Origin: Psammoneis japonica | Lineage: Eukaryota | Assembly: GCA_008632985.1 (NCBI GenBank) | Contig: QPGO01000004.1 | Span: 62,001-126,000, forward strand | DNA: 64,000 nucleotides | Direction: 5' to 3' | Part shown: one piece after another, positions 1 through 64,000 of the stretch | How positions within the stretch are numbered: the first letter of the stretch is position 1 | Layout of the letters: each line of letters begins with the position of its first letter | Position numbers and translations under genes: made by a program | The notes under the pieces: generated by a model | Databases searched by the model: none | Told to the model about the DNA's origin: nothing | The model's input: only the letters and a program-made list of their open reading frames with translations

Positions 1-1434
1 GGTGACACCGCTGTATCGAAAAAGATAAGCTTCTCCGCGTTCGACATTAATGTTTTGTGCTCCTGCGGCGAGGAGATTTCCGTCATTGGATATACTAATG
101 TGACCAGCCCCAAGCTGACCATTGCCTCCTTTTCCAAATATAGTCTGACCACGTTGGACCCATGTTCTGTCTAGAAGCTCGTATACACGCACAGCACCCG
201 ACAGTGTACCAGTCGTGTCGTCGCCTTCCGCTCCAACAGCCAAGATAGAACCGTCCGAGGAAAGAGCGACACTAGAACCTTGGCCACCTTCGGGGGCTTC
301 CCCATCAAGAGGTTGACCTACAGAGTTCCAGCTCCCGTCAAAGAAATCAAAGACTTTTGTGCGTCCGGTTCCACGTCCACCGTTCAGGATACCAACAGCA
401 AGCCTCCGCCCAGCCGAGTCCAACGCAATGGACCGGCCAAACTGATCCATGGCAACATCTCCCTCCAACACTTGTCCAAGACCTATCCATCCACCGCTCC
501 ATGTGAATACCCTAACGTATCCTGCATTTACTCTGTCACTCGAAGGATCGCCAAGCCTTGCAGAAACAGCCATTGTTCTTCCACTGTTGGACAGTGCCAC
601 AGCCCAACCAAACTGATCTCCAGGAGCCAAGCCATTGATGGGTGACCCATGCGGTTTCCACTCATTGTTGGAGCTCATTCTAAATGTTTGGACTTGTCCA
701 GCACTCTCGCCTCCATCACTGTTGCTCCTTGCACCAACAACCAGAATGGTGCCATCTTCACTCAGATCCAAACGACAACCAAAGGATCCGCTGCCTCTGA
801 GAACTTGTTCAAGACGACTCCACTGGTTGTCGCCGCTTCTACGAAAGGTCGTGACGGTATTTACATTGATTGCACCCACCACCATTGTCTTGCCATCACC
901 TGAAAGCACTGCAGAGACTCCAAACCTGCCTCCAATGTCGGTCCCGCGAAACGTCTCCAGAGCGGACACTTGAACTTGGCCCAATAAGCTGACGGTCGGA
1001 GAGAGCGTCGGAGTGCTGCCTACAGACGTTGGATTATTTGTCGATGGCCTGAGTGTCGGCTCGATAACTGGAGACATTGTTGGAACCCCAGATTCTGTGG
1101 CTGTTGGGCCTTTGCCAAGTCCTGTTGCTTTCTCGCCCCCGTTACCGTCGTTGCCGACGACAAGCACGCCAACAATAGCCGCAATAGCAGCAACAAACAA
1201 AAGGATTGCAAGAATCACGAACCATTTTCGTTTCCAAAAAGGAGGCTTTTCCGCTACAAAGTGAATGTTGTTTATATCGTCTAGAGGAATGGGTTGCCGA
1301 CTCCGAAGCGCTTCCACTTCTTGTCGGATTTCTGCGGGAAGATCTTCCTCCATTATTTCACTTGCAAGATCTTCGTTCGAAACGGTACCATGGGAGAAAA
1401 ACGAATTGTGGCCTTGAGACGTTCTCGAATCCAT
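1..1434 (-). CDS. Type II membrane protein with Pro/Thr stalk and FG-GAP-like beta-propeller repeats (3' end runs off the window)
   Basis: Manual translation from ATG at 1434 is open to position 1: ...PFWKRKWFVILAILLFVAAIAAIVGVLVV (TM), short PT stalk, then repeats FGVSAVLSGDGKTMVVGA, FGWAVALSNSGRTMAVSA, SVALSSDGSILAVGA. Close paralog of 2170-4473. Absent from the ORF track because no stop lies in the window. Confidence 0.85.
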   Translation of the reverse strand, partial: MDSRTSQGHNSFFSHGTVSNEDLASEIMEEDLPAEIRQEVEALRSRQPIPLDDINNIHFVAEKPPFWKRKWFVILAILLFVAAIAAIVGVLVVGNDGNGGEKATGLGKGPTATESGVPTMSPVIEPTLRPSTNNPTSVGSTPTLSPTVSLLGQVQVSALETFRGTDIGGRFGVSAVLSGDGKTMVVGAINVNTVTTFRRSGDNQWSRLEQVLRGSGSFGCRLDLSEDGTILVVGARSNSDGGESAGQVQTFRMSSNNEWKPHGSPINGLAPGDQFGWAVALSNSGRTMAVSARLGDPSSDRVNAGYVRVFTWSGGWIGLGQVLEGDVAMDQFGRSIALDSAGRRLAVGILNGGRGTGRTKVFDFFDGSWNSVGQPLDGEAPEGGQGSSVALSSDGSILAVGAEGDDTTGTLSGAVRVYELLDRTWVQRGQTIFGKGGNGQLGAGHISISNDGNLLAAGAQNINVERGEAYLFRYSGVT

Positions 1435-2169
1435 TGTTGAGAATCTACACCAACCTTGTCACCTGCTGAATCATCAACCAAAGAAGAGTATCAACAAGAA
1501 GGCGGAAACGAAACAACATTGAACATGATGATCATCAGCGGAAGCATGATTCACATGATTCGCGGATCGCGGATTGTGCATGGGTGTCTGCGTGTCTGTG
1601 TGAGTGAATTGTCGGCGATCGCGAGAATAACTGGAAAATAGAAGTGGCCTAAAGTTCAAATCCTCAATTTCAACTCTTGCTAAATTGTCTAACAAGTTCA
1701 TCTTAACCTCTCGGATCGCAAGAAGGAATGCATTTGCTGTTGGTAGAGCCCTGCGCGAGAACCAGATTCCAGATAATTGACGACAGCGCACACCATTCCC
1801 GCTCAAACAGAACAATTTAGTGTAGACGCAGGCAAAGGTTAGGATACAATGGCATCAATAAGAAAGTTTAGGAGGACTAAAGAATATAGACCTAAGTTAT
1901 CTCCGCAACTATTGCGTATATATAGGAAAAATGCAAAATAACGCAACTCGCGAAACGCGTGTCCATCAACAAGACGCATACATGTAAGACTAAGCAAAAT
2001 GCATCAAAATGCAACTTCGACTGCGGCACGGGCACGTCCCTTGGAAGGAATCGACTCTAGAGTCTACTGAGAGGACATTTGGCATGGAAGAATATGGTGG
2101 AAGAATGGATGAATTATGCATCATGGATCGCGTCTCGTCCCGTCGCGCCCCAACGAATTGACTAGGGCC

Positions 2170-4473
2170 CTAGTCCACCGAGAAGACACGAACATAGCCA
2201 TTTCCGTCGTCGGGTGCGCCGACTGCAAAGTAGGAGCCATCACCGGATAGCGCTACTGATTGCCCAAAAGTTCCACCTGGACTATCTCCCCTCACTTCAG
2301 CAACCTGCTCCCATTTAGATGCAACAGCGTTGTACTGAAAGAGATATGCTTCGCCCCGATACTCGTCGATGTTAGGTGCTCCGGCTAATAGAAGGTTTCC
2401 GTCGTCCGACAAGCCCAAGTGACCATATCCAAAGTGCCCAGGACTTCCTTGCCCATAGATATTTTGACCACGTTGGATCCAGGTGCTTCCAGAGAGTTTG
2501 TACACGCGCACCATACCCGATTGCGCTCCAGTTTCGTCGTTGCCATCAGCGCCAATGGCAAGAACAGAGCCATCGGAAGATAGAGCAACACTTGTACCCT
2601 GGGAATCTTCAAAAGAGACACCGTCAAGATCTTGTCCCACAGTTCTCCAGGACCCATCGACGTAGTCATAGACCTTTACTCTTCCAGCGCCGCTACCACC
2701 ATTAACGATTCCAACGGCTATTCTACGTCCCGTTGAATCGAATGCAATAGCTCGACCAAGCATATCAAGGGCATTTTCACCTTGAATGTCACTGCCTAAT
2801 TGTATCCAATTACCGCTCCATGTAAAAACTCGAACGTATCCGGCATTCATTCTACCCGAAGGATTGCCAAGGTAGGAAGAAGCGGCTATAGTTCGTCCAC
2901 TATCCGACACTGCCACATCCCAAGCAAATTCATCGTCATCATCCCTCCCATTGATTCGTGATCCATAAGAATCCCACTTCTCCTCGGAATTCATTCGAAA
3001 CACTCGGACTTGCCCCGCACTGTCACCTCCATCATCATGACTTCTTGCACCGACGACTAGGATACGCCCGTCATCGCTGAGACCCACACGACCACCAAAA
3101 GATCCGCTACCCTTGAGAACTTGGCCGTATCTTTTCCAATCGTTGCCACTACGCCGATAGACAATGACAGTGTTCTTATTGATTGCACCAGCTGCCATTA
3201 CCCTGCCATCTCCAGAGAACTCAACACAAACGCCAAACCTACTGTCATCATCGAGCCCTCGAAGTGTCTGAAGGGCATTCACGTTTGGTATAGGCAGCGT
3301 AGATGGAATTGTAGGCGGTGGAGTTGGAGAAGCTGTTACCGGTGGAGTCGTTGGAGGCGGCGTGCTTACCGTGAAAGTCTGAGTCGGTGAATTAGTGGAC
3401 GGTGGAGTGGGTGAACTAGTTACAGGCAACGTAGATGGAATCGTAGACGGGGGTGTTGGCGGCGGAGTTGGCGAAGCTGTTACCGGTGGAGTAGTTGGAG
3501 GCTGAGTCGGTGGAGTAGTGGACGGTGGAGTTGGTGAACTAGTTTCCGGTGGTGTCGTTTCAGAAGGCTGCGTGGTAGTCGTCGGCGAATCTGTATCTGG
3601 CTTTGCGGTGGCTTGAGTTGGCGAAGGCGTGACCGGTTGGTCGGTGACAGGTGATTGCGTTGGCGAGTCGGTTGTCGGAGACCCTGTCAATGATTCCTTC
3701 CCCAAACTCCCGCCACCGGAACCATTGCTACTGCCACCGAGTATTGCGCCAACAACCCCAGCAATGGCTGCAATCAGCAACACAATTGCAACGATAATAA
3801 ACCACTTGCTTCGCCAGAAGGGAATCTTGTCTTGCTCTTTCAGAGTAGGAGGCCTATCAACATTAGTAGGCTCCTCGCCGAACGATCCTGACGCGACCGT
3901 CACATGTACAGCCTCAGCTGTAACCACTCGGCCTTGGATTGCTTGCATTTCTTGCCTTATTTCTGCCCGTAGTTCCTCCCTCATTTCATGCGCGAGATCC
4001 TCACTTGTAATGGCTTGAGCGACTACCGTTTGTGGAGCTTCAGGGATAGGCATACCACTGGCTCGGGTCGTATCTGCAGTCGTACGGGGATCAATGAGAT
4101 CAACATCAGCACTGGGCTCGTTGAGACCTGGAACTGGCACAGCACCAATTCTTGCTTCTTCTCTGCCAACTGGCGCTCTCTCTACTGCATCATAGCACGC
4201 GCTGTTTTGGATACTGTTGTCTTGATTTTGCTGCGGTGGAGACGTAGCCGACCTAATCGGTGGCGGGAGTGATGCAGAAAAATTATCATCGTGATCGACA
4301 CCCCGCGCCCTTCGACACGATGTTCTTGTCGTCCCTTTCTTGTGCCAGTCCTTTTTTGTTTCTTTCTCATAAAGTGTTGGAACTCTGTGAGAATTTCCTG
4401 CATACGAGCCCGTCCAACGCATATCGCCTCCAAAAGACTCCAAGTCTCTCGATTCTTTTCCCTTTCTGTTCAT
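2170..4473 (-). CDS. Type II membrane protein with Pro/Thr stalk and FG-GAP-like beta-propeller
   Basis: 770-aa ORF (first ATG at 4473). TM WFIIVAIVLLIAAIAGVVGAIL, long PT/SPT stalk, about 7 FG-x-x-V-x-L-S-x-D-G-x-x-x-A-V-G-A type repeats. Confidence 0.9.
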   Translation of the reverse strand: MNRKGKESRDLESFGGDMRWTGSYAGNSHRVPTLYEKETKKDWHKKGTTRTSCRRARGVDHDDNFSASLPPPIRSATSPPQQNQDNSIQNSACYDAVERAPVGREEARIGAVPVPGLNEPSADVDLIDPRTTADTTRASGMPIPEAPQTVVAQAITSEDLAHEMREELRAEIRQEMQAIQGRVVTAEAVHVTVASGSFGEEPTNVDRPPTLKEQDKIPFWRSKWFIIVAIVLLIAAIAGVVGAILGGSSNGSGGGSLGKESLTGSPTTDSPTQSPVTDQPVTPSPTQATAKPDTDSPTTTTQPSETTPPETSSPTPPSTTPPTQPPTTPPVTASPTPPPTPPSTIPSTLPVTSSPTPPSTNSPTQTFTVSTPPPTTPPVTASPTPPPTIPSTLPIPNVNALQTLRGLDDDSRFGVCVEFSGDGRVMAAGAINKNTVIVYRRSGNDWKRYGQVLKGSGSFGGRVGLSDDGRILVVGARSHDDGGDSAGQVRVFRMNSEEKWDSYGSRINGRDDDDEFAWDVAVSDSGRTIAASSYLGNPSGRMNAGYVRVFTWSGNWIQLGSDIQGENALDMLGRAIAFDSTGRRIAVGIVNGGSGAGRVKVYDYVDGSWRTVGQDLDGVSFEDSQGTSVALSSDGSVLAIGADGNDETGAQSGMVRVYKLSGSTWIQRGQNIYGQGSPGHFGYGHLGLSDDGNLLLAGAPNIDEYRGEAYLFQYNAVASKWEQVAEVRGDSPGGTFGQSVALSGDGSYFAVGAPDDGNGYVRVFSVD
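3270..3680 (-). repeat. Coding Pro/Thr-rich tandem repeats (mucin-like stalk)
   Basis: Repeated TTPPVTASPTPPPT, IPSTLP and TSSPTPPST units in the 2170-4473 protein. Confidence 0.8.
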
Positions 4474-5197
4474 GTTCCGCAAAAATCCTCTTGAAAGACT
4501 TGCCTGTATCTAGACGACACAACTAAAATATCCAAACTCTCTGAACTCGGGAAGTGTCAGTCTTTCTTGTTTGTTTCGACTCTTATGGCGCTTGCTAGTT
4601 CTGAGTACTCACTGCGAATCGCTGTGTTTTTCTTTTTTGTCTACGTTACGTTGCGACAAGTCGCACTTGAAGAATATACTCGGCGATAGCTTTTCGTTCA
4701 CGATTCGCGATTTTTGGAGGCAGGCTTCTCGTTTTCCCGCCACCAGGCTCGCATTTTAGACGTGTTTGTTTGTCTGTCTGCCATTTATTTGATGTTTATT
4801 CGGATATGAACATTAAAATTAAAGTACTATCATTCTTCAGTGCTTAATAAATAAATTCTGACTGAGATCCGAACCCAACGTGCCGGCCCAGAAACGAAAA
4901 CGCAGGGCATCGATCCTGAGGAGTCGTCGTCGTCGCCATGGAGCATGCGTTCTACAGACTTGAGACATGCTTGTAGGCCGTATTGTCATCCTTGTCTCTC
5001 TGTTACGATACATCATTTTCTCGTAACTAGACTCATACACTTGTCGATCATCAAGCTTTTTCAAATAATTGAACTATTTTTCTTTGACAAAACTAGGGGA
5101 GTTACGAACGGATATGGTACATTCTTCATTTTATCATAAGAGACCTCCTCTCAATGATCGATAAACAGCGAATCCCCTTGTTGGCGTTCTCACTTAA

Positions 5198-5662
5198 CTA
5201 TCGGTACCACACCACATCGCTGCGGCATTCGCGAACGGCACGCTGTGCAAGTTCGTCACTCCGGTAGTTCTTGCCGTGCTCGACGTGAGTGAATCGAATA
5301 TCCACACTCGAAAGCTCCTCCAAAAGCTTCTTGACAGTGTCGTAAAGCGGTGCAATGTTGGCACTCCGGACGTATCGCAAGTCTTGTATCTGTTCAAGCG
5401 TCATGATGGAATCACTTCGGATATAGAGCTTCTTCACAACAATGTTATCTCGCACGCAACGCAACCCAGCAATCAAGCCCTCGTATCCAGCCTGAGGATT
5501 GGAGTATCCCATACCAAGAAACCGAAAGAATTGCACGACAGTACTGCCATCGGCGCCGTGCTCGTCCATCTCGACAATTTCGTATGCACAACCGGCCGGT
5601 CCGTGAGGATTGAACTCCGATGTGCCGTCAAAGTAAAGGATGGCGCGGTCCAAATGAACCAT
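5198..5662 (-). CDS. RNase H type I-like protein (stand-alone)
   Basis: Motifs LYFDGTS...GPAGCA, SNPQAGYEGLIAGL, LYIRSDS and FTHVEHGKNYRSDELA follow the RNase HI-like (archaeal/retroelement-type) pattern. ATG at 5662. Confidence 0.8.
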   Translation of the reverse strand: MVHLDRAILYFDGTSEFNPHGPAGCAYEIVEMDEHGADGSTVVQFFRFLGMGYSNPQAGYEGLIAGLRCVRDNIVVKKLYIRSDSIMTLEQIQDLRYVRSANIAPLYDTVKKLLEELSSVDIRFTHVEHGKNYRSDELAQRAVRECRSDVVWYR

Positions 5663-6225
5663 GGCGAATTGAAGCAAAATCCGTCAATAACGACAGTTGT
5701 GAATCGACTGATGATTTTGCGTCAATGTTGCTGTTACAGATCGTGTTGGATTTTCTTCACGTGAGTCGCAGTACATTTCTTCCGTGGCGACGAAAACGGT
5801 AACGGCAGCAATTTGAAATTCGGAAAAAGAGAGCCGTACATAGGTCAGGACGCCTTGCCAAGGCATGAAACGGTAGGTCTTGTATTGTCTCACTCAATTC
5901 GCTCCGCCGCGTGGAATGGTCACTGGCAGATTAAACATGCTTTACTCGGAGAACTGGACCATGACTCATGATCGATGTGCAAGTATGATAGGCTTTGGCG
6001 TGCAACGTCTTGAAAACATTCGTAGGAATGTCTTTTGGCCTAGCTTCAACCAGAAGCTGCAATATCAATTGGTAGCATTCCTACTGTACATTTCTTGTTG
6101 AAGCCAGATAGAACAGGTCGGACTGACGGGGCGTGAAGCTATACTATGGAGTTCCATGCAACCAACTTGGTACTCGCCGCGAGGAAAGGCTGCTTACGAA
6201 TCGTAACTGCGCGACAAAAAATGAT

Positions 6226-7074
6226 TCATGTTTCATTTTCATCATTCAGTAGCGACGCCGTCGGTACCCTCACAAGCTCTTCTGGACAAATTTGAAACAC
6301 AACCTCATCATCGTACGGAGAATCTTCGTTTACCATCAAATTTCGAATCATAGTCATGATTGCTTGAAGTGATCGGTCAGGATTCATATCAATTTGTCTT
6401 CGAAACTCTTTTTCATTCAAATGAACTCCCTCCATCATGCCTATCCGAACAATCACTTTTTCGACTTCTGTTGGACTCAGCGAAAAGTCTCGGTTGGTGT
6501 CGCTCTTGACCACGACACTCATCAAGTTTTGAATGGTGGCCGCCTTGAGCTTTTGCTTGATTTTGTCCATGACCATGCGCTGCTCCTCGACAATGCGACA
6601 CAATCGATGTACTTGTTGTTTGGAATGATTACCGAGTCTCATTAGTTCGTATTCTGTCTTTTGTGCGCGAAGTGCCAATTGCTGGAGTCGTGACGCTTGG
6701 TTGGAAAGTCTGGTGTTTTGTACTTTTAAATCGTTACGTTGATGTCGCAATTCATAATGTTCACTACGCACAGAGCTACCAAGGTTACGAATCTTGCGGC
6801 GTTGATAGGCTGCATAAGGACCAAAGAAGAGGGTACAGATGGACGCTGCCCGAACCAGAATAGCAGTCGACGAATACAATTGCCACGACAATAAAGCTGC
6901 CCCCACGGCAATTGCCGCCACTCCATCCATGAATCGAATTCGGCTGCATATACCACGTTTCTCGGTCTTTTCCTTTTCTTGCATGTTCTCAGATCGTAAC
7001 GTTTCATAAGTGATGTTGTTCTTTGCCGTTCCCTGCTGACGCCATCTCAAAGAAGACTGTGATGATGACAACAT
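6226..7074 (-). CDS. Hypothetical membrane protein with coiled coil and one EF-hand-like loop
   Basis: 282-aa ORF; two hydrophobic segments, heptad-rich middle, DTNRDFSLSPTEV loop. Confidence 0.7.
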   Translation of the reverse strand: MLSSSQSSLRWRQQGTAKNNITYETLRSENMQEKEKTEKRGICSRIRFMDGVAAIAVGAALLSWQLYSSTAILVRAASICTLFFGPYAAYQRRKIRNLGSSVRSEHYELRHQRNDLKVQNTRLSNQASRLQQLALRAQKTEYELMRLGNHSKQQVHRLCRIVEEQRMVMDKIKQKLKAATIQNLMSVVVKSDTNRDFSLSPTEVEKVIVRIGMMEGVHLNEKEFRRQIDMNPDRSLQAIMTMIRNLMVNEDSPYDDEVVFQICPEELVRVPTASLLNDENET

Positions 7075-7651
7075 TATTTTCAGAAGAGTGGACTATTGTC
7101 TCAACGTACTTCTACTTATCGCAACAATGACACAGGTCAGAGACACTACGAAACGTTGAAAGTTACTTTGACAGGATGCTGTATGACTGGGGACAGTAGA
7201 ATAGAGCGAGTTGAGAGCGTGTGATGGACGGAGTTGCATCGCTCTCGGCGGCGGCGCACGTCATGGCCATTCTTTTTTCTTTTTTTCTTTTCCGAAAAGA
7301 TGGCATGTTTTAATTTTTATAAAGATTTTTATATAAATATAATATTAGGCGAAGACCAAAACCGATAGTGACTACAGTATCATACATTTACGGTATACCA
7401 TATTGGATAACTACATATAAAAACTTATTCCTGCAGTACACCAGCCCAAAACTTAAAATTGTACGCGCCTGTCTCGCTCCTGCCGCCGCCGTCGCGTCGC
7501 ATCGCGCAGGTCGCAGTCATTTTGTGTTCGCTTATTGTTGCTACAGTATTGTTGAAAAGAGGTTGTTGAGGTTGTTAACGTTCCTTTCACCATCTCTCTG
7601 TCATTATTGAGAGCAGGGAAGTATCTAGTAGAGGCGCATACAATAACACCA

Positions 7652-9053
7652 ATGAAAGGAAACAAAAAGTGGATACGAAGACGCCACGGATACAAATGGA
7701 AGGTAGCAGTCTTGCTGAGTGTGCTCTTCATGGCTGCCTACAAGGTGTTTGATATTGTATCCTTGGGAGAAAGCGGTGCGGGTCATCGAAAACAACAATG
7801 GCAACACGCAAAAGAGAAATTCTTTCGTCGAGGAAAAAAGTTGTCGGGTGCGCAACAAGAAGAAGCAATCATGGAGGCGCGATTGCACTTGGTAGATCTA
7901 AAGATACCGACGGGCGCCTTGGCGACTGGAACAGAGGGATTTCCAGGAGTGAGGGCTGTCTTTTGCGAGGTGGACTGGGAGTTGCAAAAGAGAAATCCGT
8001 CGTCTGTAGGCATGTTTCGAGACTTGATAAGCAAGTCATATAAATGCAAGAGCACTAGAACAAGTGTCTCCTTGGAGGACATTGTCAAAAAGGCTCGAGC
8101 CTTTGATGAGCAATCCAGAGGAGTGTATGTGCTTCCACCCAAGGCGTTTGTCTTTCATGAAACACGTTGTGGGTCTACTCTGGTTGCAAACTTATTGGCG
8201 GGTTTCGATCCTAAGAGCAATCGAGTCTACAGCGAGTCGCCACCACCCGTGACGGCGCTCAAGGCTTGCGAAGGCCACCCGGCATCAACGTGTGACAAAT
8301 CAAAAGCAGCAGCATTGTTGAGAGATGTTGTGTATCTCATGGGACGAACAAACGACATTATGGAACAGAATGTCTTTTATAAAATCCAATCGATTGGAGG
8401 ACGGAGCATATCTGTGTTTCGAGAAGCCTTCCCTACAACGCCATGGATGTTTGTGTTTCGAGACTCGGTGGAAGTCATGATGAGTCACTTTAAGAACGGT
8501 CTCAGTAAACGAGCCGTTTGCATGAGGTCCTTAACAAAGCCAATGCCCATTTTGACAAATCTCGTGAAGCAAAAGGGTTTCGAGATGGGCTCTTTGACAA
8601 ACCCGCAGTTTTGCGCGGCGCACTTGGTAAGTTCGTGCTTTTTGGATTCGTTTGCTTTCTAGGCATTTCATTTTAAAATTGAATGTCGAATGATTCTGAT
8701 GCTGTGCGCTCCTGTTGGTAAAGGCTTCTCTGTGCGAATCGGCCATTGCAGAACGGGAAAAGTCAGGCACGGGCCGATTAATCAACTATGCAACGTTGCC
8801 GGACGTCATGTGGGAGTCGATTTTACCAGACTACTTGGGCATTGATGTCGATGACACTGTGATTAGCAACATGAAGAAGACGGCAGACCTATACAGCAAG
8901 GGAGGACGCGGCGACAGGACCAATCAAACCTGGAAGGAAGACAGTGAGCAAAAGAGAGCAAACGCTCCCAGGGAGGTTCAGGAGGCGAGCCGCGTCTTTA
9001 TGGATCCAGCCTTTGAAAAAATGAAGGCTTTCGCTCAAAAAGATCAAAAGTAA
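7652..9053 (+). CDS. Type II membrane sulfotransferase-like protein (paralog 1; intron 8627-8723)
   Basis: N-terminal TM; FVFHETRCGSTL (5'-PSB-like loop) and WMFVFRDSVEVMMSH (3'-PB-like). Removing the GTAAGT...AG intron joins CAAHL|ASLCESA, matching contiguous CAVHLAAICEVA in paralog 2. Confidence 0.8.
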
Positions 9054-9435
9054 TATCTTGCTCAGAGTAGCGAGGAGCAACGAAGCTGCAGCAAACTCCA
9101 TGAATGAATTCTTTGGTTATTACTAGTCAATTCTTGGCATCAGTCCGGTAGCCAGAAAGTCGACGAGATCAGAATTGGCAGAATGGATCGCATGGTTTGC
9201 TGCTGCTGCTGCTCCTCCTCCTCGCTCTTGTATGGTAGTAGGGTAGCTTCAAACTATGGCGATGAAGCTGCAGAATATCTGGAACAAGCAAAACAGGAAA
9301 CTGCAATTGAGGCCAATCAAATTTTGGAAATTCAGTGGCGTCCCACCATTTCCAGCGATCGGCCACCTCCCGTGACCATTTGTTTCCCGTTGTTTTGCAT
9401 CTGTCTCATTTTTGTGATAGCTGGTGTGACTGATT

Positions 9436-10752
9436 GTGTTGGCATTCCAGTCGCTGTGCTGGTTGCTTGCGCGCAAGCCGGGTTCGTTTCGGATTTTCGC
9501 ACACCGGAACGACTCCTTCCAAACAGAAAACTTTGCAAACAGCGAACGTGGAACATTATTCATCACTCTCTCGCAACGTGGAAGAAACCCACCGTGGGAG
9601 AAACTCTGCCTGGAGAAACAACACGGCCCTTGTTCGCAGTCACAAAATTTGATATCACAAACAACCTGTGAGGCTGCTACTCCACAGACAAGAAGGCCAC
9701 CACAAATAAAGTTGTTGAAAACGCAATGGCAACCGAACCTACCGTCGGAAGACGTCGGAAAATTGGCAATCGAACGCAGCCTCGAATATGTCGGAACATT
9801 GCTGGTTGACGAAGCCAATAACTGGTTACGGCGAGAAGTATTCTCCTTTCTTGATGGCGTTGAAACCTTGCGCTTGGCTGGAACCTGTAAATCACTACGG
9901 CTCGTACGATTGCTTCCTCCAACACGAAAACAATTGAATGGTCATTTTACAAGTTTCAAATGCTATTGCTATCGCAAGATTCGTACCATTGAATTTTGGA
10001 CGACTCCAAAAGAAAAGATTATTTCTGCTCTGATGAAAGCTCGCATCCGTGGAAACGGTCGAATTATGACATTTCGACTCTCCAAGCAAGAAAAATTCAG
10101 AGACCTCCCGACCATCGAAGGAGATTATGTCCCACTTGTTGACTGTAGGCGCCAGGCACTTGAAGTGGAAAAGTTCTCCCCTCTCTTGAAGACTTTTGTT
10201 CCTTGTGGCAATGAGGTAGACTACAATATCTACGTGGGTTACGGTGGAAGCAACCCTGGATTTCTATTCCAAGATCTCCAACTTCGTGAATTGGTCCGTA
10301 GTGAGGATTACAACGAGCTGGCACTGCGTCTCCAGGAGGAAACAACAGACTCCAATCATGAAGGCAATGCATTTGTGGTACTTGGCGACTCGACATCCAG
10401 AAGAAGTTTCACGAAGCAATTCTCGATAAACAGGGATGAGATCTGCGCATTAGGATCCTCAAGTGGATGTCATTACAGTTGTCACGAAACGATTTCGCTT
10501 CGAGGGGAAGCAACGAATGAAGCTAGCGAACGAAGGGATAAAGAGACTGTAAGAACACGTAGCACTGTCATTATTATGAAGAACGATCGTCTAAAGAACG
10601 ATCGTCTATTAGATATCCTTCTAGATAACACACCCATCAACGATGCCTTTATGTTTGCAGACGACATTGCGCCAAGGCGTTGTGGAATTTCGGATATCAT
10701 TGTCAAGCCCGGAACCCGGGGTGGAACAGAGGCAACCAAACTGTTACTCTAG
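9436..10752 (+). CDS. F-box-like hypothetical protein (5' end uncertain, possibly spliced to the 9183 ORF)
   Basis: 438-codon ORF containing WLRREVFSFLDGVETLRLAGTCKSLR, an F-box-like pattern. Confidence 0.5.
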   Translation: MLAFQSLCWLLARKPGSFRIFAHRNDSFQTENFANSERGTLFITLSQRGRNPPWEKLCLEKQHGPCSQSQNLISQTTCEAATPQTRRPPQIKLLKTQWQPNLPSEDVGKLAIERSLEYVGTLLVDEANNWLRREVFSFLDGVETLRLAGTCKSLRLVRLLPPTRKQLNGHFTSFKCYCYRKIRTIEFWTTPKEKIISALMKARIRGNGRIMTFRLSKQEKFRDLPTIEGDYVPLVDCRRQALEVEKFSPLLKTFVPCGNEVDYNIYVGYGGSNPGFLFQDLQLRELVRSEDYNELALRLQEETTDSNHEGNAFVVLGDSTSRRSFTKQFSINRDEICALGSSSGCHYSCHETISLRGEATNEASERRDKETVRTRSTVIIMKNDRLKNDRLLDILLDNTPINDAFMFADDIAPRRCGISDIIVKPGTRGGTEATKLLL

Positions 10753-10896
10753 CACGTACTATAGGAATCGCGCGCTGTTTGTGGCTGCTGGTTCTTTGCT
10801 TTCCTTCGGAGCAATTGCAGTGATGGGATCAACGCTGCGGAAGTAATTCTTGCGTTTCGAATTCTGAAACTCGCAGAAAATCAAGAGACTAGTGAG

Positions 10897-11877
10897 CTAG
10901 TTCTGCTTCTTCTTATTGTCTATTGCCTGTACAACCGAAATTTCTTGTCGAGCCATGGCAAGTGCGACCGCGCAGCCAGGACCAAGAAGCGGCGTCAGAA
11001 TGACAGAAACGGCGGCATCGTAAGGATTCTTGGCAAACAGGTAGCAAATTGTACCAACATAATAACCGGCAGTATCCAGTACCATGAAGGCAACAACAGG
11101 ACCTGCATCTGTCCATAGCGCTCCGCGAATTGCAGAAAACGATGCCCCGTACTCATTGATGGCAGTAAAGACTACAAGTGCCCAACCACCGAAACATAAC
11201 AACGCCGAGCCCAAATATATCATTGTGCAGAGCTTGGCTCCCTGTTTAACAGTCTCATCTGTAGTCTTCGGTGTAGTACAAAAGGAGAGTGCCAACGGAG
11301 CAAGAGCGGCAGCGGGGCCAAGGAAGAACGAGACGGTCCACGTCCATGCGTACGAGTCGGTGTCGAGTGCAAATAAGAATATTGTACCTATTGAGAAGCA
11401 CCCAACAATGCCAAGCGAAACAAAAGCCTGCGTCCGAGACACGGATCCTTCTCCTTTGAAAAGCAGATACGAAGGCACCCAGATTCCTGGCATCACGATA
11501 CCAATGCCTATGACGACGGAAAGCAAGACCGTCACTAGCGGATATTTCAATAGACCCCGAGCACCAGCTTTTCCAGCCTCGAGATACATTGGCATTGCCC
11601 CAGGTAGCGCGAGGCATGCCAGAGTTACAAAAATAATCAGACCGGAGGGTTCCTTGGTGAGCTCGAACAGGAATTGAACGAGCATACAGATGAAGCTCCC
11701 TCCAAACATGGGCTCAAAGTCGTGCAAGTCACTTTCTTGAAAGAGCTCTTCAGAACTACAGCTTTGAATGACCGGCTCTGCCCACTCTTTTGACACGGCT
11801 TGCGTTGCAACAAATGCTGCAATGCCGGTGGCAACACCGACTAACACGAGGAATTTTGCCGTCCAAGACAGCGGCAT
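10897..11877 (-). CDS. Multi-pass membrane protein of unknown function
   Basis: 326-aa ATG ORF with an N-terminal hydrophobic segment and about 7-8 further hydrophobic stretches. Confidence 0.8.
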   Translation of the reverse strand: MPLSWTAKFLVLVGVATGIAAFVATQAVSKEWAEPVIQSCSSEELFQESDLHDFEPMFGGSFICMLVQFLFELTKEPSGLIIFVTLACLALPGAMPMYLEAGKAGARGLLKYPLVTVLLSVVIGIGIVMPGIWVPSYLLFKGEGSVSRTQAFVSLGIVGCFSIGTIFLFALDTDSYAWTWTVSFFLGPAAALAPLALSFCTTPKTTDETVKQGAKLCTMIYLGSALLCFGGWALVVFTAINEYGASFSAIRGALWTDAGPVVAFMVLDTAGYYVGTICYLFAKNPYDAAVSVILTPLLGPGCAVALAMARQEISVVQAIDNKKKQN

Positions 11878-12559
11878 GGTGATTTAAAAAAAAGAGAGAG
11901 ACGGAGAAAGTCACAACCGAATCAATTGATACTTAAGAACGCCACTGGAGCACAGCAACCAACAACAATCGAAATCTCTGGACGATGGAAAATCAACAGG
12001 TGCAACAACGCATAAAGGATTAAGGCCGATGCATGTGAACTTGATCTAAAAAATGAAATAAAACGAAATTCCAAAATACCCGAATGGGCTCGCGCGGCCG
12101 GATCGATCGAGCGATCTGGATGGAGTGCGTGATGGCGACAGGCGCACACCATGGACCAGCGAACAGCAAACAGGCAGTGCACAATGCACAAACCATCCAG
12201 CACGACTGTCGCTGTTGCTGCTGTCGTTTCTACTTTTGAGATTGCTTTCTATTTACAATGGCGCCAAAGAGGATTACAGCAGTGGATGCGAGTGGTGAAG
12301 AGATCAAACAAGCAATGTCAAGCCAATGTTGAAGAGCTCCGCACGTGGATTTCACGGGCTTGGAGTTCGATGGTGCTTGATCAATGGTGACGGATGCAAA
12401 ATGTTGAGCTTCTAGTCACTTGAGGATGGTGGCAAGCACACATTTGATCCGCAACAGCAGAGAGACAGATTCAAGCAAGAATCTGGTGTTGACCGGCGTG
12501 TCAAATGGGAACCGGACGGGAGCCCATCGCTTCGCCCGAACTCCGCTGCCAGCCCAACA

Positions 12560-13830
12560 GCTTTGGTGGAGCTCATGATGAAGGAAATGCATCTTGCAAC
12601 CACAAAAGCTGACAGAGCAATGCCACAATGCTCACTGCCACATGTGGGAAATTTGGAAAAGGACAGATTGACAAAAGAGAATCGCTTTCAGGATTTTCAG
12701 GGACGTGCTGGCGAGGCAAGGGTGCTCACCAAAGAGCAGCAAAACAAACCATCTGTGACAGACAACGAGCATCAACTCATCACCTGCCTGATGCCATTTC
12801 TCGAAGATGTTGGCAAAGGCACAGCCAGGGACACCACTTTCAATTCAGAAAAGCACAAATGGATTGAGGCCAGTTCCGAAACCACCGTTTGCAACGAAAA
12901 GCCGGACTTGATTGTCTGTCACCCTGCCATCGCCAATCCAGACCACCGTTCAAGTGCAGGAAAGACACAAAGTTGAAAGAAATGCAAAAAAGCAGAGACA
13001 AATTTGGTGTCCTTTCCCAATGGAAACTTCTCATGATTTCATTGGTCTGACTTGTGAGGCCAAGCAACATGTCGGCGATGAAGGTTTGGCAAGGTGATCA
13101 ATTGTGGAAAAACACATTTGCTTCAGAAAACATGGTGCTGTGACAACAAGACTGCTCCTCTTTGACAGAAAAAAGTTCTGGCCAGTCAACACTGCAAAAG
13201 GAACAGTTTCAAGCATTCAGACCTGCAGGTGCACTGCAGAGGGATCCAAGACTTTGTGTTCTTGTGGGTTTTTGTTTGCCAACCCCCTTTGGCAAAAGTT
13301 TTGTGCAAGGCTTGCCAGTGTTTTGGCCTCAATGTTGGGACAGATTCCTTTTTGGTGCTGGTGCTGCATTTGGGTGTGCATTCCATGATGCACAGTGTGA
13401 GACCAATGGCAAGGAAATTGCTCTCAAAGTTGTGGTGAAGCAAGGAGGCAATGATGTCATGGAGTGACTGGAGTCCAAAAAAGAAAAAATGATTGCGGCA
13501 AAAGAAAAATGCCCAAGTCATGTTGTGGGTGTGGAGTGTGACAGATTCCAACTGTTCACAGATGGAGCTGTTTTGCTTCTGTTGAGTGTTGGAGAGCACT
13601 GTTCAAAGCTTGCGCTGCAAGACATTGTTGATTTTTGAATGCCCTGCACAGCAGTGGCATCTTGTGTGGCGTTGCATGCCTGGAAATGTCATGTGATTGA
13701 TTTTGCTGTCAGCTCTTTTGCACATGGGCAAATGAGCAGAGATTCCAAGCTAAACCTTCTGTTGACTTGCGTTGAGGAAAGTTCCAACTGTGCAGCATCG
13801 GCTGACCATGCAGCGTCGGCTGGCCAATGA
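12560..13830 (+). pseudogene. Decayed Crinkler-like PD-(D/E)xK nuclease + protein kinase gene
   Basis: Frameshifted pieces: KPDLIVCH...LTCEAK (REase-like), FGAGAAFGCAF (Gly loop), EIALKVVV, ALHSSGILCGVACLE (HGDxR-like catalytic loop) and VIDF. Confidence 0.65.
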
Positions 13831-16800
13831 TGCGTCAAATGACCACTGGTGATTTTTTTGCTCTGTCCCCATGTTTTACAACTGATTTCCTGCCTGCCTT
13901 GGATTGCATCTGAGAGGGGATTGCGTGACCCAGTGCAGTGCCATTTGATCAAAAAATCTCAGCCGTCACATCCAGACAAATGGTCCAGGGCTTCAATTCG
14001 CAACAGAGTGATCACACTGGTTGGGGCCAAGCAATCTTTTCAGACATTTTCTCAATTTTCAACATCAGCTGCTTGCCCACAAGAGCCCTGCGTGTGTTTC
14101 TGTGCACCCCCTCCTTGCACTGATGCCTCCTTTCTCAGATGGTCTTTTGCTGGTTCCCCCAAGGCCACCCTGGCTGTTTTTGCCTGTGGTGCACCCTTGT
14201 TTCAGAGTGACAACCAGCAATCATCATTGGAAAGCAATGGGTGTTGATGCCTTGTGGCCCTCATCATGCTCACTGCATTTTCTGGCAATTTCCCACCAGC
14301 TCTCCAAACTTTCCACACAGGACCTGGCACAAGCTCCACATGCTTCAGAAACAACTGCCAATGGCCACTTTGTCAACTCTTTGCAAACTGCTTCCATCCA
14401 TGCCTGTCACCTCTCAAGGAACTCTTTTTCTGCTGTTGGCCAACCAAGCTCTTCAACTTGTGCAGCAGAGAGTGCTGCCTCTGCAGTGGAGCTTGAGGGT
14501 GTGGCTGCACCTGAGTCAACTTTTGGCATTGCTGCTTGACAGTCATCTGTCTGCTGCACAGATCAGCATTTCTGCACAAGATTTGGCATCATTTCCATGT
14601 GTGAAAAACATTTCTTTCATGCCTTTCTTGTCACATTGTCAATGCTTGTCTCCACCATTTTGCACCTGTGCAAGTCTTGAACATCCCTTCTCTTGTTTGC
14701 TTGTTTGCTGGCTTGCTCATCTCTCTCACAGCTCCATGTGGTGAGCCATTTGCTGCTTTCATTCCAGCACTCAAACACACAAAGTCCAGTCTGTTTTTGG
14801 CAAAAACAAGACCTTTTCTTGGAAGCAGGAGCACTTCTCACTCAGATCTTGTGCTGCTTTTGCACCCTCATCTATGTGTGACCATCCTTTGCTGTTGCAG
14901 TGCAGGTGCTTTGCATCCAGCCCAAAAGAAATCAATGAAATTCCCCTCATGTTTTGCACTTCAGCCAGCTGTCTTTGGTGGGCATCACTGCAAGGTCACA
15001 CTGCAACTGGGTGAGGCCATGACCAGCAGCTGATCCCTTGCCCCTTCTGCCATGTCAGCTGGTGGTGTGCTGGAAGCATGGGTCAGCCTGTGCCAGACAT
15101 CCTGGGCAGTGTTGCAATGGCACTCAAGGTTGGTGGACATTTTTTTGTTTTTCATGCACATTTTCTCAAGATCAGCAGCCATGCATGTGTGTTTGTTCCA
15201 AGCAAGATGCAGCAGAGAAGATCATTTGCAGGATTGGCACCAACCCAGCAAGAAGGGTGCAACTGCATGACTCTTTTCAGTTTGCTCTGCAGTTTTTGAA
15301 GTGTGCTGAATGGTGTGAAAGCCAAGAGGTTGTTTTGTCTGGCTTGTCCAGACTTGGATGTGCCCAGTGACAGCAAGCTTTCTTCTGACCCCCCAGAGTC
15401 AAGATTCACACAAGCATGTGGCCAGCCATGACAAGCCAATGCCATGGCTTCCTTCCTCCACTCAAAACACTGGCTTTGCTGCACCAGATCCACTGGTCAG
15501 AAGAGTTTTTGATGTAACCTGTGTTGAAAGTTTTTGTGTCAGTCAACAAAAGATCTCATCCAGAAAATCCAGGCACAAGGGTGCCGTTGATGACCTGAAG
15601 AGCAAGCTTGATTGCACCAAAAAGACACGAGCAGAGCCAGAAGATGACAAAATTGTCTGGAAACTTGGTCCAACCAAGTGCATTTTTGCAGAGGTTTTGC
15701 AACTGCATTGAGCAAGCCATGGGTCAAGGGTGTTGAGTTGATTGGTGGCTGTGTTCAAGGCAGACTCAATGGAAAAGAGCTCAAGTCTTCTGGCAGAGGT
15801 GCGCCAGCCACATGGGTCCAGTGCATGAAGCCCCACCTGAGGTTGATGAAGATCTTGATCTTTTGGCTCATGAGAGAAAATGCAAGCCATGCTGATGAAG
15901 CAAAAGCAAAAGCTTGCTTTGCCAAGCTTTGCAGGTTTGGCAAGACTGATGTCAAAGAGTCTTGTCAGCACCAAAGGCATTTTGTGCATTTGAGTGCCCC
16001 CAAAAAGCAAAAAGTGGGGGTGCTGGCACACGCAAAAGTGCATTGTTTGCCATTTGATGCCAGCAGGTGAGCCAAAAATCTGGGTGAAAGTTGAGGCAGT
16101 GCAGTGCTTCCTTCAAGCTGCCAAGGTGTGCTTCACCCAGATTTGATCTGAACTGGCTCAACTTTGTCACACAGATCACCAACAACCTTGTCATGCAACA
16201 GTCCCAGCCATTTCTTGAATGAGCCTGCTTCCTTGTTGTCAGCTAGCGCCTTGGCTTTGTCTGCCTTCTTGTGGGTCAATTGAGTGCTGCAAAGAAGAAG
16301 GCCGAGGAACAAAAGTTGAAGGTCCAAGGGCAAAGCTGAGCATGTCAAAAAAGCACAAACTTCTGTTGCTTGTGGCTGCTCACAACCAAACAGCTGAGCA
16401 AAACCAACAGATGGCTGCAGGATTTGTTGTTGCTGTCACCACCATGGCAGAGAAAGAGTGGCAAGAAGTTGTGTGCTCAAATGTGGAAAATCAAGGAAGG
16501 AGGTTAATTGATGAGACCCCCCCATCTTGCAAACACATGCAACAGTCCAATTGGGTGGTGCCAGATTGGCTCTCAGCATCCTTGCGCAGACGGCATCAAA
16601 ATGGAGCCACACAGCCAATGGAAAAAAGGAAAAGACATCTCCAGCAAATGACATGTCCCTGATCAATTTTTGAGACCTGGCACCGGTTTGATGCAGCAAG
16701 CTCACCATGAGAAATTCTCCCAGACTTTTGGGATGCTTGCATGCAGGAGCATGAAATGGGGTGCAAGTGTGCATTGGGGGTTAGGATGGAAGGCACCAGT

Positions 16801-17424
16801 TTCCAGAAATCTTGCGACTCCTCGTGTTCAGCACCATTTCCAGCAAAGCAGTCTTGATTTTTTCAAAAAAGTGCTCAATGAGTTCCTTTCATGACCATCA
16901 TGAAGTGACAGCTTGAGCAAAATGCTTGCAACCTTGCAAGACATGCCACAGCTTTTATTTTCTACGTTGACCAATGTCATGACTGGTCTGTGCCTACAAC
17001 AGCACCGGTTCAATCAAAAACACTGCCTTTCAAGAAGTGTCAATGAAACTAAGTGCAACAAAGCTCCCCACAAGCATTTCCCAAAACCTGCTTGTTGACA
17101 TGCTCTGCATCTCACCCCACCTGACAAGAGTTGACGATCATGTTGCCATCATTCAAACACCAGGGTCATGGACTGAATGACAAATCTCTCAAACATCTGT
17201 CGAAGAGGAAGGGGCATGCCGAACCACATCGCCCATGGCCTCGCTCAAGAGACTCTGCCAAATGAAACAAACTTGGGCTCTCCACTTTTTATGAATTTGG
17301 ATCACATCATCCACAGAATGGTGCTGTTGGTCCTTGGGACTGAAACATTTTATTTTGTCAACACTGCGAGATGGTTTGCAAAGCTTTGGCAGCATGGAGC
17401 AGTGCTCATGCTGGGGTCAGTTCC

Positions 17425-18474
17425 TCACCCAGTGCCCGCAAGATGGGATGGATCCAGTCCAGAATTTCTGGCAACAAACAAGGGCTTGCAATCACCAAGG
17501 CTGTCCATGGTGCATTCAACAATCTTGCGGATCCAGAGCACCTGTGGGGTGGGTGGCTCTTCACTGTGGTTGAGATCGCGACCCTCCAGAAGGTTTTCTA
17601 GCATGCGCCATGTTTGAGGATTGTTCATGAAAAGTTTTGCTTGTTCTTCCCTGAGTTGGGGGCCACCAGCAGCATCCATCATGGCAGCTTCTAACCAATC
17701 AATTGCACCATCTTTATGAATCCAACTAGCACCCAGCTCACCCTGTTCTTTCTTGTTGAGCTCTTCTTGCACCACTTCCTGCATGTCACGAGCACATTGG
17801 CACAGCTTCTTGCACGGTCGTGGATTGAGCTTTGGGTCATTCTCAGCAATGCAAGCAGCCAAATCAGCCATCGTTTGAGCCATGCCATCTGCCATGCTCA
17901 TGCAGGTCGTCTTGGTCATTTCATTCTTGAACTTTCTCATGGCCTTGGTGATGTCTTTGTCAATCTTTTTCGATCCAAGTTGTTTGCAGTTCTTCTTGTG
18001 AACTTTCCAGTGAGCCTTCTGGCAATCAACACCACAATGGCAAGCCACCTGACAGCAAGAGCACTTGAAAAATTTTGTGACAGAAATTGTTGCTTGTCCA
18101 TCATTGTTGCCCTGTGGAGAGCAATGGTCGCAGTCTGGATTCCAGCATGCATTCTCACACGAGCGGTGCTTGTTCTGCGATTTGTCATCCAAGCCATTGT
18201 GCTCGTTCAGCGCAGCCACAAGCTCTTGCTTCTCCACCATCTCCTCTGTTCCAGCTCCAATGCCACGTTTGCAACAAGCTTGCCAAAGTCCCGGGTGCTG
18301 CATTGTTCCATGTTTGTGGTTGACATGAGCTGCGTCTGACTTGCTCAAAGTGCAGTGCATCGTGCATGTTGAATGTGGAAGCCGATGATGAAGATGGCAT
18401 TGCATCATTGCATGGTTGATGGTCTGATGGTGTTTTTTAATGGTTGGGGGAACCACCTGCTGCACTGGTGGCAC
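17425..18474 (-). pseudogene. Mutated MYND zinc-finger gene
   Basis: CWNPDC...FKCSCCQVACHCGVDCQKAHWKVHKKNC (~17985-18150) is the MYND pattern with Arg->Cys and Tyr->His at consensus positions. Confidence 0.75.
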
Positions 18475-18799
18475 GCGCGTGTGAGGAGTTCACGTGCAAC
18501 GTCGCCTGGTGGCACGGGGCGGGGAGGAGCAGACGCGGAGCAAGGGTGGAGCTGAATCATGCAGGTGGGAAAAGGGATGGATTTCAAATTAGGGTTGGAG
18601 AGTTGGGATTGTAGTTTGGTGGAGCAGTGGGTCCATTGGTCAGCAAGTGATTCAGTGATTGCAAGGCTCAGGCTTTGAAGACCCCACTGTGATGGAGTGG
18701 AAGCATGACTGTCGGTGTCAGTCATTGCGTGCGCCGTGTGGAAGCACTTGAAAGCATCTGTTGTTGTCCGATCCTCTGCACTGTGCAACTCACGCACAC

Positions 18800-20410
18800 A
18801 TGACAGATGCAATGAAGAACAAGCACTTTGCATGTCCAGCATCCATCAACAACAAGCAAATGTCAAAGCTTCTTGTGCACCATTGTGTCTTTTGTTTTTG
18901 CAGTTGCCCCATTGAAAAAAAAACTGGCAGTGAACAGTGCCTGCACTGAGCACATGTCTGACAACTGCCAAGCCTCAAGTGTGCATGTCCTCTTGTCATT
19001 GCACAAGAAACACCAGTTGCAGCAACGTTGCTGCAAATGATGTGTGGGAAGCAAGCACTGTGTTTGTGTGCACAAATTGTCCAATGCTCACACCAGCTTT
19101 GTCAGAACAGAAATGGAGCATTTGGTTGTCAGACAAATCATGAGCTGGTGGGGGCAGATGTCCCCACAAACTTCAAACTTTTTTGTGCTGGAAGCATGTC
19201 TTGAGAGACACAAATGGGCACAAATGATTGAAAGAGGCTGCACAATCTGTCACAACTGCAGCTGAGAAAGAGCTCAAGAGAGGTGGCACAGGTGCTCAGT
19301 GATGTTCAGCTCAAGCCTGTCCATGTGGTCAGGAACAGACTCACCCATGACTGCATTTTTGATGCACTTGTGAATCTTGTCGGGTTGGAGGCCACCACTG
19401 CACCAAGTCAAATCATTGTTTTGCAAGCTCTGGTGGGCTTTGCGTTGTCAACAATTGGAGCAACCAGCCAAGGCTGGGCCAAGTGCAATCAAAATCATTC
19501 CTGGCCTGCAAACATTGGTCAACAGTTTTTCCAACTGCTGCCAAGTGGGGCGCGCCATGTTGATCATCACTCCACTGTGGTTTTTGAAGAATGGTTCAAA
19601 TGTTCTTTTTTTGCAAACTTGCATGAACAAATGTGTCAAGAAAGGGTGCGTGGATCAATTTTGGACTGCATTCATCTGTTGTTGTCCCATCCAATGCTCT
19701 GCATTTTGTGCATGTCCATCAATGACAAGCAAGTGTCAAAGTTTGTTTGCCATCACATGCCCCTGTTGTTTGTGGGTGCCCCATTGTCGTCCAGCAATGA
19801 GCACATTGTTGGGGAGATGACTCCTCATGGATGAGCAAAATGGTGGTGAACAGCACCTGCACAATGCCTGACACAACAGCTGCTGAGTTTCAAATGCATG
19901 TCCTGTCATTGCATGAGAAATGACGTCATTGTCAAGAGCAACAAGTCAGCTGCAAATGTGGAAGCACTGTGTCCACACATGCAAATTGTCCAACACCCAC
20001 ACCAGCTTTGTCAGAACAGAAATGAAGCACATTGTGGTGATCAGACAAATCACACATGGGATGTTCCCATGAACTTTGTGGGCTTTTTCCAGAAGCACGT
20101 CAGCATGAGACAAAGACAGGCACAAATTGTTGAAAGAGGCCACACAATCTGTCACAACCACAGCTGAGAAAGGAGCTCAGTGGGGATGGCACAGGTGCTC
20201 AGTGATCATGGTTGGCTCAAGCCTGCCTGTGTGTGGTGGTCAGCAACAGACTTGTCCACAATCACCTTTTTGGTGCACTTGCAAATCTTGTGGGGTCAGC
20301 AGCCACTTCCGCACCAACCAAATCATTGTTGCAGGCCCTGGCAGGCTTTGGCTGTGTTCCCAGCGGTTGGAGAGCAACCAGCCTGGACAGTGCCAAGCAC
20401 AATCAAAATT
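18800..20410. repeat. Diverged tandem duplication, period ~900 bp
   Basis: cacaccagctttgtcagaacagaaatg at ~19089 and ~19998; gaaagaggc..cacaatctgtcacaac at ~19230 and ~20132; ggcacaggtgctcagtgat at ~19285 and ~20188. Confidence 0.85.
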
Positions 20411-21850
20411 GTTGTCCCTGTGAGATGCCACCACAGGCTGAAACTCCAAATGGAACAAAACAAAATCAGCATGCATCCCAAGTCAAACAATGTTGGCACA
20501 GAATGATGTTGTGCTGGTCATGTCATTGTGACAACAAAACATCAAGTGCACACCTTGTTTGCAGAGATGGAAAAAGATTTTACAGACACACTGCACAGTG
20601 GCCTTGCAGGGCAAACAGAGGGTGGCAGAGCAACCTCACACAGCAAGGCAAGGCAAGAAACAAGAGAGGCAATCAACAATGTGGGGTGTGCACCTTTGGC
20701 TGTGCCAACTTCATTGGAAGGAGAAACAGAACACAGGTGTGGACAAAGAAGTTGGCTTGGCAGCAGTGTTTGTGGCAGAAAAAAGTTGAAAGCAAGAGTG
20801 CAGGTTGGCAATGGCAAGCCTCCTTGTGCTCAAATTGTGCAAATTTGCACACAGGCTTTCAATGCTTGTGCACTGCAGGACAGTGCTAAAACAAGAAAGA
20901 TGGGGGGATTCCAGAGGACAGCCTTGCATGACAAACGCAGTTGAGGAGACACAAGAGTGCAGACAAAGGCAAGCAGGGAGGGAACAAGGTGAAACAGGCA
21001 GAAGCACAAACAATGGTGGACCGCAGAAAATGCAGATGAGATTAAAATCACATGCAGCTGCACTGCATGGCCTGCAAAACATTTGTCAGATGAAAAGCCA
21101 CAAGAAGCACAGGTGGTGTGTGCTGAGGTCAACAAGACAGTTGGTATCTGCAACAATGCAAAAGAAAACAAAAATCCTTTTCAAGTGCAAAAAATGTTTG
21201 TGTTTCAAGAATGCAACAAAGCATTGTGTGCATTGCAGGATGAACAAACTGTGCGACATCAAGCTGTCAATGCCGGTCCTCACATGATGTGCGCACATTG
21301 GCTTCTTGGTGCACTTTCAGATTTCCCACATGGCTTGTTCTTCTTTTTTTGCTGCCAGCACACTGTGGCTTGCTCACATGCAAATGAGCCAACAATGCCA
21401 TGTTCCAGATGTGGTGGTGAGTGGTGATGGAATTTGGGCTGTTGCCACTGTCACTGGAAGACGCTCAAGAGTGCAACACCTTGTTGGCAACAGCTTGGGA
21501 GAAGGACGAGCTCTGTTCTTGTTGCAAAGAATGTTGGTGTGACCTTTTGAGGACCACAATGTGTCGCCAGCTCTTTGATGCCAACAGGCTCCAAATTTGC
21601 CCATGCACTGACAAGCCTTTGCATTCTTTTTTTGTGCTGGCAGCCAGTGAGAGTCAGGTGCCAGGTTTTGCACTGTCTGCATGAGCCCAGCACGTCTGCA
21701 GATTTGTGTTCTTGCTGGATGCTTGAGAGCTGTCAAAAGAGACTGCATCATTTTAGAATGCCATCATTGCATTTTCAGTTTTTACAAAGTCAGAAGCTTT
21801 CCATGATCTGGAAGCTGCTCTTGTCAGTCTCAGTGTGGCACAAAAAGTCA

Positions 21851-22577
21851 GAAAATTCTCAAAGCCCTTCTTTTCAACCTCATCTTGAGCTCTCTTCTGC
21901 TTGTTGTGCCTCCTTGAGACATGGGCTCATGGTGTTTTTGATGACTTGGGGACCAGCATGAGAGACACAAATCAATGATGTGTGCAAGTGATCATGAAAG
22001 ACAGCACAGCTTCTGCCACACAAAACAGAGTTGCTCAAAACCCAGCGGGGTGCTGTCCAAGCAACTTTTGCATGAGAGCAAGAGCACAAGAGGATCTGAT
22101 GTTGTGAAATGACAAAAGTTTGAGGCAGACACATCTGCACTGCACTCACTTTCACCACCAGAAGATGCCATTGTTGTCATTCTGCAAGCGCGGTGAAAAA
22201 AATCTGAGCAGGAAAAATTCTCAAAGCCCTTCCTTTCAACATCATCTTGAGCTCTCTTCTGCTTTTGTTTTGCCTCCTTGAGACATGGGCTCATGGTGCT
22301 TTTGATGACTTGGGGCTGGCATTGGAGACACAAATCAATGATGTGTGTGAGTGATCATGAAAGATGACAAAACTGCCACCCAAAACAGAGTTGCTCAAAA
22401 CCCAGTGGGGTGCTGTGTCTGACTTCTTGCATGAGCGAGTGCACGAGCGAGGAGAGGAACTCTGATGTTGTTAAATGACAAAAGTTTGAGGCAGGCACAT
22501 CTGCATTGCACTTACTTTCACCACCAAAAGACGCCATTGTTGTCATTCTGCAAGTGCGGAGAAAAAAAACTGAGGCA
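21851..22577. repeat. Tandem duplication, two ~360-bp units (21851-22210, 22211-22577)
   Basis: Both units run aaaattctcaaagcccttc...gcctccttgagacatgggctcatggtg...caaaacagagttgctcaaaacccag...ccattgttgtcattctgcaag with high identity. Confidence 0.92.
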
Positions 22578-22869
22578 GAATCACAAGCCATTTAGCCAAA
22601 ATTCGAGCTAAAAACAGCAAAGGAGACCCCCCTTAATTCGTGACTGAAAATTGAGCACCCCTTTGAGTCACGGGTTTCAGGTGGGGGTTCGTTTCATTCT
22701 GTCATCTCATTTTTTGCTTTTTGGCGAAAACCGGCGACGGCGACGACTTCTGGCCATAGGCTGAACTACGGAACATCTCTTGTTTGTTTCATTGACCAAC
22801 ACTCTGTGTCCTCTACTCAATGCTTTTTCAAGCGTATTAAAAACGAGTACACTAGGAAATTATTGAGAA

Positions 22870-23241
22870 ATGGCGACCAAGGTGAGCAACGAGGGTGACG
22901 AGTACTTTCTCAACGAGGATGAGGCGCAAAACAGTGAGATGGCAGCGGTAAAACGCAAGCAATCGATCGTTGTGATTGCAATCGTTTTGTGTGCTGTGGC
23001 TTTTGTGGGGATAGCGGTAAATGCTTTCAGGAACAAGGGACTATCACAGGAATCGGACAGTATTTTTACAGTGGATAGCTCGAAGTACGGAGTACCCGAC
23101 GAGTGCGACGGATACACCGCCTTCTGTGCCGAAAGCAAGACCACAGGCTCAGTCCAATGCAGCTGCGGAGATTATCTGTACAAGTGGAGCGAAGATGGCG
23201 GTGAATGGGCCTTGTACAGCTACGATGCATATGAAAACTAG
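22870..23241 (+). CDS. Small single-pass membrane protein with Cys-containing C-terminal domain
   Basis: 123-aa ATG ORF, TM IVVIAIVLCAVAFVGIAV; normal dinucleotide composition resumes here. Confidence 0.65.
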   Translation: MATKVSNEGDEYFLNEDEAQNSEMAAVKRKQSIVVIAIVLCAVAFVGIAVNAFRNKGLSQESDSIFTVDSSKYGVPDECDGYTAFCAESKTTGSVQCSCGDYLYKWSEDGGEWALYSYDAYEN

Positions 23242-23711
23242 GAAAACGATCGACAGTGTCCGCGAGTATCCCTTGCGTACAGTGGGTACTGTAGCAGAAG
23301 CATCATGACATGCTATTCTTCGTCTCTTGTCTTGGGGATCACGAACGCTTCTGAGGCATTGAAGTGACGCACATGCTCAAACGTTATAATTGTTAATAAG
23401 GAACTCTCTACCGGTGGAGCCGAGGTGCGTTACATTCTACTGTAGAAATGCGACCCTTACATTTGAAGCATGCCAACTTGCGAGACACATGAGATGCTAG
23501 ACATGCTGGCGATCACAAACCTCCACTCGAAAACCTGAACCTTGATAAGGATACTTCATTCATGAAACTGCTAGAAAATGCCAGCTCGCCAAGCACATGA
23601 TGCTATCGACAGATGTACCGCTCTCTCCACGAGAGAGTTACCCATTTCACTCGAAGTTGCGAAATTTTGGCTACAACCCTTCAATACGTGGGCGCTCTGG
23701 GCCGCTGAAAA

Positions 23712-24784
23712 ATGAGCAAAAGCGGCGAGACTGGAGGAGAAAACGAGGACCAAATCACGGAAGCTTTGGACGCAGTGCTGAGAGATCAGCCGGAAGACTA
23801 TGATGAAAGGGTTCGCTTATTTTTCGACACTGACGAGGGCCGGCGCTCATGGGAGGCTATTCTTCAAGATGGCGGAGCCTTCAACGTTCAGGCTTCAGAA
23901 GAGACGCAACGCTCCGGCCATTTGCAGTCTCAGGAGGAGCACGGAAACGGCGAGAGCGTGGCGGTAGGTGATCCGGTAAGTCGATGGACAGCGTGTACAA
24001 CTGCAGTAGGCTCGTATCCCCACTAAATAGCACTTCGTGTCCTTGCCGACATCATGACGGGCTTGCCCTGCTAAAGCCTGTCACAATGAACCATCTAATA
24101 CAGCAGTTGAGGTTGTTTCTAGAGAACAACGACGCGTTGATCCAGCAAGCCATTCGTAGCAACGAGTTTGGGCGGTGCGAAGTGCTCCTTCCAGACAGTT
24201 TGGGCAAAGGAGTACCAATCACTGCAAAAAGCCCGAAACGCAAGTTTGTCACAAGTACCACCACCAAGAAAAAGCGAAAGCTGAAGGATCCAAGTGGATC
24301 GTATTTGTGCGGTCGTTGCGGCCAACCAAAAAGGGTCAAGTTGAAAGGAGGCGGAACGGGGCCTCACATCTGCACGAAGCCTGGCAAGTACCGTTTCGAC
24401 AGCAACAAAGCCAAGGCACTAAAGAAAAAGGGCATGGGGAAAACAGCGTCTGCTTCACTCGTCTCCGCTGTCAAGGCAAAGGGGGGAAGTCGTGGTTCGT
24501 ACATGTGCGGCCGCTGTGGCGTCCCCAAGAAAGGCCATGTCTGTCCCTTCCAGCTTGAAGAAGATCAGGAATCAACAGATGATGACGAGGACGAGAACTC
24601 CAACGAAGAAGAATACGAGGATTGGGACGTGGGAACGGTATGTCATTCAGTGCTTGGCTTTCTTGTTTCGTGCTGTTTGTCTCATTTTTCTCTTGAACGT
24701 ATGACATAGTTCGACGAGCCCGACGATTGGCCTTCTGGTCCAGACGATCAAAATGATCAAGGCCCGCCCATGGTTGCGGTCTAG
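23712..24784 (+). CDS. Protein with two C-x2-C...H-x-C zinc-knuckle-like motifs (introns ~23976-24103 and 24638-24709)
   Basis: YLCGRCGQPKR...GPHIC and YMCGRCGVPKKGHVCP, a basic NLS-like stretch and an acidic tail. GT-AG introns restore one frame ending ...PPMVAV* at 24784. Confidence 0.7.
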
Positions 24785-24804
24785 ATGGCATTGGGTGCTG
24801 GAGT

Positions 24805-24988
24805 GAGCTCAGCCAAATGCCGTTTTCTGTCGGTACAACAGTTTCAGATAATTCTCTTGTATGAACGTCTAAGCTTCGTCCAAACGTCAGGAACACTGAT
24901 GAGGTTCCTGTCGAGAAGCTTAGGCGTGCAGTACAAGAGAATTATCTGAAACTGCTGCACCGACAGAAAACGACATTTGGCTGGGCTC
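24805..24988. repeat. Long inverted repeat / hairpin (arms ~73 bp, 24805-24877 and 24915-24988)
   Basis: gagctcagccaaatgccgttttctgtcggtacaacagtttcagataattctcttgta...aagcttc pairs with gaagctt...tacaagagaattatctgaaactgctgcaccgacagaaaacgacatttggctgggctc. Inner caggaac/gttcctg stem in the loop. Confidence 0.92.
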
Positions 24989-25410
24989 TTCTTCAGACGA
25001 CATTGATGGAGGATGAGTGATGATGTAATAACGTTGGACGTTGGATGTTTGAGTTAGTTGCCAGCGCCACACTGCCAACACCGTTGATGGAGGTCGAAAT
25101 GTTCTCTTGTGTTGAGCGACGCGCGCGTTCGTGATGAATAGGGCAATTGTGTAGTCGTATACGTCAAATAGTAGGGTGTAACGGCAGTACTTAATTAAAA
25201 TGTTAGTGCGATCAATAAGTGAGAATCTGTACTTAGGGAAAGGACATCTTTTCCAAGACGCGACAAAATTCTCCACCACGTGGTGTTATACCGGTATGTT
25301 GTTCGCACAAAAAAAAAAAACCGATCGTGCTCTCGAATCGGGATATCCAAAATCCCTCACACAAAAAAGAATCTCGCTGTTCGTCAGCCAGAAAAGTATC
25401 GTTTTGAAGC

Positions 25411-26394
25411 ATGAAAGTCGTGGTCAAAGGCACAGAGGTGCCTGAGGCTACTACCTACAACTCACTCCTTGTCAATCACACGACGCAGCTTGGTTGGTAC
25501 CCTCCTCTCAAGTGGACCAAGGAGGATGCCATCGCGGAAGACGTGTTTGAGAAGAATGGTGAGAAGTTACCGATTGGTCTCTACGTGAGTGCGATCGAAA
25601 AGGGTCGTGAGTTGCACAAGGTAACGCTCGAAAAGACGCAGAGTGACATTTGCAACGAGCTTCAGACCGTTGAAGTTCTCTGGTTGTCGACGATTGATGA
25701 ATCAAACATGGAGAGTGAAGACGAGAACAAGCATACCGACGGGATCAAGTACAGGGATCTCTTGTATCGGTACCTTCACGTCGTATCCAAGGCTCTTATC
25801 AAGAATCGCTCTACTACGAGTGAATCTACTGTCGTTCCGGCTGCTTTCCATATCAGCAACCCGGCTCATACAAGCTCGGAAGAGGAGGCCGCCGCAGGTA
25901 TTCTTCGTCTTCAAGCCCAGGCTTTGCTCCACCAAGACCTTAATTCTGCTGTGCATGAGGCTGTTATTGAGCCTCGCGATCACGACGTGTTGCTCGGTCG
26001 CTCGAGTGTTGCTGTCAGGCACGTTGGCAACATGAGCTGGAAGATTCTCGTCACGAACAACAAGCCCTTGTACACGTCTCTGACGAGTCGCCGAGACAAG
26101 ACTATGCTTACGCGGAGTATCGTAGAAGCCGTCAAGAATCAAAGTCCACCCGGTCGGTTCTTGCAAAAGGATCCCGAGACTGGTCTTTGGGTCGAAGTGG
26201 AAATGCAAAAGGCCATGGAGAAGACCTCTCAAGCTCTACGAGATGCTCCTGCGTTGCTGGCGCCTGCGCATCATCACATGGCGCAGCGTGCTCGTAGATC
26301 GACCCGTGCTGGTGGTGTTCCCGCTCTTGTGGGACCGAGTGGCCGGTTTTATGCTCGCAGTGTCGTTGGCACGCGTCCAACGCAGGTCGTCTAA
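25411..26394 (+). CDS. DUF6824-domain protein
   Basis: DVLLGR...HVGN...K..TRSIV...GRFL...W.EV...EKTSQALRD, the diatom-expanded DUF6824 pattern. Confidence 0.85.
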   Translation: MKVVVKGTEVPEATTYNSLLVNHTTQLGWYPPLKWTKEDAIAEDVFEKNGEKLPIGLYVSAIEKGRELHKVTLEKTQSDICNELQTVEVLWLSTIDESNMESEDENKHTDGIKYRDLLYRYLHVVSKALIKNRSTTSESTVVPAAFHISNPAHTSSEEEAAAGILRLQAQALLHQDLNSAVHEAVIEPRDHDVLLGRSSVAVRHVGNMSWKILVTNNKPLYTSLTSRRDKTMLTRSIVEAVKNQSPPGRFLQKDPETGLWVEVEMQKAMEKTSQALRDAPALLAPAHHHMAQRARRSTRAGGVPALVGPSGRFYARSVVGTRPTQVV

Positions 26395-27341
26395 GCCGTT
26401 CTTTTGGGGAACAAAGAAATGTCGTTGGGGAAAACGGCAATGGATTTGTGGAAACTCGGTTCATAATGAGTGGCGAAGGAGTGAAATGGTGTGATAGAGT
26501 ACGTTCTGGTCTGATTCAAGTTAGTTCAAATGAAGACTGTTCGCAGGAAAAGGAATTATGGACACGTGTAATCGTAATACATATAGTAGGAGTATAAAAC
26601 AAACTTCTTGTCCATTTGTTGCTTATAGATTGCTCTCTTTAGATCTTAGTGGGAACTCTAGAGCTCTAACAGTGACACTATCGTATGAAACTACAAGTAG
26701 CGGTTGAAGGAGTCTACCGGTGTTTGCGTACCTTCTCTTAGAGTCACTCTCTCGAGAGTGCACTAGTAGTTAGTAGTGATTAGGACCGCGAAATGTGGAG
26801 ACACGACGCTCGATCGGCTCTTCCTCGGTATCACATGACTCACCCAATCCTTGGTCCTGCGGCGCAAGTGAGCAGGGAAGCGAAGATTTCGCTTCTCCAT
26901 TCCAGATCGTGATTTGTCGTGATCGCGATTATGAGCATAAGTGATAGATTTGTCTCATCCATGAACTTTTGTCCAGTAAACATTTTTTCGTTCATTCATC
27001 GTTGATAAGACATTAAAATAATCGCACCAACAATTCGAGTCGGGGATAGCCCTCTCACATTTAAAGGAGTGAACTCCCACCAAACTCACTCGACCGAACC
27101 ACGACGTCCTTTCGTTTCCGCGTTCTCTAAATCATTCACGAAGATTATCTTCCACTGCGCTGGCGGTTATTTTTGCCATATTAATTTTGTCGACGTGACC
27201 TGCGGCGAGCACTCAACTGTGACTAAAGCATACGTCACACACGGCTCACGGATACCAAACGAATGATCTCACACTCCCCCCTCGCTCGTTCCTCACAAAA
27301 AACAAATTGCGCAACGCTCACACAGCTAGCACAACGTCACC

Positions 27342-28914
27342 ATGGCTTGTACAATCCTTCAACCACCCCCTGAGATCTCAAAGCCGTCAAAGTTGGGAAT
27401 CGACCTGCTACCGACTATTTTCGAAGAGCTCTCGATTGAACTAGACGACGAGGAGGAACCCGAAGCGCCACTCATCGTCGATGACGAGCTTCCTCCGACG
27501 GATTCTGCAGATCTTTCCATGATTACAGACGACGAACCTCAATCTCCACCTTACGTCGACATCCTACCGTCAGATTCCGAAGAGCGTTCCGTGAGCTCAG
27601 AGGACGAATCTCAACTTAGCCAAGACGACTACCTTCCCCCGACGGATTCCGAAGATCTTTCTATGAGCTCAGAGGACGATCTTCAAGTTAGTGTCGATGA
27701 CGATCGCCGACCCTTGATTTTGGATGATCTATCCATGATCAGCGACGACGAACATTACCATCCACTCGTTGATGATGACTACCTCCTTCCGACGGCTTCT
27801 GAAGACCTTTCGATAATCACAGACGACGAGCCTCAACCCCAACTTCAAGTCATCGTCAATGACTCTCATCATCCACTGGGTTGGCGTCCGCCATTGACCT
27901 TTACTGACGATGATTTACTCGCCGTCAAGAGTCAGTACAAGAACCTTCCAATTGGAGTCGTCACGAAGGCGGTCGAAATGGGGAGAAACGTGCTAGCAAC
28001 GACGCTCAATCAAGCTCTAAACGATTTGTTAGAGAACAAGAGGTCCTTAGTGGACTCCCTCCTTGAACCTCCAAGATTCACGGATGACACAAAAGAGTGG
28101 CAACGAAGCGAATGTAAGTAAGAAACAACCTGGAAAGAATCCCTAGATCCGGTATGAAAATGGTGACAACGAACTAACACGTTCATCGCGCCTCGCATTT
28201 GATATTTCAGATGTCAAGCTAATCAATAAAGATTTAAGGTTGGTGGTGAACGCAATGAAGGAGAATGATGAGCAAGAGATTGACCTTCCAGACGATGACT
28301 TGCTCAATGATATCGAGCCATTGAGCGAAGATGAAGATGGTATCGACGTTACTCTGCAGGCTCAAGTGAGCACTCCTGAGAGGGACAATATCCGTGTTCT
28401 GAACGTGGTGTCCCCCATCCCTGAAATCTCCGGAATGGGCGATGTATACACCAAAGCGATTGTCGATACGCCGAAGAAAACTGACCCATCACCGCCGACA
28501 AAGAATCCAAAACGTCGCTCGCCTCCTTCGCCAAGACCACCTGAAGATGCCTTCGTTTCTGACGAACCAACAGAATTCGACGTGATCTTGGGAAGAGGAG
28601 CAGGGCCAATGATGCACAGGGGAAACAGGGAGTGGCGCCGAATCTTGAGAGACTACGTGGACGACTATCGCACCAACGTGGACTCCGCGAAGCGCAAAAA
28701 AATCACGCTGAAGGTGGTTCGCATAGTTCGGGACCCTAGACCCGGAGAGCCTTTTGGTCGCTTTCTTCAATACGATCATGAAACTAAACGGTGGTTTGAA
28801 GTTGGAGACCAAAAGGCGCAGAAGAAAGCAGCGCAAGGTCTGCGTGACATGATCAACAGTCTTGGTCTTGACTGCCCTCCAAACAAGAAACGCAAGTTGA
28901 TCTCATCCTCATAA
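27342..28914 (+). CDS. DUF6824-domain protein with N-terminal acidic repeats (intron 28114-28210)
   Basis: DVILGRG...HRGN...GRFL...WFEVGDQKAQKKAAQGLRD. The GTAAGT...CAG intron joins the 27342 and 28240 ORFs in frame. Confidence 0.85.
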
Positions 28915-29856
28915 GGGAGATTTAGAGTCAGGTCCCGGAGCACGGCTCTCACATTTTATACTTTAGCGTGCAGTGGGCCTCGCCAAGGGGGTTACCATCA
29001 CCAACAGCACGAGAGAGCTGCTTATAGGCTATGACTTCTGCTGTTGGACGATCGTTGCTTAAAAGTACCATCACTTTGGTTTGAAACTAAGTCGATAAGG
29101 GACGGACTTTTGACCTTGCGACAAGTATGTAGACGTGTTAAAACCTTTAGTTTCAGGGATGGAAACATATAGCTTGATTCGTTCTAGGTACCTCTCACAG
29201 CTCTTGGGAACGTACAACGAGACTGCTTTTCGGAATCATGCCCTTGTCGTACGTGTGCAATTGTGTCGCCCAAACCCAATCACTAAGAAGAGTTCTAGAT
29301 CAGCTCTGTCAAACTTGCAATTTCATTCGCAAAATCGACAAAAGCACAGCTCAGAGAAACAAAAAGAGTGCAGAGAGTTGAGAAGCCTGCGCAAAATACA
29401 ATGCAGTGGCAATGCAACAGTCAACATACCGAATACTGACGTCTAGCTCCTCTCTACAGCCAGCTAGCCGCTACCAACTCTAACTCTTCGATCGAATACA
29501 TAGTCACGCTGACGACGCACTTGACGACCAAACTTAATCCCCTCTTGCCCGAACACCACCGACTATCAGGGGCGACGCAAGGAAATGAATATTTTTTTCT
29601 CTTTACCAATGCGAGGACCTAGCCAGCTTTGCCGTTTCCAAGAGATGCTTGGGAGGATGCGCCGTTTCCAAGAGCTGCCCAGCATTTTTGAGACCAATTT
29701 TTTGCAGATACACCAAAAAACTTATCAAGCATGACATCACTTGAGTTGTCCCTCCACGAATTCTGCTGTCCTTTGTCGTAGCCAGACCGCGAATAAGGTA
29801 GGATTGTTCGAACAGATTCTCCATCGCAAATGCCTTGGGCACCGTGCTGCCCTCCT

Positions 29857-30960
29857 TTAGCTGATACCCAGAGAGTTGTCGTTGTAGGTCGTCACCCCAA
29901 CAGGCAAGGATAACGTCGTAGAAAATAGACCGGAAATCGATTTCTTGGATCGCCGGAACGGTATCCCACTAACAAACTCTTCGACTAATTTACATTCAAA
30001 CTCCACCCCTTTGCTAAATGGTTCATTCCAAGAGACTTCACAATCGAAACCATGCAACGGAAGCACTTCGCAGAATGACTTGGTCAGACATCTTATCAGC
30101 AGAGTCACAACAAAAAGAGCTTCCCAACCATCTCCTGATTGTATCTTTTGCGTTCGAAAGCTCTCCAACTGTTCGCAGATAACTCCGAGACAGCGTCGCA
30201 CCGTTACAGGGAGAACTGGTAGTCTGGATAAAGAAAGAAGAAGTTGGGTCATATGATAAGGTATCCAAAGAGCGATCGGCGTCTTTTCAATAACATCGAC
30301 GTCCATTAATTCACGAAACATTTCAGGAACAAGAGCATAGTCCCCAGCTAACATCGTCATCAACAAAGTTTCAACTTTCTCAAGTGAAACACCTGTGTCA
30401 ACGAATTTCTGTATCGCTCCTTCGCGTCGCTGATGTGGAAAACTGTTTTACATTGCACCGTAATAGAGCAGGATTAATCCCAGGTACAGAGCCGAATGGG
30501 GGCTTAAAGAAGAAGGATAGCCAAGCAAACTCTTGGATCGGGAAAGATTTCGTTCAAGGGGAAGCCTCCTCGTTTTCACTTCTCTCACTTGGGGAGTGCA
30601 TGAAAGATGTAAGCGTATGGTTCACAGAAATCGCACGTGAGAAACGTAGCGAGATCCTCGCTCATGGCAGCCTCCAGCAAATTCAGCTCGTCAATTAGAA
30701 GAACGCACTGGACACTGCCCAACCAGTCTGTCACATCTTCTTTCTTGACAACATTAGACGCAGCAAAAAGGTTGAAACCCCCTGCGTCAGGCTTCCCTCC
30801 TAGAGAGAGAGCGCCGCGAATAGAATTCTGCGGCACAGGCAGGGCTTCCAAAGGACTGTGTTTTTCTCTCAAAGCGATGGCGGCGTCTGACCATTGACCC
30901 TGACAGAAATGATTGACGCATCAGTCTTGTTGTCCTTGTGGAGCGCCCAAGCAATCAAAC
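29857..30960 (-). pseudogene. Frameshifted, 5'-truncated Crinkler-like P-loop NTPase gene
   Basis: Pieces IAWALH...SIISVRVNGQTP, CVLLIDELN (Walker B-like), SPSER/EVKTRRLPL, SALYLGLI, WIPYHM and SGDGWEALF lie in different frames. No Walker A found; sequence switches to unrelated block-2 DNA near 30960. Confidence 0.6.
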
Positions 30961-33330
30961 TTGTCAAAAATCTTCTTTGAAATTGTTGGAAAGAGAGCCT
31001 TGCACTTTCAGGTGGAGCTCTTGTCAACATGGGCATGTTCACATTGCCACTCATGTGCATGCCTTGAGGGAACAGCAGCAGGTGGTCTGTGACGTGCAGC
31101 AGTGGTTGAGAGGGTGATTCAGCAATTTTGGCTTGTGTGCCTTGAACCACTTGTGTTGCCAACTGCATGGTGGGTGCTGAAGTTGTGGTGCGAACAACAA
31201 TGAGCATGGCACCTCTTTGCATCAGGGCACTCACACATGTGCTTTTCGGCAAGTTTTTTGTGTGTGAGAAATCATGGTTGACTTGAGGTTTTGATCAGTG
31301 CTGGAAAGCCAGCACATGAGTTCCATTCACAATCACTTCTGGCACACATTGACCTTGCTTGCTGCTGCAAATTGTGCTCTCTGGCATGATGTCTGCACAG
31401 TCCAAGTCAGTCATGTCAATGGCACACAAATTCTCTCTCGTCAGGAGTGCAGAAAGCAGCGCTCAATCCAGGGCAGGTCCTGAAAGACTGTTGAAGGCAC
31501 AGAAGAGCGTGCTTCTGGAAGGTTGTGACACAGAGTTGCAGGGAAAACCAGAGGGTGGTCTTCAGGTGGCCATGTCACAAACCCTGGCTCAGAGCAGCTC
31601 AGAAGGGACCCCAAGCTGGTGGAGAGCTGTCCACCACCCAACGGGACATTGCTGGCATGCACACAGTTTTGTTCCCCATTGACAACTCCACATTGGATTT
31701 GGCAACAGAGGTCTGGCCATGACATCACAGAGATCCTTGAAGAAGGGAGTCAAAGAATTCTTGTGCTTTCAAAATGCTGACACCCCAAACAATGAGAAGC
31801 AAAAAATCAGCTTTCAATCACTCGCTTTTTCTTCTCACATCAACAACAACAAAGTTGACAGTCAACTGTCATGATCGATCCCATCAGGCAACCAAAGAAC
31901 CACAATGACATGTTGCTGTGATGCTGCGACCCTTTCTTGTTGAAGCTGGCTTTGATGGCATCTTTGAGCCAAGCTTGGCATTCTTCTCTTCAGCTTTGGA
32001 CTTGGTGCTGGCATTGGCATCTTGCTGCACTGCTGAGCTGGCCCTGACTCAGTCTGTTGCAACAATGCAAGCCTCAAGATTGCCATGGTCAAGATCTCAG
32101 ATGGAGTGCTGAGTGCACTTTTTCTGTCTTTGTTTTTGGAATGAGCATGCCCCTTTGACCAATCTGATTGGAGGAGGGCACCCATGACTTGTTTTGGTCT
32201 TTCTGACTGTGTGGCTCATCAAACCTTGGTTTTAAACTGTTCTCACTCATCCAGCTCTGTTGGAGCAGGGACATTGATCACTGTGACTGGATCATTTTGC
32301 AGCTTGGAAAAGGTCCACTCTTTTTTTGCCCACCCACCACACCCAAGGACAAGCGCTCTTCTTGCTGCAATTGACCCAGGGAGTCACTGGAGCAAGAAGG
32401 TCAAGACAGGAATTCCACGTTTGCTCCTTTGAAGACCCTGGCTTTTATGAAGGGAAGCAGGATCTGGTGTTGTCTTCAACTTTGAGGCCAGCATTGTCTT
32501 GCTGTTTGTGACCAGTGCAGTCAAATGCTGGAGGTCACTCCCAATGGACTGCTTTTCAAAACACGCCCGAGGAGCACTGGTTTTTTCTTTTGGCAATGAG
32601 CCCTTGTGCTGCACACAGGACCCTTTGGAGGGTGGGTTTGGGACCCCTCCACCCCCTTGTGCAGAGTGGAGCTTGTGCACCAAAAGCTCTCCTCCATGAG
32701 ATTCCCAAGCACTCCAATGTCAAGTCACTTCTCAGCGGTTCTTGGCTGGCTGGGATGTCAAGGGCTCATGCCAGGGGCGGGACTTTGCGGAGTGGTGCCA
32801 GTTCGGGTTCGTGCAAATCTTCACAAAGATGCATGGCGGAAGCTGAACTCACTGCCATTTGCAACAAGCAACAAGATTGTCTTGCAAAGGATGGAGCAGA
32901 TCTCATGGATTCGGTGGAGGATCATTTGTCACATGGCACGTCTCAGATTGTGAATTGGGCGTCAATGATCAAGCCCCGCCTCAAAGCCAGCGCAAAGGAA
33001 GCAAAGCGTCTCACGCTTCACGGCACATGTTCCATTGCAAGCTGCTTCAGAAGGGCATCACCATCAGGTGATGCCCCAGCCGGCTAGCCCCTTTGTCCCT
33101 TCTGCCGCACCAGCTCAGTGTGCTGGAAGTGTGGGTTGGCCGGCGTCGGCACAGCTGACAATGGAGTGACAGCACTTAAAAATTAGATCTGTTTTTTTTT
33201 TTTTAGTGCCAATTCGGATCCTCCAATCTAGAGAGAGATCGGTGACCCCCGTCATAATGCTTCCAACCACTCATCACAAACAATGAGGATGACGGTTCAG
33301 TCAAGTTCAGTGTTGGGATGCTTCTCTGCT
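30825..33330. other. Hypermutated block 2 (TpA/CpG depleted)
   Basis: By eye no TA from ~30825 to ~32230; few survivors afterwards, mostly TTAA/TTAG/CTAG; Tyr-free overlapping ORFs. Confidence 0.9.
32820..33087 (+). mobile_element. Possible decayed C-terminus of a non-LTR retrotransposon ORF
   Basis: HLSHGTSQIVNWASMIKPRLKASAKEAKRLTLHGTCSIASCF resembles, from memory, the tail of diatom LINE-type RT ORFs (...GxRSIxSYF). No RT core recognised. Confidence 0.3.
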
Positions 33331-33521
33331 CTCAAAAAAAGGGAAGACCGTTGCTTGGCGCTCGCGCGGCCCCGTCGTCATCGCCCCGACCCGTACACCG
33401 CGCGCGCACCACCACCGCACACGCTTGCCAATTTTCATCGGATTTTGCCGTCTTTAGCTCAAGCTCCCATGAGATTTTGCTCTAGCTTGAAGCTACTGTA
33501 TTAGAGAGGGTGGTTCTTTGA

Positions 33522-38136
<4,615 letters not shown>

Positions 38137-38389
38137 AGAACGCGAATCGACATCATACATTCGAGTGCGTGCGCTCGATCCCGGCGCCGTTAACTTTGGC
38201 GTTCGTGGATTTTGATGCAACATTGCTGTCGACACGGGAGGATCGCGCCTCTTCTGAGACCCTTGATCTCATCCCGGCTACATGAGCATGGCAGCGCTCA
38301 AGCCATTGATGCTGAAGGCGACATGGTAAATTGTTAGCTTGCTGTGCACTGAGTAAACATGGAAAAATAGAACAATGCTGAACTCTTTT

Positions 38390-41300
38390 TCTTAGGGCCC
38401 CGCCGGTCTTTTGGCCAAGTTGTCACGCGCCGCTAGCTCGTCGGTGGCCAGCGTGCTAGAAAGTGGCCCCCCACCTGACAGTGTTGGATGATGGGGTCCT
38501 CCAAGGACGCTTCCCATTGCGCTTGCATCTGGGTCTAGCGTTGAGCGATTCAAAATGCGCCTTGGCTCTGTGGACAAGCCTGTCAGCGCAGTGAAGAACG
38601 CTGAGAGCGGCCGGATTTGCCGGGCTGGCAGATCTCACCCCCACGAGAGGTCGTGCAATGGCAGCTGCTCTCCATGACCTTCGCGCTTCGACTGCTCTTC
38701 TCTGGGAGACCGATTGAAGTGAACACATGGAGGACTCTCTCGTGGAAACTGTCACTTGTGGCTGGGACCACCTGGTCCATTAATTCCTCCTCCTCCACTG
38801 TCACGCCCCCTCCGGCCACCTTTCCAATGTGAGATTCATTGACAACAGCAGTGCCCTGTCCTCCAGCCTGGTGAAGCTGCTGTTCAATCTGAGCAAGCAT
38901 TTTGAGCTGCCGAGCTGTGGCTTCAACATGGTGTTGACATTTGCCAGATGTTGCCACCTTCTCTTGGTTCCAAAAGAGAACACAATGCCAAGAATGCCGC
39001 CACACACCACCAGCAGATTCCTGTTGCCAAGACCTGCCAAAAACAAGCTGGCCTTTTCTTTCACAACCCACCAACTGGCCAGGTGGAGTGTTGAAGAGCA
39101 CTGTCCATGGCAATGTGCAATGGCTCTAGAGGCAAAAACTCCAGCACAAACAGCTGCTTCAGCACCACACACCAGAGAACTTTGCAGAAAAGCTTTCTGC
39201 ACAAGATCCCTCAAAAAAGCCAACAGCGCTGCCTTCAAGCTTCTTCCCAAGACAAAGTCCCTTTCTTGTTGTCACTCTCGACAGATCCACATGAACCCAG
39301 TTGTCTCTGCAGTCAAAGTTGTTGAGAAAACCAGGCTCACAATTGTCTCCCCACCCCCCACCCCCCCCCCCTGCTGGAGCTTGTGGTGCACAGTCATTGT
39401 GTTGTTGCACAAAACTGGGAAATGGGTCATCTGCATCCTCCAACTGATTCCAGGAATTCTCTTGTGAATGAAACCCATTGCACAGCAACAGGAAAGTTGA
39501 CAGTGCATGACTGAATGTGAGACAAGCCTTGTGCTCATGATGAGATGCCTGAAGACAATGGACTCAACTTGTGAAACAGAGGCTGACCTCACCCAACAAC
39601 CATCAATCCTGACCTTGTCAACTCCAAATCATCCAAAAAACACCTTCTGACAGCTCTGATCCCTCAAACAAGCCAACAGTGTTGCTGGCCTCCTTCTTCT
39701 CCACTCTCTCATTGAGGCTCATTGTCAGAGAAGGTGACGACCATGGGAAAGCTTGAGAAGTGGGTCCACATGCCTGTTGATTCATTCCCAGCTTGCTTGA
39801 TGTGAACATCTTGAAAGGCTGCAAACAAAATGTCATTGGATGTCTGATCTTGAAAATCTGCATGCTTGCACCTGATGTTCTGCTTTTTTCCATTTGAGGT
39901 TGCTTGCTTGGAGCAGGACAAGGCCAAGGCCAGTGGGTGGCTGTGGGGGTGGGGGGGTGGAGGAGGTGGCTGTGCAAGAGATTTTGAGTTGTTCCTTCTG
40001 TGGCACCTTCTTCTTGAAAATGCCATCATTGACAGCATTCCTTTCAAGATTGGCGGCAACAGCACAGGCTGCATTTCTTGGGATGTCACTTTCCAGTTTT
40101 GCCAGGCCCAGGTGCAACCACATGCTCATTGATTTCCTTTGCATCATCTGTGGTCAACTCTTGAATTGTTCAAAAGCATGAAAGAATCTCACCCTGCACT
40201 GCTGGATCATCTTTAAATCAGTGGTTTCCTCTGAGTTTGACGAAACAGCTCAGCTGTTCTTCATGCTGCCAGCCATTGTTCAAAGTCTTTGTGGATGAAC
40301 AACAGATGATGATTGATGCTCTTTTGGATCAGCGGCATTGACTGTTTCATCTCAAATGCATGTTCATGAAGACAATGAGACACAGCCGTTCAGTGAAGCA
40401 TCCAATTCATTTGAGGTGAGACTAAAATTTGAAGCAACGGAGGCCCCACACATTTGATTTCAGTTCACTTTAAGCACACAGTTATGAAGAGCCCACAAAG
40501 AATGGAGGGGAACAGCAGGAGGAGGCACAGTGGCAGCTGCAGTGGTGGCAGAGTGGAGCGGGGTAAAAATGGTGGACGCAGGGCACGTTTGGTTGAAGGG
40601 ACAGGGGACGTGGGGGCAGGGAAAGTGGAGGCAAATCAAAGGGCATGCACAGAGAGATGGAGGACCACATTGCAGCTGAGGGCCTGAAGAGCCCATTGGG
40701 AGGGAGAGGCAGTGCGGTGAGCACTGCCAAAGCAGTTGGAGGACAGGTGTTGCTGCGCAGAGTCAGCTGATGGAAGAAGGGCAGATGGAGAGGATGAGGC
40801 ACAGAGGAAGGCGGAGCATGAGGCATCAGAGTGTCAGGAGTCAGAGGGAGAAGACCAGGGAGGCTTGGATTGAGATCAGCTGGAAGAGAATGTAGAGCCA
40901 AAGAGAAGCCGAATGGGCAAAGCATCCAAGGCCACCCAGGTGATCAACGGTGCAAGGGAGAAGGAAGACGCCGTCGGTGTTGAGCAAAGCAACAACAACG
41001 GAACCATCAGCAGTGGGGGTGGAAGGGCCAAGAAACTTCAGCCTCATGCTTGCATGGTGTGCCTCAGTTAACTTGGGGGAAGAGGGAGCAGGCAGACCGG
41101 GGGGGGGGGGGGAGAAGGAGCTTGGGGCACGTTGACGTCGGCTGGAATGCAGTGATGACAGGAAGGGGCCAAAAGCAAGGCAGGGGGGGGGGACAGAAAT
41201 GCCAACATCGGCAGGGCAAAGGAGTGGTCAAGCAGGGAGCAGGTTGAGGGGTTCAAGGTGAACATCCTTGGAGTGGCGACATCGCGTTTGTTTGCACGTG

Positions 41301-42300
41301 CTCAGCTCGTCACGAGCTTTTGATCGACACATGGGTCATGGGGTCTGTGAGGTCATCAGAAAAAAACCATTCTCAACCATTGACAGACTGTCGGCACCGG
41401 TTGGTCTGTCTGCCACATCTCTTGTCTTCTCTTTGATGCCTTTTTCTGATTTCTGACATGCACTTTCTGTTTCTTCACTTTGTTTCCCCCCCAAAGATTG
41501 GAGCCACCATGTCGAAGCATTCCTCCTTTCTGTCGTTCTCCCCCACTCCTCTTGTTTGGGAGGTCATCATTGTCATGATGATGTGAGTGCATGCCCCTGT
41601 GAGCAGGGGCAGAAGGTTTCGATGCTTGTTGTGGAATTCCTCTTGTTCAAGGTGTCCGAGTCAGAAGATTTTGTTCTGACTGTGATGCAAGTGGCTGCCT
41701 GCAGTCAGAGACTCAAAGATCTGTCTGAAGACACCTTTTGTGCTGATCTCTCTCCTGAGTCAAACACGTGTTCTGGTTGCAGTGGGATGAAGTTTGGAGC
41801 ATGCAATTCGTGCTGTTGCAGCTGTGCCCGAGAACGAGGAAACGGCGGTCATCGAAACTGCAAAGAGTTGCTCTCACATTTTCAGCAGGTCACTGGAGAT
41901 GAAATCCCTCCCTGTGCAGTGGCCTCTGATTGTCCCATTTCGTGCCCTCCAGCTGTTCTTGCTCTTCAGGAAGCTGCGGAGGCATTTGTTGTTGGACCCT
42001 TTGAGGATGCTGGCATTTCCACAGGCCAGAGCTGTCTCGATGCCATTGGGACTTTGTTGCTTGGCTTGTTTGGTTGTGAAGGTCCCCACTCGAGGACATC
42101 ACAGGTGGCGAGTTCCCATGAGATTTGTTTCTGAGTGAGAGAAGAAGCCAGGAGATGTGGGGCTTGTTTGCTGTTGGCAATCAGTTTGACATTGGCAGTG
42201 TTTGCATGTGTCAGCAGTCAGCAGTCCACTTCTTCTTGCCCTTGCGTGGCGTGTTTACCGCACGTCCATGCTCCGCACAAATCACATTTTTATTCGCCAC
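38390..42300. other. Hypermutated block 3 (TpA/CpG depleted), probable decayed repeat or transposon
   Basis: TA very rare and mostly in CTAG/TTAA; Tyr-free overlapping ORFs; G/C homopolymers at ~39350-39371, ~39944-39957 and ~41099-41112. Confidence 0.88.
41952..42008 (+). pseudogene. Histone H3-like fragment (alpha-2 helix)
   Basis: AVLALQEAAEAFVVGPFED versus H3 AV(M/L)ALQEA(S/A)EAYLVGLFED. Confidence 0.65.
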
Positions 42301-42585
42301 TTAGAGCCCTCTCTACTCTACTCTATGAGCTAGCTGCTGCCACCGGCAGCGGCGCAGTAGAGAGCACTTAGGCCCTACCGGTGCTTGCTTGCTTGCTTCA
42401 TGGTCTCCAGTCTCGTCTGTGCGCGGCTCGTGAGTTAGTCGCACTTGTCAGAGGGAGCGAGAGCTGGTTGCAAAATGACGCGAAAAGATAGAAGCAGAAA
42501 GCGGCGGCGGCGGTCAGCGAAGCTCTGCAGTTACTCGTGGATCAATCTGTCGTAGCCAAGAAGAACTTGGTCTTTGAGTGTTGAA

Positions 42586-44132
42586 ATGAAAGGAAATGAT
42601 GGACGCGCCGCCAGAAAAATACTGCTGAAGCGAGTGGCAACTGTGGTCTCGTTCTTCGCGCTCTTTATCGGGACACTTCACATGACGGGATATCGAAGTA
42701 AGCGAGATCAAGAGAAAGACCAATATCTTAATGCCCCTTCGAACTTGCGGTATGTATCCTCTTGTTTTCAATCTTTTTGAAAAGGAAGAAGCGTTGAGCT
42801 CAGACAGCTTTTGTTGCTTCGTTTTCTTCTCCAAGAAACTCGCACCAACAACGCGCAGCTCCAGGAAAGCAAGTAGATCCGCCAAGACCGAAACTAATAA
42901 CTCTACACGACAAGGACGAAGTCAATGAGATATTATCCGCTTCAATGAATTTGGTGGACCTGCATCACGACCCGGGAGATTTACAAATGTCACCTCCAGA
43001 TAGCTATATCGGTGTGTACGGAGAATTCTGCCAGCTGAATTTTGAAGCACACAAGAACAATCCTTCGAGCGGTGAGTTAATTCTGTGTCGCAATTACATT
43101 AGCAATCGATGCTTGCTTGGGTGTTGTCTCATAAATAACATGAAATACTTTTCGACGTATTCTACAGTCCCAATGTTTCGAGACTTGGTAGCTGCATCGC
43201 CCGAATGTGCCCGAGTGCGATACACGATGGATCTGAGCGACATTGCAAAATTGGCTCGGCAACACGACGAAAAGGTTCAAAAAATGGGCCAATCCGTCCC
43301 AAAAGCCTTGGACTTTAAGGCTGCAGTATTTCATGAGAGTCGTTGTGGATCGACTCTGGTTGCAAATGCCTTGATCGGAATGGATCCAACGCGACATCGT
43401 GTGTACAGTGAATCTGCTCCACCACTTCGAGCACTGACGGCATGTGGACCACCAAACTATCAACAATGCACAGTAAAGCAGGCAGCTGCATTACTCAAAG
43501 ATGTGGTGTATCTAATGGGAAGAACAAACGATAGAAGAGAGGAACGACTATTTTTCAAAATTCAGTCGGCGGGGACGCGAGGATTAGAGGCCTTTCAAGC
43601 AGCATTTCCAACAACACCGTGGATGTTTGTCTATCGCGACCCCGTCCAAGTCATGATGAGCCACCTGAAACAGGGGACCAAAAATGCTAATTGCGTCAAG
43701 AGTAGAATGCATCCAAATTCTATGGCCAAGGACATTATAAGACGTGAAGGATACAAATATTCCACAGATCTTTCTCCTACCATGTTTTGCGCCGTGCATT
43801 TGGCCGCCATTTGCGAGGTTGCGCTTGAAGAGATGGATAGAACAGACAATGGAATACCGGTCAATTATGAATCTTTGCCGGACATACTGTACAATCAAAT
43901 CCTCCCGGAGCAGTTGGATGTTCCAGTTAGTGTCGAACACATCGCTCGAATCAAAGAGATTTCATCTGTTTACAGCAAAGGTCGTAACAACCGTGCCGGG
44001 GAATGGCACGAGGACAGTGAACGAAAAGAACAGGAAGCTTCGGCTGAAGTCAAGCACGCCGCAAGCACCTTCCTACAATATTCTTATGACGAGTTACAGA
44101 AGAGGGTAACGAACCAATTGCGTGAACTGTAG
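42586..44132 (+). CDS. Type II membrane sulfotransferase-like protein (paralog 2; introns 42750-42835, 43072-43167)
   Basis: Starts MKGN like paralog 1; TM; VFHESRCGSTL, RVYSESAPP, WMFVYRDPVQVMMSH. Splicing gives NPSSVPMFRDL versus NPSSVGMFRDL in paralog 1. Confidence 0.85.
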
Positions 44133-44314
44133 CAAAGCGTTGTGGCACTGACAATAGAGCTTCCATTTCTTTACATAAATTAGATCATCAATTATTCTTT
44201 CTTAACTGGACTTACAAGCCACAATCTCTCGAAAATTACCATTGCTCTTGGCTGGTGCAACGAAAGCTGTCAGCAACTTACTGAGCTCACATACAAATCA
44301 AACCAATCGTCATA

Positions 44315-45135
44315 CTACTCCATTTTCTCTAAGAACTTGACACGATCAAGTATCTCCCGTTTGCTCGTTTCTTCCAACTCTCCAGCCAAGATGAATTCAT
44401 CGAGAATTGTGTAGACTTTGTTGAAATTAAAGACAATATCCAACTCGCACACATTGCTAAAGTAGCTATCCAAGAGCTCAACAAACAAATGCACAGTTTC
44501 CAAATAACTCAACTCGTTGTCCGTAATGTCAACCGCAATCGTAAAGAATAATCCTGCATATCTCCGGTATATCAGCTTGAAATTGTTGTACTCGATAAAG
44601 TTTGTGTACTTCTTGTCTCGGGAAGCTACCAGACGATGAACGTCAGCTTCCACACGAGCCTTTTCCGCTTCGCCAGACATTGCAGAATTCATACTTGCGT
44701 TGGGTGGCGGAACATACCTGAAACAAAAAAAAAGCAAGAGAGATAAGCGATTGTGTGCACTTTCGAGAAGTAAAGGGCATTTACAATGCGCAGTAAAGGG
44801 CATTTTCAATACCAAAGCGCCAAGTCTCGACTCCCAACGGAGAGCGACAGAGCTTTCAAAGCAGTATTGACGCCAGGACATTTTCGGCTGAAAGCTGAAA
44901 AAAATGACATGAGACCACAAAGAAATCACGCACAACACCGAAAGACTTACCACTTTGATAATCTCGTCTTGCCTTGTCGATTTTGCAATAAGAAGAAGCG
45001 AATCTAAGATACAGGCAAATACAGAGAAAACAGGTCAGAAATATCGGTGCAGACATAAAATTGAAAAATATCGTGCTTCATCAAAATTGTATTGTCCCAT
45101 TTGTGCCTCGTCCATCGCGCAAACGAGCTCACCAT
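44315..45135 (-). CDS. AP2S1: AP-2 adaptor complex sigma subunit; introns 45004-45132 and 44718-44950
   Basis: Spliced [20 protein letters not shown]...YRRYAGLFF...[28 protein letters not shown]-only first coding exon. Confidence 0.9.
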
Positions 45136-45912
45136 TTTTCTTCGTAGTCAGAATACAGTAAGACGATCGATTGCGCTGAGGATCTGCTACGATACAGAGA
45201 TTGACAGCACGAAGCGATGAGTTGCAACGGAGGTCTTTGGCTGTCGTGCACGGTGTGAGTGAGCATCCACGATGGTTTCTGGGAAAACAATGCGCATCTG
45301 TTTCGTGTAGAATTTGTACCAGTGCCTACGGAAGGCATCGTGCGAATCCGCCTCCGCAGATACACGGTCACGAAACACCCAATCACGCATGTACACTGCC
45401 ACGAATACTTATGGTCCACGACTGAAAAAGAGATTTCTACGAGTTTTCTGTAACGTACGTACATGAAAGGTGACATATTATATTATAAGGAGTAAATGGT
45501 AAATATATATTCGTAATATTCGTCTATATTATATAAGAGAATAATAATAATATAATTATCGCAAATGTCCATTGACTTTTCCGAGTATCAACGGTGATAA
45601 AGTCAACTATCAAATTACCGAACGTTGCATTCCACCAGCTCTCCACCTAATTAAAAAGTTTACGATATAGACGACCATGCAAAATATCTTTTTTATTTAC
45701 TGCTGAATAAACTTTCAAAAATTACTATCAAAATTTTCCATGTCAGAATTTGTCACAATTGCGGCGGCTCATTTTTTGTCGTCGCCACGATCTCGCCACG
45801 CTCGCTGGTTGTTTCCCACGAAGCTCGTGCCTTCACCAAAAGTGCCACAACTTGCTTTTCAGTATCGGCGTTCCCTCACAAAAGCGAGCTTTGCGATAGC
45901 GCACACAATACA

Positions 45913-48204
45913 ATGGCTGTTCCATCAAAAACACACAAACGGACAAGTTCCACAACAAAGATCACCTCACAAAAAGGAGCGCCCCGATCAAGTATGCCGA
46001 GACATCATAAGCTACCTCAGACTCCAGTCAGCGATCCGCACAGTCCGCACAGTACTCGGAGGCGATCAACCGGTGGATCTCAGGTCCCAGTTTCCCGCAG
46101 ATCAAAAGTTTCGAGTAGTGGACCGCACAATCACATTACAATCAAGAAAACACACATTCGCAGTAAAATGGATGACTCCACCATTAGTGATGCGGGGTCG
46201 CTGGGCTCGTACCCCAGCGAGTATCGCGAGTTCATGTCGTCTCGCAAGGAGCGTGGACCGAAAACGCTTCGAGACGAATCACCAAGTCGGCGTGCATATG
46301 ACCGACGTCCAGAAGGAAGATCAACCTATCGGCAGGATCAATATTTAGAAGTGAAACAGTCTATTGAAGGTACGTTGTTTCGTCATGGTCATCCGCAATT
46401 TCAATTCCAAAGAAGCGGTATGTTGGAATTCAACGTACCAGTACATTTTCTACGTGATTTTCTACGGCGTTGTAACGACTAGTTTTGAGGGCTGAATTGA
46501 ACATTTTGAATACGAAAATACTGTTTTTGAAAAATGAAAATGTTTGCTTTTCCCTATTTCTTTTTTTGTTCATGGTTCAGCACAGTATGCATGACCATGT
46601 TGTTGCCACTTTGCTCGAACTTTCTCACCTCTGTGCTATCAAAATGACCTTTTCTATATTATACAGAGTTAAACAAAGCCATTGGGCACGATAGTCGAAT
46701 CGAAGCACTTGCAAATGCTTGTGCACGGTTTGACCACTGGGACGAAAAGAAACATGCTGCCGAACTGAGGTATGGCGCAGCCAGTGTTCTAGGCTTGATT
46801 CTTTCCATGACCGACGACGATGATGAGGTGCGCCTGATTTGTGCTGCAATTGAAATGATCTTTCGAGCGTCGCAAAGGACAGTTCAGGCGGCGTTTATAG
46901 ATGTAGGCGCCTCTATTGTTCCAATCATGCTAAGACTATTGGAACGATGCGAGACCGGAACTATGAAACATGCGGATCATTCCATAACGAGCATTACCAA
47001 GACCCTGCTTTACGTTTCAAGAGTTCCTGAATTACGCAACTCACTAGCACGACAGCAAGGAATGCTTGATGCCCTTGTACGAGTTGCAACGTCCATATTG
47101 AATGTCGAGTCTCGTATCGCGAGAATTAGAGTCGTTGCAAATCTTGCAAATTGTGAAGCAAACAAGATACTAATGTTTGAGCACGAGGGGCTTTTGGAAA
47201 GTCTAATGAGAATTGCTGCATTGGATCTCTCAGACAGCGCCCGAGAGTACGCTGGGGCAGCGTTAATGGACCTAGCTTCTTGCCCTGACAATCAAGTACC
47301 AATGGCCAAGATCGACAAGGTCCTTGGAACTCTCGTAAAGCTGGCTGTCGTTGAGAATGTAGACGTTACAAGAGAATCCGCTGTAACATCTCTGCAGAAC
47401 TTGGCCTTTGCAAAAGACAATCGTGTCCGTCTCGTTACTTACAGTTCTGGGGTTGTATTGGAAGCCCTAAAGAAGACTGTGAGTGGAGATCCGAACGACA
47501 AGGCACGTCGACGAGCTGCAGGCGCTTTGACAAATCTAGCATGCGAGGAGACGGCCCAACGAATGGGAAGCCATAAAGGTTTACTCGAAACTCTTGCAGT
47601 TGTGTCAACCAAAGACTCCTGTAATGACGTGCAAACCCGAGCATCCTTGGCACTTACAAAGGTAGCCGCGAGCATCACGGTCAAGATGGCTTGTCACGAA
47701 ACCTTGTTGGATTCGTTGGTTGTAGCATCGTTGAGTGCCAGTGCCAACAGCGTTTCGGCTGTCCTCCGTGTAAAGGCGCGAGAATCTGAAAACCGAGAAA
47801 GCATGGCACGTCATCCAGGAATCCTTGACACATTGGCTGATATTTGTGTCAGTTCAGAATACAGCATCAAGGATCGTGATAATTCTATGCGTGCCTTGAT
47901 GCATTTGACAAACGAGCCTAGCAATCTCAAAATCATGTGCAACAAGACAATTCTCGATGCATTTGTGACTGGGGCATGCCTTGACGGAAACAAGTTTAAA
48001 GATATCAGAGAGTCTGCAATTGTGGCCATGGAGCGAATGGCCACTGAATTTTCGAATCGCAAACCTATGGCTCTGCACGACGGCCTACTCGTTGCAGTAG
48101 CCAAGGCTGCAGAAAGGGAAGCAAAGATTGAACTGGCCGGCAACAAGGACGGACAAGCGCTATTGGCAAAGCCGCTGCTTATGAGCTTGCTTGTGGCCAT
48201 GTAA
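45913..48204 (+). CDS. Armadillo-repeat protein (intron 46370-46666)
   Basis: Repeats AREYAGAALMDLA, TRESAVTSLQNLA, ARRRAAGALTNLA. The GTACGT...CAG intron joins the 45913 ORF to the 46795 frame. Confidence 0.85.
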
Positions 48205-48591
48205 TTTTAATGGAATCGGCGAGTTCCTTGCTTTGGGGGGGGAATCCGAAATACGTACCTTTATTCTGTTGGTGCATTGCTGCTTCTTGAGACGCTATGG
48301 CGCATAGTAAGCACACTATTCTAGAAGCACGCACGAACCCTACAACGCTTTCAACAAATTTTCGTTTAGAGTGTTATGCACCTCTGTTACTGGGCGATGT
48401 GCACAGAGGTTGGTAGGCTCCAACAAGGAGGTGATTGATATGTCTCGCGACATATATACACACCCGCCATCTTTCTAATTTTACGGTTTGATCTCCGCAG
48501 CTTTTCTACAGGTATGGATTGCCAAAGCAGAATAATCTTTGTCTCTTGCCCCAACATTACTACCATACAAGACTAGCACCGTTACCATGTG

Positions 48592-49684
48592 CTAGACAAT
48601 TGAAGGCACATGTGGCGGGAGGCCAGTCTCGCTGCAACACGTTGCGGCATATGTTTCATAGTCGGCCGTGTGCCTGGCCATTTGCGCCACTGCACAGCAC
48701 GAACAGAAACACGAACAGCAAAAGTCTTCCATTCCCGACTGGCAGTACATTTCTGGAATGGCGTACTTTTCTCGGAGACGACGTCGTGTCTTGGCCAAGG
48801 CATAGACCAAGTACACGGCAAAGACAATATTGTAAATTAGATTGATCCACAAGTACACAAGTCCAGTCGAGAGCATTTTCTGGCTGACATTCTCCATCTC
48901 CTCTTCTTCAATGATGAAAATATAGACAATGTACCGGAAGACATTTATAGCCAAAGTGTATACCGTTCCAGGAAGGTACGTGAAAGCAAACAACGGATTC
49001 AACACAATGTACGTGAGAAAGGTGAAAGCCACAACACGAAAGGTACTTTTCGTTTCGTAGTCTTCCTCTCCGAGCCAATTCAACTTTAGCCTCGTCATCA
49101 CCTGTGCCATTGCAACTTTTTTAAACAAAGGCAAAGAAATACTTTAGCAATGCGTCAAAGGGTGGTAGAAAGACTCTCATTCGTAAAATCAACTTACTGG
49201 GAGTGCAGCAATAAGAAAGACCAAAGATCTGTTGACAACAGCCAAGCTTGAAGACATCGTAAAACAAGTGATCCTTCCAATGTCCAACAGGTACATTCAC
49301 GCGAGGCACTGCCATTGCACGAAGGTCCGAACTCTCTTCCGTCTGCCCAACGGATTGAATCGGAGCTGAGAACTTCTGCCCTTCTTCCACTCCACCTTGT
49401 GGCTATGATATAGGACCAAAATCGGAGAGCTCATGAGACATAAAAACAACACAACAATGATAACTACAAATCACCGTTCAACTTACAACTGTGACTGTCA
49501 CAGTCATGGAACCAACTTGAGCTTCAAACTGATACCCTTCAGGCAACGTGCCAGGAGCTACAACTTCGACGTGCGCCACGCCGGTTGCCACCGGTGTGTC
49601 GGAATCAATCAACGTTTCCGCCATGGCAACGGGGGCATACTCTTGTCGCCCTCCGCTGGAGATTTCATCGTTTGTCCCACCCAT
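48592..49684 (-). CDS. PLAC8-family Cys-rich membrane protein (introns 49403-49486, 49116-49197)
   Basis: GHWKDHLF...CC...CCTP|IAMAQVMTRL, and TRRRLREKYAIP...EDFCCSCFCSCCAVAQMARH. Confidence 0.88.
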
Positions 49685-50470
49685 GGTGTAGAGCTTGTCG
49701 TTGATAAACAAAGGAAGCGCAACAAGACAAACAACAAACAACGAACGTGACTGAAACTAAAACTCAAAGTCTTCGGTGATGACTTCGAACCCGGCTTTTG
49801 GCGCAAGATCGACTTGCAGTACGTTCCTACTCGTCAAAATGCGTATGTAGAAAACATAGAAAATCGTACGTACATGAATTCTTCGTCTCAACGCATCAAC
49901 GATCGCGAAGACGGTGGCTCACAACCCAAAAGGTACGATGGCGCAGCACCTGATAGCGTCCCATGACCCAAAGCCCCGTCGTCGTTGTTGATGTCTTGCT
50001 TTGTTCCCGCGATAGATCATGCACAACATGAGCGTTGCTTCTTTCGCCTCGCTTTTCTCCGTGTCAAATGGCGTCAATCCTTATGAATTTGGTTGACACG
50101 GCACATTTGGTACCGCGGCGTTGCTGCCTGCTCCGGTACAATTCTTGCGTTCGTTTCAACGAGAGAGCGGCTTCATTGGCCCACGTTTTTTCTTGTTGCA
50201 TGTTCAGTTGATGTTCTACGCAAATTCATACTGAACTGGATACGTATGTAGCGCACCAGTATCATTTCTACGTGACTTTCACCGCTCATTTTTTGTTTTT
50301 CGAACCACCAAACGGCCTGTCGGCTATCATGCTTCACAATGCTCACAACTTGATGCACAACAATTAGGCTACAGATTCAATACGAGAGAATTGCAACTCA
50401 CACGTCCTTGCTACTCGTATTTGATTAACTCAATCAGTGAATTCGAATTCGCCGCAGATACATCAAGATC

Positions 50471-51508
50471 ATGCCTGGTCCAAAGATGGGTCCGCGCCCC
50501 ACGGACTTTGACGAAGAGCTTGTACGCCAGGCGCCCACCTTTGTCAAGTGGTCAAAGCTCGAGGCGGGAGAGAAACTTCGGTATGCCTGTCGTGACTTTA
50601 TCAAGGGAAATGGGGATGACGAGGAGCGTCTCATGCGAAGAATCATGATTGCACGCCGAAACAATTTGAGGGACCACGAAACCCTCAAGCGCGCACGTCA
50701 ATCCGAACGCAGCATGTCTGATGGGGATCCTGCTGCTACAACTGGAGAGGCAGCTGTGGTTGTCAAGAAGGCAAAGAGGCAAGTCCGTAGCAAAGCGGGT
50801 GGAATGACCGATGCTCAGGTCCTCAAGGAAATGGATATCGCCGCCGTCGAAGCAACACGATCTTATCGTCAGTGGGCCTCCTTGGAAGACGGAAAGGAGT
50901 TTACGTACAACCAAAAATACACCAAGGGAAAAGATGGACACGATTGGCTGCTACGAAAGAATATCTGGAGGCGAATGCGATACCGACGCGAGAACAAGAA
51001 AATGGTGGAACGTCTCAAAGCTGGCCCTGACGGTGCCACGGACAGCACCATGTCGGCTGCCGCTGCGACGCAAATTGTGGATCATGCACTCTTGGCAAGT
51101 GCCGCAGCAGCCGCCACCACCACCACGACAACAACGCCAAGCAATGTAGCAGAAGGTGCAACTGCTGCCGATTTGAAATCAGAGGACGTCACCACGGCCG
51201 CCGCCGCCGCGGCTGGTTCTCAGTTTGTCCCCACAGCAGTGGTGGAAGCAGCAGTCGCAGCGGCCGAGTCTTATGTTAAGGAACAGACAACGACCGAGGA
51301 TGCCGCCGTAGACCCTAATCTCTCCACAATTGCAGCCATGTCGGTCCCTAGTGCCAACGACTTGACGGTGCACAATCCTTTGGAGGGTACTGCTGCCAGT
51401 AGCGAGGCTTTGGATGCAGCAGCCAAGCTCGCAGCTGCGGCGGCACCTCCTTCAACAATGCAAAGTCAAGATGAAACTGAACCTGCCAAGGATATTGTGA
51501 TTGTGTGA
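50471..51508 (+). CDS. Hypothetical protein with a duplicated basic N-terminal module and Ala/Thr-rich tail
   Basis: 345-aa ATG ORF with coding-like composition. Confidence 0.8.
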
Positions 51509-51940
51509 GAAAGTAAAATACCATAAGGTAGTGCGCGAATCTTTTTGTTTACCATTATTGCCTTTTCTCAGGCGTTCTGCTTGGCAGGAGCCGTCTATCA
51601 TGTCCTTGGAGTTTACATAACTGCCGTGCTCTATCGAAAATGTATGTTGCTGACTCTATCCATAAAAAAAATCTCTGTTCAGAGGAGAGTGAAGTCCACC
51701 CGCCTTTTTTCGCGACGACTCTCGCGCCACACTGAACACTGTGACGACGACTCACCGATCACTCATTCATTCAACATCTTTCGTGTGATTGTTTTTGTTC
51801 GGTGTCGTCGCAATCTCCGTCAACTTGCCGTTGCCGTGCTTTCTTTGTGCCCATAAGAGTTCGATGTTGATTACAGAATACTGTGAGGAGCCTTTGAAAG
51901 TTGAAAGAACCGCGTGATACTCTTCTTCACCTTTTAAACC

Positions 51941-52666
51941 ATGATTGTCTTGAATCTGGGAGTCCGAATCGCAGCAGCAGTCTTCTCGGTACCACCAGAA
52001 TCCATTTCAATCTGTCTCCCCATGATGGCACCACTCCCCTCGTCTCAGGCCGAATTTCTCAGGAGGCAAGAGGTTGACTCACTTCTCGAAACAGTTTGGC
52101 GAGACTCTGACGGCTTTGAAAAACCAGCGGATGATCAAGATAATCGCGCGTATACCTATGGTGAAGTTACGAGTCTCGGTGCTCGACAACTCTTTGACTA
52201 CATGGGTATGCGAACGGCTTCAAATGTGGTGTTTGCGGATTTGGGCTCCGGTGTCGGCAAACTCGTGGTTCAAGCCTATTTAGAGGTTAAAAGTTTACAA
52301 CGAGCGGTGGGAGTTGAGTTGGCGCAATCTCGTCATGATGCAGCTGTGCGTGCTTGGAATGAAATTCAAAAGAAAAGTGTTTTCGTCGACAACAGTGACG
52401 AAAGTAGAAGCTTAGAGCTAATACAAGGGGATTTGTTCAACTTGGATCTGGCGGACACCACTCATGTCTATATCGCATCCCTTTGCTTCTCCGATGAAAT
52501 GGTTGAAAGAGTTGCCGAAAAGTTGCTGGAGGCGCCACAACTGCAAGTCGTGGCTACGTTGAAGCAGTTTCCTTCGTTTGGAAAGCCATCGTTCATCGAG
52601 TTTGTGGAAATGTCATGGACCAAGCCGTTTGGACATGGCTGCGAAGTCTACTTCTACAAACTGTGA
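51941..52666 (+). CDS. DOT1-like class I SAM-dependent methyltransferase
   Basis: YTYGEV, VFADLGSGVGKLVVQA, AVGVEL...RH, LIQGDL, HVYIASLCF. Confidence 0.8.
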   Translation: MIVLNLGVRIAAAVFSVPPESISICLPMMAPLPSSQAEFLRRQEVDSLLETVWRDSDGFEKPADDQDNRAYTYGEVTSLGARQLFDYMGMRTASNVVFADLGSGVGKLVVQAYLEVKSLQRAVGVELAQSRHDAAVRAWNEIQKKSVFVDNSDESRSLELIQGDLFNLDLADTTHVYIASLCFSDEMVERVAEKLLEAPQLQVVATLKQFPSFGKPSFIEFVEMSWTKPFGHGCEVYFYKL

Positions 52667-52927
52667 CCGGCGTCGAATTAATGACACCTTAAGGCTATTG
52701 TATGGTAACTCTCTCTATGCCAATGACACCACGTCGCGTCGTCAGCATGCAGTTTCAGGTTTTCAAGTAGACACGATCTCGTCACGCACACGCCTAAACG
52801 TCCACTCACAGATCCTCTGCTTCTGCGAACAGTGGTTTTCAAGAGAACAACAAGCCCGCGGTAATCGACACGTGTCGATCTGCGCAATTGATTCGGGCAT
52901 CTCTCCGATCAACATAACTAAGATAAA

Positions 52928-54633
52928 ATGAAGCTGATCATATTGCTATTGTCAACAAGCTGGGTCTTCAAGATCCATGAGACGCATGGTTTCACTCTCC
53001 CTGGCAAATTCCAGTGGCGAGCTCCGAATCGTCAGGGACGGCTCGTTCATGCTGAAGTAGGAGACAAATCAATTGCAGCTGACACGGAACCGGCAGTCCT
53101 CCCTAGAATTATTCCTACGAAAGGCGTCCTCATTCACTTGTACAGCGATGAAATTGACCCAAAGTCACTGGAGCAACTCACGCGGTTAGCAGAGAGCCCA
53201 ATCCCTACCGACTATGTAAGTGTCATGCCTGACGTCCACCTGGGCAAAGGCGTCACCGTTGGTACCGTCTTTGCCAGCGAAGAATATGTTTGTCCTAATG
53301 CGGTTGGGGTGGACATTGGATGTGGAATGGCGGCAGTGCCCATTGATGGTCTCTACAAGGGGCAGCTCACGTCGGACGATTTGAATGAGATCCAGCAACA
53401 GCTGAAGGAGAGAATTCCGACGGGTTTTAATGAATACTCGTCGATGCTACCAGGGACCAAGACAACCCTAGATGAAATTACGGCCGAAGTGGAACCGACG
53501 CAATTTGTAAGAGAGCGCCTTTTGCAGCCCAAAGTATTGAACCAGCTAGGAACTCTAGGAGGAGGGTACGTTGACTTGTTGTGACGTTAGACTTCAAAAA
53601 TGGTCTCAAATACGTCTTTGTTGGTATATGCAAACCTTCTTACTGTGTCGACGTTGCTCGCATCGTTTATTCCAGAAATCACTTTCTTGAATTGGTAAAC
53701 GAAGAGGGATCAGACCGCGTTTGGATTATGCTTCATTCAGGAAGCCGAAACATTGGCCATCAAGTAGCCAGTCACTACAATGAGATGGCCAAGCTCCAGC
53801 TCGAGAAGAAAGGAGTTGATACACAGAGTCTCAAAGGCCTGAATTACATGCCTATCGAATCCGAGGAAGGTCGAAATTATCTAAAAGACATGGAGTGGTG
53901 CCAACGCTATGCCTTCCACAACCGTAAGCTTATGAAGGAGAGCATGCTGGAAGTGGTCGAGAAGGTTACTGGAAAGAGGCCAGCCACAATGGCGGAGGCG
54001 GTCAACATCCATCACAACTATTGTGCTTGCGAGGATTGTGGCGACGGGAGAAAGCTTTGGATCACGCGAAAAGGTGCGACCTCTGCAAAGGTTGGAGAAA
54101 TGGGAATAATCCCGGGTTCAATGGGAGTTGGTTCGTACATCACAAAGGGGAAAGGTAATCTGATGAGCTGGAATTCTGCAGCTCATGGTGCGGGAAGGAC
54201 CATGTCAAGGACTACGGCACGTGAGAAGATCTCTCAAGAAGACTTTGAGGAGTCTATGAAAGGAGTGGTTTGTGATACGCACCCCAACGTCAAAGATGAA
54301 GCTCCCCAGGCATACAAGGATCTTTCAGTAGTGATGAAGAACCAAGAATGCCTTACGGAGGTTGTTCACCGCCTTCTTCCACTTGTAAATGTGAAAGGCT
54401 TCGAAGACGTAGTGCCAAAGAAATATCGCACCAAGAAGCAGCAACAGGAGACTCTGAAACAAGAAAAGGAAGACCTATCGAGAGGCGTCCACAAACTATC
54501 TTCACGACTCCAATCGACGTTATTTGTAGAAGAGGCGGCGCCAAAAAAGGTAGCGGCTGCTAGGGCTAAGTTGTTGAAACTTGAAGAACGTATGGCGAAA
54601 ATTGACTTGGAGTTGGCCTCCTTGACGGAGTAG
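52928..54633 (+). CDS. rtcB: RtcB RNA ligase, bacterial-type, with N-terminal presequence (intron 53566-53675)
   Basis: MPDVH, AVGVDIGCGM, LGTLGGG|NHFLE, HSGSR, HHNY, RKGAT, PGSMG, HGAGR, DEAPQAYK. Confidence 0.93.
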
Positions 54634-55349
54634 CTCGGTAGATAGGATACCTAGTCATCTGCAGATGCCCATAGTTCATTCTCAACATTCAAGTAGAGTT
54701 ATTAGAGTGTATCACGCCCATTCTGCATGCGCCATCTCGTTGACGGTCATCAGCAAGTGATTGAGATTGAAGCCTGCTACAGCTTAACACGACAGCACAG
54801 CCAAGACCAAGTTCTTGAGAAGCGCTAGACTTGGCAGGCATTCACAAACAGCAAACACATGATTCCAAAACCAATAGCGCGATTCTTCATTGTAGAAGTA
54901 GCAACAGATAAAATGAAATGAATGCGACTGGGAATGCATGGTCTAGCTATGAGTAAGTCTCTCCACGGTAGTATCTATCTAGAGTAGTAGTAGTTGCTTG
55001 CTAGTAGTAGATTGGTACTATCACTCTCTACTCTACGAGTAGCTAGCTACTAGAGAGGAAGGGTACTCGTAGGCAAGACCGAAATAGGGCCCTCCGGTAC
55101 AGTGACAGCCACAGCGCAGCGAAACCATCACGTTTGGTCCGTGGTCCGTGCGGCGCAAAGCGCTCCACTTCAGTCTTGCTTGAAGTTGGTAATAAGAGTT
55201 CTGATGCTTCTCGCCACTTCCATCTTGACGCATCATGGCGTTCTCTATTTTGAACCACTTCTCCTTGCCTCTTGTTACCCTTCTTGTTCGCTGTCGTCTT
55301 TCCTCTTGACCCTCGATTATTTCAAACTACACTACTTGTCGTTGTCAAC

Positions 55350-56798
55350 ATGTCCGACAAGAAAACCTTTCCTCCGTCGTCGTCTTATGGAATTGCCTTT
55401 GGCCAGTTTTCGAGACCTCAGGAGCAGAATAAAAACCCTCCAATTTCCTCTTCGAATCAAGTAGTGGCCTCGTACCAGGTTCCAAATGTTTCGGCAACCA
55501 ACGTTACCCATCGTGGGAACCGGCCAGGGCCGGGTGAAGGACTTGCGACTCGCACCAGCTCCACAAAACATTGTAATCGCACCAATATGAAGCTTTCTAA
55601 GAACACATGTAGTCACAAGCCAACCTTAGCTGCCGGTCCCGATCATTCGAGGACAAAAGCAAAAATGACGGCAACGGCAAGAATTACTTCCACTGCTCTG
55701 CATACGGTACAGGTAGCAGCGCAGGAGCAAGAGACTCCGCAGACGCAACCTGGCGCCCTGCGTGTTCCTGGAACTAATGGAGGATGCCCCGATGCTGACA
55801 CAGTGGACGATTTCACCTATGCCTCCAATGACGGCAGTCTTCCTCCTACTCCGGGAAGACATCAGAATGAAGAAGTGGGCACTGTGATGGCAGAAGTAGT
55901 CACGAGTGATATATTGGTAAATGAGTTTCGAGACCAGATCCTCGAGGAACTCGGAGCCCAATTAGTCCAAGCTGAACCAGTCGCAACGCATTATCCCGGC
56001 AACCGCGATGAAGAACAAGAGATTCCATACACGTCACCACAGAATACTGCAAGTGCATTTGCTCCGCCCAATTCCAAACCATGGTGGAAACTTCGTCGCA
56101 ACCATTGGGTGCTTGCGGGTTTGGTGATTTTTGTAATCGCAGGGGTTGTAGTGGCCGTGGTTATCGTGTCGGTAGGAGAAGGCAACAGCAGTCCATCAGC
56201 AGCGGCGAGTGCTCCTACGCAGTTTCCAACTCTGTCGTCGACACCAAGTCCCAGTCCGGACCTTACACACAGTCCATCCTTTTCTACTTTGCCAGCGAAA
56301 TGTTCTGATATTGAGGTCGATTTTGATGTCTGGGGGCGCACTGCAAGAGGAATAGACTTGCGCCATTACACAGGCAGCACCCTACACTGGATTGGGTGCT
56401 ACTCCCCTACAACTTATAGCTGTATTCCGGACACATTCTTTTGCAACAATGATGAAAAATCCATACACTTTGGGACAACTTCGACAGATAACGCACTGAG
56501 AGCTCTTGTCGACCAAAACAACGCGCTTGGTGACGGTATTCCTTCGAATTTTTCTAGCAATGGTAGCGGATGTTGCTCGATTGAAAACCCCAATGATGTC
56601 TGCAATGCTCCTGATACGATCCAAGGTGCCACTGCACTTTGTCGGGCACTGGGCTACCCAAAAGGGGCACTTGTTCGGAGGGTCGACACAAACAATTGCC
56701 CGGAAGTCTTCGCCATTGGAGGTGACGCATCTAATTGGGCAACAGATTTCGTTCGCTCGTTTGGTCATGGCGCTGAGTTTAACTGCTCTTTTGTATGA
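55350..56798 (+). CDS. Type II membrane protein with PT stalk and Cys-rich extracellular domain
   Basis: ATG at 55350; PGALRVPG, KPWWK + TM WVLAGLVIFVIAGVVVAVVIV, SAPTQFPT stalk, about 10 Cys in the C-terminal domain. Confidence 0.8.
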   Translation: MSDKKTFPPSSSYGIAFGQFSRPQEQNKNPPISSSNQVVASYQVPNVSATNVTHRGNRPGPGEGLATRTSSTKHCNRTNMKLSKNTCSHKPTLAAGPDHSRTKAKMTATARITSTALHTVQVAAQEQETPQTQPGALRVPGTNGGCPDADTVDDFTYASNDGSLPPTPGRHQNEEVGTVMAEVVTSDILVNEFRDQILEELGAQLVQAEPVATHYPGNRDEEQEIPYTSPQNTASAFAPPNSKPWWKLRRNHWVLAGLVIFVIAGVVVAVVIVSVGEGNSSPSAAASAPTQFPTLSSTPSPSPDLTHSPSFSTLPAKCSDIEVDFDVWGRTARGIDLRHYTGSTLHWIGCYSPTTYSCIPDTFFCNNDEKSIHFGTTSTDNALRALVDQNNALGDGIPSNFSSNGSGCCSIENPNDVCNAPDTIQGATALCRALGYPKGALVRRVDTNNCPEVFAIGGDASNWATDFVRSFGHGAEFNCSFV

Positions 56799-57134
56799 AA
56801 GATCACATTGCTTGATGTAAAGAATTGGGGACAACATTGCTGAAGAGGCTCGCGCTCGAACGTTACACTGGAGTCCATCAAAGCTGCCGTGACGAGGAGG
56901 CTCGGAGCCAACCCCAGACATGTCATGGGTGCAGTTTGGACATGCGCGATAGGTGTGTGTGTCCGAGGTAGAGAACCTTCGGCGACCGTCTTGGTGAACA
57001 ACGCGGCTGACGGACCCGCGAAGGAGAACACTGCGTCCAGCGTGTGCTGGGAATCAACAAATTTATGAACACATGACACACACTATTTTATCAAAAAGCT
57101 ATAAACATAAGAATACGTTTTTGAATCATTTCGT

Positions 57135-57656
57135 CTAACGATCGAGCAGCATGGAGTTTTCCTTGGGAGCCTGAATGTTGAAATGTTCGAGAAGAAGCTT
57201 CATGTCGCCCTTCATGTCGCTCATTTCCTCTCGAAGGACTTTGATTTGTTCTAGAGCATCTTCGGTGCGATTAATCTGTCCCGTATCACCCCGTTCCTTC
57301 ATGCGCGTCTTGAGTTCGGCAACAAGTTCCGAAACCTTTGCGTCTTGTCCTCCGCATCCCGGAAAGAGAGGTCCTCCTTTGGTGAGATTGGAAGTCATGC
57401 CTGTGCAGCAGAGGCAGTGGACTTCGTCCACGCTTCCCAATTCTCCATAGGGACGACGGGTGTTTACGTTGCACAACCCTCCCTTGACTTCCAAATAGGC
57501 TTCTTCGGGTTCGAGAACAATCGTTTTGGTGCCCATCACACCCGGGCAAAGAGGGAGGAAATGAAAAGGACAAGTGAGGCACAAGAGTGTTTGGCATCCA
57601 TGGTCTGTGACGATGTATTCCTTGTTCTTTCCAAAGGATGATGATGTATTTGCCAT
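57135..57656 (-). CDS. Hypothetical Cys-rich protein with C-terminal coiled coil
   Basis: Part of a 195-codon ORF; MANTSS at 57656 is the likely start; RRPYGELGSV...CLCC...PGCG. Confidence 0.7.
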   Translation of the reverse strand: MANTSSSFGKNKEYIVTDHGCQTLLCLTCPFHFLPLCPGVMGTKTIVLEPEEAYLEVKGGLCNVNTRRPYGELGSVDEVHCLCCTGMTSNLTKGGPLFPGCGGQDAKVSELVAELKTRMKERGDTGQINRTEDALEQIKVLREEMSDMKGDMKLLLEHFNIQAPKENSMLLDR

Positions 57657-58054
57657 GTACGTTGTCGTTTTTGTTTTTCGGTAATTTATGAGCCTAGGAG
57701 ACGAAAAAATGGCAAGAATCATCGAAAGAGTCCCACCGAAAAAGTGAGGAGCAGATTTATTCGTGACTCACTCGCCAGCGTGGGGCAATAGGTAGATTGA
57801 GTCGTGTTTCTATGGCCGCCATAGCATTGACGCCTTTTCCCCATCATGGTGCTCTTTAAGATTCTCTGTAGCCTCAAGTACAAGAACTACGTAGTACTGC
57901 AGAAACTCCGTAACGGACACGTAGACGGACGACGGACACTCAGTGCGAGTTGAAGATTTCGACAAAAATGAGAACGCACCGCACATCATCACCAATGCGA
58001 CGATGACTCTTGATTGACATTGGCGGCAGCGTTTAAATCCATCACTACAGCACC

Positions 58055-59635
58055 ATGAACGGCATAACACACCGCCATGTCGGTGCTACAAGTCCTGTCG
58101 CAGTAAAGGATTTGACGATTCAAGACGGAAGCGCAGCAGCCGAACGTCCCATGCGAAAAGTTCGCAAGCGCCGTCGCAAAAAGTCTGCGTTTCAGTCACA
58201 CTATGGCAAACAGCGACAAAGGGAATGCCTCGTACTTGTACTATTTGGTATCTGTCTGATTGGTTTAGTGGGAACTGTGCTTTACAGGGTCGTCTTTGGC
58301 AAGTCAACAGCAGTGGAAGTAGACGATACAGAACTTGGGCAGGTTCGTGAAGAAGAAGCCGTTGAAACAGAGAAGAAATCGAGCTCGTGGTTCAGTTTTC
58401 TGTTTGGCGGTGGTGCAGACGAAACTTTACCGGGCTCTATGAAGCACATTGGTGACAAGAGTGCGGCTTATGCGGACTTACGGAGGAATTATGACGCTCG
58501 GTTCCCGGACGATCCAGCACGATCGCGACGTGCGGTGGAGTCGCTGCATATGCAAGCGTACCATCCAAAACCAATGACGGACAGAACCAAGAGCATCTAT
58601 GATATTTATGACTGTCCCAAAGAACCACCGATTGGATATCCATATGCTTGGAACGTTATGGATGTGCTGGACAATTGGCCGCCGGATGATCCTACGCCAC
58701 GCCCTCACATCTTTCAAGGTTTGTGCGTTTTCGATTATGAAAAGGACTATGATAAGGCCATGTATTATCGTACCATGGAGAAGCCCTTTGTCGTGGTCAA
58801 TGACCCATCGGTACACAAGTCGGTAGAACGCTGGAACTCGCCGCAGTACATGGATAAGCTCATGGGTGACGTCCCTCATCGGACTGAATTGAGTCAAAAC
58901 AACCATTTCATGTACTGGGTACCACCGCGTAAAAACAAAAACAAACCAAAGCCCAACCGGAAAAACGCAAGGAATCGACTTATTGTGGTGGAAAAGCCCG
59001 ACAATTGGACGCAACCTACCAAAATGATGCGTATGCCTTACCAAGAATGGTTGAAACACGCAAACCGCACGGACGAATATCTTGGTCCGGACAAGCCTCA
59101 TTGGTACTATCGCCTGATTGGATGCGGGGAACAAGGAGAATGTGACAAGGACAGCTCGGAATATTTGTTTGACGAACTGACTTTTTTTCAACCCAAACAG
59201 CCTTCCTTGTACCTCAAGGAGATTGAAAAGCAAAAGGGAATTCATTGTCGATTCGGAATGAAGGGAGTCATTGCCGAGAATCATTTTGACGGATCTCGCA
59301 ACTCCATTGTCGTTTTGGGTGGCTCGCGACGGTACATTTTGGCACATCCGAATCAATGCCAACAACTGGCTCTGTATCCACAGGGCCATCCCAGTGGGAG
59401 GCATTCGGCCGTCGATTGGTCGAATCCCGACCTTGGAGCTTTTCCTCAATTCCAAACCGCTGAAGTCAACGAAGTTGTCTTGCAGCCCGGAGAAGTCTTG
59501 TACCTGCCTACCAATTGGTTTCACTACATTATCAGTTTGGAACTCAACTTTCAATGCAACACGAGGAGTGGAGTCGGACAAGAATACATGCAAGATATGG
59601 ACGAGTGTGGCTTTGGTAGGCCGCCTAGGGACTAG
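58055..59635 (+). CDS. Type II membrane JmjC/cupin-8 2-oxoglutarate/Fe(II) oxygenase
   Basis: TM after a basic stretch; AENHFDGSRN (HxD) and LQPGEVLYLPTNWFH (distal His). Confidence 0.88.
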   Translation: MNGITHRHVGATSPVAVKDLTIQDGSAAAERPMRKVRKRRRKKSAFQSHYGKQRQRECLVLVLFGICLIGLVGTVLYRVVFGKSTAVEVDDTELGQVREEEAVETEKKSSSWFSFLFGGGADETLPGSMKHIGDKSAAYADLRRNYDARFPDDPARSRRAVESLHMQAYHPKPMTDRTKSIYDIYDCPKEPPIGYPYAWNVMDVLDNWPPDDPTPRPHIFQGLCVFDYEKDYDKAMYYRTMEKPFVVVNDPSVHKSVERWNSPQYMDKLMGDVPHRTELSQNNHFMYWVPPRKNKNKPKPNRKNARNRLIVVEKPDNWTQPTKMMRMPYQEWLKHANRTDEYLGPDKPHWYYRLIGCGEQGECDKDSSEYLFDELTFFQPKQPSLYLKEIEKQKGIHCRFGMKGVIAENHFDGSRNSIVVLGGSRRYILAHPNQCQQLALYPQGHPSGRHSAVDWSNPDLGAFPQFQTAEVNEVVLQPGEVLYLPTNWFHYIISLELNFQCNTRSGVGQEYMQDMDECGFGRPPRD

Positions 59636-59649
59636 AGACCGATATTTAG

Positions 59650-59950
59650 TGTACTAGTAGCGAAACGTCATTGTTAACTGCATTTTGCAACTTTTTCCAT
59701 TCTTATCCAGTTGTCGAAACTTATCTTGTCGGCACCATTCCTCCGCATGTGCCATGCCCAACTCCTGCCAAAAGTCTTCTGGCGATGACAACTCAAAGAG
59801 TCGCAACACAACATTAGGGTTCGATCGACCTTGTAGACCTGTTCGCGAAAGCCAATTCGATTTCGAGGAACGGTTACATAGTATCCGTCCACTCTAGACG
59901 TTGTGGCATGTAACGTCACCGGAAGTGTCAATGGTAAAAGGGAGGTTGGT
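59650..59950 (-). pseudogene. Decayed copy of the 3' part of the patatin gene at 61558-62478
   Basis: tagtagcgaaacgtcatt...ttgcaactttttccattctt...tcttgtcggcaccattc...ccatgccc matches ~61564-61665; peptide VDGYYVTVPRNRIG versus VDGFFTVPRNRFG. Confidence 0.8.
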
Positions 59951-60029
59951 GGCGGCGATTGCTGTAGTCCATGTGACTTGCACCGGCAGTATAATCCAAG
60001 CTCCTTACAAAACGTACACATCTATTCCT

Positions 60030-61307
60030 TCATTCTTTGCTGCCAACAAAGAACTCCACGTCATCCACACGTATTTTCGCTATTGGTTCTTCCTCTTCCC
60101 CGCCACCACCAGCCGTGGTACCCCTAATGACGTAGCCCTCGAGCAAGGCCCGGCCAGCGGGACCCTCGTCATTGTACCGTAGACCAGAGGCAAGCTTCTC
60201 CAACAACAGGTCAAGGTCAAATGCAGCTGGAGGATCCGTGTAACCCACAACTGGCAGGCCCAGCGACTCTGCGAGTGTACACGTCTCGGACCATGGCAAG
60301 AACTTGCCGTTTCTGCAAAAGTCAAACACTCGAATGTCGTGCCATGATGATGATGTCTCCCCGCTTACTGCATCTGCGCCGCCGTTGTTATATCTTGCCA
60401 TGATATGTGTTCCCACCGCCTCAAAGTACACACACAGCCCGTTCTCAAGGTTGGCAAAGATAGGAAAGTACTTTTCCGTTGCTTGCCGTATGTACTTGGC
60501 TTCCTTGTCATAGTTTCCATTCGTTGTTACGGACTGTCCGATCTCCGACACACTGTTTGCGCGATTAGCCAAGAATTCATCAAACCCAACATGCAGCCGC
60601 TTGATGTCATATCGCATGTCTTCGTCCGCCCCAAATTTCCGCATGTCACCTTTTGCAAAGTTGTCGGTTCGTTTGAATATGCCCTTGTTGGTAGCCTGTA
60701 CAGTCGTCCCATCCCACTTTTCAGTCAACACGACGGGCTGGCCTTGTACAATTCCATGTTTCTCTGTGGCCAACCGGTCCTTAGAGTACCGAAAAGACTC
60801 TCCGGAACCCGTGCTCTCGAGCAAATGATGAATCTTTCGTTGGACGCGAAGTCCATCTGTGTATAGCGATCGATCAAACGCGGCCTTTATCGCCGCCATT
60901 TTCGCCTTTTTGATGGCCTTGAATTGCTTTTCAAACTTCTTCTTTGTCTTGCTTTGCGGTAACAGGTTCAACAGGTCTTGTATCAGCACATCATCATGTT
61001 TTGTGCTCTTGTCGTCAGCCGAAGAATTGGATTGCTGTTCCAGTGAAGTCATGAGCTTGCGCAGTTCCCTAGTCACTGATCCTTCAAGTTCAAGTTTGAG
61101 TGTGTCCATTTTGGCAATCAACTCTGATGCCATCACGGTACATTGGATGGCACCATCATCACTCGTTTTACCCACATCGAATGCTCTAGCTTCTTCTTGG
61201 GCTCGGCTCCTCTGCTTCAGTTCGCGCACCTGCTGACCAATCTCCTTGACTTGTTCAATTTGTCCAAGTTCACTGTCTGTAAAAGACACATCACTGGAGA
61301 ACATCAT
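60030..61307 (-). CDS. ATP-dependent RNA-ligase-like nucleotidyltransferase with N-terminal coiled coil
   Basis: Motifs I TEKWDGT, III VYFEAVG, IIIa IRVFDF, IV LEGYVIR, V IAKIR, in order; no OB fold follows. Confidence 0.8.
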   Translation of the reverse strand: MMFSSDVSFTDSELGQIEQVKEIGQQVRELKQRSRAQEEARAFDVGKTSDDGAIQCTVMASELIAKMDTLKLELEGSVTRELRKLMTSLEQQSNSSADDKSTKHDDVLIQDLLNLLPQSKTKKKFEKQFKAIKKAKMAAIKAAFDRSLYTDGLRVQRKIHHLLESTGSGESFRYSKDRLATEKHGIVQGQPVVLTEKWDGTTVQATNKGIFKRTDNFAKGDMRKFGADEDMRYDIKRLHVGFDEFLANRANSVSEIGQSVTTNGNYDKEAKYIRQATEKYFPIFANLENGLCVYFEAVGTHIMARYNNGGADAVSGETSSSWHDIRVFDFCRNGKFLPWSETCTLAESLGLPVVGYTDPPAAFDLDLLLEKLASGLRYNDEGPAGRALLEGYVIRGTTAGGGGEEEEPIAKIRVDDVEFFVGSKE

Positions 61308-61557
61308 CTTCTGTTCAGTTGTGGCGACTGCTGCTTAGAGAGTTGACGAGTTGAGATAACAGATAACAGGATGCGGGCGCCTCTCGCGACGCGGATACGG
61401 GTTATGGGCTTTGACGCATTGCTGAGGAATCGCCGCACCGTTCACTATGCAACAGTCTAAATTATAGGAGTACCAGTTTGGAACTTAACCTTCAATGCAA
61501 CACGTCGCGTACCAGAGATAAAATACTGTGGCATTGGCAGGGGGTAGGTCGAAATCT

Positions 61558-62478
61558 CTAGTTTAGTAGCGAAGCGTCATTAACTGCTTTTTGCAACTCT
61601 TTCCATTCTTGTCGTTGTCGACGCTCTTCTTGTCGGCACCATTCTTCAGCATCCTCCATGCCCGACTCGTACACCTTTGTCAAGTCTTCTGATGATGATG
61701 ACTGGGTGGCGAGTTGCAAAAGAGTCGCAATATCGTTCGTTTCGCTGCAGGGACTAATTTCATCGTTCATGTCTTGTTCGTCCGAAGGAATCTCCAAACC
61801 AATTGTCTCGTGCGGAAAGACAGATACCGTGACAGTTCGTTCGACCTGTGGACCGTGTGTCTCCGACAGGACCTCAAAGTCAGGACAGCCAAATCGGTTT
61901 CGGGGGACAGTAAAGAATCCATCCACCAAAAGTCGTGGCAACCAACCGTCACCAGTCGTATCAATGGCAAACGGAAGGTTTGTTGTAAAGAATGGAAATG
62001 TTGACGAATGACACACGGCTTGAATCAAATCTTGCTTATCCTCAAAGGACGTCTGTAAGAAGGACTTGCGTTGTGGAAAAACCTGATGATAGGCGATGCC
62101 AGTAATCCCGCTCCGTTCTTGCAATTGTTCAAAGGCTTCTTGATCAATCAGTTTATCCATTTGCTGTCGCAGAGGTGCCAACAAACGTCCTCGCGCTCCT
62201 CCTTGTTGTTCGACCTCGTCTGAAATTTGAATCGTCGCGTCCAAGACCTTGTGGGGGTGAATACCACATGCATGGGCGGCAACGGCAATAGCACCAGCGG
62301 ACGACCCCGCAATTGGTGTTTCTGGTGTCAAGTACCCCTTGTCTTGCAAGGTTGTCAACACGCCCATGTGATAGGGCAACAACAAACCGCCGGGGGAGAG
62401 AGAAAAACCAATCGTCATGGTGGTCAAGTCAAGAGCAGGAGTGTCAACCACCACAGCGGTTGTGGGAATGCTCACCAC
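61558..62478 (-). CDS. Patatin-like phospholipase (5' end uncertain)
   Basis: FSLSPGGLLLPYHMGV, AGSSAGA (GxSxG), LLVDGFF. Confidence 0.85.
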   Translation of the reverse strand: MVSIPTTAVVVDTPALDLTTMTIGFSLSPGGLLLPYHMGVLTTLQDKGYLTPETPIAGSSAGAIAVAAHACGIHPHKVLDATIQISDEVEQQGGARGRLLAPLRQQMDKLIDQEAFEQLQERSGITGIAYHQVFPQRKSFLQTSFEDKQDLIQAVCHSSTFPFFTTNLPFAIDTTGDGWLPRLLVDGFFTVPRNRFGCPDFEVLSETHGPQVERTVTVSVFPHETIGLEIPSDEQDMNDEISPCSETNDIATLLQLATQSSSSEDLTKVYESGMEDAEEWCRQEERRQRQEWKELQKAVNDASLLN

Positions 62479-62963
62479 CTGCCTTGACAGCGGCGGAAAA
62501 GAGGCGGGATTGGATTGGAACTGTGACGTGGCAAAAAATCAAACTGAAAAACTTCCCTCCACTATTCGACAGGCGCGCACAACGTACAAAGTGTACTGTG
62601 TTCTACATGAATGAGAAGCCGTCTGTCTGCATTCGGATTCGTTGACATCCTGTTGACAACGATGCACGATGCGAAGAATGCGAACTGGAAGAGATCAAAT
62701 ATATAATGCAATGAACGTTGAAAGTGGATGGAATGGTACTGGGACAATCGACCGCAACAGCAGCATCGCTTAGGTATGTATCTATTCTCTTGCAAAAAAG
62801 GTCAAGTCCATGTTCGTGTTGAGCGCGTAGGAGAATTGGAAAGACGGATTTGCTGCTATCCATAGTAGGGTAGGAGACTCCGCCCCACTACGTCCGTACG
62901 ATCCTTTCTAACACACCAGTCTTTCAACTCTTCAATTAAGTTTTCTTCATATCATAACACAAG

Positions 62964-64000
62964 ATGATGATCCTTGGTCTGTGTTTGACGTTACTTGCTG
63001 GCGTCTCTTGCGCCCAAGCATACAGGAAACCAAATTTCATCGTCATCCTGACCGATGATCAGGGGTTCGATGATTATGGTTTTCGCCAGCCGCCGTTGGA
63101 AACACCAAACATGGACAAGTTGATGAACCATGGCGTGCAGTTTACCCGTTTCTATACCGCATCTGCTTGCGCTCCTACCCGCTCACAACTAATGACGGGG
63201 CGGAACTTTTGGCGCACGGGAACAGCCTCGGTGGGCTTTGGTGGAGATGCGCCACACCTCGATGAGTACCTTCTGGGAGAAGCCTTGCAAGATGCAGGAT
63301 ATGTAACGGGAATGGTTGGAAAATGGAACCTTGGTACATCCGACGCGGACCTTCCGCATCGGCGTGGCTTCAATGAAACTTGGGAAGTGATTGCAGAAGA
63401 AATAAGAAGCCGTGGCAAGTATTTTCCTTTCAGTGCGCCATTTGCTCACAACGGGTCTCCTGTTGGTGAAATACGGGGCTGGCAAGTAGAACGCATCACT
63501 GATAAAGGACTTGACTTTATTGAACGCCATACAGAAGAACCTTTCTTCCTTTATCTTCCCTATCCTCAACCACATGAACCGTGGGCTTGCCGATGGAAGT
63601 ATCAAGAGAAGTACATCAACAAGGGCATTGGAGAGTCCTACGCCATGCTCCTTGGTAATCTAGAGCAACTCGATTCCCAAGTTGGGCGAATTCTTGAAAC
63701 CTTGGAGAGGAACGACCTCTCTGATGACACTATTGTGTTTTTCTTTGGTGACAACGGCCCTACGCCCAAAACTCGACTCCTCCGTTGGCAAAACGACAGA
63801 TTCGAGCTGACTGGAGCTGAGTACACACTTAACGATACGGAGTGGGCTGCACGGAACCCTACAGGTCTGAGATCAAAAAAGGCAACTGGATGGGAGAATG
63901 CGGTTCGTAACCGGCTTGCTGTTTATTGCCCGGCTAAATTCAGGGCGAAAGAAGTTCAAGAAATGACTGTGGTGTACGATATCTATCCCACATTGCTGCA
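62964..64000 (+). CDS. Secreted formylglycine-dependent (S1) sulfatase, 3' end runs off the window
   Basis: Manual translation: signal peptide MMILGLCLTLLAGVSCA, KPNFIVILTDDQG, CAPTRSQLMTGR (CxPxR), GYVTGMVGKWNLG, PFFLYLPYPQPHEP, FFGDNG. Confidence 0.92.
   Translation, partial: MMILGLCLTLLAGVSCAQAYRKPNFIVILTDDQGFDDYGFRQPPLETPNMDKLMNHGVQFTRFYTASACAPTRSQLMTGRNFWRTGTASVGFGGDAPHLDEYLLGEALQDAGYVTGMVGKWNLGTSDADLPHRRGFNETWEVIAEEIRSRGKYFPFSAPFAHNGSPVGEIRGWQVERITDKGLDFIERHTEEPFFLYLPYPQPHEPWACRWKYQEKYINKGIGESYAMLLGNLEQLDSQVGRILETLERNDLSDDTIVFFFGDNGPTPKTRLLRWQNDRFELTGAEYTLNDTEWAARNPTGLRSKKATGWENAVRNRLAVYCPAKFRAKEVQEMTVVYDIYPTLL

Follow-up and report, generated by a model that had tools for sequence, protein, structure and literature searches.

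Hypermutation of TpA to TpG or CpA has been described for integrated giant-virus and virophage DNA of the chlorarachniophyte alga Bigelowiella natans (Mettrop et al., bioRxiv 10.64898/2026.01.13.699255). In the account given there, two regions gained 231 new mutations, of which 230 were A->G or T->C, and the authors place all of these at TpA; 124 TpA-poor, TG+CA-rich clusters were counted genome-wide; ADAT2 was proposed as the candidate enzyme, and DNA activity of amphioxus and trypanosome ADAT2 was cited. The original prediction for the locus reported here knew of no described mechanism. This stood for diatoms, where our literature search for a comparable mechanism found nothing, but not in general, as the same TpA signature was reported in 2026 for B. 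natans, an unrelated alga and the sole case found.

Fungal RIP resembles the process reported here in that DNA which is non-genic or duplicated is degraded by transition hypermutation that halts near genes. RIP proceeds by C->T, mostly at CpA, creating TpA and lowering GC, whereas here TpA is lost at unaltered GC; RIP is also linked to repeats, whereas one affected stretch here (18.9-21.7 kb) is single-copy. Decay of CpG through 5-methylcytosine (5mC), known from vertebrate genomes and methylated repeats, likewise turns CpG into TpG or CpA with equal TG and CA products, but it leaves TpA untouched and so accounts for only the smaller half of the effect here, and CG observed/expected ratios (o/e) of 0.00-0.12 over kilobases are more extreme than is usual for it. 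APOBEC3 is comparable as a context-specific deaminase that hypermutates retroelements and viruses in defence and leaves edited relics in genomes; it deaminates C on single-stranded cDNA, producing strand-biased G->A tracts, whereas here A:T pairs were changed on both strands and no tracts are seen. ADAT2/3, TadA and TadA-derived adenine base editors share with the TpA changes an edited A that follows U or T. The target of TadA itself reads U-A-C, and to our knowledge A34 of tRNA, the natural target of ADAT2/3 and TadA, always follows U33; we know of no established natural role of these enzymes in chromosome-scale DNA mutation. In diatoms, transposons are described as CpG-methylated and DNMT4 enzymes as grouping with the fungal RIP enzyme RID (PMC9998398).

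In the window (the whole stretch of DNA analyzed, 64,000 nucleotides), depletion of TA and CG with a rise of TG and CA was confirmed as real in three blocks, which are given here with the features inside the first:

12276-22471, no strand: hypermutated block 1, with 26 TA inside and TG/CA about doubled
12377-13788, plus strand: frameshifted pseudogene of a family made up of a coiled-coil, a conserved middle region and a protein kinase
14092-15584, no strand: CG-free core of block 1, the longest CG-free stretch of the window (1494 bp), with 2 TA (14873, 15515)
16489-17511, no strand: optional segment of 1,023 bp, present in one contig of run X1 and skipped by another
17428-18489, minus strand: open frame of 354 codons whose match to a MYND zinc finger (PF01753) is borderline, its E of 1e-4 lying at the cutoff
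18439-18905, no strand: high-copy bin, holding a high-copy genome fragment (summed word depth 1167 vs ~59 in neighboring bins)
19073-19495, plus strand: copy A of an old internal duplication, sharing 73% identity with copy B
19982-20409, plus strand: copy B, the partner of copy A
21852-22574, plus strand: tandem pair of a 366-bp unit, the copies 86% identical
30822-33084, no strand: hypermutated block 2, with 2 TA in 2.26 kb and a CG-poor core at ~30950-32735
38537-42255, no strand: hypermutated block 3, with 9 TA in 3.7 kb, TA thinning from ~38458

The last normally spaced TA before block 1 lies at 12275, and the usual density returns from 22472. Block 2 adjoins a GH2 beta-galactosidase gene, lying directly upstream of it, and has an abrupt left edge, with 18 TA in 30300-30821 and none thereafter until 32233; block 3 adjoins the beta-galactosidase gene directly downstream, with normal TA density from 42256. 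Genes a few hundred bases from the blocks have normal composition. The genes of the window are intron-poor, and a DUF6824 domain was found for the window (E 3e-25), the Atlas clusters of which are commonest in Bacillariophyta; these two features are the grounds for taking the host to be probably a diatom.

The blocks themselves were shown to be non-genic, partly multi-copy DNA, one end of which is a pseudogene copy from a cellular gene family. Their description as repeat domains held for 11.9-16.1 kb, where the reads show multiple copies (summed word depth 100-235), and for the high-copy bin, but not for 18.9-21.7 kb, which stands at single-copy word depth (~59), and a search of the blocks for transposon protein domains returned none, with no reverse transcriptase or integrase found. 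A homologue search with the 354-codon frame gave no match. The optional segment probably represents an insertion/deletion difference between two chromosome copies, the joint that skips it (16488->17512) having a depth of 38.4 and the contig that contains it 34.7; of the 36 TAs that survive, 8 lie within it (TA o/e 0.11, compared with 0.03 elsewhere in block 1).

In 500-bp bins at 12.5-22.5, 31.0-33.0 and 38.5-42.0 kb, TA o/e was 0.00-0.14, CG o/e 0.00-0.55 and mean TG/CA o/e 1.5-2.1, compared with TA o/e of 0.27-0.92 and CG o/e of 0.6-1.5 in every other bin of the window. Across the three block cores (15,798 bp), 36 TA were observed vs 620 expected at the outside rate, and 209 CG vs 935, so that by arithmetic on these counts a loss of ~1310 TA and CG stands beside a gain of ~1196 TG and CA. 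The total YpR fraction was unaltered (0.236 inside, 0.242 outside), as was GC (0.49 inside, 0.48 outside). Remaining dinucleotides shifted by at most ~22% in the cores, with o/e of 1.23 inside vs 1.13 outside for AA, 0.80 vs 0.92 for AT and a modest shift from 1.14 outside to 1.00 inside for TC; AA, AT and TT were not depleted, and the A:T->G:C changes are thus specific to TpA. Over the 16,888 bp for which the original prediction had claimed near-vanishing TA, depleted CG and abundant TG/CA beside normal genes, we counted 57 TA, 261 CG, 1815 CA and 1848 TG, vs 1842, 2794, 3475 and 3284 in the remaining 47,112 bp. Bins and core counts bear this claim out, and the TA-free stretches it had named proved exact at 18612-20581 (1969 bp), 30821-32233 (1412 bp) and 12413-13751 (1338 bp). 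The probability of zero TA across 1969 bp is ~3e-34 at the outside rate, and outside the blocks the largest gap was 191 bp for TA and 109 bp for CG. TG and CA were nearly equal in block 1 (1151 vs 1139) and interspersed without tracts (runs-test z of +1.9, -0.8 and +0.9).

After its arrival at the present site, the block DNA was struck by two context-specific transition processes. One turned TpA into TpG or CpA, as A:T->G:C on either strand, site by site; it is ~94% complete and ends within tens to hundreds of bases of neighboring genes. The other turned CpG into TpG or CpA in a core nested inside the TA-free zone and, at ~78%, is less complete. The two are separable, because the TA-free zone reaches beyond the CG-poor core: 12414-12950 contains 0 TA yet 19 CG, and at 41069-42256 CG o/e is ~0.4 where TA is erased. 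In the blocks, 19 of 36 surviving TAs lie in YTAR, compared with 281 of the 1797 TAs found outside (odds ratio 6.0, p 4e-7). The products favor YTGY+RCAR (1084 vs 752 in the blocks, 1943 vs 1628 outside them; p 0.0012, odds ratio 1.21), a skew whose direction is shared by all three blocks. With 36 survivors and a modest product skew, this pattern suggests that the TpA process works best on 5'-T-A-pyrimidine, and it reads equally well as a preference for T preceded by a purine.

Judged from comparisons between copies, the composition of the blocks is the outcome of mutation in place and is not native. Between copies A and B, the 40 adjacent double differences include 18 with TG opposite CA and 3 of the next commonest class, a discordance which indicates that conversion followed the duplication and proceeded independently in each copy. 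Conversely, the tandem 366-bp units show only 3 TG/CA discordances and share the TG/CA choice at 63 of 66 sites, so their duplication is later than most of the erasure. The direction of change was read from one 330-bp slice, pooling several paralogous contigs and covering 40 of 330 variant rows. Among the 38 differences listed between the window and same-sample contigs at 12280-12608, at least 10 have TG/CA in the window vs TA, and at least 8 have TG/CA vs CG, with 1 reverse; at positions 12280 and 12284, the TA state is found in 5 contigs with most of the depth. TA->TG/CA at 10 sites vs 0 reversed among these listed differences, together with the equality of TG and CA, upholds the predicted second, domain-restricted A:T->G:C process at TpA on both strands beside CpG->TpG/CpA.

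The pseudogene at 12377-13788 has 28 homologues (E down to 5e-25), and full-length members of its family carry Pkinase in their C-terminal part; its tblastn pieces are spread over several frames. At five independent consensus-Tyr columns, Tyr is kept in none and replaced by His or Cys in four (CAC, TGC, TGT, TGT), in agreement, for the single alignable relic, with the Tyr->His/Cys changes noted earlier. Thr->Met (ATG) and Pro->Leu (CTG) occur twice each and Arg->Gln (CAA) once. Residues are otherwise mostly retained (Phe 19/24, Leu 28/39, Cys 7/7), and the relic also shows frameshifts, stops and many non-YpR changes. All nine metagenome loci of intact homologues have TA o/e of 0.44-0.79 and CG o/e of 0.80-1.21, so that intact homologues are not TA-poor.

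Contigs were also rebuilt independently from exact 31-letter words of run X1, a public run possibly from the same sample as the assembly, which rules out assembler or polisher error but does not amount to a second sequencing chemistry. They carry the same sequence as the blocks rather than TA, with word depths of 57.7 (13673-16457, 12 differing letters), 34.7 (16428-17559, 0 differing letters) and 58.8 (18676-21677, 16 differing letters) beside block flanks at 62 and 58.3.

Several other origins of this composition were weighed. A native origin, with foreign or special DNA free of TA and CG from the start, or removal of both by selection, would fit the block composition taken by itself. Against it, TA and CG are normal in same-genome copies and in homologues elsewhere, Tyr codons at conserved positions have been converted, duplicates disagree in TG/CA, and the two queries tried gave no viral relatives; we rate this the least probable of all the readings. 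Modified DNA could also have been miscalled, with TA and CG read as TG or CA by strand and the majority call assembled. Strand-dependent miscalling could in principle imitate a random choice of TG or CA, and run X1 may share its sample with the assembly. This is nonetheless extremely unlikely, as the run X1 contigs are TA-free over kilobases at flank depth, the decay of the relic looks real in its frameshifts, stops and non-YpR changes, the shared choices at 21852-22574 fit inheritance and not random miscalling, and we know of no platform that miscalls >90% of one dinucleotide. Editing before insertion, in which RNA or cDNA from a mobile element underwent hypermutation (A->I of ADAR type in double-stranded RNA, 5' U favored) and was then integrated, would explain abrupt block edges as the ends of an inserted element, and the Discussion of bioRxiv 10.64898/2026.01.13.699255 states that ADARs favor U before the edited A. 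It is very unlikely: duplicates 900 bp apart in one block were converted independently after duplication, one target is a cellular-family pseudogene without detected reverse transcriptase or integrase, the neighbor preference of ADAR is loose whereas AA here is untouched with TA ~94% gone, CpG loss is left without explanation, and the same preprint describes the B. natans mutations as arising in place in the chromosome.

Error-prone repair, in which T:G mismatches left by deaminated 5mC, or other lesions of methylated chromatin, set off patch repair and a low-fidelity Pol-eta-like polymerase misincorporates opposite T at TA, would suit the co-location of TA and CG losses. Pol eta errors are A->G at WA motifs; WA includes AA, which is not depleted, and this candidate of the original prediction therefore fits poorly. 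TA loss also runs ahead of the supposed CpG trigger, since TA erasure is complete where many CGs remain, and TG and CA lack the local strand tracts that patch repair might leave; we consider such repair unlikely. The main rival, which appears possible though doubtful, has thymine attacked instead: a TET/JBP-type dioxygenase on silent DNA would oxidize the 5-methyl of T in TpA and 5mC in CpG, and the resulting 5hmU and 5-formylU would mispair with G, as 5-formyluracil does, or undergo excision and misrepair, with T->C at TpA as the outcome. A single enzyme class that acts on a 5-methylpyrimidine before a purine could then account for joint loss of precisely the two self-complementary YpR dinucleotides, and TA and CG losses do share blocks. 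The strand-symmetric signature suits T->C as well as A->G, which on opposite strands are inseparable by sequence signature alone, and the flank result fits too, read as a preference for T after a purine. In dinoflagellates, members of SAR along with diatoms, TET/JBP-made 5hmU is described as enriched in transposons and other repeats and as silencing them, with T replacement preferred in TA and TC in earlier work cited there; it is presented as an epigenetic mark, with no mutational footprint reported in that account (PMC11572971). Unlike this TA+TC preference, TC is not depleted here, and the difference between TA-free zone and CG-poor core argues against one enzyme at equal efficiency. We know of no report of 5hmU or base J in diatoms.

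With thymine oxidation as the main rival, adenine deamination is our favored guess, and the explanation that combines it at TpA, through an enzyme of ADAT2/TadA type, with 5mC deamination at CpG in silenced DNA has about an even chance of being correct. CpG would be lost as 5mC is deaminated in methylated silent chromatin, and TpA by the same kind of process as is live in the B. natans mutation-accumulation lines, with adenine most likely converted to hypoxanthine by a candidate polynucleotide adenine deaminase recruited to silenced DNA. Two unrelated processes may have removed TA and CG together by coincidence, or the joint loss may truly set this DNA apart from B. natans. Overall, the interpretation in the original prediction was partly supported, and it withstood the three refutations it had named (TA-poor intact homologues, changes that are not TpA-specific, and independent sequence with TA at these sites).

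By its signature, the TpA part matches the B. natans hypermutation: both are described as near-exclusive A:T->G:C change at TpA on both strands, in discrete regions beside normally evolving DNA, leaving long-term TpA-poor, TG+CA-rich clusters that are mostly without annotation, and adenine deamination was proposed there too. B. natans is a rhizarian followed in live lines, whereas the host here is probably a diatom (stramenopile) and the process is known from sequence alone. The hypermutable NCLDV region of B. natans is described as keeping 3.3% TpA dinucleotides (NCLDV genome Rho_TpA 0.45), compared with saturation here (TA o/e 0.03); its targets are viral, whereas those here are not recognizably viral or transposon-derived and include one cellular-family pseudogene; and 'CpG' occurs 0 times in the preprint, whereas heavy CpG loss is nested in the blocks here. 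The probable diatom host, saturation, the nested CpG-loss core, the flank preference seen here in YTAR survival and the cellular pseudogene target are thus new relative to B. natans. Internal duplicates within the blocks differ by 14-27%, so the blocks would be old, and because ordinary C->T and G->A changes at the abundant CA and TG should continually re-create TA, of which almost none is present, the process would be long-acting or ongoing.

Dinucleotide composition sets three blocks of the window (block 1, 12276-22471; block 2, 30822-33084; block 3, 38537-42255) apart from the DNA around them. Within the blocks, observed/expected (o/e) ratios in 500-bp bins were 0.00-0.14 for TA and 0.00-0.55 for CG, with mean TG/CA ratios of 1.5-2.1, whereas bins elsewhere in the window ranged from 0.27 to 0.92 for TA and from 0.6 to 1.5 for CG. 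Across the 16,888 bp assigned to such domains by the original prediction, we counted 57 TA, 261 CG, 1815 CA and 1848 TG, against 1842, 2794, 3475 and 3284, respectively, in the remaining 47,112 bp. The counts below refer to the cores of the blocks as bounded by TA gaps (12414-22472, 30822-33085 and 38782-42256; 15,798 bp in total).

Dinucleotides in the block cores and in the sequence outside them.
TA: 36 in cores, o/e 0.03; o/e outside 0.59; 620 expected at the outside rate
CG: 209 in cores, o/e 0.22; o/e outside 1.02; 935 expected at the outside rate
CA: 1719 in cores, o/e 1.82; o/e outside 1.14
TG: 1749 in cores, o/e 1.70; o/e outside 1.17

The predicted near-loss of TA, depletion of CG and excess of TG/CA therefore lie far beyond chance (36 TA against 620 expected, 209 CG against 935). 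AA, AT and TT were not depleted in the cores and other dinucleotides shifted little. By arithmetic on the core counts, the gain in TG+CA (~1196) nearly balances the loss of TA+CG (~1310). The summed fraction of pyrimidine-purine dinucleotides (YpR) is constant (0.236 inside, 0.242 outside), and GC is 0.49 in the cores compared to 0.48 outside. The TA-free stretches first picked out by eye proved exact; they start at 18612, 30821 and 12413 and extend over 1969, 1412 and 1338 bp, respectively. A CG-free run of 1494 bp covers 14091-15585. Outside the blocks the maximum TA gap is 191 bp, and a gap of 1969 bp has a probability of ~3e-34 at the outside rate. The blocks are a genuine mutational footprint.

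A dead gene occupies the left end of block 1. An open reading frame (ORF) at 12416-12973 has 28 homologues (E values down to 5e-25), and tblastn with these homologues tiled 12377-13788 of the forward strand in several frames. Full-length homologues begin with an N-terminal coiled coil, continue into a conserved middle region and end in a protein kinase domain (Pfam Pkinase, E 1e-9). The relic keeps Tyr at none of the consensus-Tyr columns, and at four of the five independent columns it now reads CAC (His), TGC, TGT and TGT (Cys), as had been predicted for gene relics in these domains; another listed column, the sixth, repeats one of these Tyr positions in an overlapping frame. CpG-type changes comprise Thr to Met (ATG, twice), Pro to Leu (CTG) and Arg to Gln (CAA), and residues are otherwise largely retained (Phe 19/24, Leu 28/39, Cys 7/7). 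The kinase family (P0121-P0148) is uncharacterised and multi-copy in this genome. By eye, motifs such as KPDL..CH and CEAK in its middle region may resemble a PD-(D/E)XK nuclease; Crinkler-type effectors include nuclease-plus-kinase modules, and a single, very weak Crinkler Pfam match (E 0.49) was obtained for the family.

The blocks formerly contained TA and CG and lost them at their present location, which follows from four independent lines. Beyond the Tyr codons, internal duplicates at 19073-19495 and 19982-20409 (73% identical) differ chiefly by TG opposite CA, a class making up 18 of the 40 adjacent double differences (runner-up class, 3), as predicted if ancestral TA and CG were resolved independently to either product. 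Other copies in the genome provide a third line. Contigs rebuilt from exact 31-letter words of the public sequencing run X1, probably of the same organism, were aligned to 10500-24500 at 80% likeness or above; 213 contigs matched, and 107 of these were less than 90% alike and represent paralogous copies. Among the 38 differences listed at 12280-12608 (first 40 of 330 variant rows), the window has TG/CA where the other copy has TA in 10 and where it has CG in 8, so that the listed TA to TG/CA differences are 10 polarised and 0 reversed and those from CpG to TpG/CpA are 8 with 1 reversed. Five X1 contigs, which together account for most of the depth, have TA at 12280 and 12284. Finally, intact relatives of the kinase family are not equally TA-poor: all nine metagenome loci (L001-L009) are of ordinary composition, with TA o/e of 0.44-0.79 and CG o/e of 0.80-1.21. 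A native TA- and CG-poor composition is contradicted by the duplicates, the other copies, the Tyr codon conversion and the normal homologues alike. Editing before insertion was likewise contradicted by specific results.

Run X1 also bears on whether the TA-free sequence is a product of miscalling, as 81% of the 31-letter words sampled from 12500-22400 occur in it and it yields contigs across much of block 1 and its flanks.

Contigs rebuilt from run X1, with window coordinates.
13673-16457: 2801 bp, word depth 57.7, 12 differing letters
16428-17559: 1129 bp, word depth 34.7, 0 differing letters
18676-21677: 3007 bp, word depth 58.8, 16 differing letters
10500-11822: left flank, word depth 62, 1 differing letter
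22387-24500: right flank, word depth 58.3, 0 differing letters

The TA-free sequence was thus reproduced with 0-16 differing letters per contig by a run whose sample may be that of the assembly. These contigs exclude assembler or polisher error; the possible shared sample means that X1 does not amount to a second chemistry. Miscalling itself is nevertheless hardly credible, since the copies of a tandem 366-bp duplication at 21852-22574 agree on TG or CA at 63 of 66 aligned sites, which fits inheritance, and since frameshifts and numerous non-YpR changes are present in the kinase relic as well. X1 and the assembly differ by 28 letters over 5,808 bp within block 1 (13673-21677) and by 1 letter over 3,437 bp of flanking genes, an excess that may reflect either ordinary non-coding heterozygosity or ongoing hypermutation. 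A further run, X2, covered both flanks with no cover over 13769-22641, and no inference was drawn from it.

Recognisable content in the blocks was limited to the kinase-family pseudogene and a borderline MYND finger, with no recognisable match for ~85% of their length. Pfam searches of 117 block ORFs (at least 70 aa) returned only the MYND finger, with no reverse transcriptase, integrase or transposase and no viral domain, and a read-through of the three forward frames of block 1 with stops as X matched 0 families.

17428-18489, reverse strand: open frame of 354 codons whose MYND finger match falls right on the Pfam cutoff

This frame is long for a chance one, the mean open run being estimated at ~37 codons with only TGA able to stop, and it may represent a gene that was killed recently. 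Within search length limits, no homologues were found for it or for ORF 19232-19831; no relatives were found in a viral collection for the two queries used (the MYND ORF and the kinase-family alignment), and the window gave no match to Rfam families and no tRNA.

The description of the blocks as repeat domains holds for part of block 1. In X1 reads, 11.9-16.1 kb is multi-copy, and 18439-18905 reaches a summed word depth of 1167 compared to ~59 nearby, marking a fragment with many genomic copies. By contrast, 18.9-21.7 kb is at single-copy depth when copies are sought at 80% likeness or above, although old partners may have diverged past detection. A 1,023-bp segment at 16489-17511 is present in one X1 contig (depth 34.7), skipped by another (38.4) and probably heterozygous. 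Eight of the 36 surviving TAs lie in this segment (TA o/e 0.11, compared to 0.03 in the rest of block 1), which may be a younger piece, with insertion and deletion not polarised; neither target-site duplication nor terminal inverted repeats were found at it.

Between blocks 2 and 3, a GH2 beta-galactosidase gene at 33522-37890 on the forward strand is untouched and of normal composition. Its closest database match is 52% identical, and it is broken into three ORFs by an in-frame stop (35553-35555) and a frame change near 36382-36437, indicating introns or damage. Flanking genes are long and intron-poor, and one carries a DUF6824 domain (E 3e-25) whose Atlas clusters are commonest in Bacillariophyta. 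The host is therefore probably a diatom with no annotated proteome in the collection searched with the beta-galactosidase, and not Bigelowiella natans. Two pairs of normal-composition regions are similar at 67-68%, namely 5-927 with 2324-3240, in or near a WD40/FG-GAP-like ORF (2170-4509), and 8150-8488 with 43326-43664.

The footprint is symmetrical between strands. Block 1 contains 1151 TG and 1139 CA, interspersed at random (runs-test z of +1.9, -0.8 and +0.9), so both strands are targeted and the choice of strand is made site by site. A processive single-strand deaminase leaving strand tracts is ruled out by the runs tests. TA loss and CG loss are two separable processes: TA is wholly lost from stretches that retain many CG (12414-12950, with 0 TA and 19 CG; 32736-33085; 38540-38780; and 41069-42256, where CG o/e is ~0.4), which places CG-poor cores within wider TA-free zones. 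Block edges are sharp, with TA density changing over tens to hundreds of bp; 30300-30821 contains 18 TA and is followed by 1.4 kb without any, and normal TA density is back at 22472, 33085 and 42256. Sequence context matters as well, with 19 of the 36 surviving TAs in YTAR compared to 281 of 1797 outside (odds ratio 6.0, p 4e-7). YTGY+RCAR outnumber YCAY+RTGR by 1084 to 752 inside and by 1943 to 1628 outside (p 0.0012), and each of the three blocks is skewed this way. The better target is therefore an A before a pyrimidine (5'-TAY) or, equivalently, a T after a purine. Divergence of internal duplicates by 14% and 27% shows the blocks to be old. Ordinary transitions at the abundant CA and TG should re-make TA, and its near absence thus suggests that erasure is long-lasting or still active.

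A precedent exists in the chlorarachniophyte Bigelowiella natans, according to a 2026 preprint (10.64898/2026.01.13.699255). Of 302 new point mutations in mutation-accumulation lines of this alga, 231 lay in integrated giant-virus and virophage regions, at rates ~1000-fold over background; 230 of the 231 were A to G or T to C, all at TpA as stated by the authors, who put forward deamination of adenine and point to an ADAT2 homologue. The B. natans genome contains 124 TpA-poor, TG+CA-rich clusters, mostly unannotated (10.64898/2026.01.13.699255). The blocks described here share A:T to G:C change at TpA (36 TA against 620 expected; 10 listed differences polarised, 0 reversed), action on both strands with TpG and CpA products (1749 TG and 1719 CA in the cores), and confinement to discrete regions beside normally evolving DNA. 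They differ in that the host is probably a diatom, and in their saturation (TA o/e 0.03), as the B. natans NCLDV region retains 3.3% TpA with a Rho_TpA of 0.45 (10.64898/2026.01.13.699255). CpG loss is co-located here, while the word CpG is absent from the preprint (10.64898/2026.01.13.699255); a cellular pseudogene among the targets and a flank preference are further features of the blocks described here. Given the same signature in B. natans (10.64898/2026.01.13.699255), the second, domain-restricted process at TpA that was originally proposed is real. The accompanying statement that no diatom mechanism of this kind was known agrees with the literature covered, mostly outside subscription journals, in which no diatom report of TpA loss or A:T to G:C hypermutation was found; outside diatoms, the 2026 B. 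natans preprint is a precedent. The blocks are best filed with B. natans-type TpA hypermutation, from a different major lineage and with extra features relevant to mechanism.

Fungal RIP is a functional analogue, and diatom DNMT4 enzymes group with the RIP enzyme RID (PMC9998398). Its chemistry does not match, as RIP changes C to T at CpA, creates TpA and lowers GC, whereas here TpA is erased, CA is enriched (o/e 1.82) and GC is 0.49 compared to 0.48. A RIP-like repeat trigger would fit the multi-copy parts of the blocks; 18.9-21.7 kb is at single-copy depth at 80% likeness or above, with any old partners possibly diverged past detection. The CpG to TpG/CpA changes (209 CG against 935 expected; 8 listed differences against 1 reversed) resemble CpG decay by 5mC deamination.

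The CpG half would accordingly have arisen by 5mC deamination in methylated silent chromatin, and for the TpA half we favor enzymatic adenine deamination. Known targets of ADAT and TadA enzymes have the A in an invariable U33-A34 context, within U-A-C for TadA. The requirement for a 5' T matches U33-A34 and the 3' pyrimidine preference recalls the TadA target, although attack on T fits the TpA-specific footprint equally. Taken together with what is established for the footprint, i.e., its context, symmetry, confinement, action in place and separable TpA and CpG halves, adenine deamination has about an even chance of being correct. The main rival, thymine oxidation by a TET/JBP-type enzyme, would explain the joint loss of TA and CG through a single class of enzymes that attack a 5-methylpyrimidine when a purine follows, and such enzymes place 5hmU on transposons in dinoflagellates, with earlier work cited for a TA/TC preference (PMC11572971). 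It is the less probable explanation by a clear distance, as TC is barely affected in the blocks and the TA and CG footprints do not coincide. Error-prone repair of the Pol-eta type, also among the originally proposed candidates, fits poorly given that AA shows no depletion and CG loss lags behind TA loss.

A broader and rather unlikely reading is an old SAR-wide defence, shared by diatoms and chlorarachniophytes, in which one chromatin-guided and still active enzyme system with a 5'-TAY preference would erase TpA and CpG, the two self-complementary YpR dinucleotides, from silenced DNA, the enzyme being a dual adenine/cytosine DNA deaminase or one acting on 5-methylpyrimidine before a purine. 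If true, eukaryotic genome defence would have its first natural DNA adenine "base editor", a mirror image of RIP.

The blocks also pose an annotation hazard, as loss of all TAA/TAG stops and all Tyr codons produces long false ORFs and hides the origin of the DNA. The nesting of CpG loss, the preference for certain flanks, the sharpness of the edges and the presence of a cellular pseudogene among the targets provide handles on mechanism, and the question moves to a group with transformable, CRISPR-ready species in which reporter transgenes and knock-outs of deaminases, dioxygenases and methyltransferases are routine. TpA-targeted hypermutation has been described once before, for a rhizarian alga (10.64898/2026.01.13.699255). 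A saturated footprint in a probable diatom indicates that the process is no peculiarity of a single lineage, and it may be widespread across the SAR supergroup, home to major ocean primary producers.

Follow-up and report, generated by a model that had tools for sequence, protein, structure and literature searches.

The window analysed here is a stretch of 64,000 nucleotides of contig QPGO01000004.1 from the diatom Psammoneis japonica, and the best named homologues of one of its genes are diatom sequences (Bacillariaceae sp., Cylindrotheca, Grammatophora, Nitzschia). Its normal DNA holds 39 TA and 59 CG dinucleotides per kb, as compared with 2.6 TA and 13.9 CG per kb in three blocks taken together, in which TG and CA are each raised by 35-40 per kb. 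The blocks and the features within them are the following.

12276..22472, no strand: block 1, TA-erased and CG-depleted, delimited by changepoints and profile
12258..13845 (end approximate), plus strand: broken copy of a 526-aa kinase-type gene, with an intact paralog on contig C38 (L002)
12420..13100, no strand: flagged island, TA gone and CG partly kept, in the outer part of block 1 and the front half of the broken kinase-type copy
17425..18489, minus strand: 354-aa open frame with a MYND finger and zero tyrosines, containing the island 17800-18430
18430..18720, no strand: short high-copy repeat adjoining the MYND frame, with at least 39 other matches among those listed
30822..33085, no strand: block 2, its right edge being the island 32760-33070, which overlaps a multi-copy repeat (about 32808-33201)
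38537..42256, no strand: block 3, from changepoints, its left edge being the island 38540-38770
39229-40408 and 40469-41271: repeats within block 3

The second of the repeats in block 3 (40469-41271) is related to a young LINE family and is itself old. Between blocks 2 and 3, at 33693-37890, lies a multi-exon gene whose motifs suggest a putative beta-galactosidase; short-read run X2 skips GT..AG introns in it at 35381-35475, 35551-35627 and 36296-36394. At 33682-33718 a contig of run X1 is without 35 bases found in the window, an allele or assembly difference. At 95% likeness, blocks 2 and 3 are without contigs from run X2 and block 1 is almost without them, and this missing cover is not taken as silence. 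Separately assembled short-read contigs match the letters of the window over 29000-32909 with a single difference and over 16428-17559 with none. An assembly artefact was therefore rejected as the source of the blocks; the short reads possibly come from the same sample, so that the agreement excludes artefact only.

Four islands in these blocks had been singled out in a first-pass annotation as rich in CG while already free of TA, and this proved correct. Not a single TA is found in 12420-13100, 17800-18430, 32760-33070 or 38540-38770, where 26.8, 24.9, 12.3 and 9.1 would be expected from the non-block background of the window (39.4 TA/kb); the Poisson P values for the individual islands range from 2e-12 to 1e-4, for coordinates picked post hoc from the data. 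The same islands hold 22, 16, 13 and 14 CGs, or 55%, 43%, 71% and 103% of background. The description of CG as still frequent is thus apt in relation to the block cores, and less so for the first two islands, in which CG is already about halved. Searches of the assembly, which may be incomplete and therefore yields lower bounds, found no copy of 38540-38770 or of 16400-18430. Likewise, the MYND frame has no close copy in the assembly: the DNA search matches only 18430-18720, and the protein search gave nothing beyond short matches at 31-58%.

The island 12420-13100 can be read against the intact paralog of the kinase-type gene, which has a complete ORF with a Pfam Pkinase match and whose letters are borne, at the places checked, by a contig of the intron-skipping run X2. 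The broken copy and the paralog share 82% DNA identity over 12212-14334; the island protein is 76% identical to that of the paralog, with paralog tyrosines appearing as histidine or cysteine. None of the 17 paralog TA sites in the island is kept, seven having become CA, seven TG, three something else and none CG, while 14 of 39 paralog CG sites survive (Fisher P 0.004 for 0/14 TA kept vs 14/35 CG kept). TA loss begins abruptly at about 12280 and takes every TA from there to 13600; CG retention drops inward from 8/11 to 0/7 across 800 bp of the copy. In the outermost 200 bp of the paralog alignment 4 of 8 TA are kept, where the model predicts the survival of 0.2. Selection preserving CG in a coding frame was rejected for 12420-13100, the copy being frameshifted and CG occurring at all codon positions. 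When the intact paralog was used in a metagenome scan, 47 candidates yielded 4 loci, none of them TA-erased, too few and too short to speak for other diatoms.

Further evidence comes from a 6.2 kb LINE family, of which 36 copies were taken from 167 candidates; 17 of these, at least 95% like the reference and covering at least 40 TA columns, form a young set. Rates were drawn from three-state columns and copy pairs, because columns with a mutated majority of copies confound majority-letter polarisation and also lead strict singletons to undercount TA. In the young copies 1200 of 2020 TA site-copies are converted (59%) as against 310 of 4031 CG site-copies (7.7%), a rate ratio of about 11, although the copies share ancestry, so that sites are counted non-independently and P values err on the optimistic side. 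Across ten disjoint copy pairs the ratio is 2.5-9.9 when double hits are ignored and 4-21 when TG/CA opposites are counted as former TA. The latter count is fair because other copies show TA at 26 of the 50 TG/CA opposites classed in one pair, nothing but TG or CA at 24, and CG at none. The claim that TA loss is the faster and more complete of the two is therefore upheld, at about 11 times per site and 2.5-21 across the pairs. Relative to non-YpR sites in the ten pairs, the TA rate is raised 24-416 fold and the CG rate 5-43 fold, the CG>TG/CA excess being what decay of 5mC at CpG requires. In one older copy pair TA loss (about 0.16-0.23) and CG loss (0.17) are similar, few TA being left in that pair. 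Outside TA and CG sites, transitions exceed transversions about 3- to 27-fold or more in LINE and Gypsy pairs.

A Gypsy element with LTRs 94.6% alike tells the same story, holding 82 TA and 589 CG in 8.8 kb (about 9 TA/kb and 67 CG/kb) and encoding very little tyrosine. Both LINE and Gypsy elements have RT domain matches, and the effect on them is damaging: the LINE RT motif, found in 25 of the 36 copies, some of which share ancestry, has kept its Y in 13 and lost it in 12, where C (10 copies) or H (2 copies) stands instead.

The spectrum of TA loss is narrow: it consists of T>C / A>G changes confined to TpA, yielding TG and CA. Among LINE copies the A is converted in 0.44 of TAC and 0.41 of TAT sites vs 0.17 of TAA and TAG sites, which is 2.5 times as often. 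In 262 kb of block cores ATAT is left at 0, ATAC at 0.003 and GTAC at 0.007 of background, and TTAA at 0.53. The rule of the TA mutator is that RTAY goes fastest and TTAA is resistant. CG survival in the same cores varies by context from 0.09 to 0.37 only; GCGC stands at 0.37 and GCGG/CCGC at 0.26, vs 0.09 for TCGA. In 13 copies neighbouring converted sites give the same product at a frequency of 0.45-0.59, vs 0.53-0.54 expected, so that products are not strand-coordinated; the change therefore probably took place on both strands of chromosomal DNA, as opposed to a single sweep along a single-stranded intermediate. In TA columns of the LINE family (L110-L126), CA is about 1.8 times as frequent as TG in the reference orientation, meaning more A>G on the coding strand, a bias that may reflect site context.

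It had also been proposed that erasure of TA may itself create CG by way of CA or TG, and this was not borne out. As an explanation for the CG of the islands we give it almost no credence. Change of TA to TG or CA is one change, and CG requires a second one at a site that is no longer TA. TA stands opposite CG at 1 of 986 sites in copy pairs, TA sites of other copies read CG in the window in 0 of 182 cases, and 0 of 315 window CGs lie opposite TA. Of the 21 aligned CGs in the kinase island, 14 are opposite a paralog CG and none is opposite a paralog TA. The cores are enriched about 1.6-fold in TG and CA, which may supply part of the low CG floor by mutating to CG at the ordinary T>C rate, and opposite 154 of the 315 window CGs another copy has TG or CA, pairings that are not polarisable from pairs alone. 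Yet TG>CG occurs 3.5 times per 1000 site-copies vs 3.8-4.0 for T>C before C or T, and the making of CG from TA, as a direct or accelerated route, is refuted.

The two losses were also compared at the edges of TA-poor and CG-poor DNA. Each of the six block edges of the window has its best CG changepoint farther inward than its TA changepoint, the distances being 672, 36, 123, 307, 277 and 11 bp, so that two of the six edges are effectively common to both. Of 36 usable edges in 464 kb of the same contig (48 examined, 12 without a CG drop), 27 had the CG edge on the inner side of the TA edge, as had 19 of 24 in a held-out 400 kb from four other contigs (34 examined, 10 without); together this makes 46 of 60, 22 of the 82 examined having been left out for lack of an inner CG drop. 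Median offsets are 85 bp and 121 bp respectively, and some edges are offset by 500-1160 bp. A shared sharp edge would give 54% inside and a 5 bp offset, from which the observations differ at P 3e-4. This boundary profile, which the first-pass annotation had called for, did not find TA and CG changing at the same positions with the same slope.

When each mark was segmented alone, 138 kb of the same-contig sample was depleted of both dinucleotides, 64 kb of TA alone and 1.3 kb of CG alone; the figures for the other four contigs are 124, 99 and 0.4 kb, giving 262, 162 and 1.7 kb in 864 kb. In 1-kb windows, 121 of 859 have TA below 25% and CG at 50% or more, and none has CG below 50% and TA at 75% or more. 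TA loss had been called decoupled from CG loss, which holds in that it is a separate, faster process, but CG loss without TA loss is confined to the said 1.7 kb. The further suggestion that TA loss spreads further is right insofar as the CG edge usually lies inside. Nevertheless, the two losses fade together across the first 300-500 bp of the LINE: in its first 300 bp the converted fractions are 0.07-0.14 for TA and 0.00-0.02 for CG, as compared with mostly 0.5-0.75 and 0.06-0.14 in the interior. A simulation with one shared ramp of 200-400 bp and an 11-fold rate ratio gave median offsets of 81-142 bp. Flanks of 17 young insertions keep 28-39 TA/kb in their first 700 bp vs 39 in background, and in the 17 of 21 flanks that were normal DNA there is no clear TA loss, a small drop being still possible. 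The wider reach of TA loss thus follows mostly from the rate difference on a shared ramp.

We read this as two chemistries and two clocks within one target zone. A fast mutator turning TA into TG or CA would have finished its work in the islands, where a roughly ten times slower decay of CG into TG or CA is unfinished, both acting in one shared zone; the mutator would likely be a TpA adenine deaminase working in silent-marked DNA. We assign this explanation a probability of about 0.65. Its kinetic part we consider highly probable, and the deaminase chemistry, with less assurance, probable. TA sites are converted on both strands after insertion of an element, the CG-poor zone is nested in the TA-poor zone, and surviving CG is inherited rather than made from TA. 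Because survival falls exponentially with dose, young or zone-edge DNA is without TA and still holds half or more of its CG. The target zone may be methylated silent chromatin, CG loss may reflect deamination of 5mC, and the TA change may be an A-to-I deamination, with I read as G at replication, arriving episodically in patches that reach about 300 bp. Its role could be genome defence, with tyrosine codons turned into those for histidine or cysteine and the catalytic-motif tyrosine of reverse transcriptases removed. A single dose is only an approximation. TA and CG loss correlate with rho 0.54 over 34 LINE copies and with rho 0.25 among young ones (n=17, P 0.34); TA loss is patchy within copies, on a scale reaching about 300 bp, and overdispersed between copies that share ancestry (chi2 74, df 16, among young copies), unlike CG loss (chi2 22, df 16). 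Rate ratios extend from 2.5 to 21.

This looseness would be expected if two independently aimed systems were at work, namely a TA mutator with its own wider zone and CG methylation over part of it. The 162 kb of TA-only DNA and the edges that lie 500-1160 bp apart fit such an arrangement, as do the hot regions of the alga Bigelowiella natans, where 230 of 231 mutations were at TpA according to the accessible part of a preprint (bioRxiv 10.64898/2026.01.13.699255). Nonetheless, almost no CG-only DNA exists, and most of the TA-only blocks examined on contig C5 are young elements. TA loss and CG loss taper off at the same ends of elements, a single ramp suffices to yield the median offset, and the flanks of young insertions stay near background; we therefore judge two systems unlikely. 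Slightly more doubtful still is an account with the same kinetics and another chemistry, in which a modified thymine (in RTA) or modified adenine (6mA) mispairs and gives T>C / A>G without an adenine deaminase. The palindromic site conceals the strand, so that sequence alone gives no distinction between A>G and T>C, the neighbour rule fits TAY or RTA equally, and no unusual deaminase was found by PF00383, PF14437 or PF02137. Against this, a pure transition is most simply reached by A-to-I deamination, and we know of no candidate modifier for this TA site. A TET/JBP search (PF12851) had no match; its controls had none either, hence it says nothing.

The remaining alternative, that TA loss is a by-product of 5mC decay in which repair of T:G mismatches recruits an error-prone polymerase that mutates nearby TA, we regard as very improbable. 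It would account for the patches, for the sharing of one zone and both strands, and for the slight rise of TA conversion near mutated CG in LINE copies (+0.04 +/- 0.01). Polymerases of the eta type make A>G changes at WA, but AA>AG shows no increase (at 3.8 per 1000 site-copies, vs 4.0 and 3.5 for other T>C), and its absence by itself already largely excludes this route. In addition, transversions are near zero, and in DNA whose CG is nearly untouched, conversions at TA are more numerous than those at CG. With its own neighbour rule, its T>C / A>G spectrum and a variability between copies greater than that of CG loss, TA erasure is no simple by-product of CG decay, in agreement with the first-pass annotation.

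The genome contains genes for a DNA methyltransferase and for ADAT2-like, TadA-like and ADAT1/ADAR-family deaminases. Searches with PF00383, PF14437 and PF02137 returned ordinary-looking deaminase genes of housekeeping type, and to our knowledge an ADAT2-like gene is expected in any eukaryote. A natural ADAT2 with DNA activity prefers GAA and not TA, going by the accessible text of that report (PMC10354150). Two separate ADAT1/ADAR-family (PF02137) genes, L152 on contig C40 and L154 on C79, were noted, and one of them could be a candidate editor. The C5-methyltransferase family has 27 matches in the genome, and on contigs C297 and C10 (L098, L099, L102, L103) such matches are clustered, several of them with stops; these are possibly element-borne copies.

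The closest known system is that of B. natans, in which TpA hypermutation strikes integrated NCLDV and virophage DNA and was measured de novo in mutation accumulation lines at two viral inserts, with ADAT2 as the proposed enzyme (Mettrop et al., bioRxiv 10.64898/2026.01.13.699255; in part). From what is accessible of that study, both systems show TpA>TpG/CpA on both strands, locally and far above background, and both target foreign or repeated DNA, can reach single-copy DNA, and act unevenly between lines (there) or copies (here). The single-copy target here is the MYND frame, for which no close copy was found in the assembly, and the mobile targets are LINE and Gypsy elements. The differences are several: our organism is a diatom (Stramenopiles) and B. 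natans belongs to Rhizaria; LINE and LTR elements and gene copies are hit here, as opposed to integrated viral DNA; the process is near saturation over 49% of the 864 kb sampled; it is paired with CG decay in the same zone and follows the RTAY/TTAA neighbour rule; and the rate is inferred from copies, where the preprint reports it from mutation accumulation lines. The words 'CpG', 'diatom' and 'flanking' do not occur in the preprint's main text as far as accessible (bioRxiv 10.64898/2026.01.13.699255).

Other systems share some of these traits. Like RIP of ascomycetes, the process described here hypermutates repeats in place by transitions at a dinucleotide, affects both strands and likely serves genome defence. 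RIP changes C to T, typically making TpA from CpA, and its direction is thus opposite to ours, in which TpA is destroyed and CpA raised; furthermore, RIP needs homology, whereas here a stretch is erased for which no close copy was found in the possibly incomplete assembly. Editing of retroelement intermediates by APOBEC3 or ADAR leaves one-strand runs. It resembles our case in its deamination-type transitions in retroelements with a neighbour preference and differs in that our products are not strand-coordinated and non-retro gene copies are affected too. The C>T nature of RIP is also stated in the accessible part of the B. natans preprint (bioRxiv 10.64898/2026.01.13.699255). In diatoms, DNMT5-dependent CG methylation of transposons has been described (PMC9998398, in part); together with 5mC deamination it fits the CG>TG/CA component, confined to repeats, and the TA change is outside its reach. 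The accessible text of that paper mentions neither deamination nor dinucleotide depletion (PMC9998398). Mutation accumulation in P. tricornutum has a GC>AT bias, and 'TpA' does not occur in the part of the report accessible (PMC6604790). A literature search, with matches judged mostly by title or the start of the abstract and subscription papers largely outside its scope, gave no diatom report of TA erasure.

The TA/CG pattern is real, and it is a variant of a barely known process. In the literature as covered by that search, a targeted A:T-to-G:C chromosomal mutator was found only in one 2026 preprint, at two viral inserts of a rhizarian alga; here about half of the diatom DNA sampled is covered by the mutator, which is measurable against a built-in slower clock. 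The TA-to-CG ratio orders repeats by age and traces old silent-chromatin edges from the letters alone, and the neighbour rule is a fingerprint for locating the enzyme. In such genomes transposon ages and gene models are distorted, as frames stay open yet lose tyrosine. Diatom CG methyltransferase knockouts exist, according to the accessible text of the methylation paper (PMC9998398), and it can therefore be tested whether methylation recruits the mutator. With these considerations in mind, one may tentatively speculate, at odds somewhat below even, on an adenine-editing defence of diatoms that mirrors RIP. An A-to-I DNA deaminase would be recruited to CG-methylated chromatin and edit RTAY sites of both strands in patches no longer than about 300 bp, stripping tyrosine from transposon proteins within a few percent of divergence and leaving about half of the genome rewritten; Bigelowiella would possess the same system, which would then be old within SAR. 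If so, this defence would supply a natural adenine editor of double-stranded DNA.

Two further observations concern TA-poor DNA elsewhere in the assembly. At G000:C5:151158-157269 (L051) there is a TA-poor inverted duplication of 6.1 kb with arms 93% alike, whose differences are mostly at TA and CG. On contig C38 (L119:4337-6216) an insert of 1.9 kb whose TA content is normal (33-54 per kb) lies within a TA-poor element and is missing from the sister copy on C5; it is likely an insertion too recent for erasure.

Follow-up and report, generated by a model that had tools for sequence, protein, structure and literature searches.

The window analysed here, a stretch of 64,000 nucleotides from contig QPGO01000004.1 of Psammoneis japonica, holds three blocks (approximately 12280-22590, 30822-33084 and 38537-42255) in which nearly all TA and CG dinucleotides are mutated to TG or CA. 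The process that removes TpA is sequence-selective: its rate peaks at R-T-A-Y, falls to an intermediate level where the flanks are mixed and is lowest at Y-T-A-R, with TTAA as the most refractory site. In our opinion, the blocks are probably nuclear-contig stretches of a pennate-diatom-like organism that were decayed in place by two targeted transition processes, of which the flank-selective one at TpA is likely to proceed by adenine deamination.

Extent, content and polarity of the decay

The blocks and their parts were delimited as follows:

12280..22590, no strand: block 1, TA-depleted, from the TA/CG positions at the borders and 200-bp and 1-kb counts; CG erasure spans approximately 13080 to 22430
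30822..33084, no strand: block 2, TA-free; CG depletion limited to approximately 30945 to 32735
38537..42255, no strand: block 3, TA-depleted; CG depletion from approximately 38742 to 42244, partial past 41200
12280..12550, no strand: TA-only margin of block 1, TA gone and CG intact
32736..33084, no strand: TA-only margin of block 2, TA gone and CG intact
38537..38741, no strand: TA-only margin of block 3, TA gone and CG intact
16243..18611, no strand: island in block 1 where mutation is less complete, with 16 of the 27 TA survivors of this block and many CG survivors

For counting, the blocks were cut to 12501-22500, 30951-33000 and 38701-42200 (15,550 bp in total) and compared with a background of 45.4 kb of flanking sequence, which, in place of the true ancestors, serves as a proxy for the ancestral tetramer make-up. 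On this basis 38 TA are left where approximately 611 would be expected (0.06x of the flanking frequency) and 196 CG instead of approximately 919 (0.21x, about 722 lost), while TG and CA are raised to 1.59x and 1.46x of background; a loss of about 1295 TA and CG is thus balanced by a gain of about 1180 TG and CA (TG +644, CA +536). AA is undepleted (0.99x) and the GC content is unchanged at approximately 0.48. The ratio of observed to expected TA lies between 0.02 and 0.1, and the longest TA-free interval measures 1969 bp, compared to a maximum of 191 bp in the background.

In the three TA-only margins taken together (825 bp), a single TA is found against 32.4 expected, whereas CG is close to expectation (44 vs 48.8) and TG plus CA reach 151 instead of 118.7 (+32). 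Since these margins have lost TA without losing CG, the TA process is able to act alone. The CG survivors have a flank preference of their own, with RCGY being spared in core and mid bins (29 vs 16.2 expected; YCGR 11 vs 17.7). Methylation-driven decay may underlie the CpG to TpG/CpA conversion seen in the blocks, but it would leave the loss of TA unexplained.

The direction of change follows from unmutated relatives (one paralogue of the same sample plus four relatives from metagenomes), in which TA, CG and Tyr occupy places that read TG, CA and Cys or His in the window. Between 12280 and 12608, 18 of the 37 listed differences from the paralogue with support from run X2 lead from TA or CG in the paralogue to TG or CA in the window (10 from TA, 8 from CG), compared to one in the reverse direction. 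In the four relatives, observed/expected ratios are 0.44-0.68 for TA and 0.8-1.2 for CG. Recognisable block content consists of a kinase-like multi-copy gene and a MYND-finger gene, which are listed here together with two tandem duplications:

12455..13782, + strand: hypermutated member of a kinase-like gene family, from homologue P0271 (Pkinase, 33.1 bits), codon tables, the four metagenome relatives and the X1/X2 paralogue
17428..18489, - strand: open frame of 354 aa with a MYND zinc finger (Pfam zf-MYND, E = 1e-4; alignment with six homologues)
18839..20174, + strand: old internal tandem duplication of approximately 905 bp, with 30 TG/CA discordances between the copies
21852..22574, + strand: tandem duplication of approximately 362 bp at the right border of block 1, from copy comparison

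The kinase-like copy shows frame changes and an in-frame TGA, and its 432 aligned codons contain no Tyr and 5.3% Cys, compared to 1.9-2.7% Tyr in the four unmutated relatives and P0271; conserved Tyr has become Cys in six cases and His in one, and Arg positions now read Cys, His, Gln or a stop. The MYND-finger frame, which has 250 library matches at E <= 0.001, mainly across the finger, likewise carries His for a conserved Tyr and Cys for a conserved Arg of its family. No transposon or viral Pfam domain was found in the 54 block ORFs, nor any transposon or viral domain in a six-frame read-through of 12201-15800, the part of the blocks covered in this way, and the one block ORF queried against viral_contigs gave no match.

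The 30 discordances of the older duplication are explained by ancestral TA or CG sites that were resolved independently in each copy. In the duplication at the border of block 1, the outer copy retains TA (22513) and CG sites at which the inner copy reads CA or TG. The three blocks are not copies of each other, even when compared by purine/pyrimidine class alone. The summed word depth of the X1 contigs, which can be taken as a rough guide, reaches about 2-4 times the flat level of a single contig at 11901-14700 and about 23 times at 18301-18700. Positions 18676-21677, however, are covered by one X1 contig only (at least 3 kb of single-copy sequence at >=80% likeness) and are nevertheless fully mutated.

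Flank context of the surviving TA sites

An earlier note, made from the letters of this DNA, had proposed that about half of the TA surviving in 13750-22520 are YTAR and only one is RTAY. The count bears this out, as the 28 TA in this range comprise 14 YTAR, 11 YTAY, 2 RTAR and 1 RTAY, the latter being the very site that had been named:

21144..21147, + strand: GTAT, the sole surviving RTAY of the three blocks (NTAN count)

The same note had described the survivors in the other two blocks as mostly YTAR; these are TTAA and TTAT in block 2 and six YTAR, one YTAY, two RTAR and no RTAY among the nine of block 3. In the island at 16243-18611, 10 survivors are YTAR, 5 YTAY, 1 RTAR and none RTAY.

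Across all three blocks, 21 YTAR survivors stand against 5.96 predicted by the NTAN composition of the flanks, 16 with mixed flanks to 20.1 and one RTAY to 11.9 (chi-square p = 2.5e-11, n = 38; binomial p = 2.3e-8 for at least 21 YTAR and 1.1e-5 for at most one RTAY), and ATAN is absent among the 38. Scaled to the flank expectation, survival amounts to 22% for YTAR (21 of about 96), 5% for mixed flanks (16 of about 323) and 0.5% for RTAY (1 of about 192), such that the depletion of RTAY and YTAR remains far from equal after normalisation to tetramer frequencies. An excess of YTAR is present in every class of 300-bp bins sorted by their remaining CG (5/9, 8/14 and 9/16). Because transitions cannot alter the purine/pyrimidine class of a flank, the flank class of the survivors is the ancestral one. 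This non-random subset of survivors speaks for a sequence-selective mutator, in agreement with the idea of the earlier note that an enzyme-like preference rather than neutral drift is at work.

When hazards of the half-sites, defined on each strand by the base that follows the A, are estimated from the survivors, values of 2.45 for T, 2.30 for C, 1.11 for G and 0.44 for A are obtained. Pyrimidine half-sites are hence about 3-fold faster (Y/R ratio of hazards with a 95% bootstrap interval of 2.1-4.6), and letting the rate differ between half-sites improves on a single uniform rate (likelihood-ratio chi-square 46.8, 3 df, p = 3.9e-10; residual deviance 15.1).

One could argue that the survivors are recently formed TA, or that the ancestors already had many YTAR and few RTAY sites, so that the context would be uninformative on the mutator. 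Only about 1.5 kb of the 15.5 kb indeed has a known ancestral sequence, and ordinary C>T changes must recycle some CA or TG into TA. From the NCAN and NTGN of the blocks, however, one would expect 9.24 YTAR and 8.62 RTAY where 21 and 1 are observed (p = 1.5e-5 and 7e-4), and if new TA were removed again, the context would still show the preference of the remover. In addition, the TA content of the unmutated relatives is ordinary, and the 12 TA conversions that can be polarised from the DNA of the paralogue, with 5 RTAY and 2 YTAR, are close to the background make-up, from which it follows that RTAY sites existed ancestrally and were converted. We therefore regard this explanation as very improbable. 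Even less credence, close to none, can be given to a sequencing or assembly artefact caused by modified bases that a long-read base-caller misread, or to RNA hyperediting followed by retro-copying. Single-base gaps between the window and the X1 contigs (3-18 per 1.1-3 kb) and a beta-galactosidase gene that is split over three frames could be brought forward for an artefact, and the window assembly probably does carry indel errors. At the level of substitutions, however, window and X1 contigs agree to 99.4-100% within the block; contigs assembled from X1 alone reproduce it with 0-16 substitutions per 1.1-3 kb, and as these were built independently from a public run, a base-calling artefact does not account for the blocks. 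Moreover, miscalls on two strands would not remove TA, and the block borders have graded margins that do not match the ends of repeat units. ADAR-type hyperediting with retro-copying was rejected as a candidate since it predicts strand-coherent A>G on one strand, whereas TG (+644) and CA (+536) are both raised in the same stretches without strand runs (z = +2.08, -0.66 and +1.05 for blocks 1-3).

One-strand reading versus duplex recognition

The earlier note had further proposed that the mutated A is preferred in 5'-TAY-3'. The part of this claim that concerns the unequal depletion of RTAY and YTAR stands, but a strand-specific reading of TAY is only partly supported. The survivor counts are mathematically identical under a pyrimidine 3' of A, a purine 5' of T or a duplex R-T-A-Y, and an additive two-strand hazard model (negative log-likelihood -9.33) describes them just as well as a multiplicative duplex one (-9.24). 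The models can be told apart only by the way in which mixed sites were resolved, and this evidence is equivocal. Eight of the directly polarised mixed-context sites are in favour of TAY and three against it (one-sided binomial p of approximately 0.11, computed by hand and not significant), and as four of the eight are Tyr codons on one strand of one gene, an effect of the transcribed strand may have contributed. Over the blocks as a whole, products predicted by TAY have gained 405 and the opposite products 193. This bias, however, grows with the loss of CG and is absent in 17 bins in which 92% of TA is gone and about half of CG is kept (predicted-product fraction 0.532, background 0.543). A test over six contexts with hazards taken from the survivors alone gives r = 0.65 for the assignment to the 3' neighbour and -0.57 for the reversed one, although two of the six contrasts deviate from the prediction (A..C 0.72 vs 0.53, C..A 0.67 vs 0.37) and the test is confounded by CG.

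It could be imagined that the alternating purine-pyrimidine tetranucleotide R-T-A-Y is sensed as a whole, either by the mutator or through DNA breathing at the TpA step, with the flanks setting the total rate and not which adenine is changed. Besides the equal fit to the survivors and the bins that largely keep CG, the TA-only margins, in which predicted products are raised by 6 and opposite ones by 14 over 825 bp, and the lack of strand-coordinated TG or CA runs speak for such duplex recognition. As it is at odds with the 8:3 lean of the polarised mixed sites, with the change of all four Tyr codons in YTAY context to Cys and none to His and, subject to the influence of CG, with the six-context test, we consider it unlikely, albeit the strongest competitor of a one-strand reading. 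A primary lesion on thymine at TpA, for example enzymatically oxidised or otherwise modified and miscopied as C, appears improbable to a higher degree. Thymine derivatives may miscode as C, an altered partner of the A:T pair is indistinguishable in sequence, and the flank rule would simply become a purine 5' of T, since an event in 5'-RTA-3' has the same outcome as TAY on the other strand and all counts are symmetric under this relabelling. Specific support in the present counts is lacking, however, and the authors of the study on Bigelowiella natans prefer adenine deamination as the cause and present an ADAT2-like candidate (bioRxiv 10.64898/2026.01.13.699255).

Possible mechanism and relation to known systems

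The observed conversions, their polarity, their confinement to blocks and their dependence on flanks are probably accounted for by two processes acting on decayed gene-like and partly multi-copy DNA. The first converts TpA to TpG/CpA almost completely and reaches 200-350 bp past the second at three of the six block edges, while the second converts CpG to TpG/CpA in the block cores only. For the first, the likeliest chemistry would be that of an enzyme which deaminates adenine to inosine at TpA in DNA, as proposed for B. natans, and a pyrimidine 3' of the A would favour either this enzyme itself or the accessibility of its target base. In the anticodon loop U-A-C-G of TadA/ADAT, the edited A has a pyrimidine (U/T) 5' and, for TadA, also a C 3', whereas in the loops edited by eukaryotic ADAT the A is followed by G, A or C; for ADAR, a pyrimidine 5' of the edited A and a G 3' of it are preferred. 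All of these are RNA enzymes in nature. By way of analogy, as already drawn in the earlier note, the 3' C of the TadA site fits the high hazard of the TAC and TAT half-sites, unlike the preference of ADAR, as TAG half-sites are only about half as fast as TAY.

Fungal RIP was likewise rejected, as its C>T changes at CpA give an excess of TpA and an AT-rich product, whereas the present blocks have lost TpA and gained CpA and TpG at a constant GC of about 0.48. With RIP of ascomycetes, the blocks nonetheless share block-wise, dinucleotide-specific transitions in silenced and partly repeated DNA and the independent resolution of duplicates. They differ in that RIP turns CpA into TpA and lowers GC, and in that a stretch of at least 3 kb of single-copy DNA is fully mutated here, without an evident duplication trigger. 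Diatoms are described to carry DNMT4 genes related to the RID enzyme of RIP (PMC9998398). Transposons of Pucciniomycotina reportedly undergo hypermutation at TCG/CpG; this, as well as methylation decay, resembles our case in the change of CpG to TpG/CpA with a preferred pyrimidine 5' of the C, but leaves TpA untouched.

TpA-specific DNA hypermutation has been reported only once so far, in a 2026 preprint on the chlorarachniophyte B. natans. According to this source, mutation-accumulation lines show block-wise A:T>G:C hypermutation at TpA only, integrated viral DNA is targeted and adenine deamination is proposed (bioRxiv 10.64898/2026.01.13.699255). Both cases have in common that TpA transitions on both strands yield TpG and CpA in discrete blocks with largely unannotatable, decayed content. 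The host there, however, belongs to the Rhizaria and not to the diatoms, GC>AT is not raised there, whereas the erasure of CpG in our cores amounts to an excess of G:C>A:T, and its TA observed/expected ratio of 0.45 in the NCLDV region compares to 0.02-0.1 here. Moreover, the targets there are viral, whereas kinase-like and MYND-finger genes are found here and a viral origin of the blocks is putative at most. The words 'CpG', 'trinucleotide', 'flanking' and 'context' are absent from the main text, which thus leaves flank selectivity undescribed (bioRxiv 10.64898/2026.01.13.699255). New compared to B. natans are therefore the diatom host, the coupled erasure of CpG, the TA-only margins and the flank selectivity.

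One could speculate, tentatively and against the balance of probability, that diatoms possess a dedicated genome defence that is RIP-like but chemically distinct and destroys TpA and CpG, the two pyrimidine-purine dinucleotides that are self-complementary, in marked DNA. Adenine deamination at R-T-A-Y/TAY would come first and reach wider, cytosine deamination at YCG would be confined to the core, and the TpA arm would be the B. natans system and old within SAR. In its boldest form, a single ADAT2/TadA-like deaminase would perform both reactions, its tRNA loop U-A-C-G holding TpA as well as CpG; this is less likely, given that the margins lose TA without loss of CG.

A TpA footprint in a diatom would extend the phenomenon to a major algal group, where it is much deeper, joined to the erasure of CpG and bordered by TA-only margins. 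The flank rule, with RTAY fastest and TTAA slowest and survival differing about 40-fold, represents a biochemical fingerprint by which the same process may be spotted in other genomes, and it can be used for testing candidate deaminases and for deciding between single-strand and duplex action. On a practical note, such blocks break gene prediction and inflate the number of Cys/His-rich, 'zinc-finger-like' ORFs.

Erasure of TA and CG and the flanks of the survivors

The three blocks (approximately 12280-22590, 30822-33084 and 38537-42255) carry the imprint of a flank-selective TpA mutator that acted in place on the DNA, beside a separate CpG-erasing process. The self-complementary pyrimidine-purine dinucleotides TA and CG are near-absent in all three at a steady GC content of ~0.48. 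Counted within 12501-22500, 30951-33000 and 38701-42200 (15,550 bp) and compared with a background of 45.4 kb flanking sequence at least 500 bp away from every block, 38 TA (0.06x the flanking frequency) and 196 CG (0.21x) are left, and TG and CA are raised to 1.59x and 1.46x, respectively. Scaled to block length, a loss of ~573 TA and 722 CG (1295 in total) is matched by an excess of 644 TG and 536 CA (1180), and the longest TA-free interval measures 1969 bp within the blocks vs 191 bp outside.

At three of the six block edges, TA erasure outreaches CG erasure by 200-350 bp. In these TA-only margins (12280-12550, 32736-33084 and 38537-38741), 1 TA remains vs 32.4 expected, CG is found 44 times vs 48.8, and TG+CA are in excess by 32, as many as the TA lost; in the block cores, TA and CG are each ~95% gone. 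The margins together with the doubly erased cores exclude a single process whose relative rates are fixed: TA erasure is able to proceed by itself, and the CG process is confined to the cores. Among CG survivors, RCGY is spared both in core bins (9 vs 4.2 expected, p = 0.015) and in mid bins (20 vs 12.0, p = 0.010, with YCGR depleted at 6 vs 13.2), which argues that a C after a pyrimidine is more often targeted.

The earlier note had described the TA survivors of 13750-22520 as rich in YTAR with one RTAY, and the count bears this out: the 28 TA there comprise 14 YTAR, 11 YTAY, 2 RTAR and 1 RTAY (GTAT, 21144). The same holds across all blocks.

TA survivors in the three blocks by flank class (mixed, YTAY or RTAR), with expectation from flanking NTAN and survival relative to expected TA
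YTAR: observed 21, expected 5.96, survival 22%
mixed: observed 16, expected 20.1, survival 5%
RTAY: observed 1, expected 11.9, survival 0.5%

The survivor pattern is thus confirmed to lie far beyond chance (chi-square p = 2.5e-11; binomial p = 2.3e-8 for at least 21 YTAR and 1.1e-5 for at most one RTAY). Normalised to the flanking tetramers, RTAY and YTAR are depleted unequally in the window's blocks, as the note's reading demanded. TTAA survives best (9 of ~21), and ATAN is absent from the 38 survivors. Since the purine/pyrimidine class of a flank is immune to transitions, the survivor classes reflect the ancestral sequence. The pattern is the same throughout, with YTAR shares of 5/9, 8/14 and 9/16 in bins with few, some and many CG left, and TA and CG survivors co-cluster weakly (200-bp bins; rho = 0.16, p = 0.16). 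A half-site model, with one hazard per base 3' of A on each strand, fits well (residual deviance 15.1; vs a uniform rate, chi-square 46.8, p = 3.9e-10).

Half-site hazards by base 3' of A, with bootstrap 95% intervals
A: 0.44 (0.17-0.80)
G: 1.11 (0.77-1.63)
C: 2.30 (1.83-2.98)
T: 2.45 (1.88-3.49)

Two other origins of the survivors were considered and rejected. New TA arising from CA and TG within the blocks would predict 9.2 YTAR and 8.6 RTAY (p = 1.5e-5 and 7e-4), and the four survivors within a recurring TTATGAA are not copies of one element, as their wider flanks are unrelated. In the unmutated flanks, GTAC is the most frequent NTAN (170) and the YTAR tetramers are the least frequent (TTAA 62, TTAG 64, CTAA 70, CTAG 84), an order opposite to the one expected under weak TAY-directed pressure across the genome.

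The strand on which the flank is read

The earlier note had further proposed that the mutated A is preferred in 5'-TAY-3', read on one strand, and had likened this to an enzyme preference. The latter stands in substance; from our point of view, the one-strand 5'-TAY-3' reading is leading but unproven. "Pyrimidine 3' of A", "purine 5' of T" and "duplex R-T-A-Y" yield an identical survivor table, and an additive two-strand and a multiplicative duplex model fit the survivors equally, so that survivors cannot decide the strand; the one informative measure is which way mixed sites were converted.

Block-wide, the products predicted by TAY (YTGY and RCAR) gain 405 vs 193 for the opposite products (background sampling SD 35 and 25), and over six independent flank contrasts the correlation, with hazards from survivors only, is r = 0.65 if these are assigned to the 3' neighbour and -0.57 if the assignment is reversed. 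This directional bias is ambiguous, because CG conversions enter the same product classes and the bias tracks CG loss (rank correlation with remaining CG, rho = -0.46, p = 6e-4).

Predicted-product fraction in 300-bp bins by remaining CG
CG <= 2 (21 bins): 0.632
CG 3-5 (15 bins): 0.582
CG >= 6 (17 bins): 0.532
background: 0.543

The 17 bins richest in CG retain 16 TA vs ~200 expected, and in the TA-only margins (825 bp) predicted products gain 6 and opposite ones 14. A regression over the 16 flanks for TA vs CG direction is not identifiable, with six parameters for six independent contrasts.

Mixed-flank TA sites that could be polarised fall 8 for TAY and 3 against (one-sided p ~0.11, binomial by hand).

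Polarised mixed-flank sites
for TAY: 12280, 12548, 12603 and 13737, and the Tyr codons at 12785, 12890, 13103 and 13600
against TAY: 12284, 22147 and the Tyr->His change of the MYND gene (see below)

As four of the eight sites in favour come from codons of a single gene, all on the same strand, we keep the reading at the grade given. Strand-coordinated (processive) conversion was looked for in the blocks and none was seen. ADAR-type RNA editing was also considered as a source and rejected, both strands being affected equally and without strand runs. ADARs prefer a G 3' of the edited A, whereas TAG half-sites are here slower than TAY.

Reality and direction of the changes

Base-calling errors in the assembly are a very unlikely source of the blocks, as the block sequence is reproduced by contigs from X1, which like X2 is a sequencing run of the one public sample containing the stretch, and the X1 reads hence carry the TG/CA version. 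Contigs built from X1 only differ from the window by 0 substituted letters over 16428-17559, 12 over 13673-16457 and 16 over 18676-21677, the discrepancies being chiefly single-base gaps (3-18 per 1.1-3 kb). X2 covers the flanks and not 13901-22700; its run type is only guessed, and this says nothing on expression. A family-2 glycosyl hydrolase (beta-galactosidase) at 33525-37890, between blocks 2 and 3, is spread across three ORFs that adjoin or overlap one another in different frames. Together with the single-base gaps, this suggests indel errors in the assembly, and frame breaks in the window consequently need a check before they are taken for pseudogenes.

The same runs contain diverged paralogues; 213 pieces fall into identity classes of 31, 35, 40 and 107, and they differ from the window mostly by transitions. 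Over 12280-12608, one paralogue was compared with the window on a sample of the differences (40 of 330 differing places), at the 37 places with X2 support. Among these 37, 10 are TA and 8 are CG in the paralogue and TG or CA in the window; 1 runs in the reverse direction and 18 are unrelated changes. In the paralogue's 30-letter overhang after 13720, TA and CG likewise stand where the window has CA and TG. The two copies of an old 905-bp tandem duplication in block 1 differ at 30 TG<->CA double changes, the outcome expected had each copy resolved its ancestral TA or CG on its own.

Two gene-like stretches of block 1 could be compared at the protein level:
12455-13782, + strand: decayed copy of a kinase-like gene in the left part of the block, matching the homologue P0271 (510 aa) at E = 1.5e-47
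17428-18489, - strand: MYND-finger frame of 354 aa, with 250 library matches (E <= 0.001), most of them to the finger

A homologue search with ORF 12416-12973 at near lengths returned nothing, and the extended search led to P0271, whose own Pkinase match is weak (33.1 bits). Four environmental contigs (metagenome loci L001-L004) carry unmutated relatives, which at the protein level are 48-70% identical to P0271 and whose TA and CG contents are ordinary (observed/expected 0.44-0.68 and 0.8-1.2); the family is hence widespread in diatom-like organisms of the environment. Tyr is missing altogether from the window copy over the 432 aligned codons, vs 1.9-2.7% in the relatives, and Cys makes up 5.3% vs 1.5-2.5%. 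Opposite nine aligned Tyr of P0271, the window has 6 Cys (TGY), 1 His (CAY) and 2 Phe; at the five columns with Tyr in at least three of five relatives and Cys or His in the window, 4 are Cys and 1 is His. Seven Arg of the gene have become Cys, stop, His or Gln (TGN or CAN codons). P0271 and the window also differ by His<->Cys (CAY<->TGY) at 13320, 13665 and 13745 (P0271 residues 342, 456 and 483), which is what an ancestral Tyr, resolved twice independently, would give; the gene copy of P0271 may thus be partly hypermutated too.

The MYND finger is genuine, and in its frame a conserved family Tyr has become His and a conserved family Arg Cys. Block ORFs over all frames contain 6.0% Cys, 4.9% His and 0.1% Tyr, and such Cys/His-rich, Tyr-poor ORFs can mimic zinc-finger-like proteins. 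In a preprint on Bigelowiella natans, a zinc-finger Pfam domain is reported as enriched among TpA-depleted CDS (10.64898/2026.01.13.699255).

Known systems, targets and surroundings

That preprint is the sole matching paper found. In mutation-accumulation lines of B. natans, two integrated viral regions mutate ~1000-fold faster than the remaining genome, and of the 231 changes in these regions 230 are A>G or T>C, all of those at TpA; an ADAT2-like deaminase is proposed, and the main text makes no mention of CpG, flanking, context or trinucleotide (10.64898/2026.01.13.699255). The literature searched, outside of which most subscription journals lie, yielded no account of TpA erasure in diatoms, with or without CpG erasure. 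The footprint is of a kind known only since 2026, here in a new lineage, and adds to the published account a CpG arm, the TA-only margins and a quantitative flank rule. Diatoms carry DNMT4 genes of unknown function related to RID, the enzyme of fungal RIP (PMC9998398). RIP differs in kind, since it creates TpA, which is erased here.

The blocks are not mutual copies, even at the level of purine/pyrimidine class, and no terminal repeats are detectable. Pfam searches returned nothing but zf-MYND, whether run on 54 block ORFs, on one read-through piece or on 12201-15800 read through in six frames, and viral contigs scanned with one ORF gave no match. In the sample, some block parts are multi-copy; just one contig spans 18676-21677. 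What was targeted is thus decayed, partly repeated gene-like DNA, which may or may not derive from a virus or transposon. Within block 1, 18301-18700 reaches a summed X1 word depth of ~1350 vs ~58 for single-copy parts, and several contigs skip 73-90 bases there; this high-copy, length-variable repeat keeps more CG than its surroundings.

Normal, unmutated sequence at 24805-24988 holds an inverted repeat (57 nt, 93% complementary, 70-nt spacer). Gene density is high in the flanks, and their open frames are long; an exact search of a protein collection for 10 flank ORFs recovered none. Two flank proteins lead us to treat the window as nuclear DNA of a pennate-diatom-like organism and not of Bigelowiella. 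One, with a DUF6824 domain, has its nearest atlas clusters mostly in Bacillariophyta, and the best named relatives of the other, a JmjC/cupin protein, are from Bacillariaceae sp., Cylindrotheca and Nitzschia (55-66% identity).
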